The notes under the pieces: generated by a model | Told to the model about the DNA's origin: nothing | Database searches by the model: none | The model's input: only the letters and a program-made list of their open reading frames with translations | Made by a program: the position numbers and the translations under genes | Shown: positions 1-32,000 of the stretch, one piece after another | How positions within the stretch are numbered: position 1 is the first letter of the stretch | Layout: every line of letters begins with the position of its first letter | DNA from: Longivirga aurantiaca | GTDB taxonomy: Bacteria > Actinomycetota > Actinomycetes > S36-B12 > CAIYMF01 | DNA: 32,000 nt | Direction: 5' to 3' | Assembly (NCBI RefSeq): GCF_042660085.1 | Contig: NZ_JBHSTI010000008.1 | Coordinates: forward strand, 1,659,876-1,691,875

Positions 1-39
1 CAGGCCGAACCCTCGACCTCAGGTCAAGGGTTCGGCCTG
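1..39. terminator. 39-bp near-perfect palindrome 25 nt downstream of the gcvH stop. Probably a hairpin terminator, and possibly truncated by the window edge.
   Basis: Outer arms CAGGCCGAACCCT (1-13) and AGGGTTCGGCCTG (27-39) are perfectly complementary. The inner segment GACCT-C-AGGTC is also palindromic. Confidence 0.5.
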
Positions 40-64
40 GACGGTGCTGAGCGGACGGCTCCGG

Positions 65-454
65 TCAGGAGCCGGTGAGGGCGACGTACCCGGCGGCGTC
101 GAGCAGGTCGTCGAGCGAGGTCCCCTCGGCGACCCGGACCTCGGCGAGCCATCCGGCGCCGTAGGGGTCGGAGTTGATGGTCTCGGGGCTGGTCTCGACG
201 GCGTCGTTGCATGCCACGACGGTGCCCGAGACCGGTGCGTAGATGTCCGAGACGCTCTTGGTCGACTCGACCTCGCCGCACGGCTCCCCCGCGCTGACGT
301 CGGCGCCGACGGTGGGCAACGTGACGAAGACGATGTCGCCGAGCGCGTCCTGCGCGTGGTCGGTGATGCCGAAGCGCACGGTGCCGTCCGCGGTCAGGTC
401 GACCCACTCGTGCTCGCGGGTGTAGCGCAGGTTCTCGGGGGTCTGGCCGGCCAT
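65..454 (-). CDS. gcvH: Glycine cleavage system protein H (lipoyl carrier)
   Basis: 129 aa starting MAGQTPENLRYTREHEWV, with the lipoyl-lysine motif EVESTKSVSDIYAPVSG. The ATG is at 454 and is preceded by GAAGGAG. The longer track ORF (to 652) has an Arg/Pro-rich, non-genic N-terminus. Confidence 0.93.
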   Translation of the reverse strand: MAGQTPENLRYTREHEWVDLTADGTVRFGITDHAQDALGDIVFVTLPTVGADVSAGEPCGEVESTKSVSDIYAPVSGTVVACNDAVETSPETINSDPYGAGWLAEVRVAEGTSLDDLLDAAGYVALTGS

Positions 455-476
455 GCGGGGGGCTCCTTCGGTGAGG

Positions 477-1250
477 TCACGAGCCGCTGGGGCTCGGTGC
501 GGGGCGAGCGTATTGCGGGGTCGAGACGGGCTGCAACGCGCGGACCACGACCTCGGTCTCCTGGACCACGTCGATGCTGCCGCCGGCGGTGCGCACGGTG
601 TCGGCCACACCACCCGGGATCTCGAGCGCCGTGGCGAGGGTCGCGGCGTCACCGATCACCTGCAGCCGGTACGGCGAGGTCAGCACCGTGCCGGACACGG
701 ACACCCCGGACGGGTCGTCCTCGAACCAGGTCGAGGCCACCACGCGGACGTCGCCGATCTGGATCGCCTCGGCGCCCGCGTCGCGCAGCTCCTGCACGGC
801 GTCGAGCAGGACCGCCGAGGTGATCGCCCCCCCGCCGTCCTGCAACGTCACCCGGATGCCCGTGCCGACCGCGGGCACCGTGCCCGCCAGGATCGCGAGG
901 GCGTCCGCCCGCGCCCGCGAGGCAGCGAGGCGCTGCTCCTCGCTGCCCGACAGCAGCCGGTCGCGGGCGGCCTCGAGGGCTCGCTGCTCGGCCTGCAGCC
1001 GGATCTGCCGCTCGGTGAGGTCGTCGAGCACGCGGACGACCTCGTCCTCGCGAGCCGTGGCCAGCAGACCGGTCTGGGCGGAGGCCTGGGTGGCCGCGAC
1101 GCCGGCGAAGCCGAGACCGACGAACAGGAGGCCGATGACGAGCTGCTGCACCGTCGCACGCGGGGCCAGCGCGGTGCGCAGCCGTGCGCGGGCGGTCTGC
1201 TCCTCCCGGCCTTCGGCGTCGGTCGCGGGCGGGGTGCTCTCGTCGCTCAT
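477..1250 (-). CDS. DUF881-family membrane protein (cell-division-associated family, YlxW/Rv1825-like)
   Basis: N-terminal TM segment, a coiled-coil region, and a C-terminal domain containing GxGIxVTLxD...NAVQELRDAGAEAIxI. It has the same architecture as the ORF at 1586-2488. Its position between sbp and gcvH matches the conserved actinobacterial cluster (from memory). Confidence 0.8.
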   Translation of the reverse strand: MSDESTPPATDAEGREEQTARARLRTALAPRATVQQLVIGLLFVGLGFAGVAATQASAQTGLLATAREDEVVRVLDDLTERQIRLQAEQRALEAARDRLLSGSEEQRLAASRARADALAILAGTVPAVGTGIRVTLQDGGGAITSAVLLDAVQELRDAGAEAIQIGDVRVVASTWFEDDPSGVSVSGTVLTSPYRLQVIGDAATLATALEIPGGVADTVRTAGGSIDVVQETEVVVRALQPVSTPQYARPAPSPSGS

Positions 1251-1256
1251 CCGGTG

Positions 1257-1589
1257 TCAGGCCTTCAGCAGACGGCGGCGGATGGCGGCAACGTTGGCGA
1301 AGATGCGCATCGCCAGGACGACCACGACTCCCGTCGAGATCTGCGCACCGACGCCGAGCTGGTCGCCGAGGAAGACCAGGAGCGCCGCCACCACGACGTT
1401 CGACAGGAACGAGATCACGAACACCCGGTCGTCGAACACGCCGTCGAGGAGGGCGCGCGCGGCGCCGAAGACGGCGTCGAGCGCCGCGACGACGGCGATG
1501 GGCAGGTACGGCTGCATCCAGAGCGGCACGTCCGGCTGGAGGATCACGCCGAGGATGATGCCGACGAGCAGACCGACTGCGGCGATCAC
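1257..1589 (-). CDS. sbp: Small basic protein Sbp (DUF1290), small integral membrane protein
   Basis: 110 aa, three hydrophobic segments and a basic C-terminus (IRRRLLKA). The GTG at 1589 is preceded by AAGGAGG and forms a GTGA overlap with the upstream DUF881 stop. Confidence 0.7.
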   Translation of the reverse strand: MIAAVGLLVGIILGVILQPDVPLWMQPYLPIAVVAALDAVFGAARALLDGVFDDRVFVISFLSNVVVAALLVFLGDQLGVGAQISTGVVVVLAMRIFANVAAIRRRLLKA

Positions 1590-2488
1590 GATCCTGCCTC
1601 CTTGCTCGTGCCGGCGTCCGGGTCGGCCCCGGCGCTCGCCGACGACCCTGCCACGGTATCCGCGCCGAGGCTCGGCACCCGCGCACGCACCGGGAGCAGC
1701 GCCGTCGAGGCGGGCAGGGTCAGGGACGTCGCCTGCTCGAACGAGAGCTTGACCCCGAACTGCTGCACGACGTCGTCGAGCTCGTTCCCCGACGTGGTCC
1801 GCGGGAACGCGACGGCGAGCGCGGCGCCGTCCCCGATCGCCTCGACCCGGTACGGCGGCAGCAGCGGGCGGAAGTCGACCAGGATCGCCGCGCCGGCCGA
1901 GCGGATGGCGGTGGTCGAGGTGAGCCTCACCCCGTTGACGGCGATCGCCTCGGCGCCCGAGGCCCACAGCGCGTTCACGGCGTTCTGCACGTCCGTGTCG
2001 AGGACGCGACCTGGGTCGTCGGTGGCGGCAGGATCCGTGCCGTCCGCGGAGTCGAGGACGACGACGAGCCCGGGGCCCTGGACGGCGGTGTACCCCGTCG
2101 CTGCCTCCAGCGAGCCGATCCGCTCGGCCAGGGCCGCGCCCTCGTCGGACTGCGCGAGGAGCACCTCCTGGGCCGCCGCGAGATCAGCACGCGTCCTTGC
2201 GATGTCCGCCTCGAGGGCTGCGATCTCCTCCTGGGTGCGGGCGACTCGGTCCACGAGGACCTGACGCGCCTTCTCCGCCTCGGGGGCAACGGCCTGACGC
2301 TGGACGACCGCGAGGGCGAGGACGCCCGCGACCGCTGCGCAGGTGAGGACGAACGCCACCCGCGTGGTCCTGGCCGGTCGGGCGCCGCGGTGCCGACGCG
2401 CGGCCTCGGCGTACTCCTCCGCGGCGTCGTCCCTGACCAGCTCGGTCAGGAGCGCCATCGAGGCTGCGGGGTCGCGCGGTGCCGGCAT
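1586..2488 (-). CDS. DUF881-family membrane protein (second paralogue)
   Basis: 300 aa from the ATG at 2488, which forms a TGATG junction with the pgsA stop. It has a TM segment, a coiled coil (EEIAALEADIARTRADLAAAQ), and the motifs GPGLVVVLD...NAVNALWASGAEAIAVNG. Confidence 0.8.
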   Translation of the reverse strand: MPAPRDPAASMALLTELVRDDAAEEYAEAARRHRGARPARTTRVAFVLTCAAVAGVLALAVVQRQAVAPEAEKARQVLVDRVARTQEEIAALEADIARTRADLAAAQEVLLAQSDEGAALAERIGSLEAATGYTAVQGPGLVVVLDSADGTDPAATDDPGRVLDTDVQNAVNALWASGAEAIAVNGVRLTSTTAIRSAGAAILVDFRPLLPPYRVEAIGDGAALAVAFPRTTSGNELDDVVQQFGVKLSFEQATSLTLPASTALLPVRARVPSLGADTVAGSSASAGADPDAGTSKEAGS

Positions 2489-3081
2489 CAGCGATGCCGC
2501 AGGATGCGCCGCGCCTGCTCGATGTAGAGCAGGCCCGCCCACCAGTAGAGGACGGTGCCCCAGATCGCGAACGCCCAACCGGCGACGCGGGCGACGTCGT
2601 GGAAGTCGATGCCGGCGGCGTCCGCTCCGTCCCCGAGCAGGAGCAGCGGGAAGGCGTAGAGCAGGTTGAACGTGGCCGCCTTGCCCAGGAAGTGCACGGG
2701 CAGACCGGTGATGCCCCGGCGCTTCAACGCCGCGAGGTACAGCCCGACGACCAGGTCGCGCGACAGCAGCAGGATCACGAGCCACCACGGCACGATGCCG
2801 CGGATGGCGAGCCCGATGAGCGTCGCGGCGATGTACAGACGGTCGGCGAGCGGGTCGAGCAGCTGGCCGAGGCGGCTGATCGAGTGGGTGGCGCGGGCGA
2901 TCTTGCCGTCGAGCCAGTCGGTGAAGCCGGCGACCAGGAGGACGACCAGCGCCCACCCGTCGGCCTGCGGCACCAGGATCAGCCAGAGGAACAGCGGGAC
3001 ACCGAGGAGCCGTAGGAACGACAAGGCGTTGGGCACGGTGAGGATCCGGTCGGTCTGGACCTCCGTCTCCTGCACGTCCAT
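2488..3081 (-). CDS. pgsA: CDP-alcohol phosphatidyltransferase (PgsA / cardiolipin-synthase type)
   Basis: CDP-alcohol phosphatidyltransferase signature DWLDGKIAR...GQLLDPLADR, with a multi-TM hydrophobic profile. Confidence 0.85.
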   Translation of the reverse strand: MDVQETEVQTDRILTVPNALSFLRLLGVPLFLWLILVPQADGWALVVLLVAGFTDWLDGKIARATHSISRLGQLLDPLADRLYIAATLIGLAIRGIVPWWLVILLLSRDLVVGLYLAALKRRGITGLPVHFLGKAATFNLLYAFPLLLLGDGADAAGIDFHDVARVAGWAFAIWGTVLYWWAGLLYIEQARRILRHR

Positions 3082-3090
3082 GCCGCGACC

Positions 3091-3873
3091 CTAACCGCCC
3101 GAGGGGTCGCCCGGAGCCGCCGCGCCCGGCAGCACCGTGTCGCCCGCCGGGGCCGCGTGCGCACCGACGGGACCGGGTGCCCGGCTGCGGCGGGCCGCGA
3201 GCATCAGGCCCACTGCAAGGCAGAGCAGCACGATGCCGGCACCGCCGAGGACGAGCGCCGCAGGCCAGGCGCGGTCGACCTCGAGCGTCACATTGAGGTC
3301 CACGTCCACCCCCGGTGTCGCGTCGGCGCGCATGAGCACGACCGTCGCGCCCTCAGGGATGCGCGCCGTGAGCACCGCTGGCGCGCCCTCGTCCTGTCGC
3401 AGCCAGAACTGCTGGGAGGACGGCGGTGGCGGCTGCTGGGTCCCCGGAACCTGGCGGGTCGTGGTCGCTCCCCCGCTGGTCAGCTCCGCAACCACGTCGT
3501 ACGGGGCACCGGCCAGGTAGATGTCGAGATCGGTGCCGGCCGCGGCACCGAGGAAGACAGGTGAGCCGTCGGCGGACCGGGCGGAGAGGGTGAGCACCCC
3601 TACCCCCTCGGGCACCGGGAGCCCCACCGCGTCGATCTGGAGGCCGTCCACGAGGAGGGCCACACCCGTCGCGCTGGCGCGGGTGGGCGTGGTGGACACG
3701 GTGCCGTCCGGGCCGAACGCCATCCCGACGACGATCCCGCCTGCGAGCAGTGCGCCACCCACGACGGCGGCCGCGACCCCCGACACGACGAACCCTGCAC
3801 GTGCCACGTCGTCACGGTATCCCCGACGGGGCGACGACGACCCCGCGCCACGACGCGGACCGCCCGCGCGCAC
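3091..3873 (-). CDS. Hypothetical membrane protein with N- and C-terminal TM anchors and a central extracytoplasmic domain
   Basis: High GC3 frame. It ends 9 nt upstream of pgsA, so it is probably in the same operon. The start is uncertain: GTG at 3873, or GTG at 3807 just before the first TM segment. I recognise no family. Confidence 0.55.
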   Translation of the reverse strand: MRAGGPRRGAGSSSPRRGYRDDVARAGFVVSGVAAAVVGGALLAGGIVVGMAFGPDGTVSTTPTRASATGVALLVDGLQIDAVGLPVPEGVGVLTLSARSADGSPVFLGAAAGTDLDIYLAGAPYDVVAELTSGGATTTRQVPGTQQPPPPSSQQFWLRQDEGAPAVLTARIPEGATVVLMRADATPGVDVDLNVTLEVDRAWPAALVLGGAGIVLLCLAVGLMLAARRSRAPGPVGAHAAPAGDTVLPGAAAPGDPSGG

Positions 3874-3896
3874 CGGGGACGCGGCATGATCGGCAC

Positions 3897-4184
3897 GTGA
3901 CCGACCAGGAGCCGCTGACCCTCGCGGCGCTCAAGCTGCAATGGATCGACGTGCTCTACGACCTAGAGGCGAACCACCGCACAGCCTGGCTGGCGCTGTT
4001 CGACGGCCGGCTCGCCTCGCTGGAGGACGACGTGCTGGTGCTCGACTTCGTCGATGCCACGAAGATGGCCGGCGTCCACGGGTACGAGCGCGGCTCCAAG
4101 CCCTCGTTCCTCGAGGCGATGAGCGATTCGATCGAACGTGTCACCGGCCGCCGCATCACCGTGACCACCACGCGCGACGTGTGA
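3897..4184 (+). CDS. Small conserved-looking cytoplasmic protein (95 aa). It loosely resembles the C-terminal domain of actinobacterial DnaX.
   Basis: Strong GC3 bias from the GTG at 3897. The sequence LKLQWIDVLYDLEANHRTAWLALFDGRLASLEDDVLVLDF recalls the C-terminal pattern of DnaX. This is from memory only. Confidence 0.55.
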   Translation: MTDQEPLTLAALKLQWIDVLYDLEANHRTAWLALFDGRLASLEDDVLVLDFVDATKMAGVHGYERGSKPSFLEAMSDSIERVTGRRITVTTTRDV

Positions 4185-4220
4185 GCCGGGACGCCGGCGG
4201 GGGGAAGGTCCGGCGTCGAG

Positions 4221-4248
4221 GCAACCTCGGGCGCCCTCCGCACCGTCT
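4221..4248 (+). promoter_or_regulatory. Candidate ECF-type promoter (GCAAC-N18-CGTCT) upstream of the sigma gene
   Basis: AAC at 4223-4225 and CGTCT at 4244-4248, about 35 nt upstream of the ATG at 4282. A GGAGG Shine-Dalgarno lies in between. A similar architecture occurs at 5425-5450. Confidence 0.25.
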
Positions 4249-4281
4249 CTGCTGCGAAGGCGGATCTCACCGGAGGCAGGG

Positions 4282-4788
4282 ATGACGACGGACCACGACG
4301 CGGAGTTCACCGCGTGGGTGGAGCGCACGGCCGCGTCGTTGCGCGGCACGGCGTACCTGATGTGCGGCGACTGGCACGCGGCTGACGACGTGGTGCAGGA
4401 CGCGCTCGTGCGGGTGTACGAGCGTTGGCACCGGATCAGGCCGGAGGCCGCGACGTCGTACGCACGACGGGTCGTCGCGACAGCCACGATCGACCGCGCC
4501 CGGCGGCCGTGGCGGCGCGAGGTGTCCAGCGACGTCCTGCCCGAGGTGACCGCGCTGCGGGAGGACGAGACGCCGTACGACGTCGTCGGCGCCCTCGCGC
4601 AGCTGCCGCCGCGCCAGCGCGCCGTGCTGGTGCTGCGGTTCTTCGACGATCTCGACGTGACCGAGACCGCACGGCTGCTCGGGATCACGCCCGGCACCGT
4701 CAAGAGCGCGACATCGCGCGGGCTCGACAGCCTGCGAATTCTGATGCGAACGCCCGTGCACGCGGGCCTGTCCGAGGAGACACCATGA
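4282..4788 (+). CDS. ECF (sigma-70 family, SigE-like actinobacterial subgroup) RNA polymerase sigma factor
   Basis: Region 2 (AADDVVQDALVRVYERW) and region 4 HTH (LPPRQRAVLVLRFFDDLDVTETARLLGITPGTVKSATSRG). Confidence 0.9.
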   Translation: MTTDHDAEFTAWVERTAASLRGTAYLMCGDWHAADDVVQDALVRVYERWHRIRPEAATSYARRVVATATIDRARRPWRREVSSDVLPEVTALREDETPYDVVGALAQLPPRQRAVLVLRFFDDLDVTETARLLGITPGTVKSATSRGLDSLRILMRTPVHAGLSEETP

Positions 4789-5372
4789 GCGAGAACGACA
4801 TCCGCACCCTGATGGGTTCGGCCGCGAGCGATGCCCCCGCCCGCGACTTCAGCACGCCCGTGATCGCCTCCGCCGCGGCGGCGCGCACCCGTCGCCGCCG
4901 TGCCTGGTACGGCGTCGGCGCCCTCGGTGCCGCGGCGACCGTGACCGTCGTCGCCACGGTCTCGATGGGGCTGCTGGGCAACGACGGCCCGGGAGCGCCG
5001 GTCGCGATCGGCACGCCGTCGTCGTCCGCCCCGGCCATCGACCCCGGTGCGATCTCGCTGCCGACGAGCCTGCCGCTCGGCGAGCTCGTCGGTGTCGTCG
5101 ACAGCGAGCTGCCGTCAGGAACGGCCGTCGGCGAGCTCGGCGTCGACGCCGCGTTCACTCCCGACGGTGCGATCACGCTGCCCCTGACCACGGGCTCCGG
5201 CGCTGCAGAGCTCGCGATCACCGCGACCGCAGCGGGATGCAGCGCCGAGTCGGCCGCCCTCGACGCCGCGACGCTGGACGCCATCTCGGCCGCGGTCTGC
5301 ACCGCGGCGGCGCAGTACCCCAGCCAGCCCGGCACCGTGGTCGACGGCGGGAGCATCGACCCCGCCGCCTGA
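4785..5372 (+). CDS. Putative anti-sigma factor: single-pass membrane protein with an extracytoplasmic Ala/Ser/Pro-rich domain
   Basis: ATGA overlap with the sigma stop. It has a short cytoplasmic N-terminus, RTRRRRAWY followed by a TM segment (GVGALGAAATVTVVATV), and a 130-aa external part with two Cys. There is no HxxxCxxC zinc motif. Confidence 0.6.
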   Translation: MSENDIRTLMGSAASDAPARDFSTPVIASAAAARTRRRRAWYGVGALGAAATVTVVATVSMGLLGNDGPGAPVAIGTPSSSAPAIDPGAISLPTSLPLGELVGVVDSELPSGTAVGELGVDAAFTPDGAITLPLTTGSGAAELAITATAAGCSAESAALDAATLDAISAAVCTAAAQYPSQPGTVVDGGSIDPAA

Positions 5373-5383
5373 CGAGCTCGCGA

Positions 5384-5421
5384 CGAAGGGCCGGGCGGAT
5401 TCCAATCCGCCCGGCCCTTCG
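5384..5421 (+). terminator. Perfect 17-bp stem / 4-nt loop hairpin after the anti-sigma gene
   Basis: CGAAGGGCCGGGCGGAT-TCCA-ATCCGCCCGGCCCTTCG, 12 nt after the stop. There is no U-tract, which is common in high-GC actinobacteria. Confidence 0.7.
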
Positions 5422-5424
5422 CTC

Positions 5425-5450
5425 CGAACGAGGGTTGACCGCACGTCGTC
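5425..5450 (+). promoter_or_regulatory. Candidate ECF-type promoter (CGAAC-N17-CGTC) upstream of the DUF4331 gene
   Basis: AAC at 5427-5429 and CGTC at 5447-5450, about 35 nt upstream of the GTG at 5484 (GGAG Shine-Dalgarno at 5474-5477). It lies directly downstream of the terminator hairpin. Confidence 0.25.
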
Positions 5451-5483
5451 GGGACGCGCGGCAGTCTCACCTCGGAGCCTCCT

Positions 5484-6794
5484 GTGAGCCCAACCCCCCT
5501 GCGCCGTCGTCGGCGCCTGCTCGCCCTGTCCGGCGCTCTCGCCGCCTCCTCGCTCGTGGTGGGTGCAGCAGTCGGACTCGGTTCGTCCACCGCCTCGAGC
5601 CACCGCGAGGCCCCCCTGATCTCGGGGACGCCCAAGCTCGACAACACCGACGTCTACGCGTTCGTGAGCCCGGACAAGCCGGACACCGCGACGATCGTCG
5701 CCAACTTCAACCCGTTCGAGGACCCCGCCGGCGGCCCGAACTTCTACTCGTTCGACCCGAAGGCCAAGTACTACGTCAACATCGACCTCAACGGCGACTC
5801 GAACGCAGACCTCGTCTACAGCTGGCGATTCAAGACCACGGTCCGCAACCCCGGGACGTTCCTCTACAACACGGGCCCGGTCACCCGGCTCGGGGACGCC
5901 GACCTGAACGTGGTCCAGAACTACGACCTCGTCGAGTGGAAGCGCGGCGTCGGCACCCGCGTCGTCGCCAAGGGCCTCTACACGGCGCCCGCCAACGTCG
6001 GCACCGCGTCGATGCCCGACTACGCCTCGCTGCGCACCCAGGCCGCATACACGCGCAACGGCGTCACCACGTTCGCCGGCCAGGCCGATGACCCGTTCGC
6101 CCTCGACCTGCGCGTCTTCAACCTGCTGTACGGCGGCAACCTGAGCGAGGTCGGCAACGACTCGCTCAAGGGCTACAACGTCCAGTCGATCGCCCTCCAG
6201 CTGCCGGTGTCCCAGCTCGGTGGCAAGAAGAACATCATCGGCATCTGGTCCTCGACCAAGAAGGCGACCGCGACAGGCACGTACGTCCAGGTGTCGCGCC
6301 TCGGCATGCCCCTCGTCAACGAGGTCGTCATCCCGCTCAAGGACAAGGACCGGTTCAACGCGTCCAAGCCGTCGAGCGACGTGCAGTTCCTGCCCTACGT
6401 CGTGAAGCCCGAGCTGCCCAAGCTGCTCAACGCCGTGTACGGCCTCCCGGTGCCCAAGGAGCCGCGCAACGACCTCGTGCAGGTGTTCCTGACCGGCGTC
6501 CCCGGCCTCAACCAGCCGAAGAACGTGAAGGCCGCGGAGATGCTGCGCCTCAACCTCACGCCCTTCACCGGTCAGACCTTCAGCAGGCTCGGTGTCATCG
6601 GCGGCGACCTCAACGGCTTCCCGAACGGTCGACGCCTCGCTGACGACGTCCTCGACATCGGTCTCCAGGTCGTGGCCGGCGAGCTCGTGGGCATGCCGAA
6701 CGACCTCGGTGACGGCGTCGATGCCAACGACGTGGCGTTCACCAGCACGTTCCCGTACGTCGCCCTCCCCCACAGCGGCTCGACCGTCCGCTGA
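5484..6794 (+). CDS. Secreted DUF4331-domain protein
   Basis: Arg-rich (Tat-like) signal peptide RRRRRLLALSGALAASSLVVGAAVGLGSSTASS, followed by SHREAPLIS...DNTDVYAF...DPFALDL...SRLGMPLVNEVVIP...NGFPNGRRLADDV, which I recognise as the DUF4331 pattern. Confidence 0.85.
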   Translation: MSPTPLRRRRRLLALSGALAASSLVVGAAVGLGSSTASSHREAPLISGTPKLDNTDVYAFVSPDKPDTATIVANFNPFEDPAGGPNFYSFDPKAKYYVNIDLNGDSNADLVYSWRFKTTVRNPGTFLYNTGPVTRLGDADLNVVQNYDLVEWKRGVGTRVVAKGLYTAPANVGTASMPDYASLRTQAAYTRNGVTTFAGQADDPFALDLRVFNLLYGGNLSEVGNDSLKGYNVQSIALQLPVSQLGGKKNIIGIWSSTKKATATGTYVQVSRLGMPLVNEVVIPLKDKDRFNASKPSSDVQFLPYVVKPELPKLLNAVYGLPVPKEPRNDLVQVFLTGVPGLNQPKNVKAAEMLRLNLTPFTGQTFSRLGVIGGDLNGFPNGRRLADDVLDIGLQVVAGELVGMPNDLGDGVDANDVAFTSTFPYVALPHSGSTVR

Positions 6795-6799
6795 CCAGT

Positions 6800-6829
6800 G
6801 CGGGGCCCCGGCAGCCGCCGGGGCCCCGC
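6800..6829 (+). terminator. Perfect 12-bp GC stem hairpin between the DUF4331 and TPR genes (intra-operon attenuator or partial terminator)
   Basis: GCGGGGCCCCGG-CAGCCG-CCGGGGCCCCGC, starting 6 nt after the DUF4331 stop. Confidence 0.5.
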
Positions 6830-6866
6830 GCCGCACCCGTTCCGTACCAGCCCCGGGAGACGCGCC

Positions 6867-8105
6867 GTGACGACCACCGACCTCCAGCCCCTCGCACCGC
6901 CCGAGCCCGCGCGACGCGGCCGTCGGCGCGTCGCCGCCGTGCTCGTGGGCGCCGTCGCCGTCGCCGGTCTCGTCGGCGCCGGCTCGCTGCTGCCTGCACC
7001 GTCCGCACCGACCCCGACGGCCCAGGCGCCGTCGGGCCCGACGACCACCGTCGAGGGCCTCGCGGCCTATCTGCAGTCGGTGCCCGCGGACTGGCACGGC
7101 TGGTCGAGCCTCGGAGGGCTGCAGCTCGAGCGCGCCCGCTCGACCGGATCGCCGGAGTGGTACGGACGCGCGGAGCAGTCGTTCCGCAGGTCCCTCCAGA
7201 TCCACCCCGACGACAACCCGCCCGCCCTCGCCGGTCTCGCCGCCGTCGACGCCGCGAGGCATGACTTCGCCGCCGCCGAGTCGGGCGCTCGTGCGGCACT
7301 GGCCGTCAATCCGCTCGATGCCACGGCGCAGGCGATCCTCGTCGACTCGCTCACCGAGCTCGGCCGGTACGACGAGTCGCTGGCCGCGGCCCAGCGCCTC
7401 GACGGCACGCACCCCGGGCTCTCGTCGTACACACGCCTGGCGTACCAGGAGGAGCTGCGCGGCGATGTGGCAGAGGCGCTCTCGCTCCTCGCCCTCGCTG
7501 CTGACGATGCCGCCACCCCGTCGCAGGCCGCCTTCGCCCGCTACCAGGAGGGCCTGCTCGCGCTGCAGACCGGCGACGTCGCGCGCGCCGAGCGTTCGTA
7601 CGCCGCTGGGGCCGCGGCAGCGCCGGACGACCTGTCCCTTCTGCATCTGCGGGCTCGGATCGCGGCGGCCCAGGGGCGCGGCGCCATGGCCGCCGACCTC
7701 TACCGCGCGCTCGTGCAGAGGCGGCCGACCGCGGCGCTCGCGGTCGAGGCGGCCGACGTGCTGACCGGGGCGGCCGACGCCCGGGAGAGGGCCGACCTGA
7801 TCGCCCTCGCGCAGGCGCAGCTCGCCGTTAACCGTGCGAACGGTGTGGAGCCCGAGCCGTCCGACATCGTGCTGGAGGCGACGTACGGCGATCCTGCCGC
7901 TGCCCTGCGGATGGCGGAGTCGCTGTGGTCGAGGCAGCAGGGCGTCTACGCGGCCGACGCCTACGCGGTGGCGCTGCACGCCGTCGGCCGCGACGCCGAG
8001 GCGCTGCGGTACGCCGATCGCGCCCTGTCCCTCGGGACGACCACCCCCTCGCTGCATGCGCACCGCGACGCCATCCGCGCAGCGCTGCCCGGCGGTGCGG
8101 CATGA
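6867..8105 (+). CDS. Membrane-anchored tetratricopeptide-repeat (TPR) protein
   Basis: GTG at 6867 with a GGGAGA Shine-Dalgarno. It has an N-terminal RRGRRR motif plus a TM anchor, then repeated Ala-rich helical TPR-like units (for example AEQSFRRSLQIHPDDNPPALAGLA and AESGARAALAVNPLDATAQ). Its stop overlaps the next gene's start (ATGA). Confidence 0.7.
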   Translation: MTTTDLQPLAPPEPARRGRRRVAAVLVGAVAVAGLVGAGSLLPAPSAPTPTAQAPSGPTTTVEGLAAYLQSVPADWHGWSSLGGLQLERARSTGSPEWYGRAEQSFRRSLQIHPDDNPPALAGLAAVDAARHDFAAAESGARAALAVNPLDATAQAILVDSLTELGRYDESLAAAQRLDGTHPGLSSYTRLAYQEELRGDVAEALSLLALAADDAATPSQAAFARYQEGLLALQTGDVARAERSYAAGAAAAPDDLSLLHLRARIAAAQGRGAMAADLYRALVQRRPTAALAVEAADVLTGAADARERADLIALAQAQLAVNRANGVEPEPSDIVLEATYGDPAAALRMAESLWSRQQGVYAADAYAVALHAVGRDAEALRYADRALSLGTTTPSLHAHRDAIRAALPGGAA

Positions 8106-9745
8106 GGACCCGTCGCGCCGTGGTCGCCGCGCTGCTCGTCCCCGTGGCCGTCGTGCTCGCTGCGCCCACGGCGTCGGCGCACCCGCTCGGCAACCTGTCG
8201 GTCAACACGTACGACGGCGTCGTCGTCGCGCCCGACGGTGTCCGCGTCGATCACGTCGAGGACGTGGCCGAGGTGCCCGCGGTCGCGGCGCTGCGGGCGG
8301 CCGACACGGATGTCGATGGGGCCACCTCGCCCACCGAGCTCGGCGCCTGGGCCGGAAGCCGTTGCGCTGCAGCCGCTTCGCGGATCCGCGTGGCCTCCGA
8401 CGGCACGCCCCTCGTCCTCACCGTCCGCACAGCCTCCGCCACGACTGCGGCCGGCCAGGCCGGGCTCGCCACCGTCCGCGTCGAGTGCGACCTCGGCGCC
8501 GACCTCCGCGTGGCCGCACGTACCGCCGTCACCGTGGACGTCGCCCCTCCGACGGATCTCGGGTGGCGCGAGATCACGGTCGCCGGCGACGGCACCACCG
8601 TGGTGTCCGCCGACGTCCCGTCGGCCAGCGTGAGCGGGCGGCTGACGTCGTACCCAGGCGACCTCACGACCTCGCCCGACGAGCGCAGCGCGACGGCCAG
8701 CGTCGAGCCGGGCGGTCCGCGCCTCGCGGCTCCTGCAGCGACTGGCCCCCTCGGCGTGGTCGCCCGCGGCGTCGACGGAGTCACTGCAGCAGTCGAGGGC
8801 CTGGCCACCCGGTCGGGCCCGGTCGCGCTGCTGCTGCTGCTGCTCGGCGGCCTGGTCCTCGGCGCGCTGCACGCGCTCGCCCCCGGCCACGGCAAGACGG
8901 TCGTCGCCCTCGCAGCGCTGGCCGGCCGCGGGGCACGTCGGCGCGAGCTGGCTCGGGCGGCGGGGACCCTCGGCGCGAGCATCACGGTCGCGCACACCGG
9001 GAGCGTGGTGCTCGTCGGCGTCGCGCTCACCGCCTTCGGGGCGGTCGTACCCGCAGCGCTCTTCCCCGCGCTCGCCGTGGTGGCAGGCATGATCGTCGTG
9101 GCGGTCGGCATCGGTCTGCTGCGCGGTCGCAGCGGCGCCCACGTGCACGGTCCCGGCGGCCACACCCACGACCACGACCCCGACCACGAGGCTCACGGTC
9201 ACGGGTATCACCACGGGCACGACGCCCCGCTGCCGCACTCCCCCGCGCCCCGGCAGGAGGCCGCGCTCTCGCGCACCGCGGTGCTGGCCGTCACCGGCAC
9301 GGCGCCGGTCGTGACCGCGCACGACCACGACCATGCGCACAGTGACCACGACCACGACCATGCGCACGATCGTGCGCACGACCATGCGCACAGTGACCAC
9401 GCGGAGCACGACACGGGCACCCGGCGCCGCACGCTCGTGGCCCTCGGCGCGGTCGGCGGTCTCACCCCGAGCCCCACCGCGCTCGTCGTCCTGCTCGGCA
9501 CCCTCGCCGTGGGGCGGCCCGTGGCGGGCCTGCTCGCGGTCCTCGCCTTCGGGATCGGCATGGCCCTGACGCTGGTCGGTGCCGGGCTGCTGGCCGTCGT
9601 GCTGGGCCGGCGCGCTGCGAGCCTCGCGGTCGCGCGCGGGTTGCCGCTCCGGTGGCTGGCGCTGCTGCCGCGGCTCGCGGGCGCGGCCGTCGTCTGCGCC
9701 GGAGCGTTCCTCGCGCTCCGCGGCGTCCTCGACCTCCTGGCCTGA
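8102..9745 (+). CDS. RcnA/NicO-family nickel/cobalt-type transporter fused to a ~270-aa N-terminal secreted domain
   Basis: Signal peptide ending APTASA|HPLGN. The membrane half carries GALHALAPGHGKT and GGLTPSPTALVVLL (compare E. coli RcnA GALHGLEPGHSKT and GGLIPCPAAITVLL, from memory). There are two His/Asp-rich loops. Confidence 0.85.
   Translation: MRTRRAVVAALLVPVAVVLAAPTASAHPLGNLSVNTYDGVVVAPDGVRVDHVEDVAEVPAVAALRAADTDVDGATSPTELGAWAGSRCAAAASRIRVASDGTPLVLTVRTASATTAAGQAGLATVRVECDLGADLRVAARTAVTVDVAPPTDLGWREITVAGDGTTVVSADVPSASVSGRLTSYPGDLTTSPDERSATASVEPGGPRLAAPAATGPLGVVARGVDGVTAAVEGLATRSGPVALLLLLLGGLVLGALHALAPGHGKTVVALAALAGRGARRRELARAAGTLGASITVAHTGSVVLVGVALTAFGAVVPAALFPALAVVAGMIVVAVGIGLLRGRSGAHVHGPGGHTHDHDPDHEAHGHGYHHGHDAPLPHSPAPRQEAALSRTAVLAVTGTAPVVTAHDHDHAHSDHDHDHAHDRAHDHAHSDHAEHDTGTRRRTLVALGAVGGLTPSPTALVVLLGTLAVGRPVAGLLAVLAFGIGMALTLVGAGLLAVVLGRRAASLAVARGLPLRWLALLPRLAGAAVVCAGAFLALRGVLDLLA
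9320..9400 (+). repeat. Imperfect tandem codon repeats encoding the (D/H)-rich loop HDHDHAHSDHDHDHAHDRAHDHAHSDH
   Basis: GACCATGCGCAC occurs three times (9329, 9356, 9380). The 21-mer GACCATGCGCACAGTGACCAC occurs twice (9329-9349 and 9380-9400). Confidence 0.85.
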
Positions 9746-9749
9746 TCGG

Positions 9750-10619
9750 TCAGCCGATCCGGAGGACCGTGAGGTTGTCGCGCGCGTCCTTGCGGTCGTC
9801 GGCGACGGCGATGAGGCCGTCACCGAGGAAGGCCAGGCCCTCGGGCTTGCGGACCTTCTTCGGCAGGGGAAGCGCAGCGGTCACCGACACCGGTTCGCCC
9901 GGCTCGAGGGGCAGCACGAGCTGTGCGAGGCACCGACCCTGGTCCGACAGCACCCACACACCGCCGTCGTGGTCGGGCGCGAGGTCGCTCAGGTCGGTGA
10001 GGGCGTCGGTGCCGACGCCGGTCCACGGCCACCAGGCAAGCGCGACCAGGTCGTCGTCATCCGCCGGGGGTGTCCAGCCCTCGTCGTGGGAGAGCAGAGT
10101 CCCGGCCGAGACTCCTTGGGGCACATGGCCTCTCGGGCCGAACTCCACGAGCCCGGCAGGCTTCTTCTCCTTCGCGACGAGGAGGTGACCGTCGCGCAGC
10201 AGCAGGACGCCCTCCCCGCGAGAAGCGTCCGCCTTCGACCAGCTCGCGTGCAGGTCGACGACCGTGCTCGTGTCGAGGCGGAAGCGCGACACGATCCGGC
10301 GCTGTGCGAGATCGACACCGCCGACCATGGACGTCCCCTCGGTGAGCACCCACACACGGCCCGCGCCGTCGAGAGCCAGGGCCTCGAGCTGGGTCGCCCG
10401 CTCCTCGTACCCGGGCCGCGCGCCGACGTCGTCCGCAGTCACGACCTCGAACTCGCCGGGCACTCCGTCGACCACCGTCGTGACCGCGAAGGCGACCCGG
10501 TCGTCGCCCAGGGCGAGCAGCAGGATGCCGCCGTCGGTACGCCGTGCCGTCAGCCCTGACACCTCGGGCAGGGGCACCGAGTGGGTCGCGATCCGCTCCA
10601 TGCACGCATCGTGGCCCAC
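9750..10619 (-). CDS. Hypothetical protein, probably a beta-propeller (possibly SdiA-regulated/YjiK-like or phytase-like)
   Basis: Good GC3 frame. It has repeated beta-strand-rich segments and a PEVSGL motif reminiscent of the EPSGL motif in SdiA-regulated domain proteins (weak recollection). The start is either the GTG at 10619 or the ATG at 10601. Confidence 0.55.
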   Translation of the reverse strand: MGHDACMERIATHSVPLPEVSGLTARRTDGGILLLALGDDRVAFAVTTVVDGVPGEFEVVTADDVGARPGYEERATQLEALALDGAGRVWVLTEGTSMVGGVDLAQRRIVSRFRLDTSTVVDLHASWSKADASRGEGVLLLRDGHLLVAKEKKPAGLVEFGPRGHVPQGVSAGTLLSHDEGWTPPADDDDLVALAWWPWTGVGTDALTDLSDLAPDHDGGVWVLSDQGRCLAQLVLPLEPGEPVSVTAALPLPKKVRKPEGLAFLGDGLIAVADDRKDARDNLTVLRIG

Positions 10620-10659
10620 CAGGGGGGATCGTGGCGGCCCTCCGGGACGTTGACCCTCC

Positions 10660-11388
10660 GTGGACCCCTTCGCTGCACCGCACGGAACCCCGCTCCAGCG
10701 CTACGAAAGGGCCAGCCGCCGGCCGCTGGTCGCCGCGGCGATCGCCTTCGTGGTCGCGTACGCGCTGCCCGTGCTCCTGCCCGCCATGCCCCGGATGGAC
10801 GCCGACCTCCTCGACCTGCTGGGTGCGCTCCTGTGGGCGCTGTTCCTCGTCGACCTGGGCGTCCGCGCGGTGCTGTCCGGCCGCCCGGGCCGCTGGCTCC
10901 TTCGGCACCCGATCGACGTCGTCCTCGTCCTGCTGCCGGCGCTGCGGCCGCTGCGCGAGCTGCGCGGCCTGACCGCCGACGCGTACACCTCGGGGACTCG
11001 TGCCGCGGTCGGGCGCGCGCTCGCCGCCGCGCTCGTGGGTGTCGCCTACCTCATGCTGGTCGGCGCCGTGGCTGTGCTCGACGCCGAGCGGTCGGCCGCG
11101 TCGTCGCACATCACGTCCTTCGGCGACGCCCTCTGGTGGGCAGCGGTGACGGTCACGACGGTCGGGTACGGCGACACCTACCCCGTCACGGTCGTCGGAC
11201 GGCTCGTGGCTTTCGCTCTGATGCTCGTCGGGATAAGCCTGTTGGGCGTGCTCACGGCGTCGGTCGCCGCCTGGTTCGTCGGCCGCACCCGTGAGGTCGA
11301 GAACGAGGTGCTGGTCGAGCTCCGCGCTCTGCGCACCGAGGTGGCCGACCTCCGGGCGGCAGTGGACCGCGCCTCATCCGCGAGCTGA
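10660..11388 (+). CDS. Potassium channel (ion-transport family, Kv-like with an S4-like Arg segment)
   Basis: Selectivity filter TVTTVGYGD, an S4-like LRPLRELRGL, multiple TM segments, and a C-terminal coiled coil. Confidence 0.9.
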   Translation: MDPFAAPHGTPLQRYERASRRPLVAAAIAFVVAYALPVLLPAMPRMDADLLDLLGALLWALFLVDLGVRAVLSGRPGRWLLRHPIDVVLVLLPALRPLRELRGLTADAYTSGTRAAVGRALAAALVGVAYLMLVGAVAVLDAERSAASSHITSFGDALWWAAVTVTTVGYGDTYPVTVVGRLVAFALMLVGISLLGVLTASVAAWFVGRTREVENEVLVELRALRTEVADLRAAVDRASSAS

Positions 11389-11397
11389 CGGCGGAGG

Positions 11398-11997
11398 TCA
11401 GAGCGTGTCGAGGGCGTTGGCTGCGATGCGGTCCGCGATCCCGCTACGCATCAGGGCCGCGGCCGCGCTGTCCGGCTTGCGCGCCGCCTCAGCCGCGAAG
11501 CACGCCGAGAACTCAGGCCCGATACCGAGCCGCGGGTAGCGCGCGACCACCTCGGTGCGCAGCTCGTCCGGCCACCAGGACGTGTTGCGGCCGCTGATAT
11601 CGAGGCCGGTGGCGATCTCGAGGAGGTGGCCCTCGGGGTCCGCCTCGGGATCGACCGAGTCCCACATGTGCCGCTCGATGATCTCGGCGGCGCGTACGCC
11701 GCGCTCGGGCGCCCACCCGGCTCCGGCCGCGAAGACGCGGGCCACGTCGCCCCCCGCACGCTCGAACGGGACCGCATGGCTGTCGAACGAGGCCACGAGC
11801 CCGATGTCGTGCAGCATCGCCGAGACGTAGAGCAGCTCGGCGTCGTAGGCGATGCCGTGCACGTCGCCGTACGCCGCCGCCCAGAGGAACGAGCGAACAC
11901 TGTGATTCGCGAGCGCGGGCGATGCGAAGGTCGTGACCACCCAGAGGGCACGGTCGGCGGCGTCTGTGGCGGGGCGGGCGAGGTCGTCGAGGCGCAT
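11398..11997 (-). CDS. HD-domain metal-dependent phosphohydrolase-superfamily protein
   Basis: NHSVRSF...MLHDIGL (the H...HD motif). The ATG at 11997 gives 199 aa. It is convergent with the K+ channel gene, with 9 nt between the stops. Confidence 0.8.
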   Translation of the reverse strand: MRLDDLARPATDAADRALWVVTTFASPALANHSVRSFLWAAAYGDVHGIAYDAELLYVSAMLHDIGLVASFDSHAVPFERAGGDVARVFAAGAGWAPERGVRAAEIIERHMWDSVDPEADPEGHLLEIATGLDISGRNTSWWPDELRTEVVARYPRLGIGPEFSACFAAEAARKPDSAAAALMRSGIADRIAANALDTL

Positions 11998-12270
11998 GCC
12001 TCGATGCTCGCAGCCCGTGCGGCGCCCTCCCACCCGCATGCGGACATGGACGGAAGGGTTCGCGCCAGGTGCGCATCGGCGGACGATCGTGGCGCCACGT
12101 GCTCAGCCCGAGACGCGGCGGAGCCCGACGTCGGTCAGCGCGTGCGAGCTCCGTGCCGATCCCCAGGGCTGACAGGATCCGTCGCAGCGGAGCGCCAGGT
12201 GCGACAGCGGGCGCCTTCGGCGCGGCGGTCGAGCCGCGCGCGAAGAACTCCTCCCAAATCAGAGGGAGCC

Positions 12271-12317
12271 CGACAGACGATGAAGGCCGGCCGCAAGCGG
12301 CCGGCCTTCATCGTCTG

Positions 12318-12320
<3 letters not shown>
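12271..12320 (-). terminator. Perfect 23-bp stem / 4-nt loop hairpin immediately 3' of tRNA-Pro. The last 3 bp of the stem overlap the tRNA 3' end.
   Basis: CGACAGACGATGAAGGCCGGCCG-CAAG-CGGCCGGCCTTCATCGTCTGTCG. Confidence 0.7.
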
Positions 12321-12391
<71 letters not shown>

Positions 12392-12478
12392 AACTCCGAC
12401 CGCGAGGATCACCCGCGATCGGCCCACGAAGGTTACCCCACGTGGTGCGTGCCGATGAAACCGGCCACGTGCGTGCCG

Positions 12479-14017
12479 TCAGCTCCGGCGACGCTTCTCG
12501 CGGACGCGCAGGTTGACGCGCACCGGGGTCCCGTCGAAACCGAACTCCTCGCGCAGGCGTCGCTCGATGAAGCGGCGGTAGCCGGCCTCGAGGAAGCCCG
12601 TCGTGAAGAGCACGAACGTGGGCGGCTTGGTGGTCGCCTGGGTGCCGAAGAGGATGCGCGGCTGCTTGCCCCCGCGCACCGGGTGCGGGTGCGACTGCAC
12701 GAGGGTCGCGAGGAACGCGTTGAGCCGCGAGGTCGGCACGCGCGTCTCCCAGCCCTCGAGGGCCTTGTGCAGAGCGGGTACGAGCTTGTCGGTGTGGCGT
12801 CCGGTCCGGGCGCTGATGTTGACGCGCGGCGCCCACGAGACCTGGTGCAGGTCGCGCTCGATCTCGCGCTCGAGGTACTTCCGGCGCTCGTCGTCCATCA
12901 GGTCCCACTTGTTGAACGCGAGCACCAGTGCGCGTCCGCTCTCGACCACCATCGAGAGGATGCGGGTGTCCTGCTCCGCCATGGGCTGGTCCGCCTCGAG
13001 GAGGACGACGGCCACCTCGGCCTTGTCGAGCGCCGCCTTCGTACGCAGCGACGCGTAGTACTCGTGACCGCTCGCCTCGTGCACCCGCTTGCGGATGCCG
13101 GCGGTGTCGACGAAACGCCATGTGGTGCCGGCGATCTCGACGAGCTCGTCGACGGGGTCGACCGTGGTGCCGGCGACGGAGTCGACCACGACCCGCTGCT
13201 CGCCCGCGAGCTGGTTGAGCAGGCTCGACTTGCCCACGTTGGGCTTGCCGAGCAGCGCGATGCGGCGCGGTCCTCGCGGCTCGGCGACGCGTGAGCCCTC
13301 ATCGGGCAGGATCGCGATGAGGTTGTCGAGCATGTCTCCCATGCCGCGGCCCTGCAGCGAGGAGACAGCCTGCGGCTCGCCCAGCCCGAGCGACCAGAGC
13401 ATGGCCGCGTCGGCCTCGCCGCGGCTGTCGTCGACCTTGTTCGCGATGAGCAGCACGGGCTTCTTGGTTCCGCGCAGCACCTTCACGACGTCCTCGTCCG
13501 CATCGGTCGCGCCGACCGTCGCGTCGAGCACGAACATGACGGCGTCCGCCTCGTTCATGGCGCGCTCCGCCTGCGCGGCTACCTGCGCGGCCATGCCCTT
13601 GGCCTCGCGCTCCCAGCCGCCGGTGTCGACGAGGAGGAACCGGTGGCCCGACCACTCCGCCTTGTAGGTCACGCGGTCGCGCGTGACGCCGGGGACGTCC
13701 TCCACCACGGCCTCGCGCCGACCGATGATCCGGTTGACCAGGGTCGACTTCCCGACGTTCGGCCGGCCGACGACCGCGACCACGGGCAGGAGCTCGTCGT
13801 CCTCGTCGTCGAAGAATCCGTCGTCGTCGAGGTCGAAGCCGAGCGCCGCGAGCGTCTCGGCGCTGATCTGCTCGTCGTCGCCGAGGTCGCCGAGGTCAGG
13901 CACGTCGACGCCGTCGAGGTCGTCGACGACGATCACCTCGTCGGAGTCCCAGGCAGCATCGTCGGCGTCGTAGCCGACGCCCTCGTCGAGGGGTCCGGGC
14001 TGGTCGTCGGGGGTCAC
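12479..14017 (-). CDS. der: Ribosome-associated GTPase Der (EngA) with a ~75-aa acidic N-terminal extension
   Basis: Two GTPase domains ([10 protein letters not shown]...DTGG...NKVD and [10 protein letters not shown]...DTAG...NKWD) plus a KH-like C-terminus. The GTG start at 14017 forms a GTGA overlap with plsC. Confidence 0.95.
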
Positions 14018-14721
14018 GCGGTGCTCCGGTGGTCTGAGGCGGTGTCGGGCAGGGGTCCGGGGAGGTCCTGCCCCGTACGGCGAACGGCGTTCTGGACGTG
14101 GTCGGAGAGCGTCTGCCTGAGGCGCTCCCCGGATCGGGCGAGGACCGCCCGGCGGCGGGCGTCCCCCTCGACGCGGATGTCGACGGGCTCCCCGAAGACG
14201 ACGTCGAGAGGTGAACGCAGCCGGGGCAGCGCATCCTTCCCGGTTCCGGCGGGCCGTGCCCCGAGGATCGCGACCGGGACGACGAGCGCCCCGGTGCGGG
14301 CCGCGAGGTAGGCCGCGCCGTGCTTGAGGTGCCGTGCGTCACCCGCACCGCGGTGCACCTCGGGGAAGACCCCGACGACGCCGGCGTCCGCGAGGACGGC
14401 GACCGCCTCGAGCAGCGCCGACCGGTCGGGTCCGTCGTACTCGATGCGGATCTGGCTCGTGGCGCGCATGAGGCGGTCGATCGGTGGCACGAAGATCTCG
14501 CTCTTGACCAGGACGTGCACCGGGCGCGGACTCGCCGCTGCCAGCAGCAGTCCGTCGAGGAACGCCGTGTGGTTGGCGGCGAGGATCACGGGACCGTCGA
14601 CCGGGACGTGGTGCGCACCGGCGACGCGCAGCTTCCACATCCGGGTGACGAGCGCGGCCAGGTTGCGCCCGGTCGCCGCACCCGAGGTCGGGAGCCCCAC
14701 CGGAGCCCGGTCGGTGGTCAT
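14014..14721 (-). CDS. plsC: 1-acyl-sn-glycerol-3-phosphate acyltransferase family protein
   Basis: Acyltransferase motifs ANHTAFLDG and [11 protein letters not shown] overlap with the cmk stop. Confidence 0.85.
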
Positions 14722-15434
14722 GCGCCCATCCGCTCGCGGGCGAGGCCCACCACGGCGGCGACGACCTCGGCGAGCCCGAGGTGGGTCGCATCCACCACGA
14801 CCGCGTCCTCCGCCTGGGTGGTCGGCGATGCCGCGCGGCTGGCGTCGGCCGCGTCGCGGCGCGCCAGGTCGGCGGCGATCGATTCGGACGACGTCACGTG
14901 CGCGCGGCCCGCAGCTGCGTCCTCGGCCGCGCGTCGGGCGGCTCGGACGCCGGGGTCTGCGACGAGCCACACCTTGAGGTCGGCGTCGGGGAGCACGACC
15001 GCGCCGATGTCACGGCCCTCGACCACGATGCCCTGCTCGACGGCGAGCGCGCTGCGCACGGCACCGCGCTGGAGGTCCACCAGCAGCGCACGTACCTCGG
15101 GGACCGCTGCCACCGCCGACACTGCCGAGGTGACCGACTGCTCACGGATGGCCCGGGAGACGTCGACGCCGTCGACCCGGATCCAGGACTCGTCCGGGTC
15201 GGTCGACCACTCGAGCGAGGCGGAGCAGGCGGCCGAGGCGACCGCAGCGGGGTCCGAGGCCGGCACGCCGTCGCGCAGCACGGCCCAGGTGATCGCGCGG
15301 TACATGGCGCCGGTGTCGAGATAGCGCAGGCCGAGCTCGCGGGCGACCCCGCGCGACACGCTGGACTTGCCCGAGCCCGACGGGCCGTCGACCGCGATGA
15401 CCGCCGTCGCGGTGCTGGGCGTGCGGGGGTCCAT
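14718..15434 (-). CDS. cmk: Cytidylate kinase
   Basis: IAVDGPSGSGKSSVSRGVARELGLRYLDTGAMYRA. The ATG at 15434 gives 238 aa. Confidence 0.93.
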   Translation of the reverse strand: MDPRTPSTATAVIAVDGPSGSGKSSVSRGVARELGLRYLDTGAMYRAITWAVLRDGVPASDPAAVASAACSASLEWSTDPDESWIRVDGVDVSRAIREQSVTSAVSAVAAVPEVRALLVDLQRGAVRSALAVEQGIVVEGRDIGAVVLPDADLKVWLVADPGVRAARRAAEDAAAGRAHVTSSESIAADLARRDAADASRAASPTTQAEDAVVVDATHLGLAEVVAAVVGLARERMGA

Positions 15435-15576
15435 GCAGGGTCCTTCGTCCGGGGTGCTCGGCGGGCCGACGAGCAGCAGGTCGAGCCTACGGCCCGCAGA
15501 GGCGCACCCCGGCCACGTCGGCGGCTCGGTCGACGTGACCTGCGCCCTCTCCCGTCGATGCGGCGATGTGTCGCCG

Positions 15577-15584
15577 TGTCGACA
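15577..15584. promoter_or_regulatory. TGTCGACA palindrome, copy a (tyrA-cmk spacer)
   Basis: Exact 8-bp palindrome. Context is GTGTCGACAATG. Confidence 0.4.
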
Positions 15585-15624
15585 ATGCAGCCGATCGGCG
15601 CGCTCGTCCACGACCCGTGCCGCA

Positions 15625-15632
15625 TGTCGACA
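15625..15632. promoter_or_regulatory. TGTCGACA palindrome, copy b (tyrA-cmk spacer)
   Basis: Exact copy. Context is GCATGTCGACAAAAC, a 15-mer identical to copy d on the opposite strand. Confidence 0.4.
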
Positions 15633-15670
15633 AAACCACCTGCCGATACGGCGTCAGGAGAGGCAACAGT

Positions 15671-15682
15671 GCAGGTCAGAGG
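15671..15682. repeat. GCAGGTCAGAGG 12-mer, 13 nt beyond the tyrA stop
   Basis: Exact match to 20405-20416 and 21959-21970. Confidence 0.6.
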
Positions 15683-15695
15683 CGTGCGACCGCGC

Positions 15696-16811
15696 TCAGA
15701 AGCGGACGTCCCAGCCCGTCGTCCGCAGACCGTCGGCAAGGCTCGACGCCGACTCGGGCGACACCTCGAGCTCCACCAGCCCTGTCGGACGGCCCTGGGC
15801 GTGCTCGATCCGCACGTCCTCGAGGTTGACCCCCGTGGCGCCCGCGTCGGCGAACAGCCGCCCGAGCTCGCCCGGGCGGTCGGCGACCGAGACCGCGACG
15901 ACGGCCCAGGTGACGGGTGCAGCGCCGTGCTTGCCCGGCACGCGCCGGTGACCGACGACGCCTGCCTCGAGGGACGTCCGCACCGCTGCCGCGCCCGCCT
16001 CCCCCGCCCGCAGCCCGTCCCGCACCGCCGCCAGGCGGTCGATGAGCGAGTCGAGCGCACCAGCCACCGGCTCGGCGTTGCTGGCGAGGATCTCGGCCCA
16101 CAGGCCGGGGTCGGAGGCTGCGAGGCGGGTGACATCGCGCAGGCCCTGGCCGGAGAGCCGTACGCCGGTGTCGCCGAGGTCCGCCAGCCCTGCGGCCACC
16201 GTGGAGGCGACCACCTGCGGCGTGTGCGAGGTGAGCGCCACCGCACGGTCGTGCTCATCGGGCGAGGTGATCACCGGCACCGCTCCCAGGGACTCCACCA
16301 GGGCGGCGACCTGCCGCGTGCGTGTGAGGTCCGTGGCCGCGGACGGCGTCAGCGCCCACACCCGGTCGGCGAACAGATCGGCCCGCGCTGCCGCCGGACC
16401 GGACACCTCGCGCCCAGCCATGGGATGCCCAGGGACGAATCGAGCGATCGCGGACGCATCCAGCCCTGAAGTCTCGATCTCCCGCTGAAGTCTAGCCTTG
16501 GTGCTCACCACGTCACTCACTGTCGCGTTGACAGTGCTTCGAAGTACCTCGATTACGACTGACGGCGCCGCGGCGGGCGGGACGGCCACGATCACCAGGG
16601 CCGGCTCCCCCGCAGCGGGCCGTGGCAGCCCCGCGCCCCGCTCCACGGCGACGCTCAGCGCCTCCGGGTCGCGGTCCTGGAGCCAGACCTCCGTCCCCCG
16701 CTCGCGCAGAGCGAGCGCCACCGACGCGCCGATGAGCCCCGTCCCGATCACCAGCACCGGGCCAGCCGTAGAGGTGGGCGCGTCGCCCGGCACCGGGACC
16801 ACACCGGTCAC
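15696..16811 (-). CDS. tyrA: Prephenate dehydrogenase with a C-terminal ACT-like domain
   Basis: Rossmann motif VLVIGTGLIGASVA, then DVVSTK and PGHPMAGRE. The GTG at 16811 forms a GTGA overlap with the chorismate mutase stop. Confidence 0.9.
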   Translation of the reverse strand: MTGVVPVPGDAPTSTAGPVLVIGTGLIGASVALALRERGTEVWLQDRDPEALSVAVERGAGLPRPAAGEPALVIVAVPPAAAPSVVIEVLRSTVNATVSDVVSTKARLQREIETSGLDASAIARFVPGHPMAGREVSGPAAARADLFADRVWALTPSAATDLTRTRQVAALVESLGAVPVITSPDEHDRAVALTSHTPQVVASTVAAGLADLGDTGVRLSGQGLRDVTRLAASDPGLWAEILASNAEPVAGALDSLIDRLAAVRDGLRAGEAGAAAVRTSLEAGVVGHRRVPGKHGAAPVTWAVVAVSVADRPGELGRLFADAGATGVNLEDVRIEHAQGRPTGLVELEVSPESASSLADGLRTTGWDVRF

Positions 16812-17170
16812 TGGGCGAGGTCCTGGCGCAGCGCCTCGGCGCCGCGCAGGTAGACGTGGACCACCTCGGACCGCGGCACGTCCATCTCGGCGTGCGCCAT
16901 CACGCGCACGACCCGGGACAGCGCGCCGGGTACGGCGATCTCCTGGGCGCAGATGAGCGGCACGTCCCCGAGCCCGATCCCCCGCGCTGCGGCCGCCGGG
17001 AACATGCAGACCAGGTCCGGCGTGGAGGTGAAGATCACCGAGATCAGATCGGCCCGGTCCAGCCCGTTGCGCTCGAGCAGGGCACTCACCAGCTCGACGA
17101 CCGCGTCGGTCATCTCGGCCGGGTCGTCGGCAGACAGGCGGGTGGCGCCACGCAGCGCTCGGACGGACAC
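16808..17170 (-). CDS. aroH: Chorismate mutase, AroH class
   Basis: 120 aa with VRALRGATRL...FTSTPDL...FPAAAAR...RVVRVMAHAE...HVYLRGAEALRQDL, which closely parallels B. subtilis AroH (from memory). The GTG at 17170 is preceded by GAAAGGGG. Confidence 0.88.
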   Translation of the reverse strand: MSVRALRGATRLSADDPAEMTDAVVELVSALLERNGLDRADLISVIFTSTPDLVCMFPAAAARGIGLGDVPLICAQEIAVPGALSRVVRVMAHAEMDVPRSEVVHVYLRGAEALRQDLAQ

Positions 17171-17262
17171 GGTGGACCCCTTTCGGTCGACGGCTCACCT
17201 TAGCGATCCAGCGATCACTCTCCTTGATGACTCACCGATGAGCCGCCCCATCGCTTCAGCCA

Positions 17263-17541
17263 TCAGTCGTTGGAGCGACCTGCCATTTTAGCCTTTTGTC
17301 GATCTAACGTCTTCTCAGCAATGCGACTTGGCGATCCATCACCAGGAGCCGGATCCAGCACCGCGTGCGCGGAAGCGACTGCTCCCCCGTCGGCATCGCC
17401 CTGGTCGTCGGCCGGTGCCGGCCCGTCCTGGCCCACGGGCGCGCTGCTGAGCTCGACCTGGCCCCCTGACCTGGGCAGATAGTGGCAACGCCGGCAGGGA
17501 GCTCGGACCCATGCTGAGGGCTGATAGCGTTTTGTCGACAT
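17263..17541 (-). CDS. Very tentative small ORF (92 aa; MSTKRYQPSAWVRAPCRRCHY...) in the rluB-aroH spacer
   Basis: Moderate GC3 (about 70% in its centre) and the same orientation as its neighbours. The ATG lies inside TGTCGACA copy d, and a TTGACG-N19-TACGGT promoter-like element lies upstream. I recognise no homology and the sequence is low-complexity. Confidence 0.2.
   Translation of the reverse strand: MSTKRYQPSAWVRAPCRRCHYLPRSGGQVELSSAPVGQDGPAPADDQGDADGGAVASAHAVLDPAPGDGSPSRIAEKTLDRQKAKMAGRSND
17533..17540. promoter_or_regulatory. TGTCGACA palindrome, copy d (rluB-aroH spacer)
   Basis: Exact copy. Context is GTTTTGTCGACATGC. Degenerate relatives lie at 17297-17304 (TGTCGATC), 17577-17584 (TGTCGTCA) and 17612-17619 (TGTCGACG). 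Confidence 0.4.
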
Positions 17542-17661
17542 GCTAGGGAATGCGACCGTAGGGGTCACAGTCGACTTGTCGTCAACGGAGAAGATGCCGG
17601 GCAGACCGATTTGTCGACGAAGCGTTCTAGCGGTTGCTCGCTCGGTCGATGCAGCGTCGAT

Positions 17662-17676
17662 CGGCCCTCGGGGCCG
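17662..17676 (-). terminator. Small GC hairpin abutting the rluB stop codon
   Basis: CGGCCC-TCG-GGGCCG, a 6-bp stem. It is weak on its own. Confidence 0.3.
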
Positions 17677-18423
17677 CTAGAGCCCGACGGCGGCGTAGAG
17701 CTCGCCGACCTCCTGGATCGACAGCGTGCGCACCTTGCCCGAGCGCAGATCGCCGAGACCGATCGGACCGACCTTGACCCGGACCAGCCCCTCGACGGGG
17801 TGCCCGACCTCCTTGAGGAGGCGTCGGACGATGTGCTTGCGACCCTCGTGCAGCACCAGCTCGACGAGGCTCCGGCCGGGGGCGGAGGTGACGATCCGGA
17901 ACCGGTCCACGCGCACGATGCCGTCCTCGAGCTCGACTCCGTCGCGGAGCCGACGGCCGAGGTCGCGCGGGATGGTCCCCCGCACCTGGGCGAGGTAGGT
18001 CTTGGTGACGCCGTGCGAGGGGTGGGCGAGCCGCTGGGCGAGGTCGCCGTCGTTGGTCAGGAGGAGCAGACCCTCGGTGTCGGCGTCGAGACGGCCGACG
18101 TGGAAGAGCCGCTCCTTGCGCCCCTTCAGGTAGTCCCCTACGCAGGGCCGGCCGCGGTCGTCGCTCATGGTGGAGTGCACGCCACGCGGCTTGTTGAGCG
18201 CGAGCACGACGTGCCCGGGGGCCGTGGGGATGCGCATCCCGTCGACCTTGATGACCGCGCTCGAGGGGTCCACGCGCAGGCCCTGCTCGAGCACGATCCG
18301 GCCGTCGACCTCGACCCGGCCTTCGTCGATCATCTCCTCGCACGCGCGCCGGCTACCGATCCCGGCCGCGGCCAGGACCTTCTGCAGACGGACACCCGTC
18401 TCGGACGACGCTTGGGGGCTCAC
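17677..18423 (-). CDS. rluB: 23S rRNA pseudouridine synthase, RsuA/RluB family, with an S4 domain
   Basis: S4 domain (RLQKVLAAAGIGSRRACEEMIDEGRVEVDG) and the catalytic motif HVGRLDADTEGLLLLTNDGDL. Confidence 0.9.
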   Translation of the reverse strand: MSPQASSETGVRLQKVLAAAGIGSRRACEEMIDEGRVEVDGRIVLEQGLRVDPSSAVIKVDGMRIPTAPGHVVLALNKPRGVHSTMSDDRGRPCVGDYLKGRKERLFHVGRLDADTEGLLLLTNDGDLAQRLAHPSHGVTKTYLAQVRGTIPRDLGRRLRDGVELEDGIVRVDRFRIVTSAPGRSLVELVLHEGRKHIVRRLLKEVGHPVEGLVRVKVGPIGLGDLRSGKVRTLSIQEVGELYAAVGL

Positions 18424-18439
18424 AGTCTCAACCTCAACT

Positions 18440-19189
18440 TCACATTTCGTCGGCTAGTGCATCAAGTAGTTCAATGTCCGGCAGGTAGTCAGCCACCGGG
18501 GGCAACTCTGCCAGGTCGGTGATCCCCAGCCGCTCGAGGAACAGGTCCGTGGTCCGGTACAGGATCGCCTGGCTCGTCGGGTCGTGCCCCGCCTCGCCGA
18601 TGAGCCCCCGGCTCGTGAGCGTGCGGATGACGCCGTCGACGTTCACCCCGCGCACGGCGGAGATGCGCGCCCGGCTGACGGGCTGCCGGTACGCGACCAC
18701 GGCGAGGGTCTCCAGGGCGGCCTGGGTGAGCTTGGCCTGCTGCCCGTCACGCACGAACCGCTCCACGACCTCGGAGCAGTCCGCGCGCGTGTAGAACCGC
18801 CAGCCGCCGGCGACCTCGCGCAGGTCGAACCCCCGGCCCGCCTCGGCATAGCCGGCGGACAGGCTCCGGACGGCCTCCTCGACCTCGGCGGTGGTGCGCC
18901 GGACGATCGTGGCGAGCGTCGGGATGTCCAGGGGCTCGTCGGTCACGAGGAGCACGGCCTCGAGGGCGGCGTCGAGAGTGGGGGCTCCCAGGGTGTCGCT
19001 CGGCTGGTCGTCCTCGTCGGTGCCGTCCGGCTCCGACGCCTCGTCGGCGTCCGCCGCGGGGCGCTCGGAGGCGCGTGCGGGCGCCTCTGCGGCCTCCGGG
19101 GGCGTCGGGGCGTCCTCGGACGTCGTCGCGGCCTCCAGCGCCTCCACGGGGGGCTGCTGGGCCTGCTCGGTCACGTCGGGGTCGGTCAC
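18440..19189 (-). CDS. scpB: Segregation and condensation protein B with a disordered acidic/Pro-rich N-terminus
   Basis: LEAVLLVTDEPL...GFDLREVAGGWRFYT...LTQAALETLAVVAYRQPVSRARISAVRGVNVDGVIRTL. The GTG at 19189 forms a GTGA overlap with the scpA stop. Confidence 0.9.
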   Translation of the reverse strand: MTDPDVTEQAQQPPVEALEAATTSEDAPTPPEAAEAPARASERPAADADEASEPDGTDEDDQPSDTLGAPTLDAALEAVLLVTDEPLDIPTLATIVRRTTAEVEEAVRSLSAGYAEAGRGFDLREVAGGWRFYTRADCSEVVERFVRDGQQAKLTQAALETLAVVAYRQPVSRARISAVRGVNVDGVIRTLTSRGLIGEAGHDPTSQAILYRTTDLFLERLGITDLAELPPVADYLPDIELLDALADEM

Positions 19190-20241
19190 GCGTCGGCCTC
19201 CGGGCTCCTGTGCTGGTCGATCGGGTCCGCGTCCTCGTCGTCGCCGAGCACGACGCCCGAGATGTCTGCGATGTCCTGGTCTGTGACCTCGGCCGCGGCC
19301 TCGGGCTCGGGCTCCGCGACCGGGCTGCCCTCGTACTCCTCGGCCGCCACGGCCACCTCGCCGTCGGCGGGCCCCGTCCACCGGATGTGGAGCTCCCCGA
19401 GGGGGTCGACCTGGTCGAACGCGACCGATCCCTCGCGATAGAGCTCGAGCAGGGCCAGGAAGCGCGCCACCACGAGCAGCGTGGTGTCGCAGTCGGCGGT
19501 GAGGTGCCGGAAGGTCTGCGAGGGGTTCCGGCGCAGCCGGTCCACGAGCACCGCGGCCTGCTCACGCACGCTCACGCGCGGGGCATGGATGTGCGATATG
19601 CCAACGGACGCAACCGGTTTCGGTGCAAGCGCCCGAGCCGCAAGCGCAGCGAACTCGGCCGGGCCGAGACCGATCAGCACCTCGGGTAGGAGGTCGGAGT
19701 ACTCAGGGTCGAGGCCGGCCGTGCGGGGGCGGCGGCGTGCTCCCGTGCGGAGCATCTCCCCCAGCAGCTCGGAGACGTCGCGGAAAGCCCTGTACTGCAG
19801 CAGCCGCGCGAAGAGCAGGTCACGGGCCTCGAGCAGGGCGAGGTCCTCCTCGTCCTCGACCTCGCCGGACGGGAGCAGCCGAGCGGCCTTGAGGTCGAGC
19901 AGAGTCGCGGCCACGACGAGGAACTCGGTGGCCTCGTCGAGGTCCCACTCGGGCCCACGGGCCCGGATGTGCGCGAGGAAGTCGTCGATCACGGTGTGCA
20001 GCGCGAGCACCGTGACGTCGAGCTTGTGCTTGGCGATCAACGAGAGCAGGAGGTCGAACGGGCCCTCGAACTCGTCGAGCCGCACCGAGAAGCTGTCGCT
20101 GGGCTCCGCCGGCGGGGCGTCCGGGGGGCCGCTGACCTCGCCGTCGGGGCCCTGGTCCTGCGTCATCACGACGTCGTCGCCGGGCACCGCACCCGTGGCG
20201 GGGGCGGCCCCGGTCGGGTCGGAGGCGAGGACGTCGATCAC
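19186..20241 (-). CDS. scpA: Segregation and condensation protein A (kleisin)
   Basis: FSVRLDEFEGPFDLLLSLIAKHKLDVTVLAL...LLELYREG. The start is uncertain: GTG at 20241, or the internal ATG 25 codons downstream. Confidence 0.88.
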   Translation of the reverse strand: MIDVLASDPTGAAPATGAVPGDDVVMTQDQGPDGEVSGPPDAPPAEPSDSFSVRLDEFEGPFDLLLSLIAKHKLDVTVLALHTVIDDFLAHIRARGPEWDLDEATEFLVVAATLLDLKAARLLPSGEVEDEEDLALLEARDLLFARLLQYRAFRDVSELLGEMLRTGARRRPRTAGLDPEYSDLLPEVLIGLGPAEFAALAARALAPKPVASVGISHIHAPRVSVREQAAVLVDRLRRNPSQTFRHLTADCDTTLLVVARFLALLELYREGSVAFDQVDPLGELHIRWTGPADGEVAVAAEEYEGSPVAEPEPEAAAEVTDQDIADISGVVLGDDEDADPIDQHRSPEADA

Positions 20242-20369
20242 GCGCGGAAACCTACCTTCCGCAGCGCAGCGCGGCTGCTCGCCCGACGGTGACCGTCCGG
20301 CGCGTCGCTCCGGGACGACGGCCGCCCGGCCGGTCAGCGGGTTCCCGCACTCCGGCCGATGAATCGCTG

Positions 20370-20377
20370 TGTCGACA
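20370..20377. promoter_or_regulatory. TGTCGACA palindrome, copy g (RHH-scpA spacer)
   Basis: Exact copy. It lies 4 nt from the base of the 20381-20422 hairpin. Confidence 0.4.
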
Positions 20378-20380
20378 GAT

Positions 20381-20422
20381 CGATGACCTCTGACCTGCGA
20401 CGACGCAGGTCAGAGGTCATCG
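20381..20422 (-). terminator. Perfect 19-bp stem / 4-nt loop hairpin 10 nt after the RHH-gene stop. Both arms contain the GCAGGTCAGAGG motif.
   Basis: CGATGACCTCTGACCTGCG-ACGA-CGCAGGTCAGAGGTCATCG. Confidence 0.7.
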
Positions 20423-20431
20423 GGGTCGCGT

Positions 20432-20893
20432 TCAGAGACCGCGCAGGCGACGGACGAGGATGCTCTCGTCGCCCTTGGCCTCCAGGTCGGCGATCACCAC
20501 GGCCACCGCCTCCCGCACGATCCGGCCGCGGTCCACGGCCATGCCGTGCTGGGCTCGCAGGGCGAGCTTGGCCTGCTCGAGGGCGACGAGCTCCTCCGGC
20601 GAGACGTAGACGGTGATCTTCTCCTCGTGCCGCTCGCGACCCGTCGGGCGCAGATCGCCCGGACGCTGGCGGCGCTTGGGCGTCGTGCGCACCCGGGTCG
20701 GGGTGCCGGCGACCGTCGCGCCGGCAGGTGCGACCTCAGCGGCCTGCGACCGGGTCTCGGCGGGCGTCGGCGCCAGGGCCACGACGGCAGGTGCCGGGTC
20801 GGCCGAGGAGTCGGTGTCCGGCTCGGGCGCCGGTGCGTCCGACGTACGGCGGAACAGCTCGTCCGCCCCGGGCAGCGTCGCGCGTCGGCTCAT
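20432..20893 (-). CDS. Small protein with a disordered basic/Pro-Ala-rich N-terminus and a C-terminal ribbon-helix-helix-like DNA-binding domain. Candidate ParA partner.
   Basis: The C-terminal sequence EKITVYVSPEELVALEQAKLALRAQHGMAVDRGRIVREAVAVVIADLE fits the strand-helix-turn-helix pattern of CopG/Arc/ParG proteins. ATGA overlap with the parA-like stop. Confidence 0.6.
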   Translation of the reverse strand: MSRRATLPGADELFRRTSDAPAPEPDTDSSADPAPAVVALAPTPAETRSQAAEVAPAGATVAGTPTRVRTTPKRRQRPGDLRPTGRERHEEKITVYVSPEELVALEQAKLALRAQHGMAVDRGRIVREAVAVVIADLEAKGDESILVRRLRGL

Positions 20894-21810
20894 GGTGCCA
20901 GCACCTCCCTCGCGAGCTGGCGGTACGCCGCGGCGCCCGTCGAGCTCGATGCGTACGTCGTGATGGGCTCGCCCGCGACGGTCGTCTCGGGGAATCGGAC
21001 CGTGCGGGCGATGACCGTGTGGAACACCTTGTCGTCGAACGCCTCGACAACCCGGGCCAGGACCTCGCGGCTGTGCAAGGTGCGGCTGTCGTACATCGTG
21101 GCTAGAATTCCCTCAACCTCAAGTCGAGGGTTAATCCGTTCCTGGACGCGGTAGATGGTGTCCATGAGCAGGGCTACACCGCGCAGGGCGAAGAACTCGC
21201 ACTCCAGCGGGATGATCACGCCGTCGGCCGCGGCCAGCGCGTTGACCGTCAGCAGGCCCAGGGAGGGCTGGCAGTCGATCAGGACGATGTCGTACTCCCC
21301 CAGCACCGGCGCGAGCACGCGGGCGAGGGTCTGCTCCCGGGCGACCTCCGAGACCAGCTGCACCTCGGCGGCGGACAGGTCGATGTTGCCCGGCAGCAGG
21401 TCCAGGCCGGCGACGGAGGTCTTGAGCAGGACGTCCTCGATGGCCACGTCGCGCTGCATGAGCAGGTTGTAGACGGTGAGGTCGAGCTCGTGCGGGTTGA
21501 CCCCGAGCCCGACCGAGAGCGCCCCCTGCGGGTCGAAGTCGACGACCAGGACCCGACGGCCCGCCTCGGCGAGCGCGGCCCCGAGGTTGATCGTGGTGGT
21601 GGTCTTGCCCACGCCGCCCTTCTGGTTGCACAGGGCGATGACGCGTGCGGGTCCGTGCGACTCCAGCACCGGCGGCTCGGGGAACACCTGCTTGGGCCGC
21701 AGCGTCGCGTCGAGCTCGACGGGCTCGGTGCCGGCGGCCGGGAGACCTGGCGTCGGGCTGTCGTCCGCGGGAGCCGGGTCCGGCTCGGCCGCGTTTGTCG
21801 ACATAGTCAC
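20890..21810 (-). CDS. ParA/Soj-family (deviant Walker A) ATPase, the orphan chromosomal type found next to scpAB/xerD in actinobacteria
   Basis: VIALCNQKGGVGKTTTTINLGAALAE...VLVVDFDPQG...IVLIDCQPSLG. The start is either the GTG at 21810 or the ATG at 21804. Confidence 0.9.
   Translation of the reverse strand: MTMSTNAAEPDPAPADDSPTPGLPAAGTEPVELDATLRPKQVFPEPPVLESHGPARVIALCNQKGGVGKTTTTINLGAALAEAGRRVLVVDFDPQGALSVGLGVNPHELDLTVYNLLMQRDVAIEDVLLKTSVAGLDLLPGNIDLSAAEVQLVSEVAREQTLARVLAPVLGEYDIVLIDCQPSLGLLTVNALAAADGVIIPLECEFFALRGVALLMDTIYRVQERINPRLEVEGILATMYDSRTLHSREVLARVVEAFDDKVFHTVIARTVRFPETTVAGEPITTYASSSTGAAAYRQLAREVLAP
21796..21803. promoter_or_regulatory. TGTCGACA palindrome, copy h (overlaps the parA-like start codon region)
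   Basis: Exact copy. On the minus strand it reads ATGTCGACAAAC, coding M-S-T-N. Confidence 0.4.
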
Positions 21811-21958
21811 AAGCAGACTCGTCTCTGTCGCGATAGAAATCCTGATCGCCTTGGCGATGGAGCGTCACCCTAGGCGCGTCCGCGCGCCGGAGGCAAGACG
21901 CGGGCGTGACCGGTCAGCCGTCCGGGGGCATCCGGGCGCGGGCGAGCGCCGCGAAACC

Positions 21959-21970
21959 GCAGGTCAGAGG
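21959..21970. repeat. GCAGGTCAGAGG 12-mer, 4 nt beyond the xerD stop
   Basis: Exact match to 15671-15682 and 20405-20416. The match to the tyrA copy extends to GCAGGTCAGAGGC. Confidence 0.6.
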
Positions 21971-21974
21971 CCTG

Positions 21975-22961
21975 TCAGGACCGAGCGCGGGGATGCGCGA
22001 GCGCGTAGACCTCGCGCAGCCTGTCGACCGTCACCAGGGTGTAGATCTGGGTCGTCGTCACCGAGGCGTGCCCCAGGAGCTCCTGCACCACGCGCACGTC
22101 GGCCCCGCCGTCGAGCAGGTGCGTGGCGAAGCTGTGCCGCAGCGTGTGCGGCGAGACGTCCGCGGTGACCCCCGCGCGCTCGACCGCCGCGGCGAGCACC
22201 GTCCAGGCGCTCTGCCGCGTGAGCCGGCCCCCGCGGGCGTTGAGGAACAGCGCCGGGCTGCCCGTGCCGGCAGCCACGAGCACCGGACGGCCGCGCACGA
22301 GATAGGCCTCCACGGCTGCGACCGCCATCCGCCCGACGGGCACGAGGCGCTCCTTGGAGCCCTTCCCGCGCAGCAGCACAGAGGCGGAGTCGAGGTCGAG
22401 GTCGTCGACGTCGAGGCCGATCGCCTCGGAGATGCGCGCACCGGTGCCGTACAGCACCTCGAGCAGCGCCCGGTCGCGCAGCTCGCGGGCCGCGCCCTCT
22501 CCCCCGGCGGCGGCGAGGATGGCCTCGATCTCGGCGACCGAGATGGCCTTGGGCAGCTTGCGGGTCTGGCTGGGCGGCCGCACCTCCTTGCCCGGGTCCG
22601 AGGTGGTGAGGCCCTCCCGCGCGGCGAACCGGTGGAAGCCGCGCACGGCAACCACCGTGCGGCCCGCGCTCGAGGCGGCCAGGGGCCTGTGCTCGGCGTC
22701 GCCGGCTCGGAGCGCGAGGAGGAAGTCGCTGATGTCGGTCTCGGTCACCTGGTCGGGCTCGGTGATCCCGCGGGACGACGTCCAGGCGAGGTAGCGGGCG
22801 AGGTCGCGGCGGTAGGCGACCAGCGAGTTGGGGGCGAGACCGCGCTCCACCGCCAGGTGGTCGAGGTAGAGGGTGACGGCGCGGGCGAGGGCGGACGGCC
22901 GGGCCGGGGCCGCCTCGGTGACGTCGCCGACGGACTCACCGCCGTCCTGCTGGTCGCTCAC
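21975..22961 (-). CDS. xerD: Site-specific tyrosine recombinase XerD
   Basis: The N-terminal SAM-like domain ([23 protein letters not shown]) and catalytic residues (ARISE...[12 protein letters not shown]...[14 protein letters not shown]) are present. The GTG at 22961 is preferred because codons upstream of it are poor. Confidence 0.9.
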
Positions 22962-23118
22962 ATCACGACCGTACCTGACATAACGGACGACGGGCCGCGA
23001 CCACCCGTCCCCAGTGCGCGGCGGTGCGCGTGTCGTCCACATCGCGAACGGGCCCGAGCGTGGCCCGGTCGCAGCCTCCGGTCACGGTCCTCGCCACACC
23101 CCGACCCGAGGAGACCCC

Positions 23119-23901
23119 GTGAGCGACGCCCCTACACCGGACTCACCCGCCTGCCGTGCACCCCGACGACTGCGGCGCCCGCTGCTGATCGCCTCGGCCC
23201 TCGCCGCCGCCTTCCTCGTCACCATCGACGCGGCGTCGTTCGCCGCGACCGGCTCGGGCCTCGTCCTCGGCAGGGTCAACACCGCGTCTGCACCCACGAC
23301 CATCAGCAACGACGGCGCCGGCCCCGCCCTGCGGCTGACGACGTCGAGCAGCACCTCGGCGCCGTTCGCCACCAACGCCACCGGCAAGGTCGTCAACCTC
23401 CACGCGGACAAGCTCGACGGCATGGACGCCGCCGCCCTCGTCGCCGCCGCTCGGACGGCGGTGGACGCCGCGAAGCTCCAGGGCCGCACCGCGGCCGAGA
23501 TCGCCGCTTTGGCGCCGGTGCCGCGCTTCACCTTCGTGCGCACCAGCATCCGCCAGACCTCGAACCCGGGATGGCTGCCCGGAGCGCTGTCGTCGGACGG
23601 TGCTGCTCCGGGCACGTACCGCCTCACCGGAACGCTCATGGTGCCGTGCTCCCCCAGCAGCGCCTCGGGCTACCTGCTGGCACTTGCGGTCGTACGAAGC
23701 GCGATCGACGTGGACCCGGTCATCCTGCAGCGTCCGGTTGCCGCGACGCTCTGCGGCAAGCCCATCCCGATCGCCGAGACCGTCACGATGGACTCGGGCG
23801 CGCGGCTGCTGCTGCGGGTGCACGACATCGACGCCGGCGACCTCGTGAGCCTGCCGCTCTCCTTCGATCTGCGCGCCGTGCCCATCGGAGCAGCGCTCTG
23901 A
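23119..23901 (+). CDS. Secreted hypothetical protein (260 aa) with an Arg-rich signal peptide
   Basis: GAGGAG Shine-Dalgarno 5 nt before the GTG at 23119. The signal is RRLRRPLLIASALAAAFLVTIDAASFAA. An internal segment, VVNLHADKLDGMDAAAL, recalls a motif seen in tail-fibre-like secreted proteins (recollection only). Confidence 0.65.
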   Translation: MSDAPTPDSPACRAPRRLRRPLLIASALAAAFLVTIDAASFAATGSGLVLGRVNTASAPTTISNDGAGPALRLTTSSSTSAPFATNATGKVVNLHADKLDGMDAAALVAAARTAVDAAKLQGRTAAEIAALAPVPRFTFVRTSIRQTSNPGWLPGALSSDGAAPGTYRLTGTLMVPCSPSSASGYLLALAVVRSAIDVDPVILQRPVAATLCGKPIPIAETVTMDSGARLLLRVHDIDAGDLVSLPLSFDLRAVPIGAAL

Positions 23902-23912
23902 GCGGCGATGCG

Positions 23913-23948
23913 CGACGGGCCGGCTCCCGTGAGGGAGCCGGCCCGTCG
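23913..23948. terminator. Bidirectional terminator hairpin between convergent genes (16-bp stem, GTGA loop)
   Basis: CGACGGGCCGGCTCCC-GTGA-GGGAGCCGGCCCGTCG. Confidence 0.7.
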
Positions 23949-23964
23949 TCGGGCGTGATGCGGG

Positions 23965-25083
23965 TCAGGCGAGGACCGACTCCAGCGTGGTGGCGGGGAG
24001 GTCGGGGAACGCCTCGGCCACGGCGCCGTAGGTGATCTGGCCGGCGTGGGTGTTGAGGCCGAGCGCGAGCGACGTGTCGTCCGCCAGCGCCTTCTTCCAG
24101 CCCTTGTTCGCGAGCGCCACGGCGTACGGCAGCGTCACGTTGGTGAGCGCGTACGTCGAGGTGTTCGGCACCGCACCCGGCATGTTCGCGACGCAGTAGA
24201 AGACCGAGTTGTGCACGGCGTACGTCGGGTCCGCGTGCGTGGTGGGGCGCGAGTCCTCGAAGCAGCCGCCCTGGTCGATGGCGATGTCGACGAGGACCGA
24301 TCCCGGCTTCATCCGCGACACGAGCTCGTTGCTGATGAGCTTGGGGGCCTTGGCGCCGGGGACGAGCACCGCGCCGATGACCAGGTCGGCGTCGAGGACG
24401 GCGCGCTCGATCTCGAACGAGTTCGACGCGATCGTCTGCACGTGACCCTGGTAGATCGCGTCCATCTGGCGGAGGCGGGCGATGTTGAGGTCGAGCAGGA
24501 GCACCTCGGCCTGCATGCCGAGCGCGATCGCCGCGGCGTTCTGGCCGGAGACGCCACCACCGAGGACGACGACCTTCGCGGCGTAGGTGCCGGACACGCC
24601 GCCCATGAGCACGCCACGGCCGCCGTTGGCGCGCATGAGCGCGTGGGCACCGACCTGCGGGGCGAGCCGGCCGGCCACCTCGGACATCGGCGCGAGCAGC
24701 GGCAGCGAGCGGTCGGGCAGCTCGACGGTCTCGTAGGCGATCGCGGTGACGCCGTTGTTGATGAGCGCCTCGGTGCAGGCGCGGCCCGCGGCGAGGTGCA
24801 GGTAGGTGAAGAGGGTCTGGCCCGAGCGCATGCGGTGGTACTCCTCCGCGACGGGCTCCTTCACCTTGAGGATGAGGTCGCCGGTCGCCCAGACGTCGTC
24901 CGCCGTGGGGAGGATGGTCGCGCCCGCGGCGACGTACTCGTCGTCGGTGATCGAGGAGCCGACACCTGCGTCGTGCTCGATGTAGACCTCGTGGCCGTTC
25001 TTCACGAGCTCGAACACGCCGGCCGGGGTGATGGCCACGCGGTACTCGTGGTTCTTGACCTCGCGGGGGATTCCGACCTTCAC
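23965..25083 (-). CDS. ald: L-alanine dehydrogenase
   Basis: [23 protein letters not shown]..., the NAD-binding motif [14 protein letters not shown], and the C-terminal [16 protein letters not shown]. The GTG at 25083 is preceded by GGAGG. Confidence 0.95.
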
Positions 25084-25181
25084 GACATGCCTCCGATGCG
25101 CTGATTGCTCCTGCGGAGGATGATGAAGCCAGAGCCGCAACTCGGGTAGTTCGGGTGCAGTTCGTTCGGTACATTACGTCC

Positions 25182-25697
25182 ATGCCCGAACCACGTTCGA
25201 AGAAGCCGGTCAAGCGCCCCACACCCTCGAATCCGGTGCAGAAGCCTCTCGACGCCGTCGACCGGGAGATCCTCTCCGAGCTCGTCCGCGAGGGGCGCCT
25301 GCCCAACAACGTGCTCGCCGAGCGCCTCGGCATCGCGCCCTCGACCTGCCTCATGCGCACCCAGAACCTCGTGAAGAGGGGCGTGATCCGCGGTTTCCGG
25401 GCCGACGTCGACCACGCGAAGGTCGGCGCGGGTCTGCAGGCGATGGTGTCGGTTCGGGTGCGACCCGGCGCGCGGGGGGCGCTGCTCGAGTTCGGCAAGC
25501 GCCTCGCGCACGAGCCCGGCGTGCTCAACGTCTACTTCGTCGCCGGGGCGTTCGACTTCCTCGTGCACGTGGCAGCGTCGGACTCCGAGGGCCTGCGCGA
25601 CTTCGTCACCCAGAACCTGTCGGCGCGGCCGGAGACGGAGTCGACCCAGACCAGCCTGGTGTTCGAGCACTTCCCCGGCGCGGGGATCCCGCTGTAG
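25182..25697 (+). CDS. Lrp/AsnC-family transcriptional regulator, divergent from ald (AldR-like arrangement)
   Basis: LDAVDREILSELVREGRLPNNVLAERLGIAPSTCLMRTQNLVKRGVIRGF (HTH) plus a C-terminal RAM/AsnC domain. The ATG at 25182 is preferred over the GTG at 25155. Confidence 0.88.
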   Translation: MPEPRSKKPVKRPTPSNPVQKPLDAVDREILSELVREGRLPNNVLAERLGIAPSTCLMRTQNLVKRGVIRGFRADVDHAKVGAGLQAMVSVRVRPGARGALLEFGKRLAHEPGVLNVYFVAGAFDFLVHVAASDSEGLRDFVTQNLSARPETESTQTSLVFEHFPGAGIPL

Positions 25698-25698
25698 C

Positions 25699-26403
25699 TC
25701 AGGAGGAGCGGTAGATCCGGGCGCGGCCTGATCCGGCGACCCGCTCCCGCGCGGGCCACGCGGCGTCGGCCGCGCGCAGCGTCGACCAGCCGGCCGAGCG
25801 CGCCGCGAGCGCGGCAAGGGTGGCCGCGACCGTCAGCGGTGCGGTGAGCCGACCGGCGAGCACCGCGAGCACAGCCTCCTCGAGCGGCACCCACGCGACC
25901 GGCAGGTCGCGCTCCTCGCCGTCCCCCGGCGGTCGGCCGCCCGGCGCGGGCGCGAGGTCGCGCGCGAGGTAGCACCGGATCGTCTCGCTCGATCCGCCCG
26001 GCGAGTTCTCCAGATCCACGAGCACGTCCCAGCGCGCGGCGACGAGCCCCGCCTCCTCGACGAGCTCTCGGGCGGCGCCCGCCTGCGGCGACTCGTCGGC
26101 GACGTCGAGCAGCCCGGCGACCGGCTCCCACAGCGACATGCCGACGGGGTGGCGGTACTGCCGGATGAGGAGCACGCGGTCGTGGTCGTCGAGGGCGAGG
26201 ACGCCGACGGCGCCCGGGTGCTGCACGAACTCGCGACGGACGGTCTGCCCGTCACCGAGGTCGACGGTGTCGCGGCGCAGGTCCCACACCATCCCGGCGT
26301 GGATCAGCTCGGTCTCGAGGAGGGCGCGCTCGTCGACCTCGTCGGTCAGCGACGACGGGTCGCCCGGCCACGTCGGCGGCAGGACGTACGGGGCCTCGCT
26401 CAC
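25699..26403 (-). CDS. Nudix hydrolase (ADP-ribose pyrophosphatase-like)
   Basis: Nudix box ESPQAGAARELVEEAGL. The GTG at 26403 is 4 nt after the pyrG stop. The stop is 1 nt from the convergent lrp stop. Confidence 0.85.
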   Translation of the reverse strand: MSEAPYVLPPTWPGDPSSLTDEVDERALLETELIHAGMVWDLRRDTVDLGDGQTVRREFVQHPGAVGVLALDDHDRVLLIRQYRHPVGMSLWEPVAGLLDVADESPQAGAARELVEEAGLVAARWDVLVDLENSPGGSSETIRCYLARDLAPAPGGRPPGDGEERDLPVAWVPLEEAVLAVLAGRLTAPLTVAATLAALAARSAGWSTLRAADAAWPARERVAGSGRARIYRSS

Positions 26404-26407
26404 GCCG

Positions 26408-28066
<1,659 letters not shown>

Positions 28067-28246
28067 GGGGGTCCAGGCTATCAGGGGGCCGCCGACGGTC
28101 CGACCGTCTCCGGGACCGACGGCGTGTCTGCGCCCGGAACGGTCGCGGGGAGCGCGTCGGGGGCCGGGGTGGACGTGCCCGTTGGGGTCGGTGTGACGGA
28201 TGTGCCGGTCGGAGCGGGTGACGCGGAGGTCGTCGTCGGACCGGGC

Positions 28247-28278
28247 GTCGGCGAGTCGGCGTGTCGGCGTGTCGGCGA
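28247..28278. repeat. Four tandem copies of the octamer GTCGGCG(A/T) in the pyrG upstream region
   Basis: GTCGGCGA GTCGGCGT GTCGGCGT GTCGGCGA, contiguous. An 8-nt period is incompatible with codon periodicity. Confidence 0.85.
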
Positions 28279-28438
28279 GCATCCCGCCGACCTGCAGCGT
28301 CGCCCGCGCGCAGTACCGCGCCATGTACGGCGTGACGGTCCGCGGCATGCGACGAGCGCGCGGGCGGGACGACCGAGCATCCGCCGAGCTACGAGACGGC
28401 GGGGCGGTCGGTCATGCGCCGTCCGGTGCATGGTGGGG

Positions 28439-30142
28439 CTAGACCCGGGCGAGCTCCTCGCGCAGGACCGAGAGGCCCACCGATCCCAGCGCCAGCGCCC
28501 GCATGTGCCAGGCCTTGAGGTCGAACGACTCCCCTGCTGCGGCCTGGGCGTCTGCGCGCGCGGCGAGCCACTCACGCTCCCCGACCTTGTAGCAGATGGC
28601 CTGGCCGGGCAGCCCGAGATAGCGGTCGATCTCGCTGGCCGCGAAGGCCGGCGTCTGCAGGCCGCGCACCCGCAGGAAGTCGCGTGCGATGTCGGCGTCC
28701 CAGACCCGGCCGCGCGGATCGGCGGCCAGGCCCTCGACGAGCACCGGGTCGATGTCGGCGGGGATCGCGAGGCCCAGGTGCAGGCCGATGTCGATCACCA
28801 CGCGGGCGGCGCGCAGCGCCTGGTTGGAGAGGTAGCCCAGCTCGGTCGCGGCCTCGGAGAAGTAGCCGAGCTCGTCCATGAGCCGCTCGGCGTACAGCGC
28901 CCAGCCCTCGCCGTTGCCGGAGATGAACTCCATCCGCTGGAACCGCGAGAGCCGGTCGGTCTGGGTCTTCACGTAGCCGAGCTGCAGGTGGTGGCCCGGA
29001 ACGGCCTCGTGGTACCAGACCGACAGGAGCCACCACTTCCGGAACGAGGTGTCGACCACCGGCAGCCAGGTGCGGCCAGGGCGGCTGAAGTCCTCGCTCG
29101 GTGCGGTGTAGTACGGCGCTGCCGCGGCGCCGGCGGGCGCCAGCATCGCCTCGCACCGCAGCATCTGGTCGGGGATGTCGAAGTACGTGCCGTTGAACGA
29201 CGCGGTCGTCCCGTCGGTGACCTGCTGCAGCCAGGCGCGGGCGTCCTCGGCGCCCTCGATCGTCCACTCGGGGTCGGCGTCGAGGCGTTCCATCGCCTCG
29301 AACGGGGTCACCCCGCCGTAGAGGCGGGCGGCGCAGTCGTTCATGCGCCGGGTGATCTCGGCGAGGTCGGCCCAGCCCCAGGCGTACGTCTCCTGCGGGT
29401 CGATGTCGGTGCCGCTGTAGACGCGCGCCATCGTGCGGTAGACGTCGGCACCGACGCCGTCCTCGTCGACCGCGGCGTCGGCGTACGTGCCGCGCATCCA
29501 GTCGGCGAGGTCGGCGTACGCCGCCGTGGCGGCGGCTGCGGACGCCTCGAGCCGCGCGCGCAGCGCGTCGTCGTCGCCGGCGTAGCCCGCGACGTAGGTG
29601 CCGAACCAGGGCGTGGGCTCCGTGCCGGCCGAGGCCTCCCTCCCGGCGCACACCGCCGCCATCTGCGCCGCCCCGAGCACCTGCCGGCGCGCGGGCAGCA
29701 CGCCCTCGGCGATCCCCGCCTCGTACGCCTCGCGCAGGCCGGCGAGCGCGCCCGGCACCTGCTCGAGGCGGGCGGCGATGACGGCCCAGTCGGCGTCGTC
29801 CGCCGTCGGCATCATCGTGAACACGTTGCGGTTGTGCTGCACCGGGCAGCCGAGCACGTTGACGTCGCGCAGGTGCAGCCGCAGGTCGTGGACCGCGAGC
29901 CGCGACTCGAGCCGCTCGCGCATCACGGCGACCGCGAGCCGGTCGTCGTCGTTCTCGACCGGCAGCGTGTCGAGCTCGGCCAGCCAGCCGCGCGCCTGCT
30001 CGGCGCGGGCGTCGTACGCCGCGGGCGACTGATCGGTGAGCAGGTGGTCGAACCCGGGCACGCCCATGTACGTGGCGAAGATCGGGTGCCCTGCGGCCGT
30101 CCCGTCGACGATGCGGGACGCGAGGTCGAACACCTGGCTCAT
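28439..30142 (-). CDS. DUF885-family protein (putative metallopeptidase-like, HExxGH)
   Basis: 567 aa. WYHEAVPGHHLQ contains HEAVPGH, and GEGWALYAERLM lies downstream, which is typical of DUF885 as I recall it. ATGA overlap with the recN stop. Confidence 0.8.
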   Translation of the reverse strand: MSQVFDLASRIVDGTAAGHPIFATYMGVPGFDHLLTDQSPAAYDARAEQARGWLAELDTLPVENDDDRLAVAVMRERLESRLAVHDLRLHLRDVNVLGCPVQHNRNVFTMMPTADDADWAVIAARLEQVPGALAGLREAYEAGIAEGVLPARRQVLGAAQMAAVCAGREASAGTEPTPWFGTYVAGYAGDDDALRARLEASAAAATAAYADLADWMRGTYADAAVDEDGVGADVYRTMARVYSGTDIDPQETYAWGWADLAEITRRMNDCAARLYGGVTPFEAMERLDADPEWTIEGAEDARAWLQQVTDGTTASFNGTYFDIPDQMLRCEAMLAPAGAAAAPYYTAPSEDFSRPGRTWLPVVDTSFRKWWLLSVWYHEAVPGHHLQLGYVKTQTDRLSRFQRMEFISGNGEGWALYAERLMDELGYFSEAATELGYLSNQALRAARVVIDIGLHLGLAIPADIDPVLVEGLAADPRGRVWDADIARDFLRVRGLQTPAFAASEIDRYLGLPGQAICYKVGEREWLAARADAQAAAGESFDLKAWHMRALALGSVGLSVLREELARV

Positions 30143-31932
30143 GCGGTGGCCTTCTTCCGGGACGACGGGCGGGCTGGGCTCGCGATCTGCGCCGCGCGTT
30201 CGGCGGCGGCGAGGTCGAGCAGCTCCTGGGCGTGGGCGGCGGCGGACGCCGACCCCTCGAGACCCGCGAGCATCCGGCCGAGCTCGCGCACGCGCTCGGC
30301 ATCGTCGAGCACGGTGAGACCCGAGGTGGTGACGCTGCCGTCGTCGCTCTTGACGACCACGACGTGCCTGTCGGCGAACGCCGCGACCTGCGGCAGATGC
30401 GTGACGACGACGACCTGCGCGGAGCGGGCGAGCCGCGCGAGGCGGCGTCCGACCTCGACCGCGGCGCGGCCACCGACACCGGCGTCGACCTCGTCGAACA
30501 CCAGCGTCGGCACCGACTCCGATCCTGCGAACACGACCTCGACGCCGAGCATCACGCGGGAGAGCTCGCCGCCGCTCGCGCCCTTCGCGATCGGTCGGGC
30601 CGGCGCGCCGGTGTGCGGACACAGCAGCAGCTCGACCTCGTCGACGCCGGAGGGCCCGAAGGCCAGCCGTCGGGTGGCGCCGCCGATCTCGACGTCGATG
30701 CCGTCCGGGTGCTCGAGGTGCCGCACGTCGACCGAGAGCACCGCGTGCGGCATCGCGAGCTCGGCGAGCTCGGAGGTCACCAGCGCCGAGAACCGCACCG
30801 CGGCCTCCGACCGCGCCGCCGACACGGCGGCGGCGAGCCGTCCGAGCTCTGCGCGCAGCCGATCGCGCTCCGCGGTCAGAGCCCCGACCTGCTCGTCGTC
30901 CGCATCGAGCGTGAGCAGGCGGCCCGCGGCCTCCTCGGCCCAGGCCAGCACGTCGTCGACCGTGGCGCCGTACTTGCGGGTCAGCCCGCCCAGCGCGGCC
31001 CGCCGGTCCTCCACCGCAGCGAGGCGCAGCGGATCGCTCTCGACCCCTGCGGCGTACGACGCCAGCTCGGCGGCGACGTCGGCGAGCGCGGCCGAGGCGT
31101 CGGCGAGGCGGTCGGCGAGCGAGCCGAGCTCGGAGTCGTGCTCGCGCTGCGCGTCGAGCGCGCGCCGCGCGGCGGACACGAGCGCGATGGCGTCGACCTC
31201 CGACGCGGCGCCGTCCTCGGACCGCAGCGCCGCATGGGCCTCCGACGCCGCCTCGCGCAACGACTCGGCGTGCCCCAGACGTGACGACTCGGCAGCGAGC
31301 GACTCCCCCTCGGCGGGCTGCGGGGCCACCGACTCGATCTCGGCGAGACCGTGCCGCAGCAGATCGGCCTCCTGCGCGCGCTCCCGGGCGTGCGCGGTGA
31401 TCTCGGCCAGCTCGGCCTCGACCGCGCGCAGCCGGTCGTACGCGGCCCGGTACTGCCCGCGCGGCACCAGCACGGCGTCGCCGGCGAACCGGTCGAGCGC
31501 GCCGCGCTGGCGCGCCGGGGCCAGCAGCCGCTGCTGGTCGCTCTGCCCGTGCACGGCCACGAGGTCGTCGGCGAGCTCGGCCAGGACCGACGCCGGCACC
31601 GATCGGCCGCCGAGGAACGCTCGGCTGCGACCCTCGCCCGCCACGGTGCGGGCGATGACCAGCGCGCCGTCGTCGAGGTCTCCCCCGGCGTCGGCGACGC
31701 GGTCGACGACGCGCTGCTCGCGCACCCGGAACCGGCCCTCGACCTCGGCTCGCTCGGTGCCCGGCCGGACGACGCCGGCATCGGCCTTGCCGCCGAGCAG
31801 CAGGCCGAGCCCGCTGAGCACCAACGTCTTGCCCGCCCCCGTCTCACCGGTGAGCGCGGTGAAGCCGGCGTGCGGCTCCACCACGGCGTCGTCGATGACG
31901 CCGAGGCCGCGGATCCGGATCTCCTCGATCAC
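30139..31932 (-). CDS. recN: DNA repair protein RecN
   Basis: MIEEIRIRGLGVIDDA...LTGETGAGKT (Walker A), long coiled coils, and the C-terminal ASGGELSRVMLG...LVFDEVDAGVGG. Confidence 0.95.
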   Translation of the reverse strand: MIEEIRIRGLGVIDDAVVEPHAGFTALTGETGAGKTLVLSGLGLLLGGKADAGVVRPGTERAEVEGRFRVREQRVVDRVADAGGDLDDGALVIARTVAGEGRSRAFLGGRSVPASVLAELADDLVAVHGQSDQQRLLAPARQRGALDRFAGDAVLVPRGQYRAAYDRLRAVEAELAEITAHARERAQEADLLRHGLAEIESVAPQPAEGESLAAESSRLGHAESLREAASEAHAALRSEDGAASEVDAIALVSAARRALDAQREHDSELGSLADRLADASAALADVAAELASYAAGVESDPLRLAAVEDRRAALGGLTRKYGATVDDVLAWAEEAAGRLLTLDADDEQVGALTAERDRLRAELGRLAAAVSAARSEAAVRFSALVTSELAELAMPHAVLSVDVRHLEHPDGIDVEIGGATRRLAFGPSGVDEVELLLCPHTGAPARPIAKGASGGELSRVMLGVEVVFAGSESVPTLVFDEVDAGVGGRAAVEVGRRLARLARSAQVVVVTHLPQVAAFADRHVVVVKSDDGSVTTSGLTVLDDAERVRELGRMLAGLEGSASAAAHAQELLDLAAAERAAQIASPARPSSRKKATA

Positions 31933-32000
31933 CCGCGCGTGCCTCGCCAGCCGTCGACGGGGAGGGCGAACTTCGCGACGAGCCGGTCGGTGAACGGCTT
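31929..32000 (-). CDS. nadK: NAD kinase, C-terminal 23 codons only (truncated by the window edge)
   Basis: It translates to KPFTDRLVAKFALPVDGWRGTRG*, matching the conserved PpnK C-terminus (PFTDRLV.KF.LPV.GWRG, from memory). GTGA overlap with the recN start. Confidence 0.7.
   Translation of the reverse strand, partial: KPFTDRLVAKFALPVDGWRGTRG

What the first reader, a model, noticed from the sequence alone, without database searches (positions are those of the whole stretch)
4221..9745. ECF sigma/anti-sigma pair next to a DUF4331 - TPR - RcnA/NicO-like permease operon: candidate uncharacterised envelope metal-handling module
Five co-directional plus-strand genes sit between the two conserved minus-strand housekeeping blocks.
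- The sigma gene (4282-4788) and a single-pass membrane protein (4785-5372) are ATGA-coupled.
- After a hairpin come three more genes. The first is a signal-peptide DUF4331 protein, a family with no assigned function. The second is a membrane-anchored TPR protein. The third is ATGA-coupled to the TPR gene.
- The C-terminal half of that third protein carries RcnA/NicO signatures (GALHALAPGHGKT; GGLTPSPTALVVLL) and two His/Asp-rich loops. Its first ~270 aa form an extra secreted domain that E. coli RcnA lacks.

The arrangement suggests a secreted metal-binding or chaperone component, a scaffold and a Ni/Co-type permease, possibly under ECF control. I know of no experimental description of such a module.
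Basis: partly seen in the sequence, partly recalled or inferred. Interest (0 to 1): 0.72.

Follow-up and report, generated by a model that had tools for sequence, protein, structure and literature searches.

The report
Conserved envelope metal-capture gene module
Three neighbouring genes (a secreted protein of unknown function, a membrane-anchored scaffold protein, and a nickel/cobalt-type membrane transporter with an outward-facing metal-catching domain) form an uncharacterised module found in several bacterial phyla, most likely for capturing a trace metal, and driven by a dedicated stress-type promoter.

Summary
The core is three genes: DUF4331, a TPR protein and a NicO-like permease.

- **Co-occurrence.** All three were present in 64 of 70 related genome loci, and in 3 of 3 reverse look-ups. 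The same form occurs in a cyanobacterium.
- **Permease swap.** In Proteobacteria the permease is replaced by HupE/UreJ-2, again carrying an N-terminal-His ectodomain.
- **Ectodomain.** The permease's extra domain starts with an invariant His right after the signal peptide. Its model matches the copper-bound Ang-1 "anglerase" domain (PDB 9GCE, described in 2025).
- **DUF4331.** It has no detectable relative among solved structures. Its predicted mature N-terminus is an invariant Ser-X-His, an ATCUN-type Cu(II)/Ni(II) motif.
- **Regulation.** ECF control is supported, but not by the neighbouring sigma, which belongs to the SigE family. The operon carries a SigK-type promoter (5403-5429). In other genomes that promoter precedes both the module and an adjacent SigK/RskA pair.

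Best reading: a SigK-controlled relay that captures and takes up Ni/Cu-type metal. This is inferred, not shown. No paper describes the module. It is a new variant of a known kind, of fairly high interest.

The parts
4222..4248 (+). ECF-type promoter-like motif CAACC-N17-CGTCT upstream of the sigma gene. It is probably that sigma's own autoregulatory promoter and differs from the module's promoter.
   Evidence: Single match in the window, 0.15 expected by chance. Both boxes are conserved in the 84%-identity relative L085. Function is inferred.
4282..4788 (+). ECF sigma factor of the SigE family (TIGR02983). It neighbours the module but is probably not its regulator.
   Evidence: Sigma70_r2 and r4 hits. 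TIGR02983 scores 159.1 bits against a 141.55 cut-off. It is about 28% identical to the module-linked SigK cluster and is not a member of it.
4785..5372 (+). Putative single-pass anti-sigma factor, ATGA-coupled to the sigma gene.
   Evidence: Overlap seen in the sequence. One hydrophobic span at residues 43-65. No Pfam or NCBIfam hit. The pair is conserved with the sigma in L085. The anti-sigma role is inferred from position only.
5378..5427 (+). Strong terminator-like hairpin closing the sigma/anti-sigma unit. Its 3' arm contains the -35 box of the next promoter.
   Evidence: dG -42.9 kcal/mol, z = -7.08, 0 of 200 shuffles fold as well. There is no U tail, so the consensus terminator scan does not call it. 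L085 has a different hairpin at the same place.
5403..5429 (+). SigK-type ECF promoter of the three-gene operon: CAATCC-N15-CCGAAC.
   Evidence: Only match in the 32 kb window, 0.01 expected. The same motif, with at most 1 mismatch, lies at the same distance upstream of DUF4331 in 46 of 84 loci, against 19 of 2702 random windows. It also lies upstream of the module-linked SigK genes.
5484..6794 (+). Secreted DUF4331 protein (436 aa). The signal peptide is residues 1-37. The predicted mature N-terminus is Ser38-Ser39-His40 (nt 5595-5603), an ATCUN-type X-X-His motif.
   Evidence: PF14224 E = 1e-147. 100% identical to a Longivirga aurantiaca protein. A37, S38 and H40 are invariant across four phyla; Nostoc has A|S-D-H. 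AF2 pLDDT 75, pTM 0.80. No match in the PDB by sequence or by fold. The cleavage site is inferred.
6798..6831 (+). Hairpin between the DUF4331 and TPR genes. It may act as an intra-operon attenuator or mRNA stabiliser.
   Evidence: dG -38.9 kcal/mol, z = -3.89, 0 of 200 shuffles fold as well. Function is inferred.
6867..8105 (+). Membrane-anchored TPR protein (412 aa from GTG 6867; alternative start 6798). It has an N-terminal transmembrane span and an extracytoplasmic TPR domain.
   Evidence: TPR_14 scores 31 bits (cut-off 23.5) and TPR_2 scores 30.1 (cut-off 27). Hydrophobic span at residues 20-45. GGAG lies 7 nt before GTG 6867. The gene accompanies DUF4331 in 68 of 70 loci.
8102..8179 (+). 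Signal peptide of the permease, ending A-S-A before His27.
   Evidence: Sequence. The A-H-P-L-G(-N) junction is invariant or nearly so in 50 close and 101 more diverse homologues.
8180..8830 (+). Extracytoplasmic beta-sandwich ectodomain (residues 27-243). It starts with an invariant His and has conserved Asp54/Glu57 and a Cys88/Cys129 pair. It is anglerase-like.
   Evidence: AF2 pLDDT about 90-98. The best Foldseek PDB hit is 9gce, the Cu-bound Ang-1 domain: probability 1.00, E = 1.3e-3, TM 0.47 over the target. No Pfam family matches. 1906 representative clusters match, and the match starts at about residue 25-30 in most.
8831..9745 (+). Six-helix NicO/RcnA-like permease domain with the HALAPGHGK and GGLTPSPTA motifs.
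   Evidence: DsbD_2 scores 28.1 bits (cut-off 24.9). NicO scores 17.2 (cut-off 27.7). The NCBIfam RcnA-type model scores E = 7e-13. NicO hits 41 of 50 homologues, best E = 6.8e-16. The Nostoc orthologue passes the NicO cut-off.
9122..9421 (+). His/Asp-rich loop between TM3 and TM4 (residues 341-440), predicted to be cytoplasmic.
   Evidence: 25 His and 13 Asp in 100 residues. Disordered in the AF2 model. The cytoplasmic side is inferred from the outside N-terminal domain and the Arg-rich stretch after TM1.

Best explanation
The core of the finding is a three-gene operon at 5484-9745, transcribed from a SigK-type ECF promoter at 5403-5429. It encodes an extracytoplasmic relay that captures and imports a divalent transition metal. 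Ni(II) or Cu(II) is the most likely substrate, and Co(II) is possible.

**Proposed steps (all inferred)**
1. DUF4331 is exported. Its signal peptide is cut after the invariant Ala37, which exposes NH2-Ser-Ser-His, an ATCUN-type site that binds the metal outside the cell.
2. The membrane-anchored TPR protein holds DUF4331 at the membrane, next to the permease.
3. The metal passes to the N-terminal His of the permease's own beta-sandwich ectodomain, a mono-histidine-brace 'anglerase'-type site with conserved Asp54/Glu57.
4. The NicO-like six-helix domain carries the metal inward, to the His/Asp-rich cytoplasmic loop.
5. A SigK/RskA-type sigma/anti-sigma pair switches the operon on. In this genome that pair is not next door.

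**Shown here**
- The genes and their family assignments.
- Conserved linkage of the three genes across phyla.
- Replacement of the permease by a second Ni-permease family.
- The structural match of the ectodomain to Ang-1.
- The invariant N-terminal His motifs.
- The promoter motif and its link to SigK genes.

**Inferred**
- The signal-peptide cleavage sites and metal binding.
- Which metal is handled, and in which direction.
- The protein contacts.
- Which sigma acts at the promoter.
For: **Linkage**
- Of 70 DUF4331 loci with enough flanking sequence, 61 have DUF4331 > TPR > NicO-like in one direction. Three more have all three genes, and 68 have the TPR gene.
- Three reverse look-ups starting from NicO-like proteins of 41-44% identity to the window's all found DUF4331 and TPR adjacent.

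**Cross-phylum conservation and permease swap**
- Nostoc has DUF4331 > TPR > an AHPLGN-NicO protein.
- Marinobacter, Pseudoalteromonas and Lichenicola have DUF4331 > TPR > HupE_UreJ_2 (E = 4e-36 to 3e-44). In each, His follows the signal peptide directly.
- A short DUF4331 relative sits next to a HoxN/NixA NiCoT gene in Rhizobium.
- HupE and NiCoT are established Ni importers (own knowledge), which favours import.

**Ectodomain**
- The AF2 model is confident. The top PDB match is Cu-bound Ang-1.
- The published Ang domains bind Cu(II) with Kd about 60-75 nM and Ni(II) with Kd 220 nM. They are proposed to feed permeases (PMC12537917).
- His1 and Glu57 are invariant, and Asp54 nearly so, across 101 diverse representatives.

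**DUF4331**
- A-S-x-H is invariant across four phyla.
- Most homologues carry a C-terminal membrane anchor, so the protein stays at the membrane surface.

**Regulation**
- The promoter motif is unique in the window.
- It is present at the same position in 46 of 84 loci, against 0.7% of random windows.
- It is duplicated upstream of the adjacent sigma genes.
- Those sigmas pass the NCBIfam SigK cut-off (282 bits against 226) and are paired with RskA anti-sigmas.
- The Pseudoalteromonas module also has an ECF sigma plus an RskA_C anti-sigma.
Against: - No experiment exists for any component.
- The closest curated transporter model is the RcnA efflux type, so the direction could be outward.
- DUF4331 is large and more conserved than its partners. 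It has only one invariant His and no Cys. That looks more like an enzyme or a receptor than a simple metal shuttle.
- DUF4331 + TPR occur without any adjacent permease in Actinoplanes and a few other loci. The permease is therefore not obligatory.
- The ectodomain shows no significant sequence similarity to Ang-1 or Ang-2 (hhalign probability 19% and 0.1%). The fold match has a modest TM-score of 0.47.
- Cleavage after Ala37 is a prediction.
- ATCUN sites release metal slowly (own knowledge).
- No SigK gene lies in the window, and none could be located in this genome.
Confidence: 0.5

Rival explanations
1. Maturation module. DUF4331 is the real effector: a secreted or membrane-tethered metalloprotein or enzyme. 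The permease exports its metal cofactor, and the His1 ectodomain and the TPR protein insert the metal outside the cell. This would resemble a structural gene followed by its accessory genes.
For: DUF4331 is the best-conserved component: E = 1e-117 to 1e-174, against about 1e-50 for TPR and about 1e-40 for the ectodomain. It comes first in the operon and is followed by a hairpin, which could lower expression of the two downstream genes. DUF4331 + TPR persist without the permease in some genomes. The closest curated transporter model is an exporter, RcnA. In Rhodobacterales DUF4331 sits among type II secretion genes, like an exoprotein.
Against: In Proteobacteria the partner permease is HupE/UreJ-2, and in Rhizobium a NiCoT. 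Both families are known as importers (own knowledge). DUF4331 shows no recognisable catalytic fold or PDB relative. It has a single invariant His.
Confidence: 0.22
2. Detoxification. The permease is an RcnA-like Ni/Co efflux pump. DUF4331 and TPR are extracytoplasmic modulators, comparable to RcnB, and an ECF sigma induces the system under metal excess, as CnrH does.
For: The NCBIfam RcnA-type model scores E = 7e-13. The protein has a His-rich cytoplasmic loop like RcnA (own knowledge). ECF-controlled Ni/Co efflux is known from CnrH/CnrYX (cited in PMC7826278).
Against: The RcnA model score is far below its cut-off (48 against 195). N-terminal-His capture domains and HupE/NiCoT partners point to acquisition. 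An efflux pump has no obvious need for a large secreted binding protein with an N-terminal high-affinity motif.
Confidence: 0.1
3. One reading: the adjacent ECF sigma/anti-sigma pair (4282-5372) controls the three-gene operon.
For: The pair is adjacent and co-directional, and is conserved together with the three genes in the close relative L085. The region upstream of DUF4331 also contains a loose AAC...CGTC pattern.
Against: The sigma belongs to the SigE family, not to the SigK family that accompanies the module in more than 40 other loci. Its own promoter, CAACC-N17-CGTCT, differs from the operon's CAATCC-N15-CCGAAC. A strong hairpin separates the two units. The three genes occur without this pair in the 71%-identity relative L086, and none of the 80 surveyed loci has it.
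Confidence: 0.12
4. Not a metal system. The membrane domain is a DsbD/CcdA-like thiol-disulfide electron conduit serving oxidative folding of DUF4331, analogous to DipZ in the mycobacterial SigK regulon.
For: Pfam DsbD_2 passes its cut-off. SigK regulons are known to include DipZ (own knowledge).
Against: There are no conserved Cys in the membrane helices; the conserved residues there are His, Gly, Pro, Ser and Lys. The window's DUF4331 has no Cys at all. The His-rich loop and the NicO hits in 41 of 50 homologues indicate cation transport.
Confidence: 0.03

Closest known systems
[quoted passage not shown] 2025, PMC12537917; PDB 9GCE)
   Same: The layout is the same: signal peptide, then an invariant His, then a beta-sandwich ectodomain with helices inserted after strand 2, then a linker and a polytopic Ni-type permease. 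The ectodomain model's best PDB match is 9GCE. A conserved acidic residue lies about 30 residues after His1, as in Ang-2 (His1/Asp33). In Proteobacteria the module itself uses HupE/UreJ-2 fusions of this kind, and their ectodomains resemble Ang-2 weakly (hhalign probability 67%).
   Different: Here the permease is NicO/DsbD_2-like, not HupE/UreJ-2 (PF13795). There is no significant sequence similarity to Ang-1 or Ang-2. The ectodomain is larger (about 215 aa) and has a conserved Cys pair and a GWRE motif. The paper's main text names neither DUF4331 nor TPR nor ECF/SigK as partners; DUF4331 appears only twice, in a neighbour-count table in its source data.
E. coli RcnA/RcnB nickel-cobalt efflux system
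   Same: Both have a six-helix membrane domain of the NicO type with a His-rich loop between TM3 and TM4. The N-terminal half matches the NCBIfam RcnA-type model (E = 7e-13). Both are co-transcribed with an extracytoplasmic accessory protein.
   Different: The score is far below the RcnA model's cut-off. RcnA has no ectodomain. RcnB is unrelated to DUF4331 and TPR. RcnA is controlled by the repressor RcnR rather than an ECF sigma (own knowledge). The likely direction here is import.
CopC-CopD / YcnI-YcnJ copper uptake systems
   Same: An extracytoplasmic domain binds Cu(II) through an N-terminal His and is paired with, or fused to, a membrane permease thought to import the metal (own knowledge; CopC is cited in PMC12537917).
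   Different: The folds and the permease families are unrelated. Those systems have no DUF4331 or TPR partner and no SigK-type control.
Mycobacterial SigK-RskA regulon (mpt70/mpt83, dipZ)
   Same: The sigmas next to the module in other genomes pass the SigK model and pair with RskA anti-sigmas. The operon's promoter has the same form as the one in front of a fasciclin-RskA-SigK cassette in Tenggerimyces. SigK binding sites are reported to be highly conserved across Actinobacteria (PMC7509140). Both regulons comprise secreted or anchored proteins plus a LysE-superfamily membrane protein carrying an ectodomain.
   Different: The target genes are different. The window has no SigK gene. The inducing signal of SigK is unknown (PMC7509140).

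Membership tests
Pfam DUF4331 (PF14224) | Full-length match above the gathering score | tested here: met
   493 bits against a cut-off of 27, profile positions 1-421 of 421.
NicO / RcnA-type Ni-Co transporters (PF03824; NCBIfam PRK10019) | Score above the curated cut-offs | tested here: not met
   NicO scores 17.2 bits against 27.7. PRK10019 scores 48.4 against 195. At family level NicO hits 41 of 50 homologues at E <= 1e-3, and the Nostoc orthologue passes with 44.3 bits.
NicO / RcnA-type Ni-Co transporters | Conserved His-containing TM1 motif, a second Gly/Pro/Ser-rich TM4 motif, and a His-rich loop between TM3 and TM4 | tested here: met
   HALAPGHGK and GGL(T/V)PSP(T/S)A are conserved in 50 and in 101 homologues. 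The loop has 25 His in 100 residues. That these motifs define the family rests on my own knowledge.
NicO / RcnA-type Ni-Co transporters | Ni or Co transport activity, and its direction | not testable with these tools
   Needs uptake or efflux assays.
DsbD/CcdA-type thiol-disulfide transporters (PF13386 DsbD_2) | Pfam score above the cut-off | tested here: met
   28.1 bits against 24.9. 44 of 50 homologues hit the model.
DsbD/CcdA-type thiol-disulfide transporters | Conserved redox-active Cys in the membrane helices | tested here: not met
   No invariant or nearly invariant Cys in the membrane domain. The only conserved Cys are C88 and C129, in the ectodomain.
Anglerase domains (Ang-1/Ang-2, PMC12537917) | Invariant His immediately after the signal peptide | tested here: met
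   A-S-A|H-P-L-G-N. His is invariant in 50 close and 101 diverse homologues, and the domain starts at about residue 25-30 in most representatives. The cleavage itself is predicted, not shown.
Anglerase domains | Immunoglobulin-like beta-sandwich with helices between strands 2 and 3 | tested here: met
   AF2 gives strands 34-43 and 46-55, helices 57-67 and 77-94, then further strands. Foldseek top hit is 9gce with probability 1.00 and TM 0.47.
Anglerase domains | Sequence homology to Ang-1 or Ang-2 | tested here: inconclusive
   hhalign gives probability 19% (39 columns) against Ang-1 and 0.1% against Ang-2. However, Ang-1 against Ang-2 also scores only 0.3% with these small alignments.
Anglerase domains | Fusion to a HupE/UreJ-2 (PF13795) permease | tested here: not met
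   The membrane domain is NicO/DsbD_2-like and has no PF13795 hit. The proteobacterial versions of the module do carry PF13795.
Anglerase domains | Cu(II)/Ni(II) binding by a mono-histidine brace | not testable with these tools
   Needs purified protein, with EPR, ITC or a thermal shift assay.
ATCUN motif proteins (NH2-X-X-His) | Free N-terminus with His at position 3 | tested here: inconclusive
   A|S-S-H is invariant, and Nostoc has A|S-D-H. Asp at -1 would be unfavourable for the alternative cut before His (own knowledge). The cleavage site was not determined.
SigK/RskA (ECF19-type) regulon | SigK-type promoter upstream of the operon | tested here: met
   CAATCC-N15-CCGAAC at 5403-5429. The same motif precedes SigK-family sigma genes and the module in other loci. 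That it matches the published SigK consensus rests on my memory plus the statement in PMC7509140.
SigK/RskA (ECF19-type) regulon | A cognate SigK-family sigma and RskA anti-sigma encoded in the genome | not testable with these tools
   None lies in the 32 kb window, and the rest of the genome could not be read. The adjacent sigma is TIGR02983, not NF007228. A homologue search gave no Longivirga hit among its best 120, which is uninformative.
ECF sigma factors | Sigma70 regions 2 and 4 only, about 170 aa | tested here: met
   168 aa with Sigma70_r2 and Sigma70_r4_2 hits; TIGR02937 E = 1.4e-19.
TPR proteins | Tetratricopeptide repeats above the Pfam cut-off | tested here: met
   TPR_14 scores 31 bits (cut-off 23.5) and TPR_2 scores 30.1 (cut-off 27).

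The most novel reading that the evidence does not exclude
DUF4331 is a new, cross-phylum family of extracytoplasmic metal-capture proteins with an ATCUN-type N-terminus. Through a dedicated TPR adaptor they hand Ni(II) or Cu(II) to 'anglerase'-type permeases of at least two unrelated families (NicO-like and HupE/UreJ-2). The accompanying SigK/RskA-type sigma/anti-sigma pair senses the status of that metal. This would give the first defined signal and physiological role for a branch of the SigK family.
Probability: 0.3. Interest if true: 0.85.

Novelty: new variant of a known kind. Interest (0 to 1): 0.68.

Why it matters
- **A function for DUF4331.** It would assign a role to a large family. 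At least 8000 clusters at 90% identity matched in a capped search, and pattern matches came from at least 593 genome stretches. No paper in the searched library mentions the family.
- **A wider setting for anglerases.** It would place the 2025 'anglerase' concept inside a larger, conserved three-component system. It would also show that two unrelated Ni-type permease families independently acquired N-terminal-His capture domains in the same genetic setting.
- **A lead on SigK.** It links a paralogue branch of SigK/RskA, whose inducing signal has stayed unknown in mycobacteria, to a concrete and testable target operon. Metal limitation is an obvious candidate signal.
- **Annotation.** 'Sulfite exporter TauE/SafE', 'UreH domain' and 'nickel transporter' are all currently used for this one protein family.

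Tried and rejected
- **PDB by sequence.** The search found nothing for DUF4331. For the permease it found only low-complexity His-loop matches to ZnT transporters.
- **Locating a SigK gene in this genome.** The third homologue search used a module-linked SigK as query. It listed only the best 120 hits, none from Longivirga, so it is uninformative.
- **Sortase signal.** I considered that the C-terminal extension of most DUF4331 homologues might be a sortase signal and rejected it. The L-x-G-G motif is not LPXTG or LAXTG, and it lies 30-40 residues before the hydrophobic segment. I read the extension as a plain C-terminal membrane anchor.
- **Tat export.** An RR motif is present in some homologues but not all. 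Undecided.
- **Zur or Nur operator.** I looked by eye for an AT-rich box upstream of DUF4331 and saw none in this GC-rich stretch. This was not formally scanned.
- **Pfam scan of 101 diverse representatives.** I used the alignment consensus instead.
- **ECF reclassification paper.** Its supplements are not held, so the ECF group number of either sigma could not be looked up.
- **Consensus scans.** The sigma-70 promoter and intrinsic terminator scans found nothing in 3800-10000. That is expected for ECF promoters and for actinobacterial hairpins without a U tail.

Full report
**1. What is in the sequence**

The window comes from Longivirga aurantiaca (Sporichthyaceae, Actinomycetota). Its DUF4331 and permease proteins are 100% identical to proteins of that species.

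- The sigma gene (4282-4788) overlaps the next ORF (4785-5372) by ATGA. The TPR gene overlaps the permease gene by ATGA at 8102-8105.
- Pfam and NCBIfam give Sigma70_r2/r4 for the sigma, and TIGR02983 (SigE family) above its cut-off.
- The ORF at 4785-5372 has no family hit. It has one hydrophobic span, residues 43-65.
- DUF4331 scores E = 1e-147. TPR_14 and TPR_2 score above their cut-offs.
- For the last protein, DsbD_2 is above its cut-off. NicO scores 17.2 bits, below its 27.7 cut-off. NCBIfam's RcnA-type model scores E = 7e-13 but below its cut-off.
- At family level, 41 of 50 homologues hit NicO and 44 hit DsbD_2.
- The His/Asp-rich stretch is one loop (residues 341-440; 25 His, 13 Asp) between the third and fourth helices of the membrane domain.
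- GTG 6867, preceded by GGAG, is the better TPR start.
- Two strong hairpins exist: 5378-5427 (dG -42.9, z = -7.1) and 6798-6831 (dG -38.9, z = -3.9).
- Minus-strand housekeeping genes flank the region: DUF881 upstream; Der, an acyltransferase, prephenate dehydrogenase and ScpB downstream.

**2. The three genes are a conserved unit**

The best 80 loci were kept. I searched their six-frame ORFs with the window's proteins.

| Content of locus | Loci, of 70 with at least 3.6 kb downstream |
|---|---|
| DUF4331 > TPR > NicO-like, same direction | 61 |
| All three, TPR-permease pair divergent | 3 |
| DUF4331 + TPR only | 4 |
| DUF4331 only | 2 |

The loci are mainly Actinomycetota, but include Chloroflexia and Acidimicrobiia bins. 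Starting instead from three NicO-like proteins of 41-44% identity, all three contigs carry DUF4331 and TPR next door. A close relative (L085, 84% identity) keeps all five genes in the same place. A 71%-identity relative (L086) has the three genes without any sigma nearby.

**3. The module crosses phyla and swaps its permease**

A tblastn of DUF4331 against annotated plasmids and chromids found 53 records. They include Proteobacteria, Bacteroidota and Cyanobacteria, and most alignments start at His40.

| Organism (locus) | Gene order |
|---|---|
| Nostoc (L098) | DUF4331 > TPR > a 496-aa protein starting ADA\|HPLGN. It has HALSPGHGK, a His-rich loop, and passes the NicO cut-off. |
| Pseudoalteromonas (L091) | ECF sigma > RskA_C anti-sigma > DUF4331 > Ig-like protein > TPR > HupE_UreJ_2 |
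| Marinobacter (L090) | DUF4331 > (small ORF) > TPR > HupE_UreJ_2 |
| Lichenicola (L093) | DUF4331 > TPR > HupE_UreJ_2 |
| Adhaeribacter (L094) | DUF4331 + TPR beside a TonB-dependent receptor gene |
| Sulfitobacter, Jannaschia (L092, L095) | DUF4331 among type II secretion genes |
| Rhizobium (L096) | Short DUF4331 relative without signal peptide, followed by a HoxN/NixA NiCoT gene |

In all three HupE_UreJ_2 cases the permease has an ectodomain of about 150 aa that begins with His right after the signal peptide. Other copies of the short DUF4331 form have unrelated neighbours.

Two unrelated Ni-type permease families therefore occupy the same slot, each with an N-terminal-His ectodomain. This is the strongest argument that the module handles a metal.

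**4. The permease ectodomain**

AlphaFold2 models residues 30-210 with pLDDT of about 90-98. The fold is a beta-sandwich with helices inserted after the second strand. Foldseek against the PDB gives one credible hit: 9gce, the Cu-bound Ang-1 domain of a HupE/UreJ-2 protein (probability 1.00, E = 1.3e-3, TM 0.47 on the target, 17% identity). The Zn-binding PA4063 follows at lower rank.

The paper behind 9gce (PMC12537917) describes Ang-1 and Ang-2.
- They are N-terminal-His, mono-histidine-brace domains fused to HupE/UreJ-2 permeases.
- They bind Cu(II) with Kd about 60-75 nM. Ang-1 also binds Ni(II) with Kd 220 nM.
- The authors propose that they catch metal and feed it to the permease.

In the window's family, His27 and Glu57 are invariant and Asp54 nearly so, together with a Cys pair and a GWRE motif. 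This holds across 50 close and 101 diverse homologues. The domain has no Pfam family. It matches 1906 representative clusters, and in most of them it starts at about residue 25-30.

Profile-profile comparison with the published Ang-1 and Ang-2 sequences is not significant (19% and 0.1%). Ang-1 against Ang-2 also fails with these small alignments. The proteobacterial module-linked ectodomains resemble Ang-2 weakly (67%). I therefore treat the window's domain as a structural and architectural analogue, possibly a distant homologue, and not as a member of Ang-1 or Ang-2.

**5. DUF4331**

The model (pLDDT 75, pTM 0.80) is a beta-sandwich followed by a helical part. It has no sequence or fold relative in the PDB. 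No paper in the library mentions DUF4331 or PF14224 in its main text. The family appears only twice, in a neighbour-count table of the anglerase paper's source data.

- Across four phyla the invariant residues include Ala37, Ser38 and His40. Nostoc has A|S-D-H.
- Many Asp/Asn/Glu/Arg residues are also invariant, among them GRR-x-DD-x-x-D. A D-x-D/N-G-D loop looks like a Ca site.
- Cleavage after the invariant Ala fits the small-residue rule at -3 and -1, because the pattern is [AS]-x-A|S. It would expose NH2-Ser-X-His. This is the classical ATCUN motif for Cu(II)/Ni(II) (own knowledge).
- The alternative cut, directly before His, would require Asp at -1 in Nostoc, which is unfavourable.
- Most homologues carry a low-complexity linker, a C-terminal hydrophobic helix and an RRRR tail. 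This is a membrane anchor, and it is missing in the Longivirga clade.
- The window's protein has 2 His, 0 Cys and 4 Met.

**6. Regulation**

In 48 sequences, from more than 40 loci, a single ECF family (at least 40% identity, single linkage) lies next to the module. It is divergent in Streptomyces, downstream in Actinomadura, and upstream and co-directional in L037 and L080. It passes NCBIfam's SigK model (282 and 271 bits against a 226 cut-off). Its partner is an RskA anti-sigma. The window's sigma is only about 28% identical to these and falls outside the cluster.

An enumeration of gapped motifs upstream of DUF4331 gave CAATCC-N15-17-CCGAA[CT].
- The strict form occurs 48 times in 1.43 Mb. 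Most of these hits lie 190-270 nt before the SSHREAP codons. Others lie upstream of the SigK genes, with two copies each in L037 and L080.
- With at most one mismatch it is present in 46 of 84 loci, against 19 of 2702 random windows.
- It also precedes a fasciclin-RskA-SigK cassette in Tenggerimyces.
[quoted passage not shown] My recollection of the published consensus (CCATCC / CCGAAT) agrees, but I could not read the source paper.
- The window has exactly one copy, 5403-5429, with 0.01 expected by chance. That places a start near 5436, about 47 nt before GTG 5484. L085, L086 and L005 have it too, without an adjacent SigK gene.

The window's own sigma gene is preceded by a different ECF-type motif, CAACC-N17-CGTCT at 4222-4248, conserved in L085. 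The hairpin at 5378-5427 follows the sigma/anti-sigma unit. I conclude that the three genes are a separate transcription unit belonging to a SigK-type regulon. The neighbouring sigma/anti-sigma pair is most likely an unrelated neighbour.

**7. Mechanism**

The best-supported reading is a capture-and-uptake relay for a Ni(II)/Cu(II)-type metal:
1. DUF4331 binds the metal outside the cell through its ATCUN-type N-terminus.
2. The TPR protein tethers DUF4331 to the membrane.
3. The metal passes to His1 of the permease ectodomain.
4. The NicO-like domain carries it inward to the cytoplasmic His-rich loop.

The topology is inferred from the outside ectodomain and the Arg-rich segment after TM1. Import is favoured because the interchangeable partners, HupE/UreJ and NiCoT, are importers, and because of the anglerase precedent.

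Two rivals remain serious.
- **Maturation.** DUF4331 is the effector metalloprotein and the other two genes serve its maturation. This is supported by its higher conservation, its first position in the operon followed by a hairpin, and loci with DUF4331 + TPR but no permease.
- **Efflux.** An RcnA-like efflux system.

A thiol-redox role is unlikely, because the membrane domain has no conserved Cys.

**8. Novelty**

No paper describes this module. Its parts belong to known kinds: a Ni/Co-type permease, an N-terminal-His capture domain and ECF control. The following appear to be new:
- the three-component organisation with DUF4331 and TPR;
- the NicO-type version of the anglerase architecture;
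- the cross-phylum permease swap;
- the invariant Ser-X-His end of DUF4331;
- the SigK-type control.

I rate it a new variant of a known kind, with fairly high interest. All functional statements remain inferences from sequence, models and gene context.

Noticed in passing
window 6798-6831: A strong GC hairpin (dG -38.9 kcal/mol, z = -3.9) lies between the DUF4331 stop codon and the TPR start. It could attenuate or stabilise the transcript, so that DUF4331 is made in excess over its partners.
   Followed up: partly
window 5378-5429: The -35 box of the SigK-type promoter (CAATCC, 5403-5408) lies inside the 3' arm of the terminator-like hairpin that closes the upstream sigma/anti-sigma unit. L085 has its hairpin further upstream instead, so the overlap is not conserved.
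   Followed up: partly
P0018, P0023, P0056, P0072 and most other DUF4331 homologues (C-termini): Most actinobacterial DUF4331 proteins carry an extra 70-130 residues: a low-complexity linker with a short L-x-G-G motif, a hydrophobic helix and an RRRR tail. This looks like a membrane anchor. The Longivirga clade (432-443 aa) lacks it.
   Followed up: partly
L096 4992-7226 (Rhizobium bangladeshense plasmid); also L099, L100, L101: A short DUF4331 subfamily (about 340 aa) has no signal peptide and starts MSHH. In Rhizobium it is followed directly by a HoxN/NixA NiCoT gene. In Mycobacterium, Methylocystis and Streptomyces plasmids its neighbours are unrelated.
   Followed up: partly
L092 and L095 (Sulfitobacter, Jannaschia plasmids): DUF4331 sits beside a prepilin peptidase gene and type II secretion genes (GspD, F, J, K), with no TPR or permease gene annotated nearby. 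It may be a secreted cargo in these bacteria.
   Followed up: no
L094 2116-8724 (Adhaeribacter swui plasmid): A long DUF4331 protein (806 aa) plus a TPR protein lie divergent from a TonB-dependent receptor gene. No inner-membrane permease is annotated next to them.
   Followed up: no
L072 10373-12462, L081 10453-12486, L059 10417-10794: In Actinoplanes the module lacks the permease. DUF4331 is followed by a small exported protein (about 140 aa, shared motif F-x-P/D-G-x-C-R-x-A-A-x-x-V-L), then SigK and an anti-sigma. A similar small ORF follows the lone DUF4331 in L059.
   Followed up: no
L003 1-2196 and 13073-15328 (Tenggerimyces flavus): The same 17 kb holds a classical fasciclin-RskA-SigK cassette with a thioredoxin and a DsbD-like gene. 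It also holds a DUF4394 gene beside another ECF sigma and a zf-HC2 anti-sigma. That makes four ECF sigma hits around one module.
   Followed up: no
window 3750-4184 (+), conserved part about 3890-4184: A small ORF just upstream of the sigma gene is conserved in L085 (97 aa). It has only a weak DnaX_C-like hit (E = 0.038). Function unknown.
   Followed up: no
window 9750-12391: Between the permease gene and the Der block lie several genes. These are a minus-strand phytase-like/SdiA-regulated beta-propeller protein (9750-10619), a plus-strand K+-channel-type protein (10660-11388), a 213-aa ORF without a Pfam hit (11398-12039) and tRNA-Pro(GGG) (12317-12391). L085 has a DUF6326 gene here instead, so this stretch is variable.
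   Followed up: partly
window 26138-31993 (+) and 21906-24035 (+): Very long ORFs (1951 and 709 aa) have no Pfam hit at E <= 1e-5 and overlap long minus-strand ORFs. They are probably antisense artefacts of the high G+C content rather than genes.
   Followed up: no
L091 5859-5885 and L093 4837-4863: In the proteobacterial modules a related motif, GCATCC-N15-C(C/T)CG(T/A)A(T/C), lies 64-92 nt upstream of the DUF4331 start. It has two mismatches to the actinobacterial SigK-type motif. This hints that the promoter type is conserved across phyla.
   Followed up: partly

Follow-up and report, generated by a model that had tools for sequence, protein, structure and literature searches.

In type Ib partition systems, the boxes of the small adaptor protein lie at its own promoter or leader and serve autoregulation, and the boxes of the adaptor omega are also found in several other promoter regions, where they double as centromeres. 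The systems of this type considered here are ParF-ParG-parH of TP228 and delta-omega-parS of pSM19035. The boxes of ParG are tetramers separated by 4-bp spacers, those of MetJ are tandem 8-bp palindromes (AGACGTCT), to which it binds through its ribbon KKITVSIP, and such ribbons are portable specificity elements (PMC3413123). PldP/ParA2/Rv1708 has been described as an orphan ParA-MinD-like ATPase, or as one that works with ParB or ScpA. An actinobacterial ParA2-type ATPase was reported to interact with ParB and ScpA (PMC10482377). We found no description in the literature of a small ParA2 partner gene or of a conserved DNA box.

The window analyzed here, 32,000 nucleotides of Longivirga aurantiaca DNA, carries a parA2 gene followed by a small gene, and five exact copies of the palindrome TGTCGACA around them:

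20890..21810, minus strand: parA2, a Soj/ParA-type Walker ATPase (Pfam AAA_31 1.6e-61, CbiA)
20432..20893, minus strand: small gene, whose 153-aa product is the candidate adaptor that would bind the boxes
20381..20422: perfect hairpin with a 19-bp stem, arms with CCTCTGACCTGC, between the small-gene stop and box 4
15577..15584: box 1, exact, tyrA-cmk spacer (tyrA stop 15696, cmk ATG 15434)
15625..15632: box 2, exact, tyrA-cmk spacer, about 190 nt 5' of the cmk ATG
17533..17540: box 3, exact, rluB-aroH spacer of about 500 nt (rluB stop 17677, aroH start 17170)
20370..20377: box 4, exact, between the small-gene stop (20432) and the scpA GTG (20241)
21796..21803: box 5, exact, over parA2 codons 3-5 (GTG-ACT-ATG-TCG-ACA)

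Pfam agrees with the gene names given by the first-pass annotation (cmk, tyrA, aroH, rluB, scpB, scpA and ParA; aroH is a chorismate mutase), and all of these genes are on the minus strand. The parA2 product carries about 50 aa of low-complexity sequence as an N-terminal extension and lacks an HTH; its NCBIfam matches are partial ParA/RepA hits below the cut-offs. By gene order, xerD-parA2-(small gene)-scpA-scpB-rluB, parA2 is the orthologue of PldP (Cg1610), Rv1708 and SCO1772. The first 4 nt of the small gene overlap the end of parA2, as they also do in the related loci L083, L087, L090 and L093-L096. The window holds no parS-like 16-mer.

A search of the window returned the five copies at the positions first reported and no sixth copy. 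None lies in the body of a gene, as had been claimed by eye; the copy at 21796 overlaps the parA2 start codons. From parA2 to cmk, all co-directional transcription units are preceded by a box-bearing spacer. Box 3 sits 136 nt past the rluB stop. Box 4 is 3 nt past the hairpin, which is terminator-like but lacks a U-tract, and about 125 nt 5' of the scpA start. The earlier estimate of about 0.2 chance copies agrees with the 0.19 that we obtain from base composition alone; dinucleotide shuffles of the window gave a mean of 0.46, with at least five copies in 0 of 100. For the non-coding DNA, about 3 kb when taken together with the outermost 8 nt of genes, the expectation ranges from 0.02 copies under a mononucleotide model to 0.056 under a first-order Markov model, and 0 of 5000 simulations contained five or more; TGTCGACA is the commonest 8-mer palindrome there.

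The sites are also conserved at the orthologous spacers of relatives. Across 10 related genomes, boxes stay in place next to DNA that has diverged, as in L083, L087, L090, L093-L096, L003 and L005. Box 5, over the parA2 start, is the most widely conserved and oldest site: it is kept as (T/A)GTCGAC(A/T) in 10 of 10 close relatives, and about 15 of 80 diverse actinobacterial loci have an exact box where parA2 begins. ACA makes up only 3.3% of the Thr codons in the window, yet TCG-ACA at parA2 codons 4-5 is kept across several actinobacterial orders, a pattern that points to constraint at the DNA level. Box 4 is exact in L083, L086, L087, L088 and L090 despite diverged flanks, and is absent from L093-L096, L003 and L005. 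Box 3 is exact at the equivalent place in L083, L090, L003, L005, L093 and L095, and also in the distant L011 and L037; since the L005 copy reads ATGTCGACATAG, coding constraint does not account for it. In relatives, the first 140 nt of the rluB-aroH spacer, counted from rluB, contain about three nnTCGACAAAT-like boxes at intervals of roughly 36-45 nt. Box 2 is exact in L083 and L090 and reads AGTCGACA in L087. The starts of boxes 2 and 1 are 48 nt apart both in the window and in L083, and 49 nt apart in L087; the sequence between them has diverged. In L093-L095 the distance is 38, 41 and 81.

Local clustering, the other property ascribed to the sites, was borne out as well. Across 10 related genomes, non-coding DNA from the xerD stop to the cmk start has 3.67 box-type 7-mers per kb, versus 0.37 per kb in the other non-coding DNA of the same loci (roughly 30 kb). 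The cluster is dispersed and is not a compact tandem centromere. When metagenomes were scanned for pairs of boxes, starting from the motif, only unrelated contexts appeared among the matches listed.

The boxes could in principle lack any function and simply reflect composition, the frequent Val-Asp hexamer GTCGAC, a conserved Met-Ser-Thr N-terminus or local duplication. Indeed, codon usage drives an excess of GTCGAC in the window (69 versus 38 expected), one site is within the first codons of a gene, and matches to TGTCGACA with at most one mismatch are at chance level (16 in total versus 16.1 expected). However, five copies stand against at most 0.056 expected in non-coding DNA, orthologous boxes outlive their flanks, and the rare ACA codon persists. 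In coding DNA, C or G flank GTCGAC, whereas T or A do so in the spacers of the xerD-cmk region, and the flanks of the boxes are not duplicated repeats. The non-coding enrichment, the retention with diverged flanks and the 10-fold local density effectively refute this reading.

The surroundings of the boxes contain weaker copies:

17569..17619: degenerate boxes in the rluB-aroH spacer, AGTCGACT (17569-17576), TGTCGTCA (17577-17584) and TGTCGACG (17612-17619)
20354..20385, minus strand: phased array at box 4, sense strand CATCGATC / TGTCGACA / CAGCGATT / CATCGGCC in 8-bp steps
15553..15584, minus strand: phased array at box 1, sense strand TGTCGACA / CGGCGACA / CATCGCCG / CATCGACG

Two of the three near-copies proposed earlier, at 17577 and 17612, match at 7 of 8 positions; the third, at 17297, matches at only 6. 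The 15-mer GCATGTCGACAAAAC is indeed common to two copies on opposite strands. The suggested T-run consensus, TTTTGTCGACA, holds in part: TTTT is found at two sites and TTT at one, but a single T at another and none at the last. The T-run beside box 2 may be the U-tract of a tyrA terminator hairpin. What stays constant among relatives is (T>A>C>G)GTCGACA, in many cases with A/T after it, and the 5' base is the least conserved. Weaker boxes with a central CG lie on either side of box 4, and their register recurs in L083, L087 and L090 (for example, TGTCGACA|CGACGACA|GGTCGATC); TGTCGACACGRCGACACATCG, from the array at box 1, is kept in L083 and L087. Mean box identity peaks at offsets -16, -8 and +8 (3.05, 3.32 and 2.95 versus a background of about 1.9), and non-coding TCGA-TCGA distances show maxima at 8 and 16 (7 and 5 cases versus about 1.8 expected), a modest signal (z about 2-2.7) from sites that are non-independent orthologues.

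With their flanks, the boxes resemble DnaA boxes (TTGTCGACA versus the actinobacterial consensus TTGTCCACA), and a DnaA-titrating or DnaA-regulated cluster outside oriC might be considered. Four of the five sites equal TTGTCCACA with one mismatch, and in unrelated contigs TGTCGACA adjoins canonical-looking DnaA boxes: three boxes follow TTATCCACAG in L149, and TTGTCCAC is found in L161 and L005. But the mismatch is invariably at position 6 (C to G), and the canonical TTGTCCACA is absent from the spacers. Neither T nor A flanks box 4 or its orthologues (CTGTCGACAC). What is conserved is the symmetric core; the least conserved base of the box, the 5' one, is DnaA-box position 9 on the other strand. 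DnaA is universal, yet the boxes track the presence of the small gene. We regard this explanation as highly improbable.

The association with the small gene was seen by comparing loci. KITVY[V/C]S is the ribbon encoded by the small gene in 22 loci; these contain exact boxes 22 times in non-coding or gene-start DNA and 6 times in gene bodies. The 41 loci that keep the same operons without the small gene are near background, with 3 and 9, respectively. The density of box 7-mers is 0.78 per kb with the small gene versus 0.26 without (Mann-Whitney p = 1.8e-6, a value that ignores phylogeny and counts mostly a single orthologous parA2 site). Another 17 Streptosporangiales-like loci have the small gene with the ribbon KITVYLS, which keeps the presumed DNA-facing K, T and Y, yet are practically free of boxes over 10 kb to each side. 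Homologues of the small gene were absent from 72,556 plasmids and 50,697 phages.

The 153-aa protein belongs to a large unnamed family. It begins with an invariant Arg-rich segment, MSRRATLPGADELFRRT, followed by a disordered Pro/Ala-rich linker, a basic stretch and a C-terminal domain confidently predicted as strand-helix-helix(-helix), with the ribbon EKITVYVS. This layout supports a ParG/omega-type adaptor architecture. The label RHH that the first-pass annotation gave to the gene is consistent with the strand-helix-helix architecture, but profile and structure searches lend it no statistical support. The protein has no match in Pfam, NCBIfam or a PDB sequence search, Foldseek with both models gave no significant match (E>1), and hhalign probabilities were below 1%. 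One of 20 family members has a weak RHH_3 match (E=0.07), and hhalign sets EKITVYVS and the MetJ ribbon in the same register, without significance.

The boxes had been proposed as operator or centromere-like sites of a ParA/RHH pair. Because of their clustering, their conservation, their co-occurrence with the small gene and the adaptor architecture of its product, operator or centromere-like sites of that pair is the best-supported reading, and we give a probability of about 0.5 to such sites being those of a ParG/omega-like ParA2 adaptor. The unsupported RHH fold, the 17 box-free loci and the promoter distances weigh against the proposal. The boxes are 90-360 nt 5' of the predicted scpA, aroH and cmk promoters, those of scpA and cmk being about 90-140 nt from the predicted -10 elements; because these distances are large and variable, the boxes are not classical operators.

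The box-free loci would suit an unlinked, palindrome-reading dimeric regulator (GntR-, TetR- or LacI-type) that co-regulates parA2, scpAB-rluB, aroH-tyrA, cmk-plsC-der and possibly others. So would a box in the spacer 5' of each co-directional unit from parA2 to cmk, the short perfect palindromes typical of such proteins, and box pairs in other high-GC contexts, for example, 5' of the Ku gene in L161. Against it, non-coding boxes fall to near background in the 41 loci that lack the small gene and are 10 times sparser in the other non-coding DNA of the 10 relatives. The promoter distances count against it too, and no actinobacterial regulator motif known to match TGTCGACA was found in the literature. 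We consider this explanation possible, if unlikely.

The parA2 start, with an ATG at 21804 and an in-frame GTG at 21810, is preceded by two further elements:

21845..21897, minus strand: predicted parA2 promoter and leader start, -35-like CTTGCC (21897..21892) and -10 TAGGGT (21872..21867)
21858..21845, minus strand: 14-nt palindrome ATCGCCAAGGCGAT, downstream of the predicted -10

The promoter is predicted from a TANNNT-type consensus. Both blocks are invariant in an alignment of 10 relatives, and the palindrome, at -56 and -48 from box 5, is in the 8-bp register. Such a highly conserved leader, with no obvious Shine-Dalgarno before the parA2 start, could suggest an RNA-level element: UGUCGACA, in the parA2 leader and start codon and between cistrons, would act in processing, translational control or RNA-RNA pairing of a long transcript from parA2 to der. 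Each box is transcribed, either in a co-directional spacer or over a start codon, and box 4 is directly 3' of a strong hairpin. But there is no Rfam match, the predicted leader fold is no better than shuffles (z = -1.18), an 8-nt perfect palindrome alone cannot form a hairpin, and the stems are invariant, so no covariation supports a structure. Palindromic symmetry and 8-bp-phased degenerate copies fit recognition of double-stranded DNA better, and we think an RNA signal improbable.

If the boxes are sites of a ParA2 adaptor, TGTCGACA would be the recognition box of the 153-aa protein, translationally coupled to parA2 and the chromosomal counterpart of the RHH adaptors of type Ib partition (ParG, omega). 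Its Arg-rich N-terminal peptide, with a flexible linker behind it, would contact ParA2 and activate the ATPase. The dimeric strand-helix-helix domain would insert a two-stranded EKITVYVS ribbon into the major groove of one 8-bp palindrome, and adjacent dimers may occupy the weaker boxes at 8-bp steps. The ancestral box at the parA2 start, with phased half-boxes back to the transcription start, would mediate autoregulation of the parA2 operon. This lineage, of Nanopelagicales-like MAGs, would then have gained extra boxes in each of the next three gaps, 5' of scpAB-rluB, aroH-tyrA and cmk-plsC-der. The resulting 6-kb cluster could be a centromere-like platform on which ParA2 is loaded, a set of local operators (compare the omega sites of pSM19035), or both.

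This arrangement resembles type Ib systems in having a small Walker ParA without HTH, directly followed by a small adaptor gene; an adaptor with a flexible N-terminal tail and then a strand-helix-helix domain, DNA-binding there and predicted here; and a box period of about 7-8 bp (PMC3413123). It differs in being chromosomal only, in its Soj-like ParA, in a small protein with no detectable sequence or profile similarity to ParG, CopG or MetJ, and in single 8-bp palindromes over 6 kb with degenerate phased neighbors, where type Ib has compact arrays of 7-12 repeats. With MetJ, the likeness would be a mechanistic analogy only: both have perfect 8-bp palindromes that carry CG in the center and G/C at positions 2 and 7 (AGACGTCT and TGTCGACA share nGnCGnCn), tandem boxes at 8-bp steps and a K-I-T-V ribbon core (KKITVSIP and EKITVYVS). 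However, MetJ has no overall homology to the small protein, no ParA partner and no N-terminal tail; it needs the co-repressor S-adenosylmethionine, and its flanking box bases differ (T/A swapped). Like ParB-parS, the locus combines palindromic chromosomal sites clustered over several kb with a ParA ATPase and an association with SMC-ScpAB, but the partner here has 153 aa, no HTH and no CTPase domain, and the sites are 8 bp. PldP/ParA2/Rv1708 has the same xerD-parA2-scpA-scpB-rluB context and Soj-like ATPase core. The studied Corynebacterium and Mycobacterium do not have the small downstream gene, whereas here and in many other orders there are a dedicated small partner gene and a conserved DNA box. 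If our reading is right, the "orphan" PldP/ParA2 ATPase gains a DNA-binding adaptor.

The minus strand of this actinobacterial fragment (72.9% G+C) carries recN, a DUF885 gene, pyrG, ald, xerD, a ParA-type ATPase gene, a 153-codon gene, scpA, scpB, rluB, aroH, tyrA, cmk, plsC and der. GC skew over the window gave neither an origin nor a terminus signal. The first-pass annotation had reported five exact copies of the 8-base palindromic box TGTCGACA, all in noncoding DNA or at gene starts, and this was borne out. The boxes and the two genes of most concern to them are the following.

15577, palindrome: box 1, tyrA-cmk spacer
15625, palindrome: box 2, tyrA-cmk spacer
17533, palindrome: box 3, rluB-aroH spacer
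20370, palindrome: box 4, spacer between the small gene and scpA
21796, palindrome: box 5, start of parA2
20432..20893, minus strand: small gene, 153 aa, putative box-binding adaptor of ParA2
20890..21810, minus strand: parA2, ParA-type ATPase gene

No other exact copy occurs in the window. Whole-window shuffles held 0.46 copies on average, and none of 100 reached five; in the ~3 kb of noncoding DNA that holds all five boxes, the expectation is 0.02 to 0.056, and 0 of 5000 simulations reached five. One-mismatch copies are at chance level in the window, and the hexamer GTCGAC is frequent within genes, where it encodes Val-Asp and is flanked by C or G. Together with at least three degenerate copies, the exact boxes span 6.3 kb in a dispersed layout with no compact array, and one of them covers the start codon of the operon. 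The gene labels and the 15-mer common to two copies agree with the earlier description. The near-copies proposed there held in part, with those at 17577 and 17612 as described, and the T-run said to accompany most boxes is present only in part.

The nearest genomes are MAGs of uncultured 'Nanopelagicales/Actinomycetes'. Syntenic 20-kb loci from other genomes (L numbers) were found through the small protein (L083, L087, L090, and L093-L096) or through RluB (L003 and L005). Conservation at orthologous spacers was borne out in a ten-genome comparison in which the flanks had diverged.

Retention of the box among relatives
parA2 5′ end: 10/10 genomes, as (T/A)GTCGAC(A/T) (alignment A4, of the parA2 5′ region)
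rluB-aroH spacer: 9/10, usually ~3 boxes nnTCGACAAAT within 140 nt past the rluB stop
tyrA-cmk spacer: 9/10, often paired
small gene-scpA spacer: nearest relatives only

The tyrA-cmk pair is spaced 48 nt start to start in the window, 48 nt in L083 and 49 nt in L087, with unrelated intervening sequence; in L093-L095, the spacing is 38, 41 and 81 nt. Since the flanking sequence has diverged freely, it is the 8-mers that are under selection. From the stop of xerD to the start of cmk, noncoding DNA of the ten genomes holds 3.67 box-type 7-mers per kb, versus 0.37 per kb in the remaining noncoding DNA of the same loci, so the local clustering claimed in the first pass holds and is reproducible. Chance or a codon artifact is excluded by the expectation of at most 0.056, by orthologous retention, by this difference in density and by the rarity of the ACA codon. 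We also rejected the possibility of short leaderless ORFs, with ATGTCGACAAAA as their first bases, at 15623 (+) and 17542 (-). The rluB-aroH box of L005 reads ATGTCGACATAG, with a stop directly past the box, which excludes a hidden ORF there, and L037 has no ATG. We are highly confident that these boxes are conserved elements with a function. As to the quality of the contigs, several genes of L093 (contig_1292) seem truncated or fused (pyrG, 414 aa; der, 402 aa; an NAD kinase-recN fusion), which suggests indel errors and makes frame-based arguments from this locus unreliable.

The box site at parA2 is ancient. Of 80 diverse actinobacterial loci, ~15 have exact ATGTCGACA where the parA2 orthologue starts, among them Lentzea, Amycolatopsis, Saccharothrix, Actinophytocola and several MAG lineages; in Acidothermaceae, one Streptomycetaceae genome and others, this position holds AGTCGACA or TGTCGAC(T/C). 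The frame reads ...GTG-nnn-(ATG/AAG)-TCG-ACA..., with the box as codons 3 to 5. ACA makes up only 3.3% of the Thr codons in the window, and the variants mostly alter the outermost box positions, which argues for selection on nucleotides. A protein-level Met-Ser-Thr constraint is insufficient: besides the rare ACA, AAG replaces ATG in L093, L095 and L096 while GTCGACA stays. Upstream, A4 shows a conserved -35-like CTTGCC, a -10 TAGGGT and a conserved block, GAGTCTGCTTGTGAnTA, that abuts the box. Just past the predicted parA2 transcription start/-10 lies a perfect 14-nt palindrome, ATCGCCAAGGCGAT (21845-21858), which is invariant in A4, as is its core, TCGCCnnGGCGA, in 10 relatives. The palindrome stands 48 to 56 nt from box 5, in 8-bp register with this start-codon box, and may represent either a second operator or a hairpin in the RNA.

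A comparison of TTGTCGACA with the consensus TTGTCCACA suggests a variant of the DnaA box. In addition, TGTCGACA abuts canonical-looking DnaA boxes in three unrelated metagenome contigs: in L149 (94-131), TTATCCACGG and TTATCCACAG are followed by three boxes at 15-bp spacing; in L161 (1310-1348), two boxes flank TTGTCCAC upstream of a Ku gene; and in L005 (15263-15285), TGTCGACAGTTGTCCAC lies downstream of der. However, only TTGTCGACA sites match TTGTCCACA, position 6 is always G where a conserved C is expected, and the spacers are without any canonical box. The base equivalent to position 9 (A in TTGTCCACA) is the most variable, the flanking T is missing at box 4, and the conserved part is the symmetric core. 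A sigma-70-type promoter with TCGACA as its -35 element was rejected, since neither strand of any box has a TANNNT 16 to 19 nt away, and a consensus scan found no promoter. The PafBC/RecA-NDp motif is TGTCGGTG-N8-TANNNT; it was rejected as well, having TGTCG alone in common with the boxes, which lack a -10 at the required distance. The 16-bp parS palindrome TGTTNCACGTGAAACA has no match in the window with up to 3 mismatches allowed.

Action of the box at the RNA level found no support from Rfam or folding: only a tRNA (12318-12391) passes in the window, nothing credible appears in 15400-22000 at E ≤ 1, and the 500-nt rluB-aroH spacer has no Rfam match. That tRNA gene lies on the minus strand downstream of der; at the equivalent position (18697-20453), L087 then carries HTH_17, integrase and TrwC relaxase genes, which suggests an integrative element inserted there. 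A metagenome scan for TGTCGACA-N20-50-TGTCGACA returned at least 80 loci with a GC content of 29 to 75%, and the small protein and ParA2 are encoded by none among the matches listed, which makes the scan uninformative.

ParA2 matches Pfam AAA_31 (1.6e-61) and CbiA over residues 56-282. It has no N-terminal HTH domain, and its first ~50 residues are Pro/Ala-rich with no domain match. Its synteny marks the ATPase as the orthologue of PldP/ParA2/Rv1708. The parA2 stop overlaps the start of the small gene by 4 nt (20890-20893), as it also does in L083, L087, L090 and L093-L096. The small protein is one of a very large family (E ≤ 1e-3 for 7977 of the 8000 candidates scored) without an informative name, and it has no match in Pfam, NCBIfam or PDB sequences. 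Plasmids and phages hold no homologues, with or without compact box arrays.

The small protein has an N-terminal MSRRATLPGADELFRRT, invariant in 32/32 homologues and succeeded by a low-confidence linker; in alignment A1, the Pro/Ala linker varies, a basic stretch comes next, and the C-terminal domain is nearly invariant. MSRRATLPGADELFRRT is a candidate for the flexible, Arg-containing tail with which type Ib adaptors stimulate the ParA ATPase. AF2 left the linker disordered and modeled the C-terminal domain confidently, as a short KITV strand and two helices of 18 residues each (pLDDT, 81 to 94), plus a third, short helix. This modeled secondary structure is a ribbon-helix-helix (RHH) signature with a ParG/omega-like tail, on a predicted fold. 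Foldseek of the models against PDB returned only E > 1, one of 20 family members matched RHH_3 weakly (E = 0.07), and hhalign put the ribbon in register with those of MetJ and CopG at a probability below 1%. Monomer models are a known weak point for obligate intertwined dimers, so we kept the RHH fold as a candidate and did not take it as refuted.

We place at about 0.5 the probability that this small protein reads the TGTCGACA boxes. RHH ribbons are portable 8-residue specificity elements; that of MetJ, KKITVSIP, recognizes tandem copies of the 8-bp palindrome AGACGTCT, and ParG reads tetramer boxes with 4-bp AT-rich spacers between them (PMC3413123). The small-protein ribbon, EKITVYVS, has the KITV core of KKITVSIP, and TGTCGACA has the length and the nGnCGnCn skeleton of AGACGTCT. 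Weaker copies surround the exact boxes at 8-bp steps, in the successions CATCGATC, TGTCGACA, CAGCGATT, CATCGGCC and TGTCGACA, CGGCGACA, CATCGCCG, CATCGACG; relatives have phased arrays of CATCGACA, AATCGATG and of TGTCGACA, CGACGACA, GGTCGATC. Mean identity to the box has maxima at offsets of -16, -8 and +8, and noncoding TCGA-to-TCGA distances peak at 8 and 16.

Exact boxes in loci with and without the small gene
Small gene present, ribbon KITVY[V/C]S: 22 loci; 22 boxes noncoding/gene-start, 6 in gene bodies
Small gene absent (Mycobacterium, Nocardia, Tsukamurella, Janibacter, Phycicoccus, others): 41 loci; 3 boxes noncoding/gene-start, 9 in gene bodies

The 7-mer density in noncoding and gene-start DNA was 0.78 per kb with the gene versus 0.26 per kb without it (Mann-Whitney p = 1.8e-6, a test that ignores phylogeny), and gene-body densities were equal. 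The association is dominated by the orthologous parA2 site, and the statistics take no account of kinship. In 17 loci of Streptosporangiaceae and allies, the small gene encodes the ribbon (Q/H)KITVYLS and boxes are absent for 10 kb to either side, although K, T and Y, the residues presumed to face the DNA, are identical to those of the box-associated ribbon. The parA2 promoter of this group carries GGTGAGTCGGCTTGCC-N-TAGAGT instead. An unlinked palindrome-binding regulator as owner of the boxes is a less probable alternative. In Streptosporangiales-like loci without TGTCGACA (L016-L030), parA2 is preceded by GGTGAGTC-N26-TAGAGT, and upstream of aroH in the window, at the 3′ end of the rluB-aroH spacer (17171-17250), there is a strongly conserved ATCGGTGAGTC-N26-TAAGGT. 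These two blocks may be a shared promoter/activator motif.

With the small protein as reader, the parA2 box would act by a roadblock or filament, and the remaining boxes would serve as a platform or in a centromere-like role. Upstream of scpA and cmk, the boxes are ~90 to 140 nt away from predicted -10 elements (TAGGTT, 7 nt before the scpA GTG; TAGGCT before cmk), at a distance that varies among relatives, which makes simple promoter occlusion unlikely there. The first-pass interpretation of operator or centromere-like sites for a ParA/RHH pair is the leading hypothesis, as yet unproven, and the observation itself has been confirmed and extended. As for scpA, its mRNA may be leaderless, as suggested by the end of TAGGTT so close to the GTG; the start block GGAAGGTAGGTTTCCGCGCGTG (20239-20254) is invariant, being identical in L083, L087 and L090.

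A second repeat, CCTCTGACCTGC(G), occurs on the gene-sense strand at 15671-15682, 20387-20398, 20405-20416 and 21959-21970 (4 copies versus 0.26 expected), directly past the stops of tyrA, the small gene and xerD. The two copies behind the small gene make up the arms of a hairpin with a perfect 19-bp stem (20381-20422), and TGACCTG, past the stop of xerD, does not vary among 10 relatives. The repeat resembles a terminator or REP-like element of the whole lineage. Between xerD and ald, an ORF of 260 to 295 aa (23014-23901, +) has no Pfam match; a 260-aa gene, also without a domain match, is kept at this position in L084, L085, L087 and L090. An AsnC/Lrp-type regulator gene (25155-25697, +) adjoins the alanine dehydrogenase gene (23965-25140, -), a pairing kept in relatives, and this neighborhood resembles the AldR-ald pair.

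PldP/ParA2 is reported from all actinobacteria (PMC4255298). In Corynebacterium it is reported to be an orphan ParA (bioRxiv 2025.07.02.662783), and the mycobacterial ParA2 orthologue is reported to be MinD-like and to interact with ParB and ScpA (PMC10482377). PldP/ParA2/Rv1708 affects division-site placement by an unclear mechanism and has been regarded as an orphan that borrows ParB; the small gene is missing from the lineages studied to date. We found no description in the literature of the small protein (SCO1771-type) or of TGTCGACA as a bacterial operator. Tentatively, most Actinobacteria outside Corynebacteriales might possess an unrecognized chromosomal trio of ParA2/PldP, a ribbon-type adaptor from a nameless family of thousands of members, and TGTCGACA boxes. 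The adaptor would anchor ParA2 near xerD-scpAB and autoregulate the operon, and some lineages would use an expanded cluster as a second, non-ParB centromere-like/positioning locus that ties chromosome arm/terminus handling to division-site choice. If true, a DNA-binding adaptor and an 8-bp box would give ParA2 a chromosomal cargo or anchor, the conserved scpAB linkage would be explained, and the system would be open to direct tests.

As in type Ib systems, a Walker ParA lacking an HTH is followed directly by the gene of a putative adaptor, which overlaps it here, but the arrangement of the boxes is atypical. The system would work most like a ParG/omega-type module, of which it is a candidate rather than a proven member. 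It would then be a rare ParG/omega-style (type Ib-like) module that is fixed on chromosomes and not on plasmids.

Follow-up and report, generated by a model that had tools for sequence, protein, structure and literature searches.

Organization of the parA2 locus

The window, a 32,000-nucleotide (nt) stretch of the Longivirga aurantiaca genome (contig NZ_JBHSTI010000008.1), carries the gene of a ParA-like ATPase, parA2, which is followed on the same strand by a small gene of an unannotated family. The genes and the adjoining hairpin are as follows.

21975..23042, minus strand: xerD, upstream neighbor of parA2 (Pfam Phage_integrase, E value of 6.9e-45, plus an N-terminal SAM-like domain)
20890..21810, minus strand: parA2, ParA paralogue at the PldP/Rv1708 position, 306 amino acids (aa) (Pfam AAA_31, E value of 1.6e-61)
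20890..20893, minus strand: ATGA overlap of the parA2 stop and the small-gene start, as seen in the sequence itself; translational coupling
20432..20893, minus strand: small partner gene, 153 aa plus stop, unannotated family
20381..20422, minus strand: stem-loop with a perfect 19-bp stem that begins 9 nt past the small-gene stop; terminator-like, no U tract
19186..20241, minus strand: scpA, downstream neighbor (Pfam SMC_ScpA, E value of 8.7e-49)
18440..19381, minus strand: scpB, downstream neighbor (Pfam SMC_ScpB, E value of 2e-50)

Our analysis agreed with the preliminary description of this region in that the ParA protein possesses a deviant Walker A motif (KGGVGKT, residues 64 to 70), that its gene is coupled through ATGA to a 153-aa open reading frame (ORF), and that the pair is located between xerD and scpAB, as seen from the gene order and the Pfam matches. 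The N- and C-terminal strings quoted there for the small ORF were exact. ParA2 has a Soj-like core, preceded at the N terminus by a variable extension of about 54 aa, and the GTG start codon of its gene is kept in relatives. All of its Pfam matches were to P-loop families (AAA_31, CbiA, and others), and the Pfam scan revealed no helix-turn-helix (HTH) domain. The canonical parA and parB genes adjoin one another on a separate contig (C63), and ParA2 is 46% identical to that ParA. ParA proteins encoded at the xerD/scpAB position are 63 to 85% identical across the class, and the synteny of xerD, scpA, and scpB around parA2 holds across the 149 loci.

The RNA fold of the stem-loop reached -52.2 kcal/mol over 101 nt (z of -4.7) and was matched by none of 200 shuffled sequences; a simple promoter and consensus terminator scan made no call, the 19-bp hairpin included. 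In eight complete genomes, the locus lies 0.31 to 0.50 genome lengths from dnaA. The GC skew of contig C8 was too noisy for placing the terminus, and dnaA sits on a different contig.

Distribution of the small gene and its linkage to parA2

The 153-aa ORF is a genuine gene. Its product has more than 7,977 homologues of like length, and 601 clusters at 50% identity were obtained when 1.84 billion representative proteins were searched. Scans against Pfam, NCBIfam, and PHROG found no family for the 153-aa protein and no match for 21 C-terminal domains of the family, and a Pfam scan of a divergent homologue with a more canonical-looking loop (L186) was equally negative. Current annotations call the members hypothetical or give them the erroneous name "cobyrinic acid a,c-diamide synthase." Collectively, these sequences define an uncatalogued protein family of approximately 600 clusters at 50% identity, for which neither Pfam nor NCBIfam holds a model.

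The small gene was found in 158 of 301 genomes sampled within the class and in 69 of 301 sampled across the phylum. It was expected to be conserved next to orthologous parA genes, and at each of the 149 loci examined, which represent classes across the phylum, it lies directly downstream of parA on the same strand; the two genes overlap by 4 nt (ATGA or GTGA) in 131 of 137 loci, these counts being drawn from related genomes that are not independent of one another. Hence parA2 and the small gene form a bicistronic, translationally coupled unit, and the small protein is ancient and tied to ParA2 across the phylum. The unit also holds together where its surroundings change: in Nanopelagicaceae-type genomes, parA2 and the small gene are inverted together relative to scpAB and xerD, and Streptomyces has kept the pair though xerD is absent within 3.5 kb upstream. 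A tblastn search of 72,556 plasmids yielded no homologue, and descent from plasmid type Ib systems is therefore unsupported.

The predicted conservation stood wherever the small gene was found, but not as a general rule, as searches did not find it in roughly half of the genera sampled, one genus of the same family among them. These genera keep parA2 without a detectable small gene, and ParA2 can therefore work without the small protein. At 20 of the 28 parA loci from genomes without the small gene, parA abuts scpA directly, which is presumably also the arrangement in Mycobacterium tuberculosis and Corynebacterium glutamicum, where we take the small gene to be absent.

Architecture of the small protein

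The small protein consists of three parts, encoded as follows.

20843..20893, minus strand: N-terminal peptide, residues 1 to 17 (MSRRATLPGADELFRRT), candidate ParA2-binding and ATPase-stimulating motif
20669..20842, minus strand: Pro/Ala-rich linker, residues 18 to 75, variable and predicted to be disordered
20435..20668, minus strand: basic arm and RHH-like domain, residues 76 to 153 (from motifs, AlphaFold2, and hhalign)

The near-invariant N-terminal peptide can be written as RRxxLPGADELFR and is followed by a variable linker and an invariant strand-helix-helix domain; in alignment A1, the N-terminal 17-mer and the C-terminal 80 aa are invariant, and the linker between them is variable. 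The peptide core, [LM]P[GAS]Ax[DE][LM]F, was found in 129 of 137 proteins and is kept in other classes, too. One family (f22) retains the C-terminal domain and has no N-terminal motif. The linker varies in both length and sequence (the proteins range from 95 to 190 aa), and its pLDDT is 46 to 60. The N terminus had been described as disordered; this applies to the linker, approximately residues 18 to 75, but not to residues 1 to 17, which are near invariant and for which AlphaFold2 predicts a short helix at residues 10 to 16. The proposed ParG/omega-type layout, on the other hand, was corroborated, in that the N-terminal peptide is joined through a flexible linker to the strand-helix-helix domain, as is also the case in the pCXC100-ParB adaptors. 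We infer that the N-terminal peptide contacts ParA2 and stimulates its ATPase activity.

The C-terminal domain comprises a basic arm (RPTGRERH), a strand (K92 to V97), helix A (residues 99 to 116), helix B (122 to 139), and a C-terminal helix (145 to 151), and the same three helices appear in the AlphaFold2 model of the full-length protein. Two motifs, H[DE]xK[IMFV]T[VYF]Y and DRGR[ILV][VA]R, are present in all 137 proteins. The residues of the strand alternate (K-I-T-V-Y-V), and its K/T/Y face is invariant. When the 72-aa domain was modeled separately (pLDDT of 81), strands were predicted at positions 5 to 8 and 11 to 14 of its own numbering and helices at 18 to 35, 41 to 62, and 64 to 71; this is the beta-alpha-alpha arrangement of the ribbon-helix-helix (RHH) superfamily, with the helix at 64 to 71 as an extra element. 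In the monomer model, the arm folds back as an intramolecular hairpin.

The preliminary description had read the C terminus as fitting an RHH fold, and this reading was borne out in part. In its favor, hhalign aligned the family with 30 actinobacterial RHH_1 proteins in the correct register over 39 columns, with a score of 21.3 and a P value of 3.4e-4, whereas 300 column shuffles gave a mean of 9.0 (standard deviation of 1.8) and a maximum of 17.8, so that none of them reached the observed score; the AlphaFold2 prediction of a strand and two helices was confident as well. On the other side, the Pfam RHH models did not match the domain even at an E value of 10 or less, and Foldseek with the domain model gave no match at an E value of 0.001 or better (best values of 2.2 in the PDB and 0.7 in BFVD). 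The top PDB entry by TM-score was 3no7_B, the centromere-binding RHH protein ParB of the actinobacterial plasmid pCXC100 (TM of 0.55/0.65, root mean square deviation of 3.2 Å, 26% identity, E value of 7.6). The full-length model is for the most part disordered, which made a Foldseek search with it uninformative, and PDB sequence and profile searches returned only low-complexity or designed-protein noise. As judged from its sequence, the C-terminal domain is RHH-like, with statistical support, and the small protein presumably dimerizes in the manner of RHH proteins.

A palindrome that co-occurs with the small gene

Copies of a short palindrome, TGTCGACA, lie on both sides of the pair, as the preliminary description had pointed out, and occur further along the window (no strand is assigned to them).

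21796..21803: TGTCGACA, overlapping parA codons 3 to 5 (ATG TCG ACA), candidate operator or docking site
20370..20377: second copy of TGTCGACA, upstream of scpA and 4 nt past the hairpin
17533..17540: copy of TGTCGACA in the rluB-aroH spacer, in the extended form ATGTCGACAAAAC on the minus strand
15577..15632: two copies of TGTCGACA in the tyrA-cmk spacer, at 15577 to 15584 and 15625 to 15632

The window holds 5 copies of TGTCGACA versus 0.46 expected. Genome-wide, the 31 copies versus approximately 24 expected do not amount to a global enrichment, and only the local clustering is unusual; of the 7 occurrences of WWGTCGACWW in the 3.67-Mb genome, 3 fall within this window. The copy at 20370 to 20377 is conserved in position in the four closest relatives, and noncoding copies recur downstream of the pair in several lineages.

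The palindrome co-occurs with the small gene. At the 5' end of parA, [AT]GTCGACA was present in 74 of 133 loci that have the small gene and in none of 28 loci that lack it, and the relaxed form W[GA]TCGACW was present in 121 of 133 versus 0 of 28, whereas the control SGTCGACS occurred in 14 of 133 and 8 of 28, respectively. In other classes, perfect palindromes of 12 to 14 bp are found upstream of parA, with ACTTGTCGACAAGT as the longer form. TATGTCGACATA, like ACTTGTCGACAAGT, constitutes a candidate form of the DNA target of the small protein. Copies of TGTCGACA located 900 to 1000 nt upstream of Streptomyces parA were discarded, being inside the ald coding sequence (L-V-D-I).

Given this co-occurrence, the small protein presumably binds the palindrome. 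An unlikely, though still serious, alternative is that [A/T]GTCGACA is not its site and reflects instead a conserved ParA2 N terminus (x-Ser-Thr) combined with a preference for A/T-ending codons near the start codon, or else the binding of another factor, such as a GntR/FCD regulator. The palindrome at codons 3 to 5 indeed encodes a conserved Ser-Thr and is in frame in most loci, and the AT-rich acI genomes carry AAATCGACA, in which a Lys codon is changed synonymously (AAG to AAA), so that the conservation of the palindrome may in part concern the protein or the mRNA. Moreover, cTGTCGACAg occurs three times in the promoter of a gene for a GntR-family regulator (C8:579960-580077), and a different protein could therefore bind the palindrome. 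Codon preference, however, sits poorly with the fixation of TCG and ACA/ACT: ACA is rare, being used for 3 of the 131 Thr codons, while ACC and ACG together account for 124 of 131. The same explanation would have to cover the noncoding copies that lie past the terminator-like hairpin, in spacers farther away, and also in other lineages, the 12- to 14-bp perfect palindromes upstream of parA in other classes, and the absence of the motif from all 28 loci without the small gene. As for other DNA-binding factors, TTGTCGACA is one mismatch away from TTGTCCACA, which we take to be the DnaA box; a DnaA-box reading is nevertheless unlikely because the true core was found in only 2 of 133 loci.

Proposed role of the pair

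The reading that we favor, and which we hold to be somewhat better than an even bet, is that the pair constitutes a chromosomal, type Ib-like positioning module made up of ParA, an adaptor, and a DNA site. The small protein would be the adaptor, with its C-terminal domain dimerizing as a ribbon-helix-helix. The invariant strand face formed by K92, T94, and Y96 would read DNA with the aid of the basic arm RPTGRERH, and the likeliest target would be the palindrome [A/T]GTCGAC[A/T] or its longer counterpart in other classes. As one copy of the palindrome overlaps parA codons 3 to 5, binding there would autoregulate the operon, as in the ParG or omega systems, and the other copies, dispersed across several kilobases near scpAB, rluB, and cmk, could resemble a small centromere-type cluster. 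The flexible Pro/Ala linker would present RRxxLPGADELFR to nucleoid-bound dimers of ATP-loaded ParA2, whose ATPase would be stimulated as a consequence. The outcome would be positioning by a diffusion ratchet, with either this chromosome region or the division site relative to it as the presumable cargo of the ParA2-adaptor pair.

A simpler role is conceivable, in which the small protein is only an RHH autorepressor that sets the ParA2 level through the palindrome at the parA start and its N-terminal peptide serves another purpose, e.g., turnover. Many RHH proteins are plain repressors, the best-conserved site occupies a repressor position over the start region of parA, and the f22 family demonstrates that the domain can exist without the peptide. 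We nevertheless consider this improbable, since a pure repressor would have no need of a near-invariant peptide that is carried on a long flexible linker and kept across classes. Furthermore, the two genes are strictly coupled in translation at 131 of 137 loci, which implies that their products are made in stoichiometric amounts, and further sites lie kilobases away from the promoter.

It is more doubtful still that the small protein connects ParA2 with a cargo consisting of protein (for instance, ScpAB-SMC, XerD/FtsK, or the divisome) and that its domain serves mainly in dimerization or protein binding rather than in contacting DNA sites. Such a role would fit the position of the pair beside scpA and scpB in nearly all loci and the lack of a significant RHH match in Foldseek, as well as reports that Rv1708 binds ScpA and ParB in mycobacteria (PMC10482377) and that PldP accumulates at septa (PMC3989709). 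It would leave unexplained the in-register resemblance to RHH_1, the invariant polar and aromatic residues on the outward face of the strand together with the basic arm, and the co-occurrence of a DNA motif with the small gene; in Nanopelagicaceae, moreover, the pair is uncoupled in orientation from scpAB. Finally, RHH antitoxins are common and several RHH_1 proteins are present in these genomes, but we regard an antitoxin-like or unrelated nucleoid-associated protein, cotranscribed with parA2 by genomic accident, as very improbable given that no toxin gene adjoins the small gene, that parA adjacency in 149 of 149 loci across classes survives inversion and loss of flanking genes, and that the 4-nt overlap has been maintained.

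For 15 years, studies of the ParA paralogue encoded at this position (PldP, Rv1708, or ParA2) have treated it as an orphan. The claim that no RHH partner had been defined for it is in line with the literature, in which this ParA is described as completely lacking a ParB partner (PMC3989709), and in which the PldP ATPase is not stimulated by ParB and its partner is "yet to be identified" (bioRxiv 10.1101/2025.07.02.662783). Our literature search found no paper describing the small partner protein. More tentatively, many Actinomycetota, including Streptomyces, may carry a second chromosomal partition-type system, in which ParA2 would act together with an RHH adaptor of its own and with a small cluster of TGTCGACA-type sites next to xerD/scpAB to actively position a terminus-proximal region, or the septum relative to it. 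If so, the system would be the first type Ib-like ParABS from a bacterial chromosome, and the "orphan" ParA2 would have its missing partner. The coupled small protein and the candidate DNA site offer a concrete hypothesis that is testable in model Streptomyces, which carry the pair, and lineages lacking the gene or only the N-terminal peptide offer ready-made natural comparisons.

Comparison with known systems

The closest parallels are the type Ib plasmid systems, i.e., ParF-ParG of TP228, delta-omega of pSM19035, and ParA-ParB of the Leifsonia plasmid pCXC100 (PDB 3NO7). They share with the pair a small Walker-type ParA without an HTH domain and a small gene directly after it, a small protein whose N-terminal tail is flexible and whose C terminus forms a strand-helix-helix domain, and short repeated or palindromic sites at the start of the operon, which would give autoregulation. 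Unlike these systems, the pair is chromosomal, located between core genes, phylum-wide, and vertically inherited; its small protein is not matched by the Pfam RHH or ParG models; its candidate sites are single 8- to 14-bp palindromes dispersed over kilobases rather than a tandem array; and its ATPase, a Soj-like paralogue, is extended at the N terminus by approximately 54 aa.

Several adaptors of ParA/MinD ATPases, namely, ParB, SopB, McdB, MinE, and TlpT/ParP, are encoded right after the ATPase gene and combine a short basic-plus-hydrophobic N-terminal peptide, which activates the ATPase, with a flexible region. The small protein has the same gene order and peptide layout, although the spacing of LPGADELFR, its candidate activating motif, differs from that of the GLGRGLxALL motif of ParB.

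Chromosome-encoded ParA-RHH pairs are also represented by SegA-SegB of Sulfolobus and HpaA-HpaB of Haloferax volcanii. [quoted passage not shown] The likeness to our pair thus extends to a partner of about 150 aa, the 4-nt overlap, the N-terminal helix, and the strand Tyr, which corresponds to the invariant Tyr96 of the small protein. In contrast to our pair, SegAB and HpaAB belong to archaeal lineages, to which no sequence relationship was detectable, and, unlike HpaAB, our pair is located beside xerD and scpAB.

Lastly, the synteny of xerD, scpA, and scpB places PldP of C. glutamicum (Cg1610), Rv1708/MSMEG_3743 of mycobacteria, and ParA2 of Streptomyces (SCO1772) at the same position, and on the basis of this synteny and the literature, we judge the ParA2 protein described here to belong to the PldP/Rv1708/ParA2 orthologous group. 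Unlike in the orphan-ParA picture, however, the ATPase gene is coupled to a small gene both here and in the Streptomyces loci.

parA2 and the small gene form a conserved unit

The preliminary description had placed a ParA-like gene with a KGGVGKT motif, ATGA-coupled to a 153-aa open reading frame, between xerD and scpAB, and all of these elements were confirmed in the sequence of the window, which also contains rluB on the minus strand:

21975-23042, minus strand, xerD
20890-21810, minus strand, parA2 (306 aa; Pfam AAA_31, E value of 1.6e-61; KGGVGKT at residues 64-70)
20890-20893, minus strand, ATGA overlap of the parA2 TGA with the small-gene ATG
20432-20893, minus strand, small gene (153-aa open reading frame)
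20381-20422, perfect 19-bp stem-loop, beginning 9 nt past the small-gene stop
19186-20241, minus strand, scpA
18440-19381, minus strand, scpB

Because the start and stop codons overlap and the 19-bp stem-loop follows, parA2 and the small gene look like a bicistronic unit. RNA folding showed the stem-loop to be much more stable than shuffled sequence (z of -4.7). Its 3' arm is the 12-mer GCAGGTCAGAGG, a second copy of which lies just past the xerD stop (21940-21975); this looks like a shared terminator-type element without a U tract. Elsewhere in the source genome, contig C63 carries a canonical parA-parB pair and contig C61 carries dnaA. Given this canonical pair, whose ParA is 46% identical to that of the window, the window protein represents the second paralogue, known as PldP, Rv1708 or ParA2. 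A third ParA paralogue, 46% identical, is encoded on the same contig as the window locus (G000:C8:490828-491565, plus strand).

Scans of Pfam, NCBIfam and PHROG returned no family for the 153-aa protein, even at E ≤ 1. Homologues of comparable length exceeded 7,977 in a word-indexed search, which was saturated; when 1.84 billion representative proteins were searched exhaustively with a profile, 601 clusters were obtained at E ≤ 1e-3 and 410 at E ≤ 1e-10. In whole-genome searches, the small gene was detected in 158 of 301 genomes of the class (66 of 140 genera) and in 69 of 301 genomes of the phylum, reaching 21/21, 15/17 and 13/14 in families of other classes. Its carriers include Streptomyces, Nanopelagicaceae/Planktophila, Pseudonocardiales, Frankiaceae, Acidothermaceae, Sporichthyaceae and Jatrophihabitantaceae. 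The preliminary description had asked whether the small gene is conserved downstream of orthologous parA genes, and this proved to be so: parA lies immediately upstream on the same strand in all 149 loci examined, and 131 of 137 loci show a 4-nt overlap between the parA stop and the small-gene start. The pair is inverted with respect to scpAB and xerD in Nanopelagicaceae/Planktophila-type genomes (loci L033-L037 and most of L039-L114; scpB- scpA- parA+ small+ xerD-), and it is still kept in Streptomyces, where xerD is not nearby. Collectively, these data show that parA2 and the small gene behave as a unit and that the small open reading frame is a real, old gene tied to ParA2.

Two further proteins were drawn from the search of representative proteins. 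P0177 (303 aa) carries the C-terminal half of a ParA (AAA_31 profile positions 101-176) in frame with a full small protein, which reflects a natural fusion or, alternatively, an artefact of a frameshift or of assembly. P0121 (1514 aa) has TIR, AAA_16 and TPR matches together with a strong match to the C-terminal domain of the small protein at residues 1314-1410.

The small protein has three parts and a probable ribbon-helix-helix domain

Alignments divided the small protein, which ranges from 95 to 190 aa, into an N-terminal peptide, a linker and a C-terminal block. The peptide has the consensus M(S/T)RRx(S/T)LPGA(D/E)ELFR, and its core occurs in 129 of 137 proteins and is also conserved in other classes. 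The N terminus had been described as disordered, which holds for the Pro/Ala-rich linker, very variable in length and of low AlphaFold2 confidence, but not for the first residues, which are conserved and include a short helix predicted by AlphaFold2 (residues 10-16). The small proteins of one family (f22; L141-L143, L146 and L147) are natural variants without the LPGADELFR peptide; their N termini are acidic and of low complexity, but they retain both the RHH-like domain and the 4-nt overlap with parA.

The C-terminal block comprises about 80 residues with the invariant pattern RPTGRERH(D/E)EKITVY-S-EEL--LE-A-L-LR--HG-AVDRGRIVREA-A-V-ADLEAKG--S-LVRRLRG, and both H[DE]xK[IMFV]T[VYF]Y and DRGR[ILV][VA]R are found in 137 of 137 small proteins. 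AlphaFold2 modeled a 72-residue domain (mean pLDDT of 81), numbered here from its own first residue, with strands at 5-8 and 11-14, the second being part of KITVYV, and helices at 18-35, 41-62 and 64-71. We then compared 97 distinct C-terminal domains with 30 Pfam RHH_1 matches from actinobacterial genomes by hhalign, which gave a score of 21.3 (P of 3.4e-4, 39 columns) in the expected register, with KITVYVS aligned to the RHH strand, helix A being longer, and RIVREAV at the start of helix B. By comparison, 300 column-shuffled controls scored 9.0 on average (sd 1.8, maximum 17.8) and the reversed alignment 13.4. Against these results, Pfam gave no match, and Foldseek searches with the small-protein models found no significant match in PDB or BFVD. 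The highest TM-score in PDB was that of 3no7_B, a centromere-binding RHH protein, the ParB encoded by the actinobacterial plasmid pCXC100 (TM 0.55/0.65, rmsd of 3.2 Å, 26% identity), but at an E value of 7.6. We rate the RHH fold suggested in the preliminary description as probable, although not proven.

A palindrome accompanies the small gene

The 8-bp palindrome TGTCGACA occurs five times in the window versus 0.46 expected, always in a spacer or at the start of a gene. Across the whole genome there is no enrichment (31 copies versus about 24 expected), and most copies fall within coding sequence. The extended WWGTCGACWW occurs only seven times in 3.67 Mb, three of these in a 6-kb stretch of the window. 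One palindrome copy overlaps parA codons 3-5 (ATG TCG ACA). This placement recurs across families with the consensus TGTGgcTA[T/A]GTCGACA[A/T][A/T], and its frequency differs between loci with and without the small gene, the latter drawn in part from the same order (several families) and the same family (one genus).

Loci with each motif at the parA 5' end (small gene present; small gene not detected)
Strict, [AT]GTCGACA: 74/133; 0/28
Relaxed, W[GA]TCGACW: 121/133; 0/28
Control, SGTCGACS: 14/133; 8/28

For the strict motif, Fisher's test gave a p of 3.6e-9, which is too optimistic, since related genomes do not count as independent observations. Several further observations bear on selection at the DNA level. 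Of 131 Thr codons in seven genes of the window, only 3 are ACA. A non-coding copy lies past the hairpin in the window and in its closest relatives, and such copies occur 0.7-3.2 kb downstream in other lineages. In other classes, a perfect 12-14-bp palindrome (ACTTGTCGACAAGT) lies upstream of parA. In Nanopelagicaceae/Planktophila-type genomes, the start-region motif is TAAATCGACAA, which replaces TA[A/T]GTCGACAA and is present in 39 of 48 loci of AT-rich acI genomes. Since TAAATCGACAA represents a synonymous Lys change, selection may operate partly at the level of the protein or the mRNA. A single RHH dimer recognizes an 8-bp palindrome, as MetJ does at the met-box, and the strand residues of the small protein are invariant, consistent with an invariant target.

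A second protein may read the same 8-mer. Elsewhere in the genome, the promoter region of a gene for a 278-aa GntR/FCD-type regulator (L118, G000:C8:577500-582500; gene at 2601-3437 of L118) contains cTGTCGACAg three times (C8:579960, 580047 and 580077); two of these copies, 30 bp apart, follow a TTGACA box and precede the start codon. These three copies are probably the regulator's own operator.

Many lineages carry parA2 without the small gene

In genomes where the small gene went undetected, 28 parA2 loci were inspected. In 20 of them parA adjoins scpA directly, and in six (L197-L202; G083, G070, G051, G050, G065 and G076) a gene for a polytopic, M50-like membrane protein of about 230 aa, with the site-2-protease-like motif PLPPLDGG, lies between parA2 and scpA. 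Locus L186 (genome G047) encodes at 962-1498 (minus strand) a divergent 179-aa family member that the profile search missed at E ≤ 1e-3; the absence counts are therefore upper bounds. This protein aligned to the small-protein family with 96% probability in hhalign and retains the N-terminal RRVSLPGAAELFR and the C-terminal SVLVRRL, while its strand and loop (VGLRLPS ... LPVTRSEVV) are closer in look to canonical RHH proteins. In L187 (G062), a degenerate remnant (…DRGCAVREAIAVLPTD…) at about 2361-2711 in parA orientation, followed by an M50-like gene, looks like a decaying copy of the small gene. As many lineages have parA2 without the small gene, ParA2 functions there without this partner; mycobacterial Rv1708 has been reported to bind ScpA and ParB (PMC10482377).

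Proposed mechanism and comparison with known systems

We propose that parA2 and the small gene constitute a chromosomal, type-Ib-like module. The small protein would act as an RHH adaptor binding candidate WGTCGACW sites, of which the one at the parA start could mediate autoregulation and the others could form a small local cluster, and its flexible linker would make the N-terminal peptide available to ParA2-ATP on the nucleoid. The distance between dnaA and the locus is 0.31-0.50 genome lengths in eight complete genomes (G243, G132, G295, G150, G107, G043, G269 and G259), and about 0.45-0.50, towards the terminus, in the streamlined acI genomes and two other families; such a position is compatible with a terminus-proximal role without establishing it. 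As for the partition-type interpretation offered at the outset, its observations are borne out and the interpretation as a whole is supported in part.

The literature searched treats ParA2 as partnerless and mentions neither SCO1771 nor an RHH partner for ParA2, in agreement with the earlier statement that no defined RHH partner is known at this locus. The closest kinds of system are the plasmid type-Ib systems ParFG, delta-omega and pCXC100 ParAB and the archaeal chromosomal SegAB and HpaAB, and the layout of HpaB is almost the same as that of the small protein. The ParA2 pair differs from the known kinds in being chromosomal and vertically inherited across the phylum, in having no homologue among the 72,556 plasmids searched, in matching no existing family model, and in having dispersed single palindromes instead of a tandem array.
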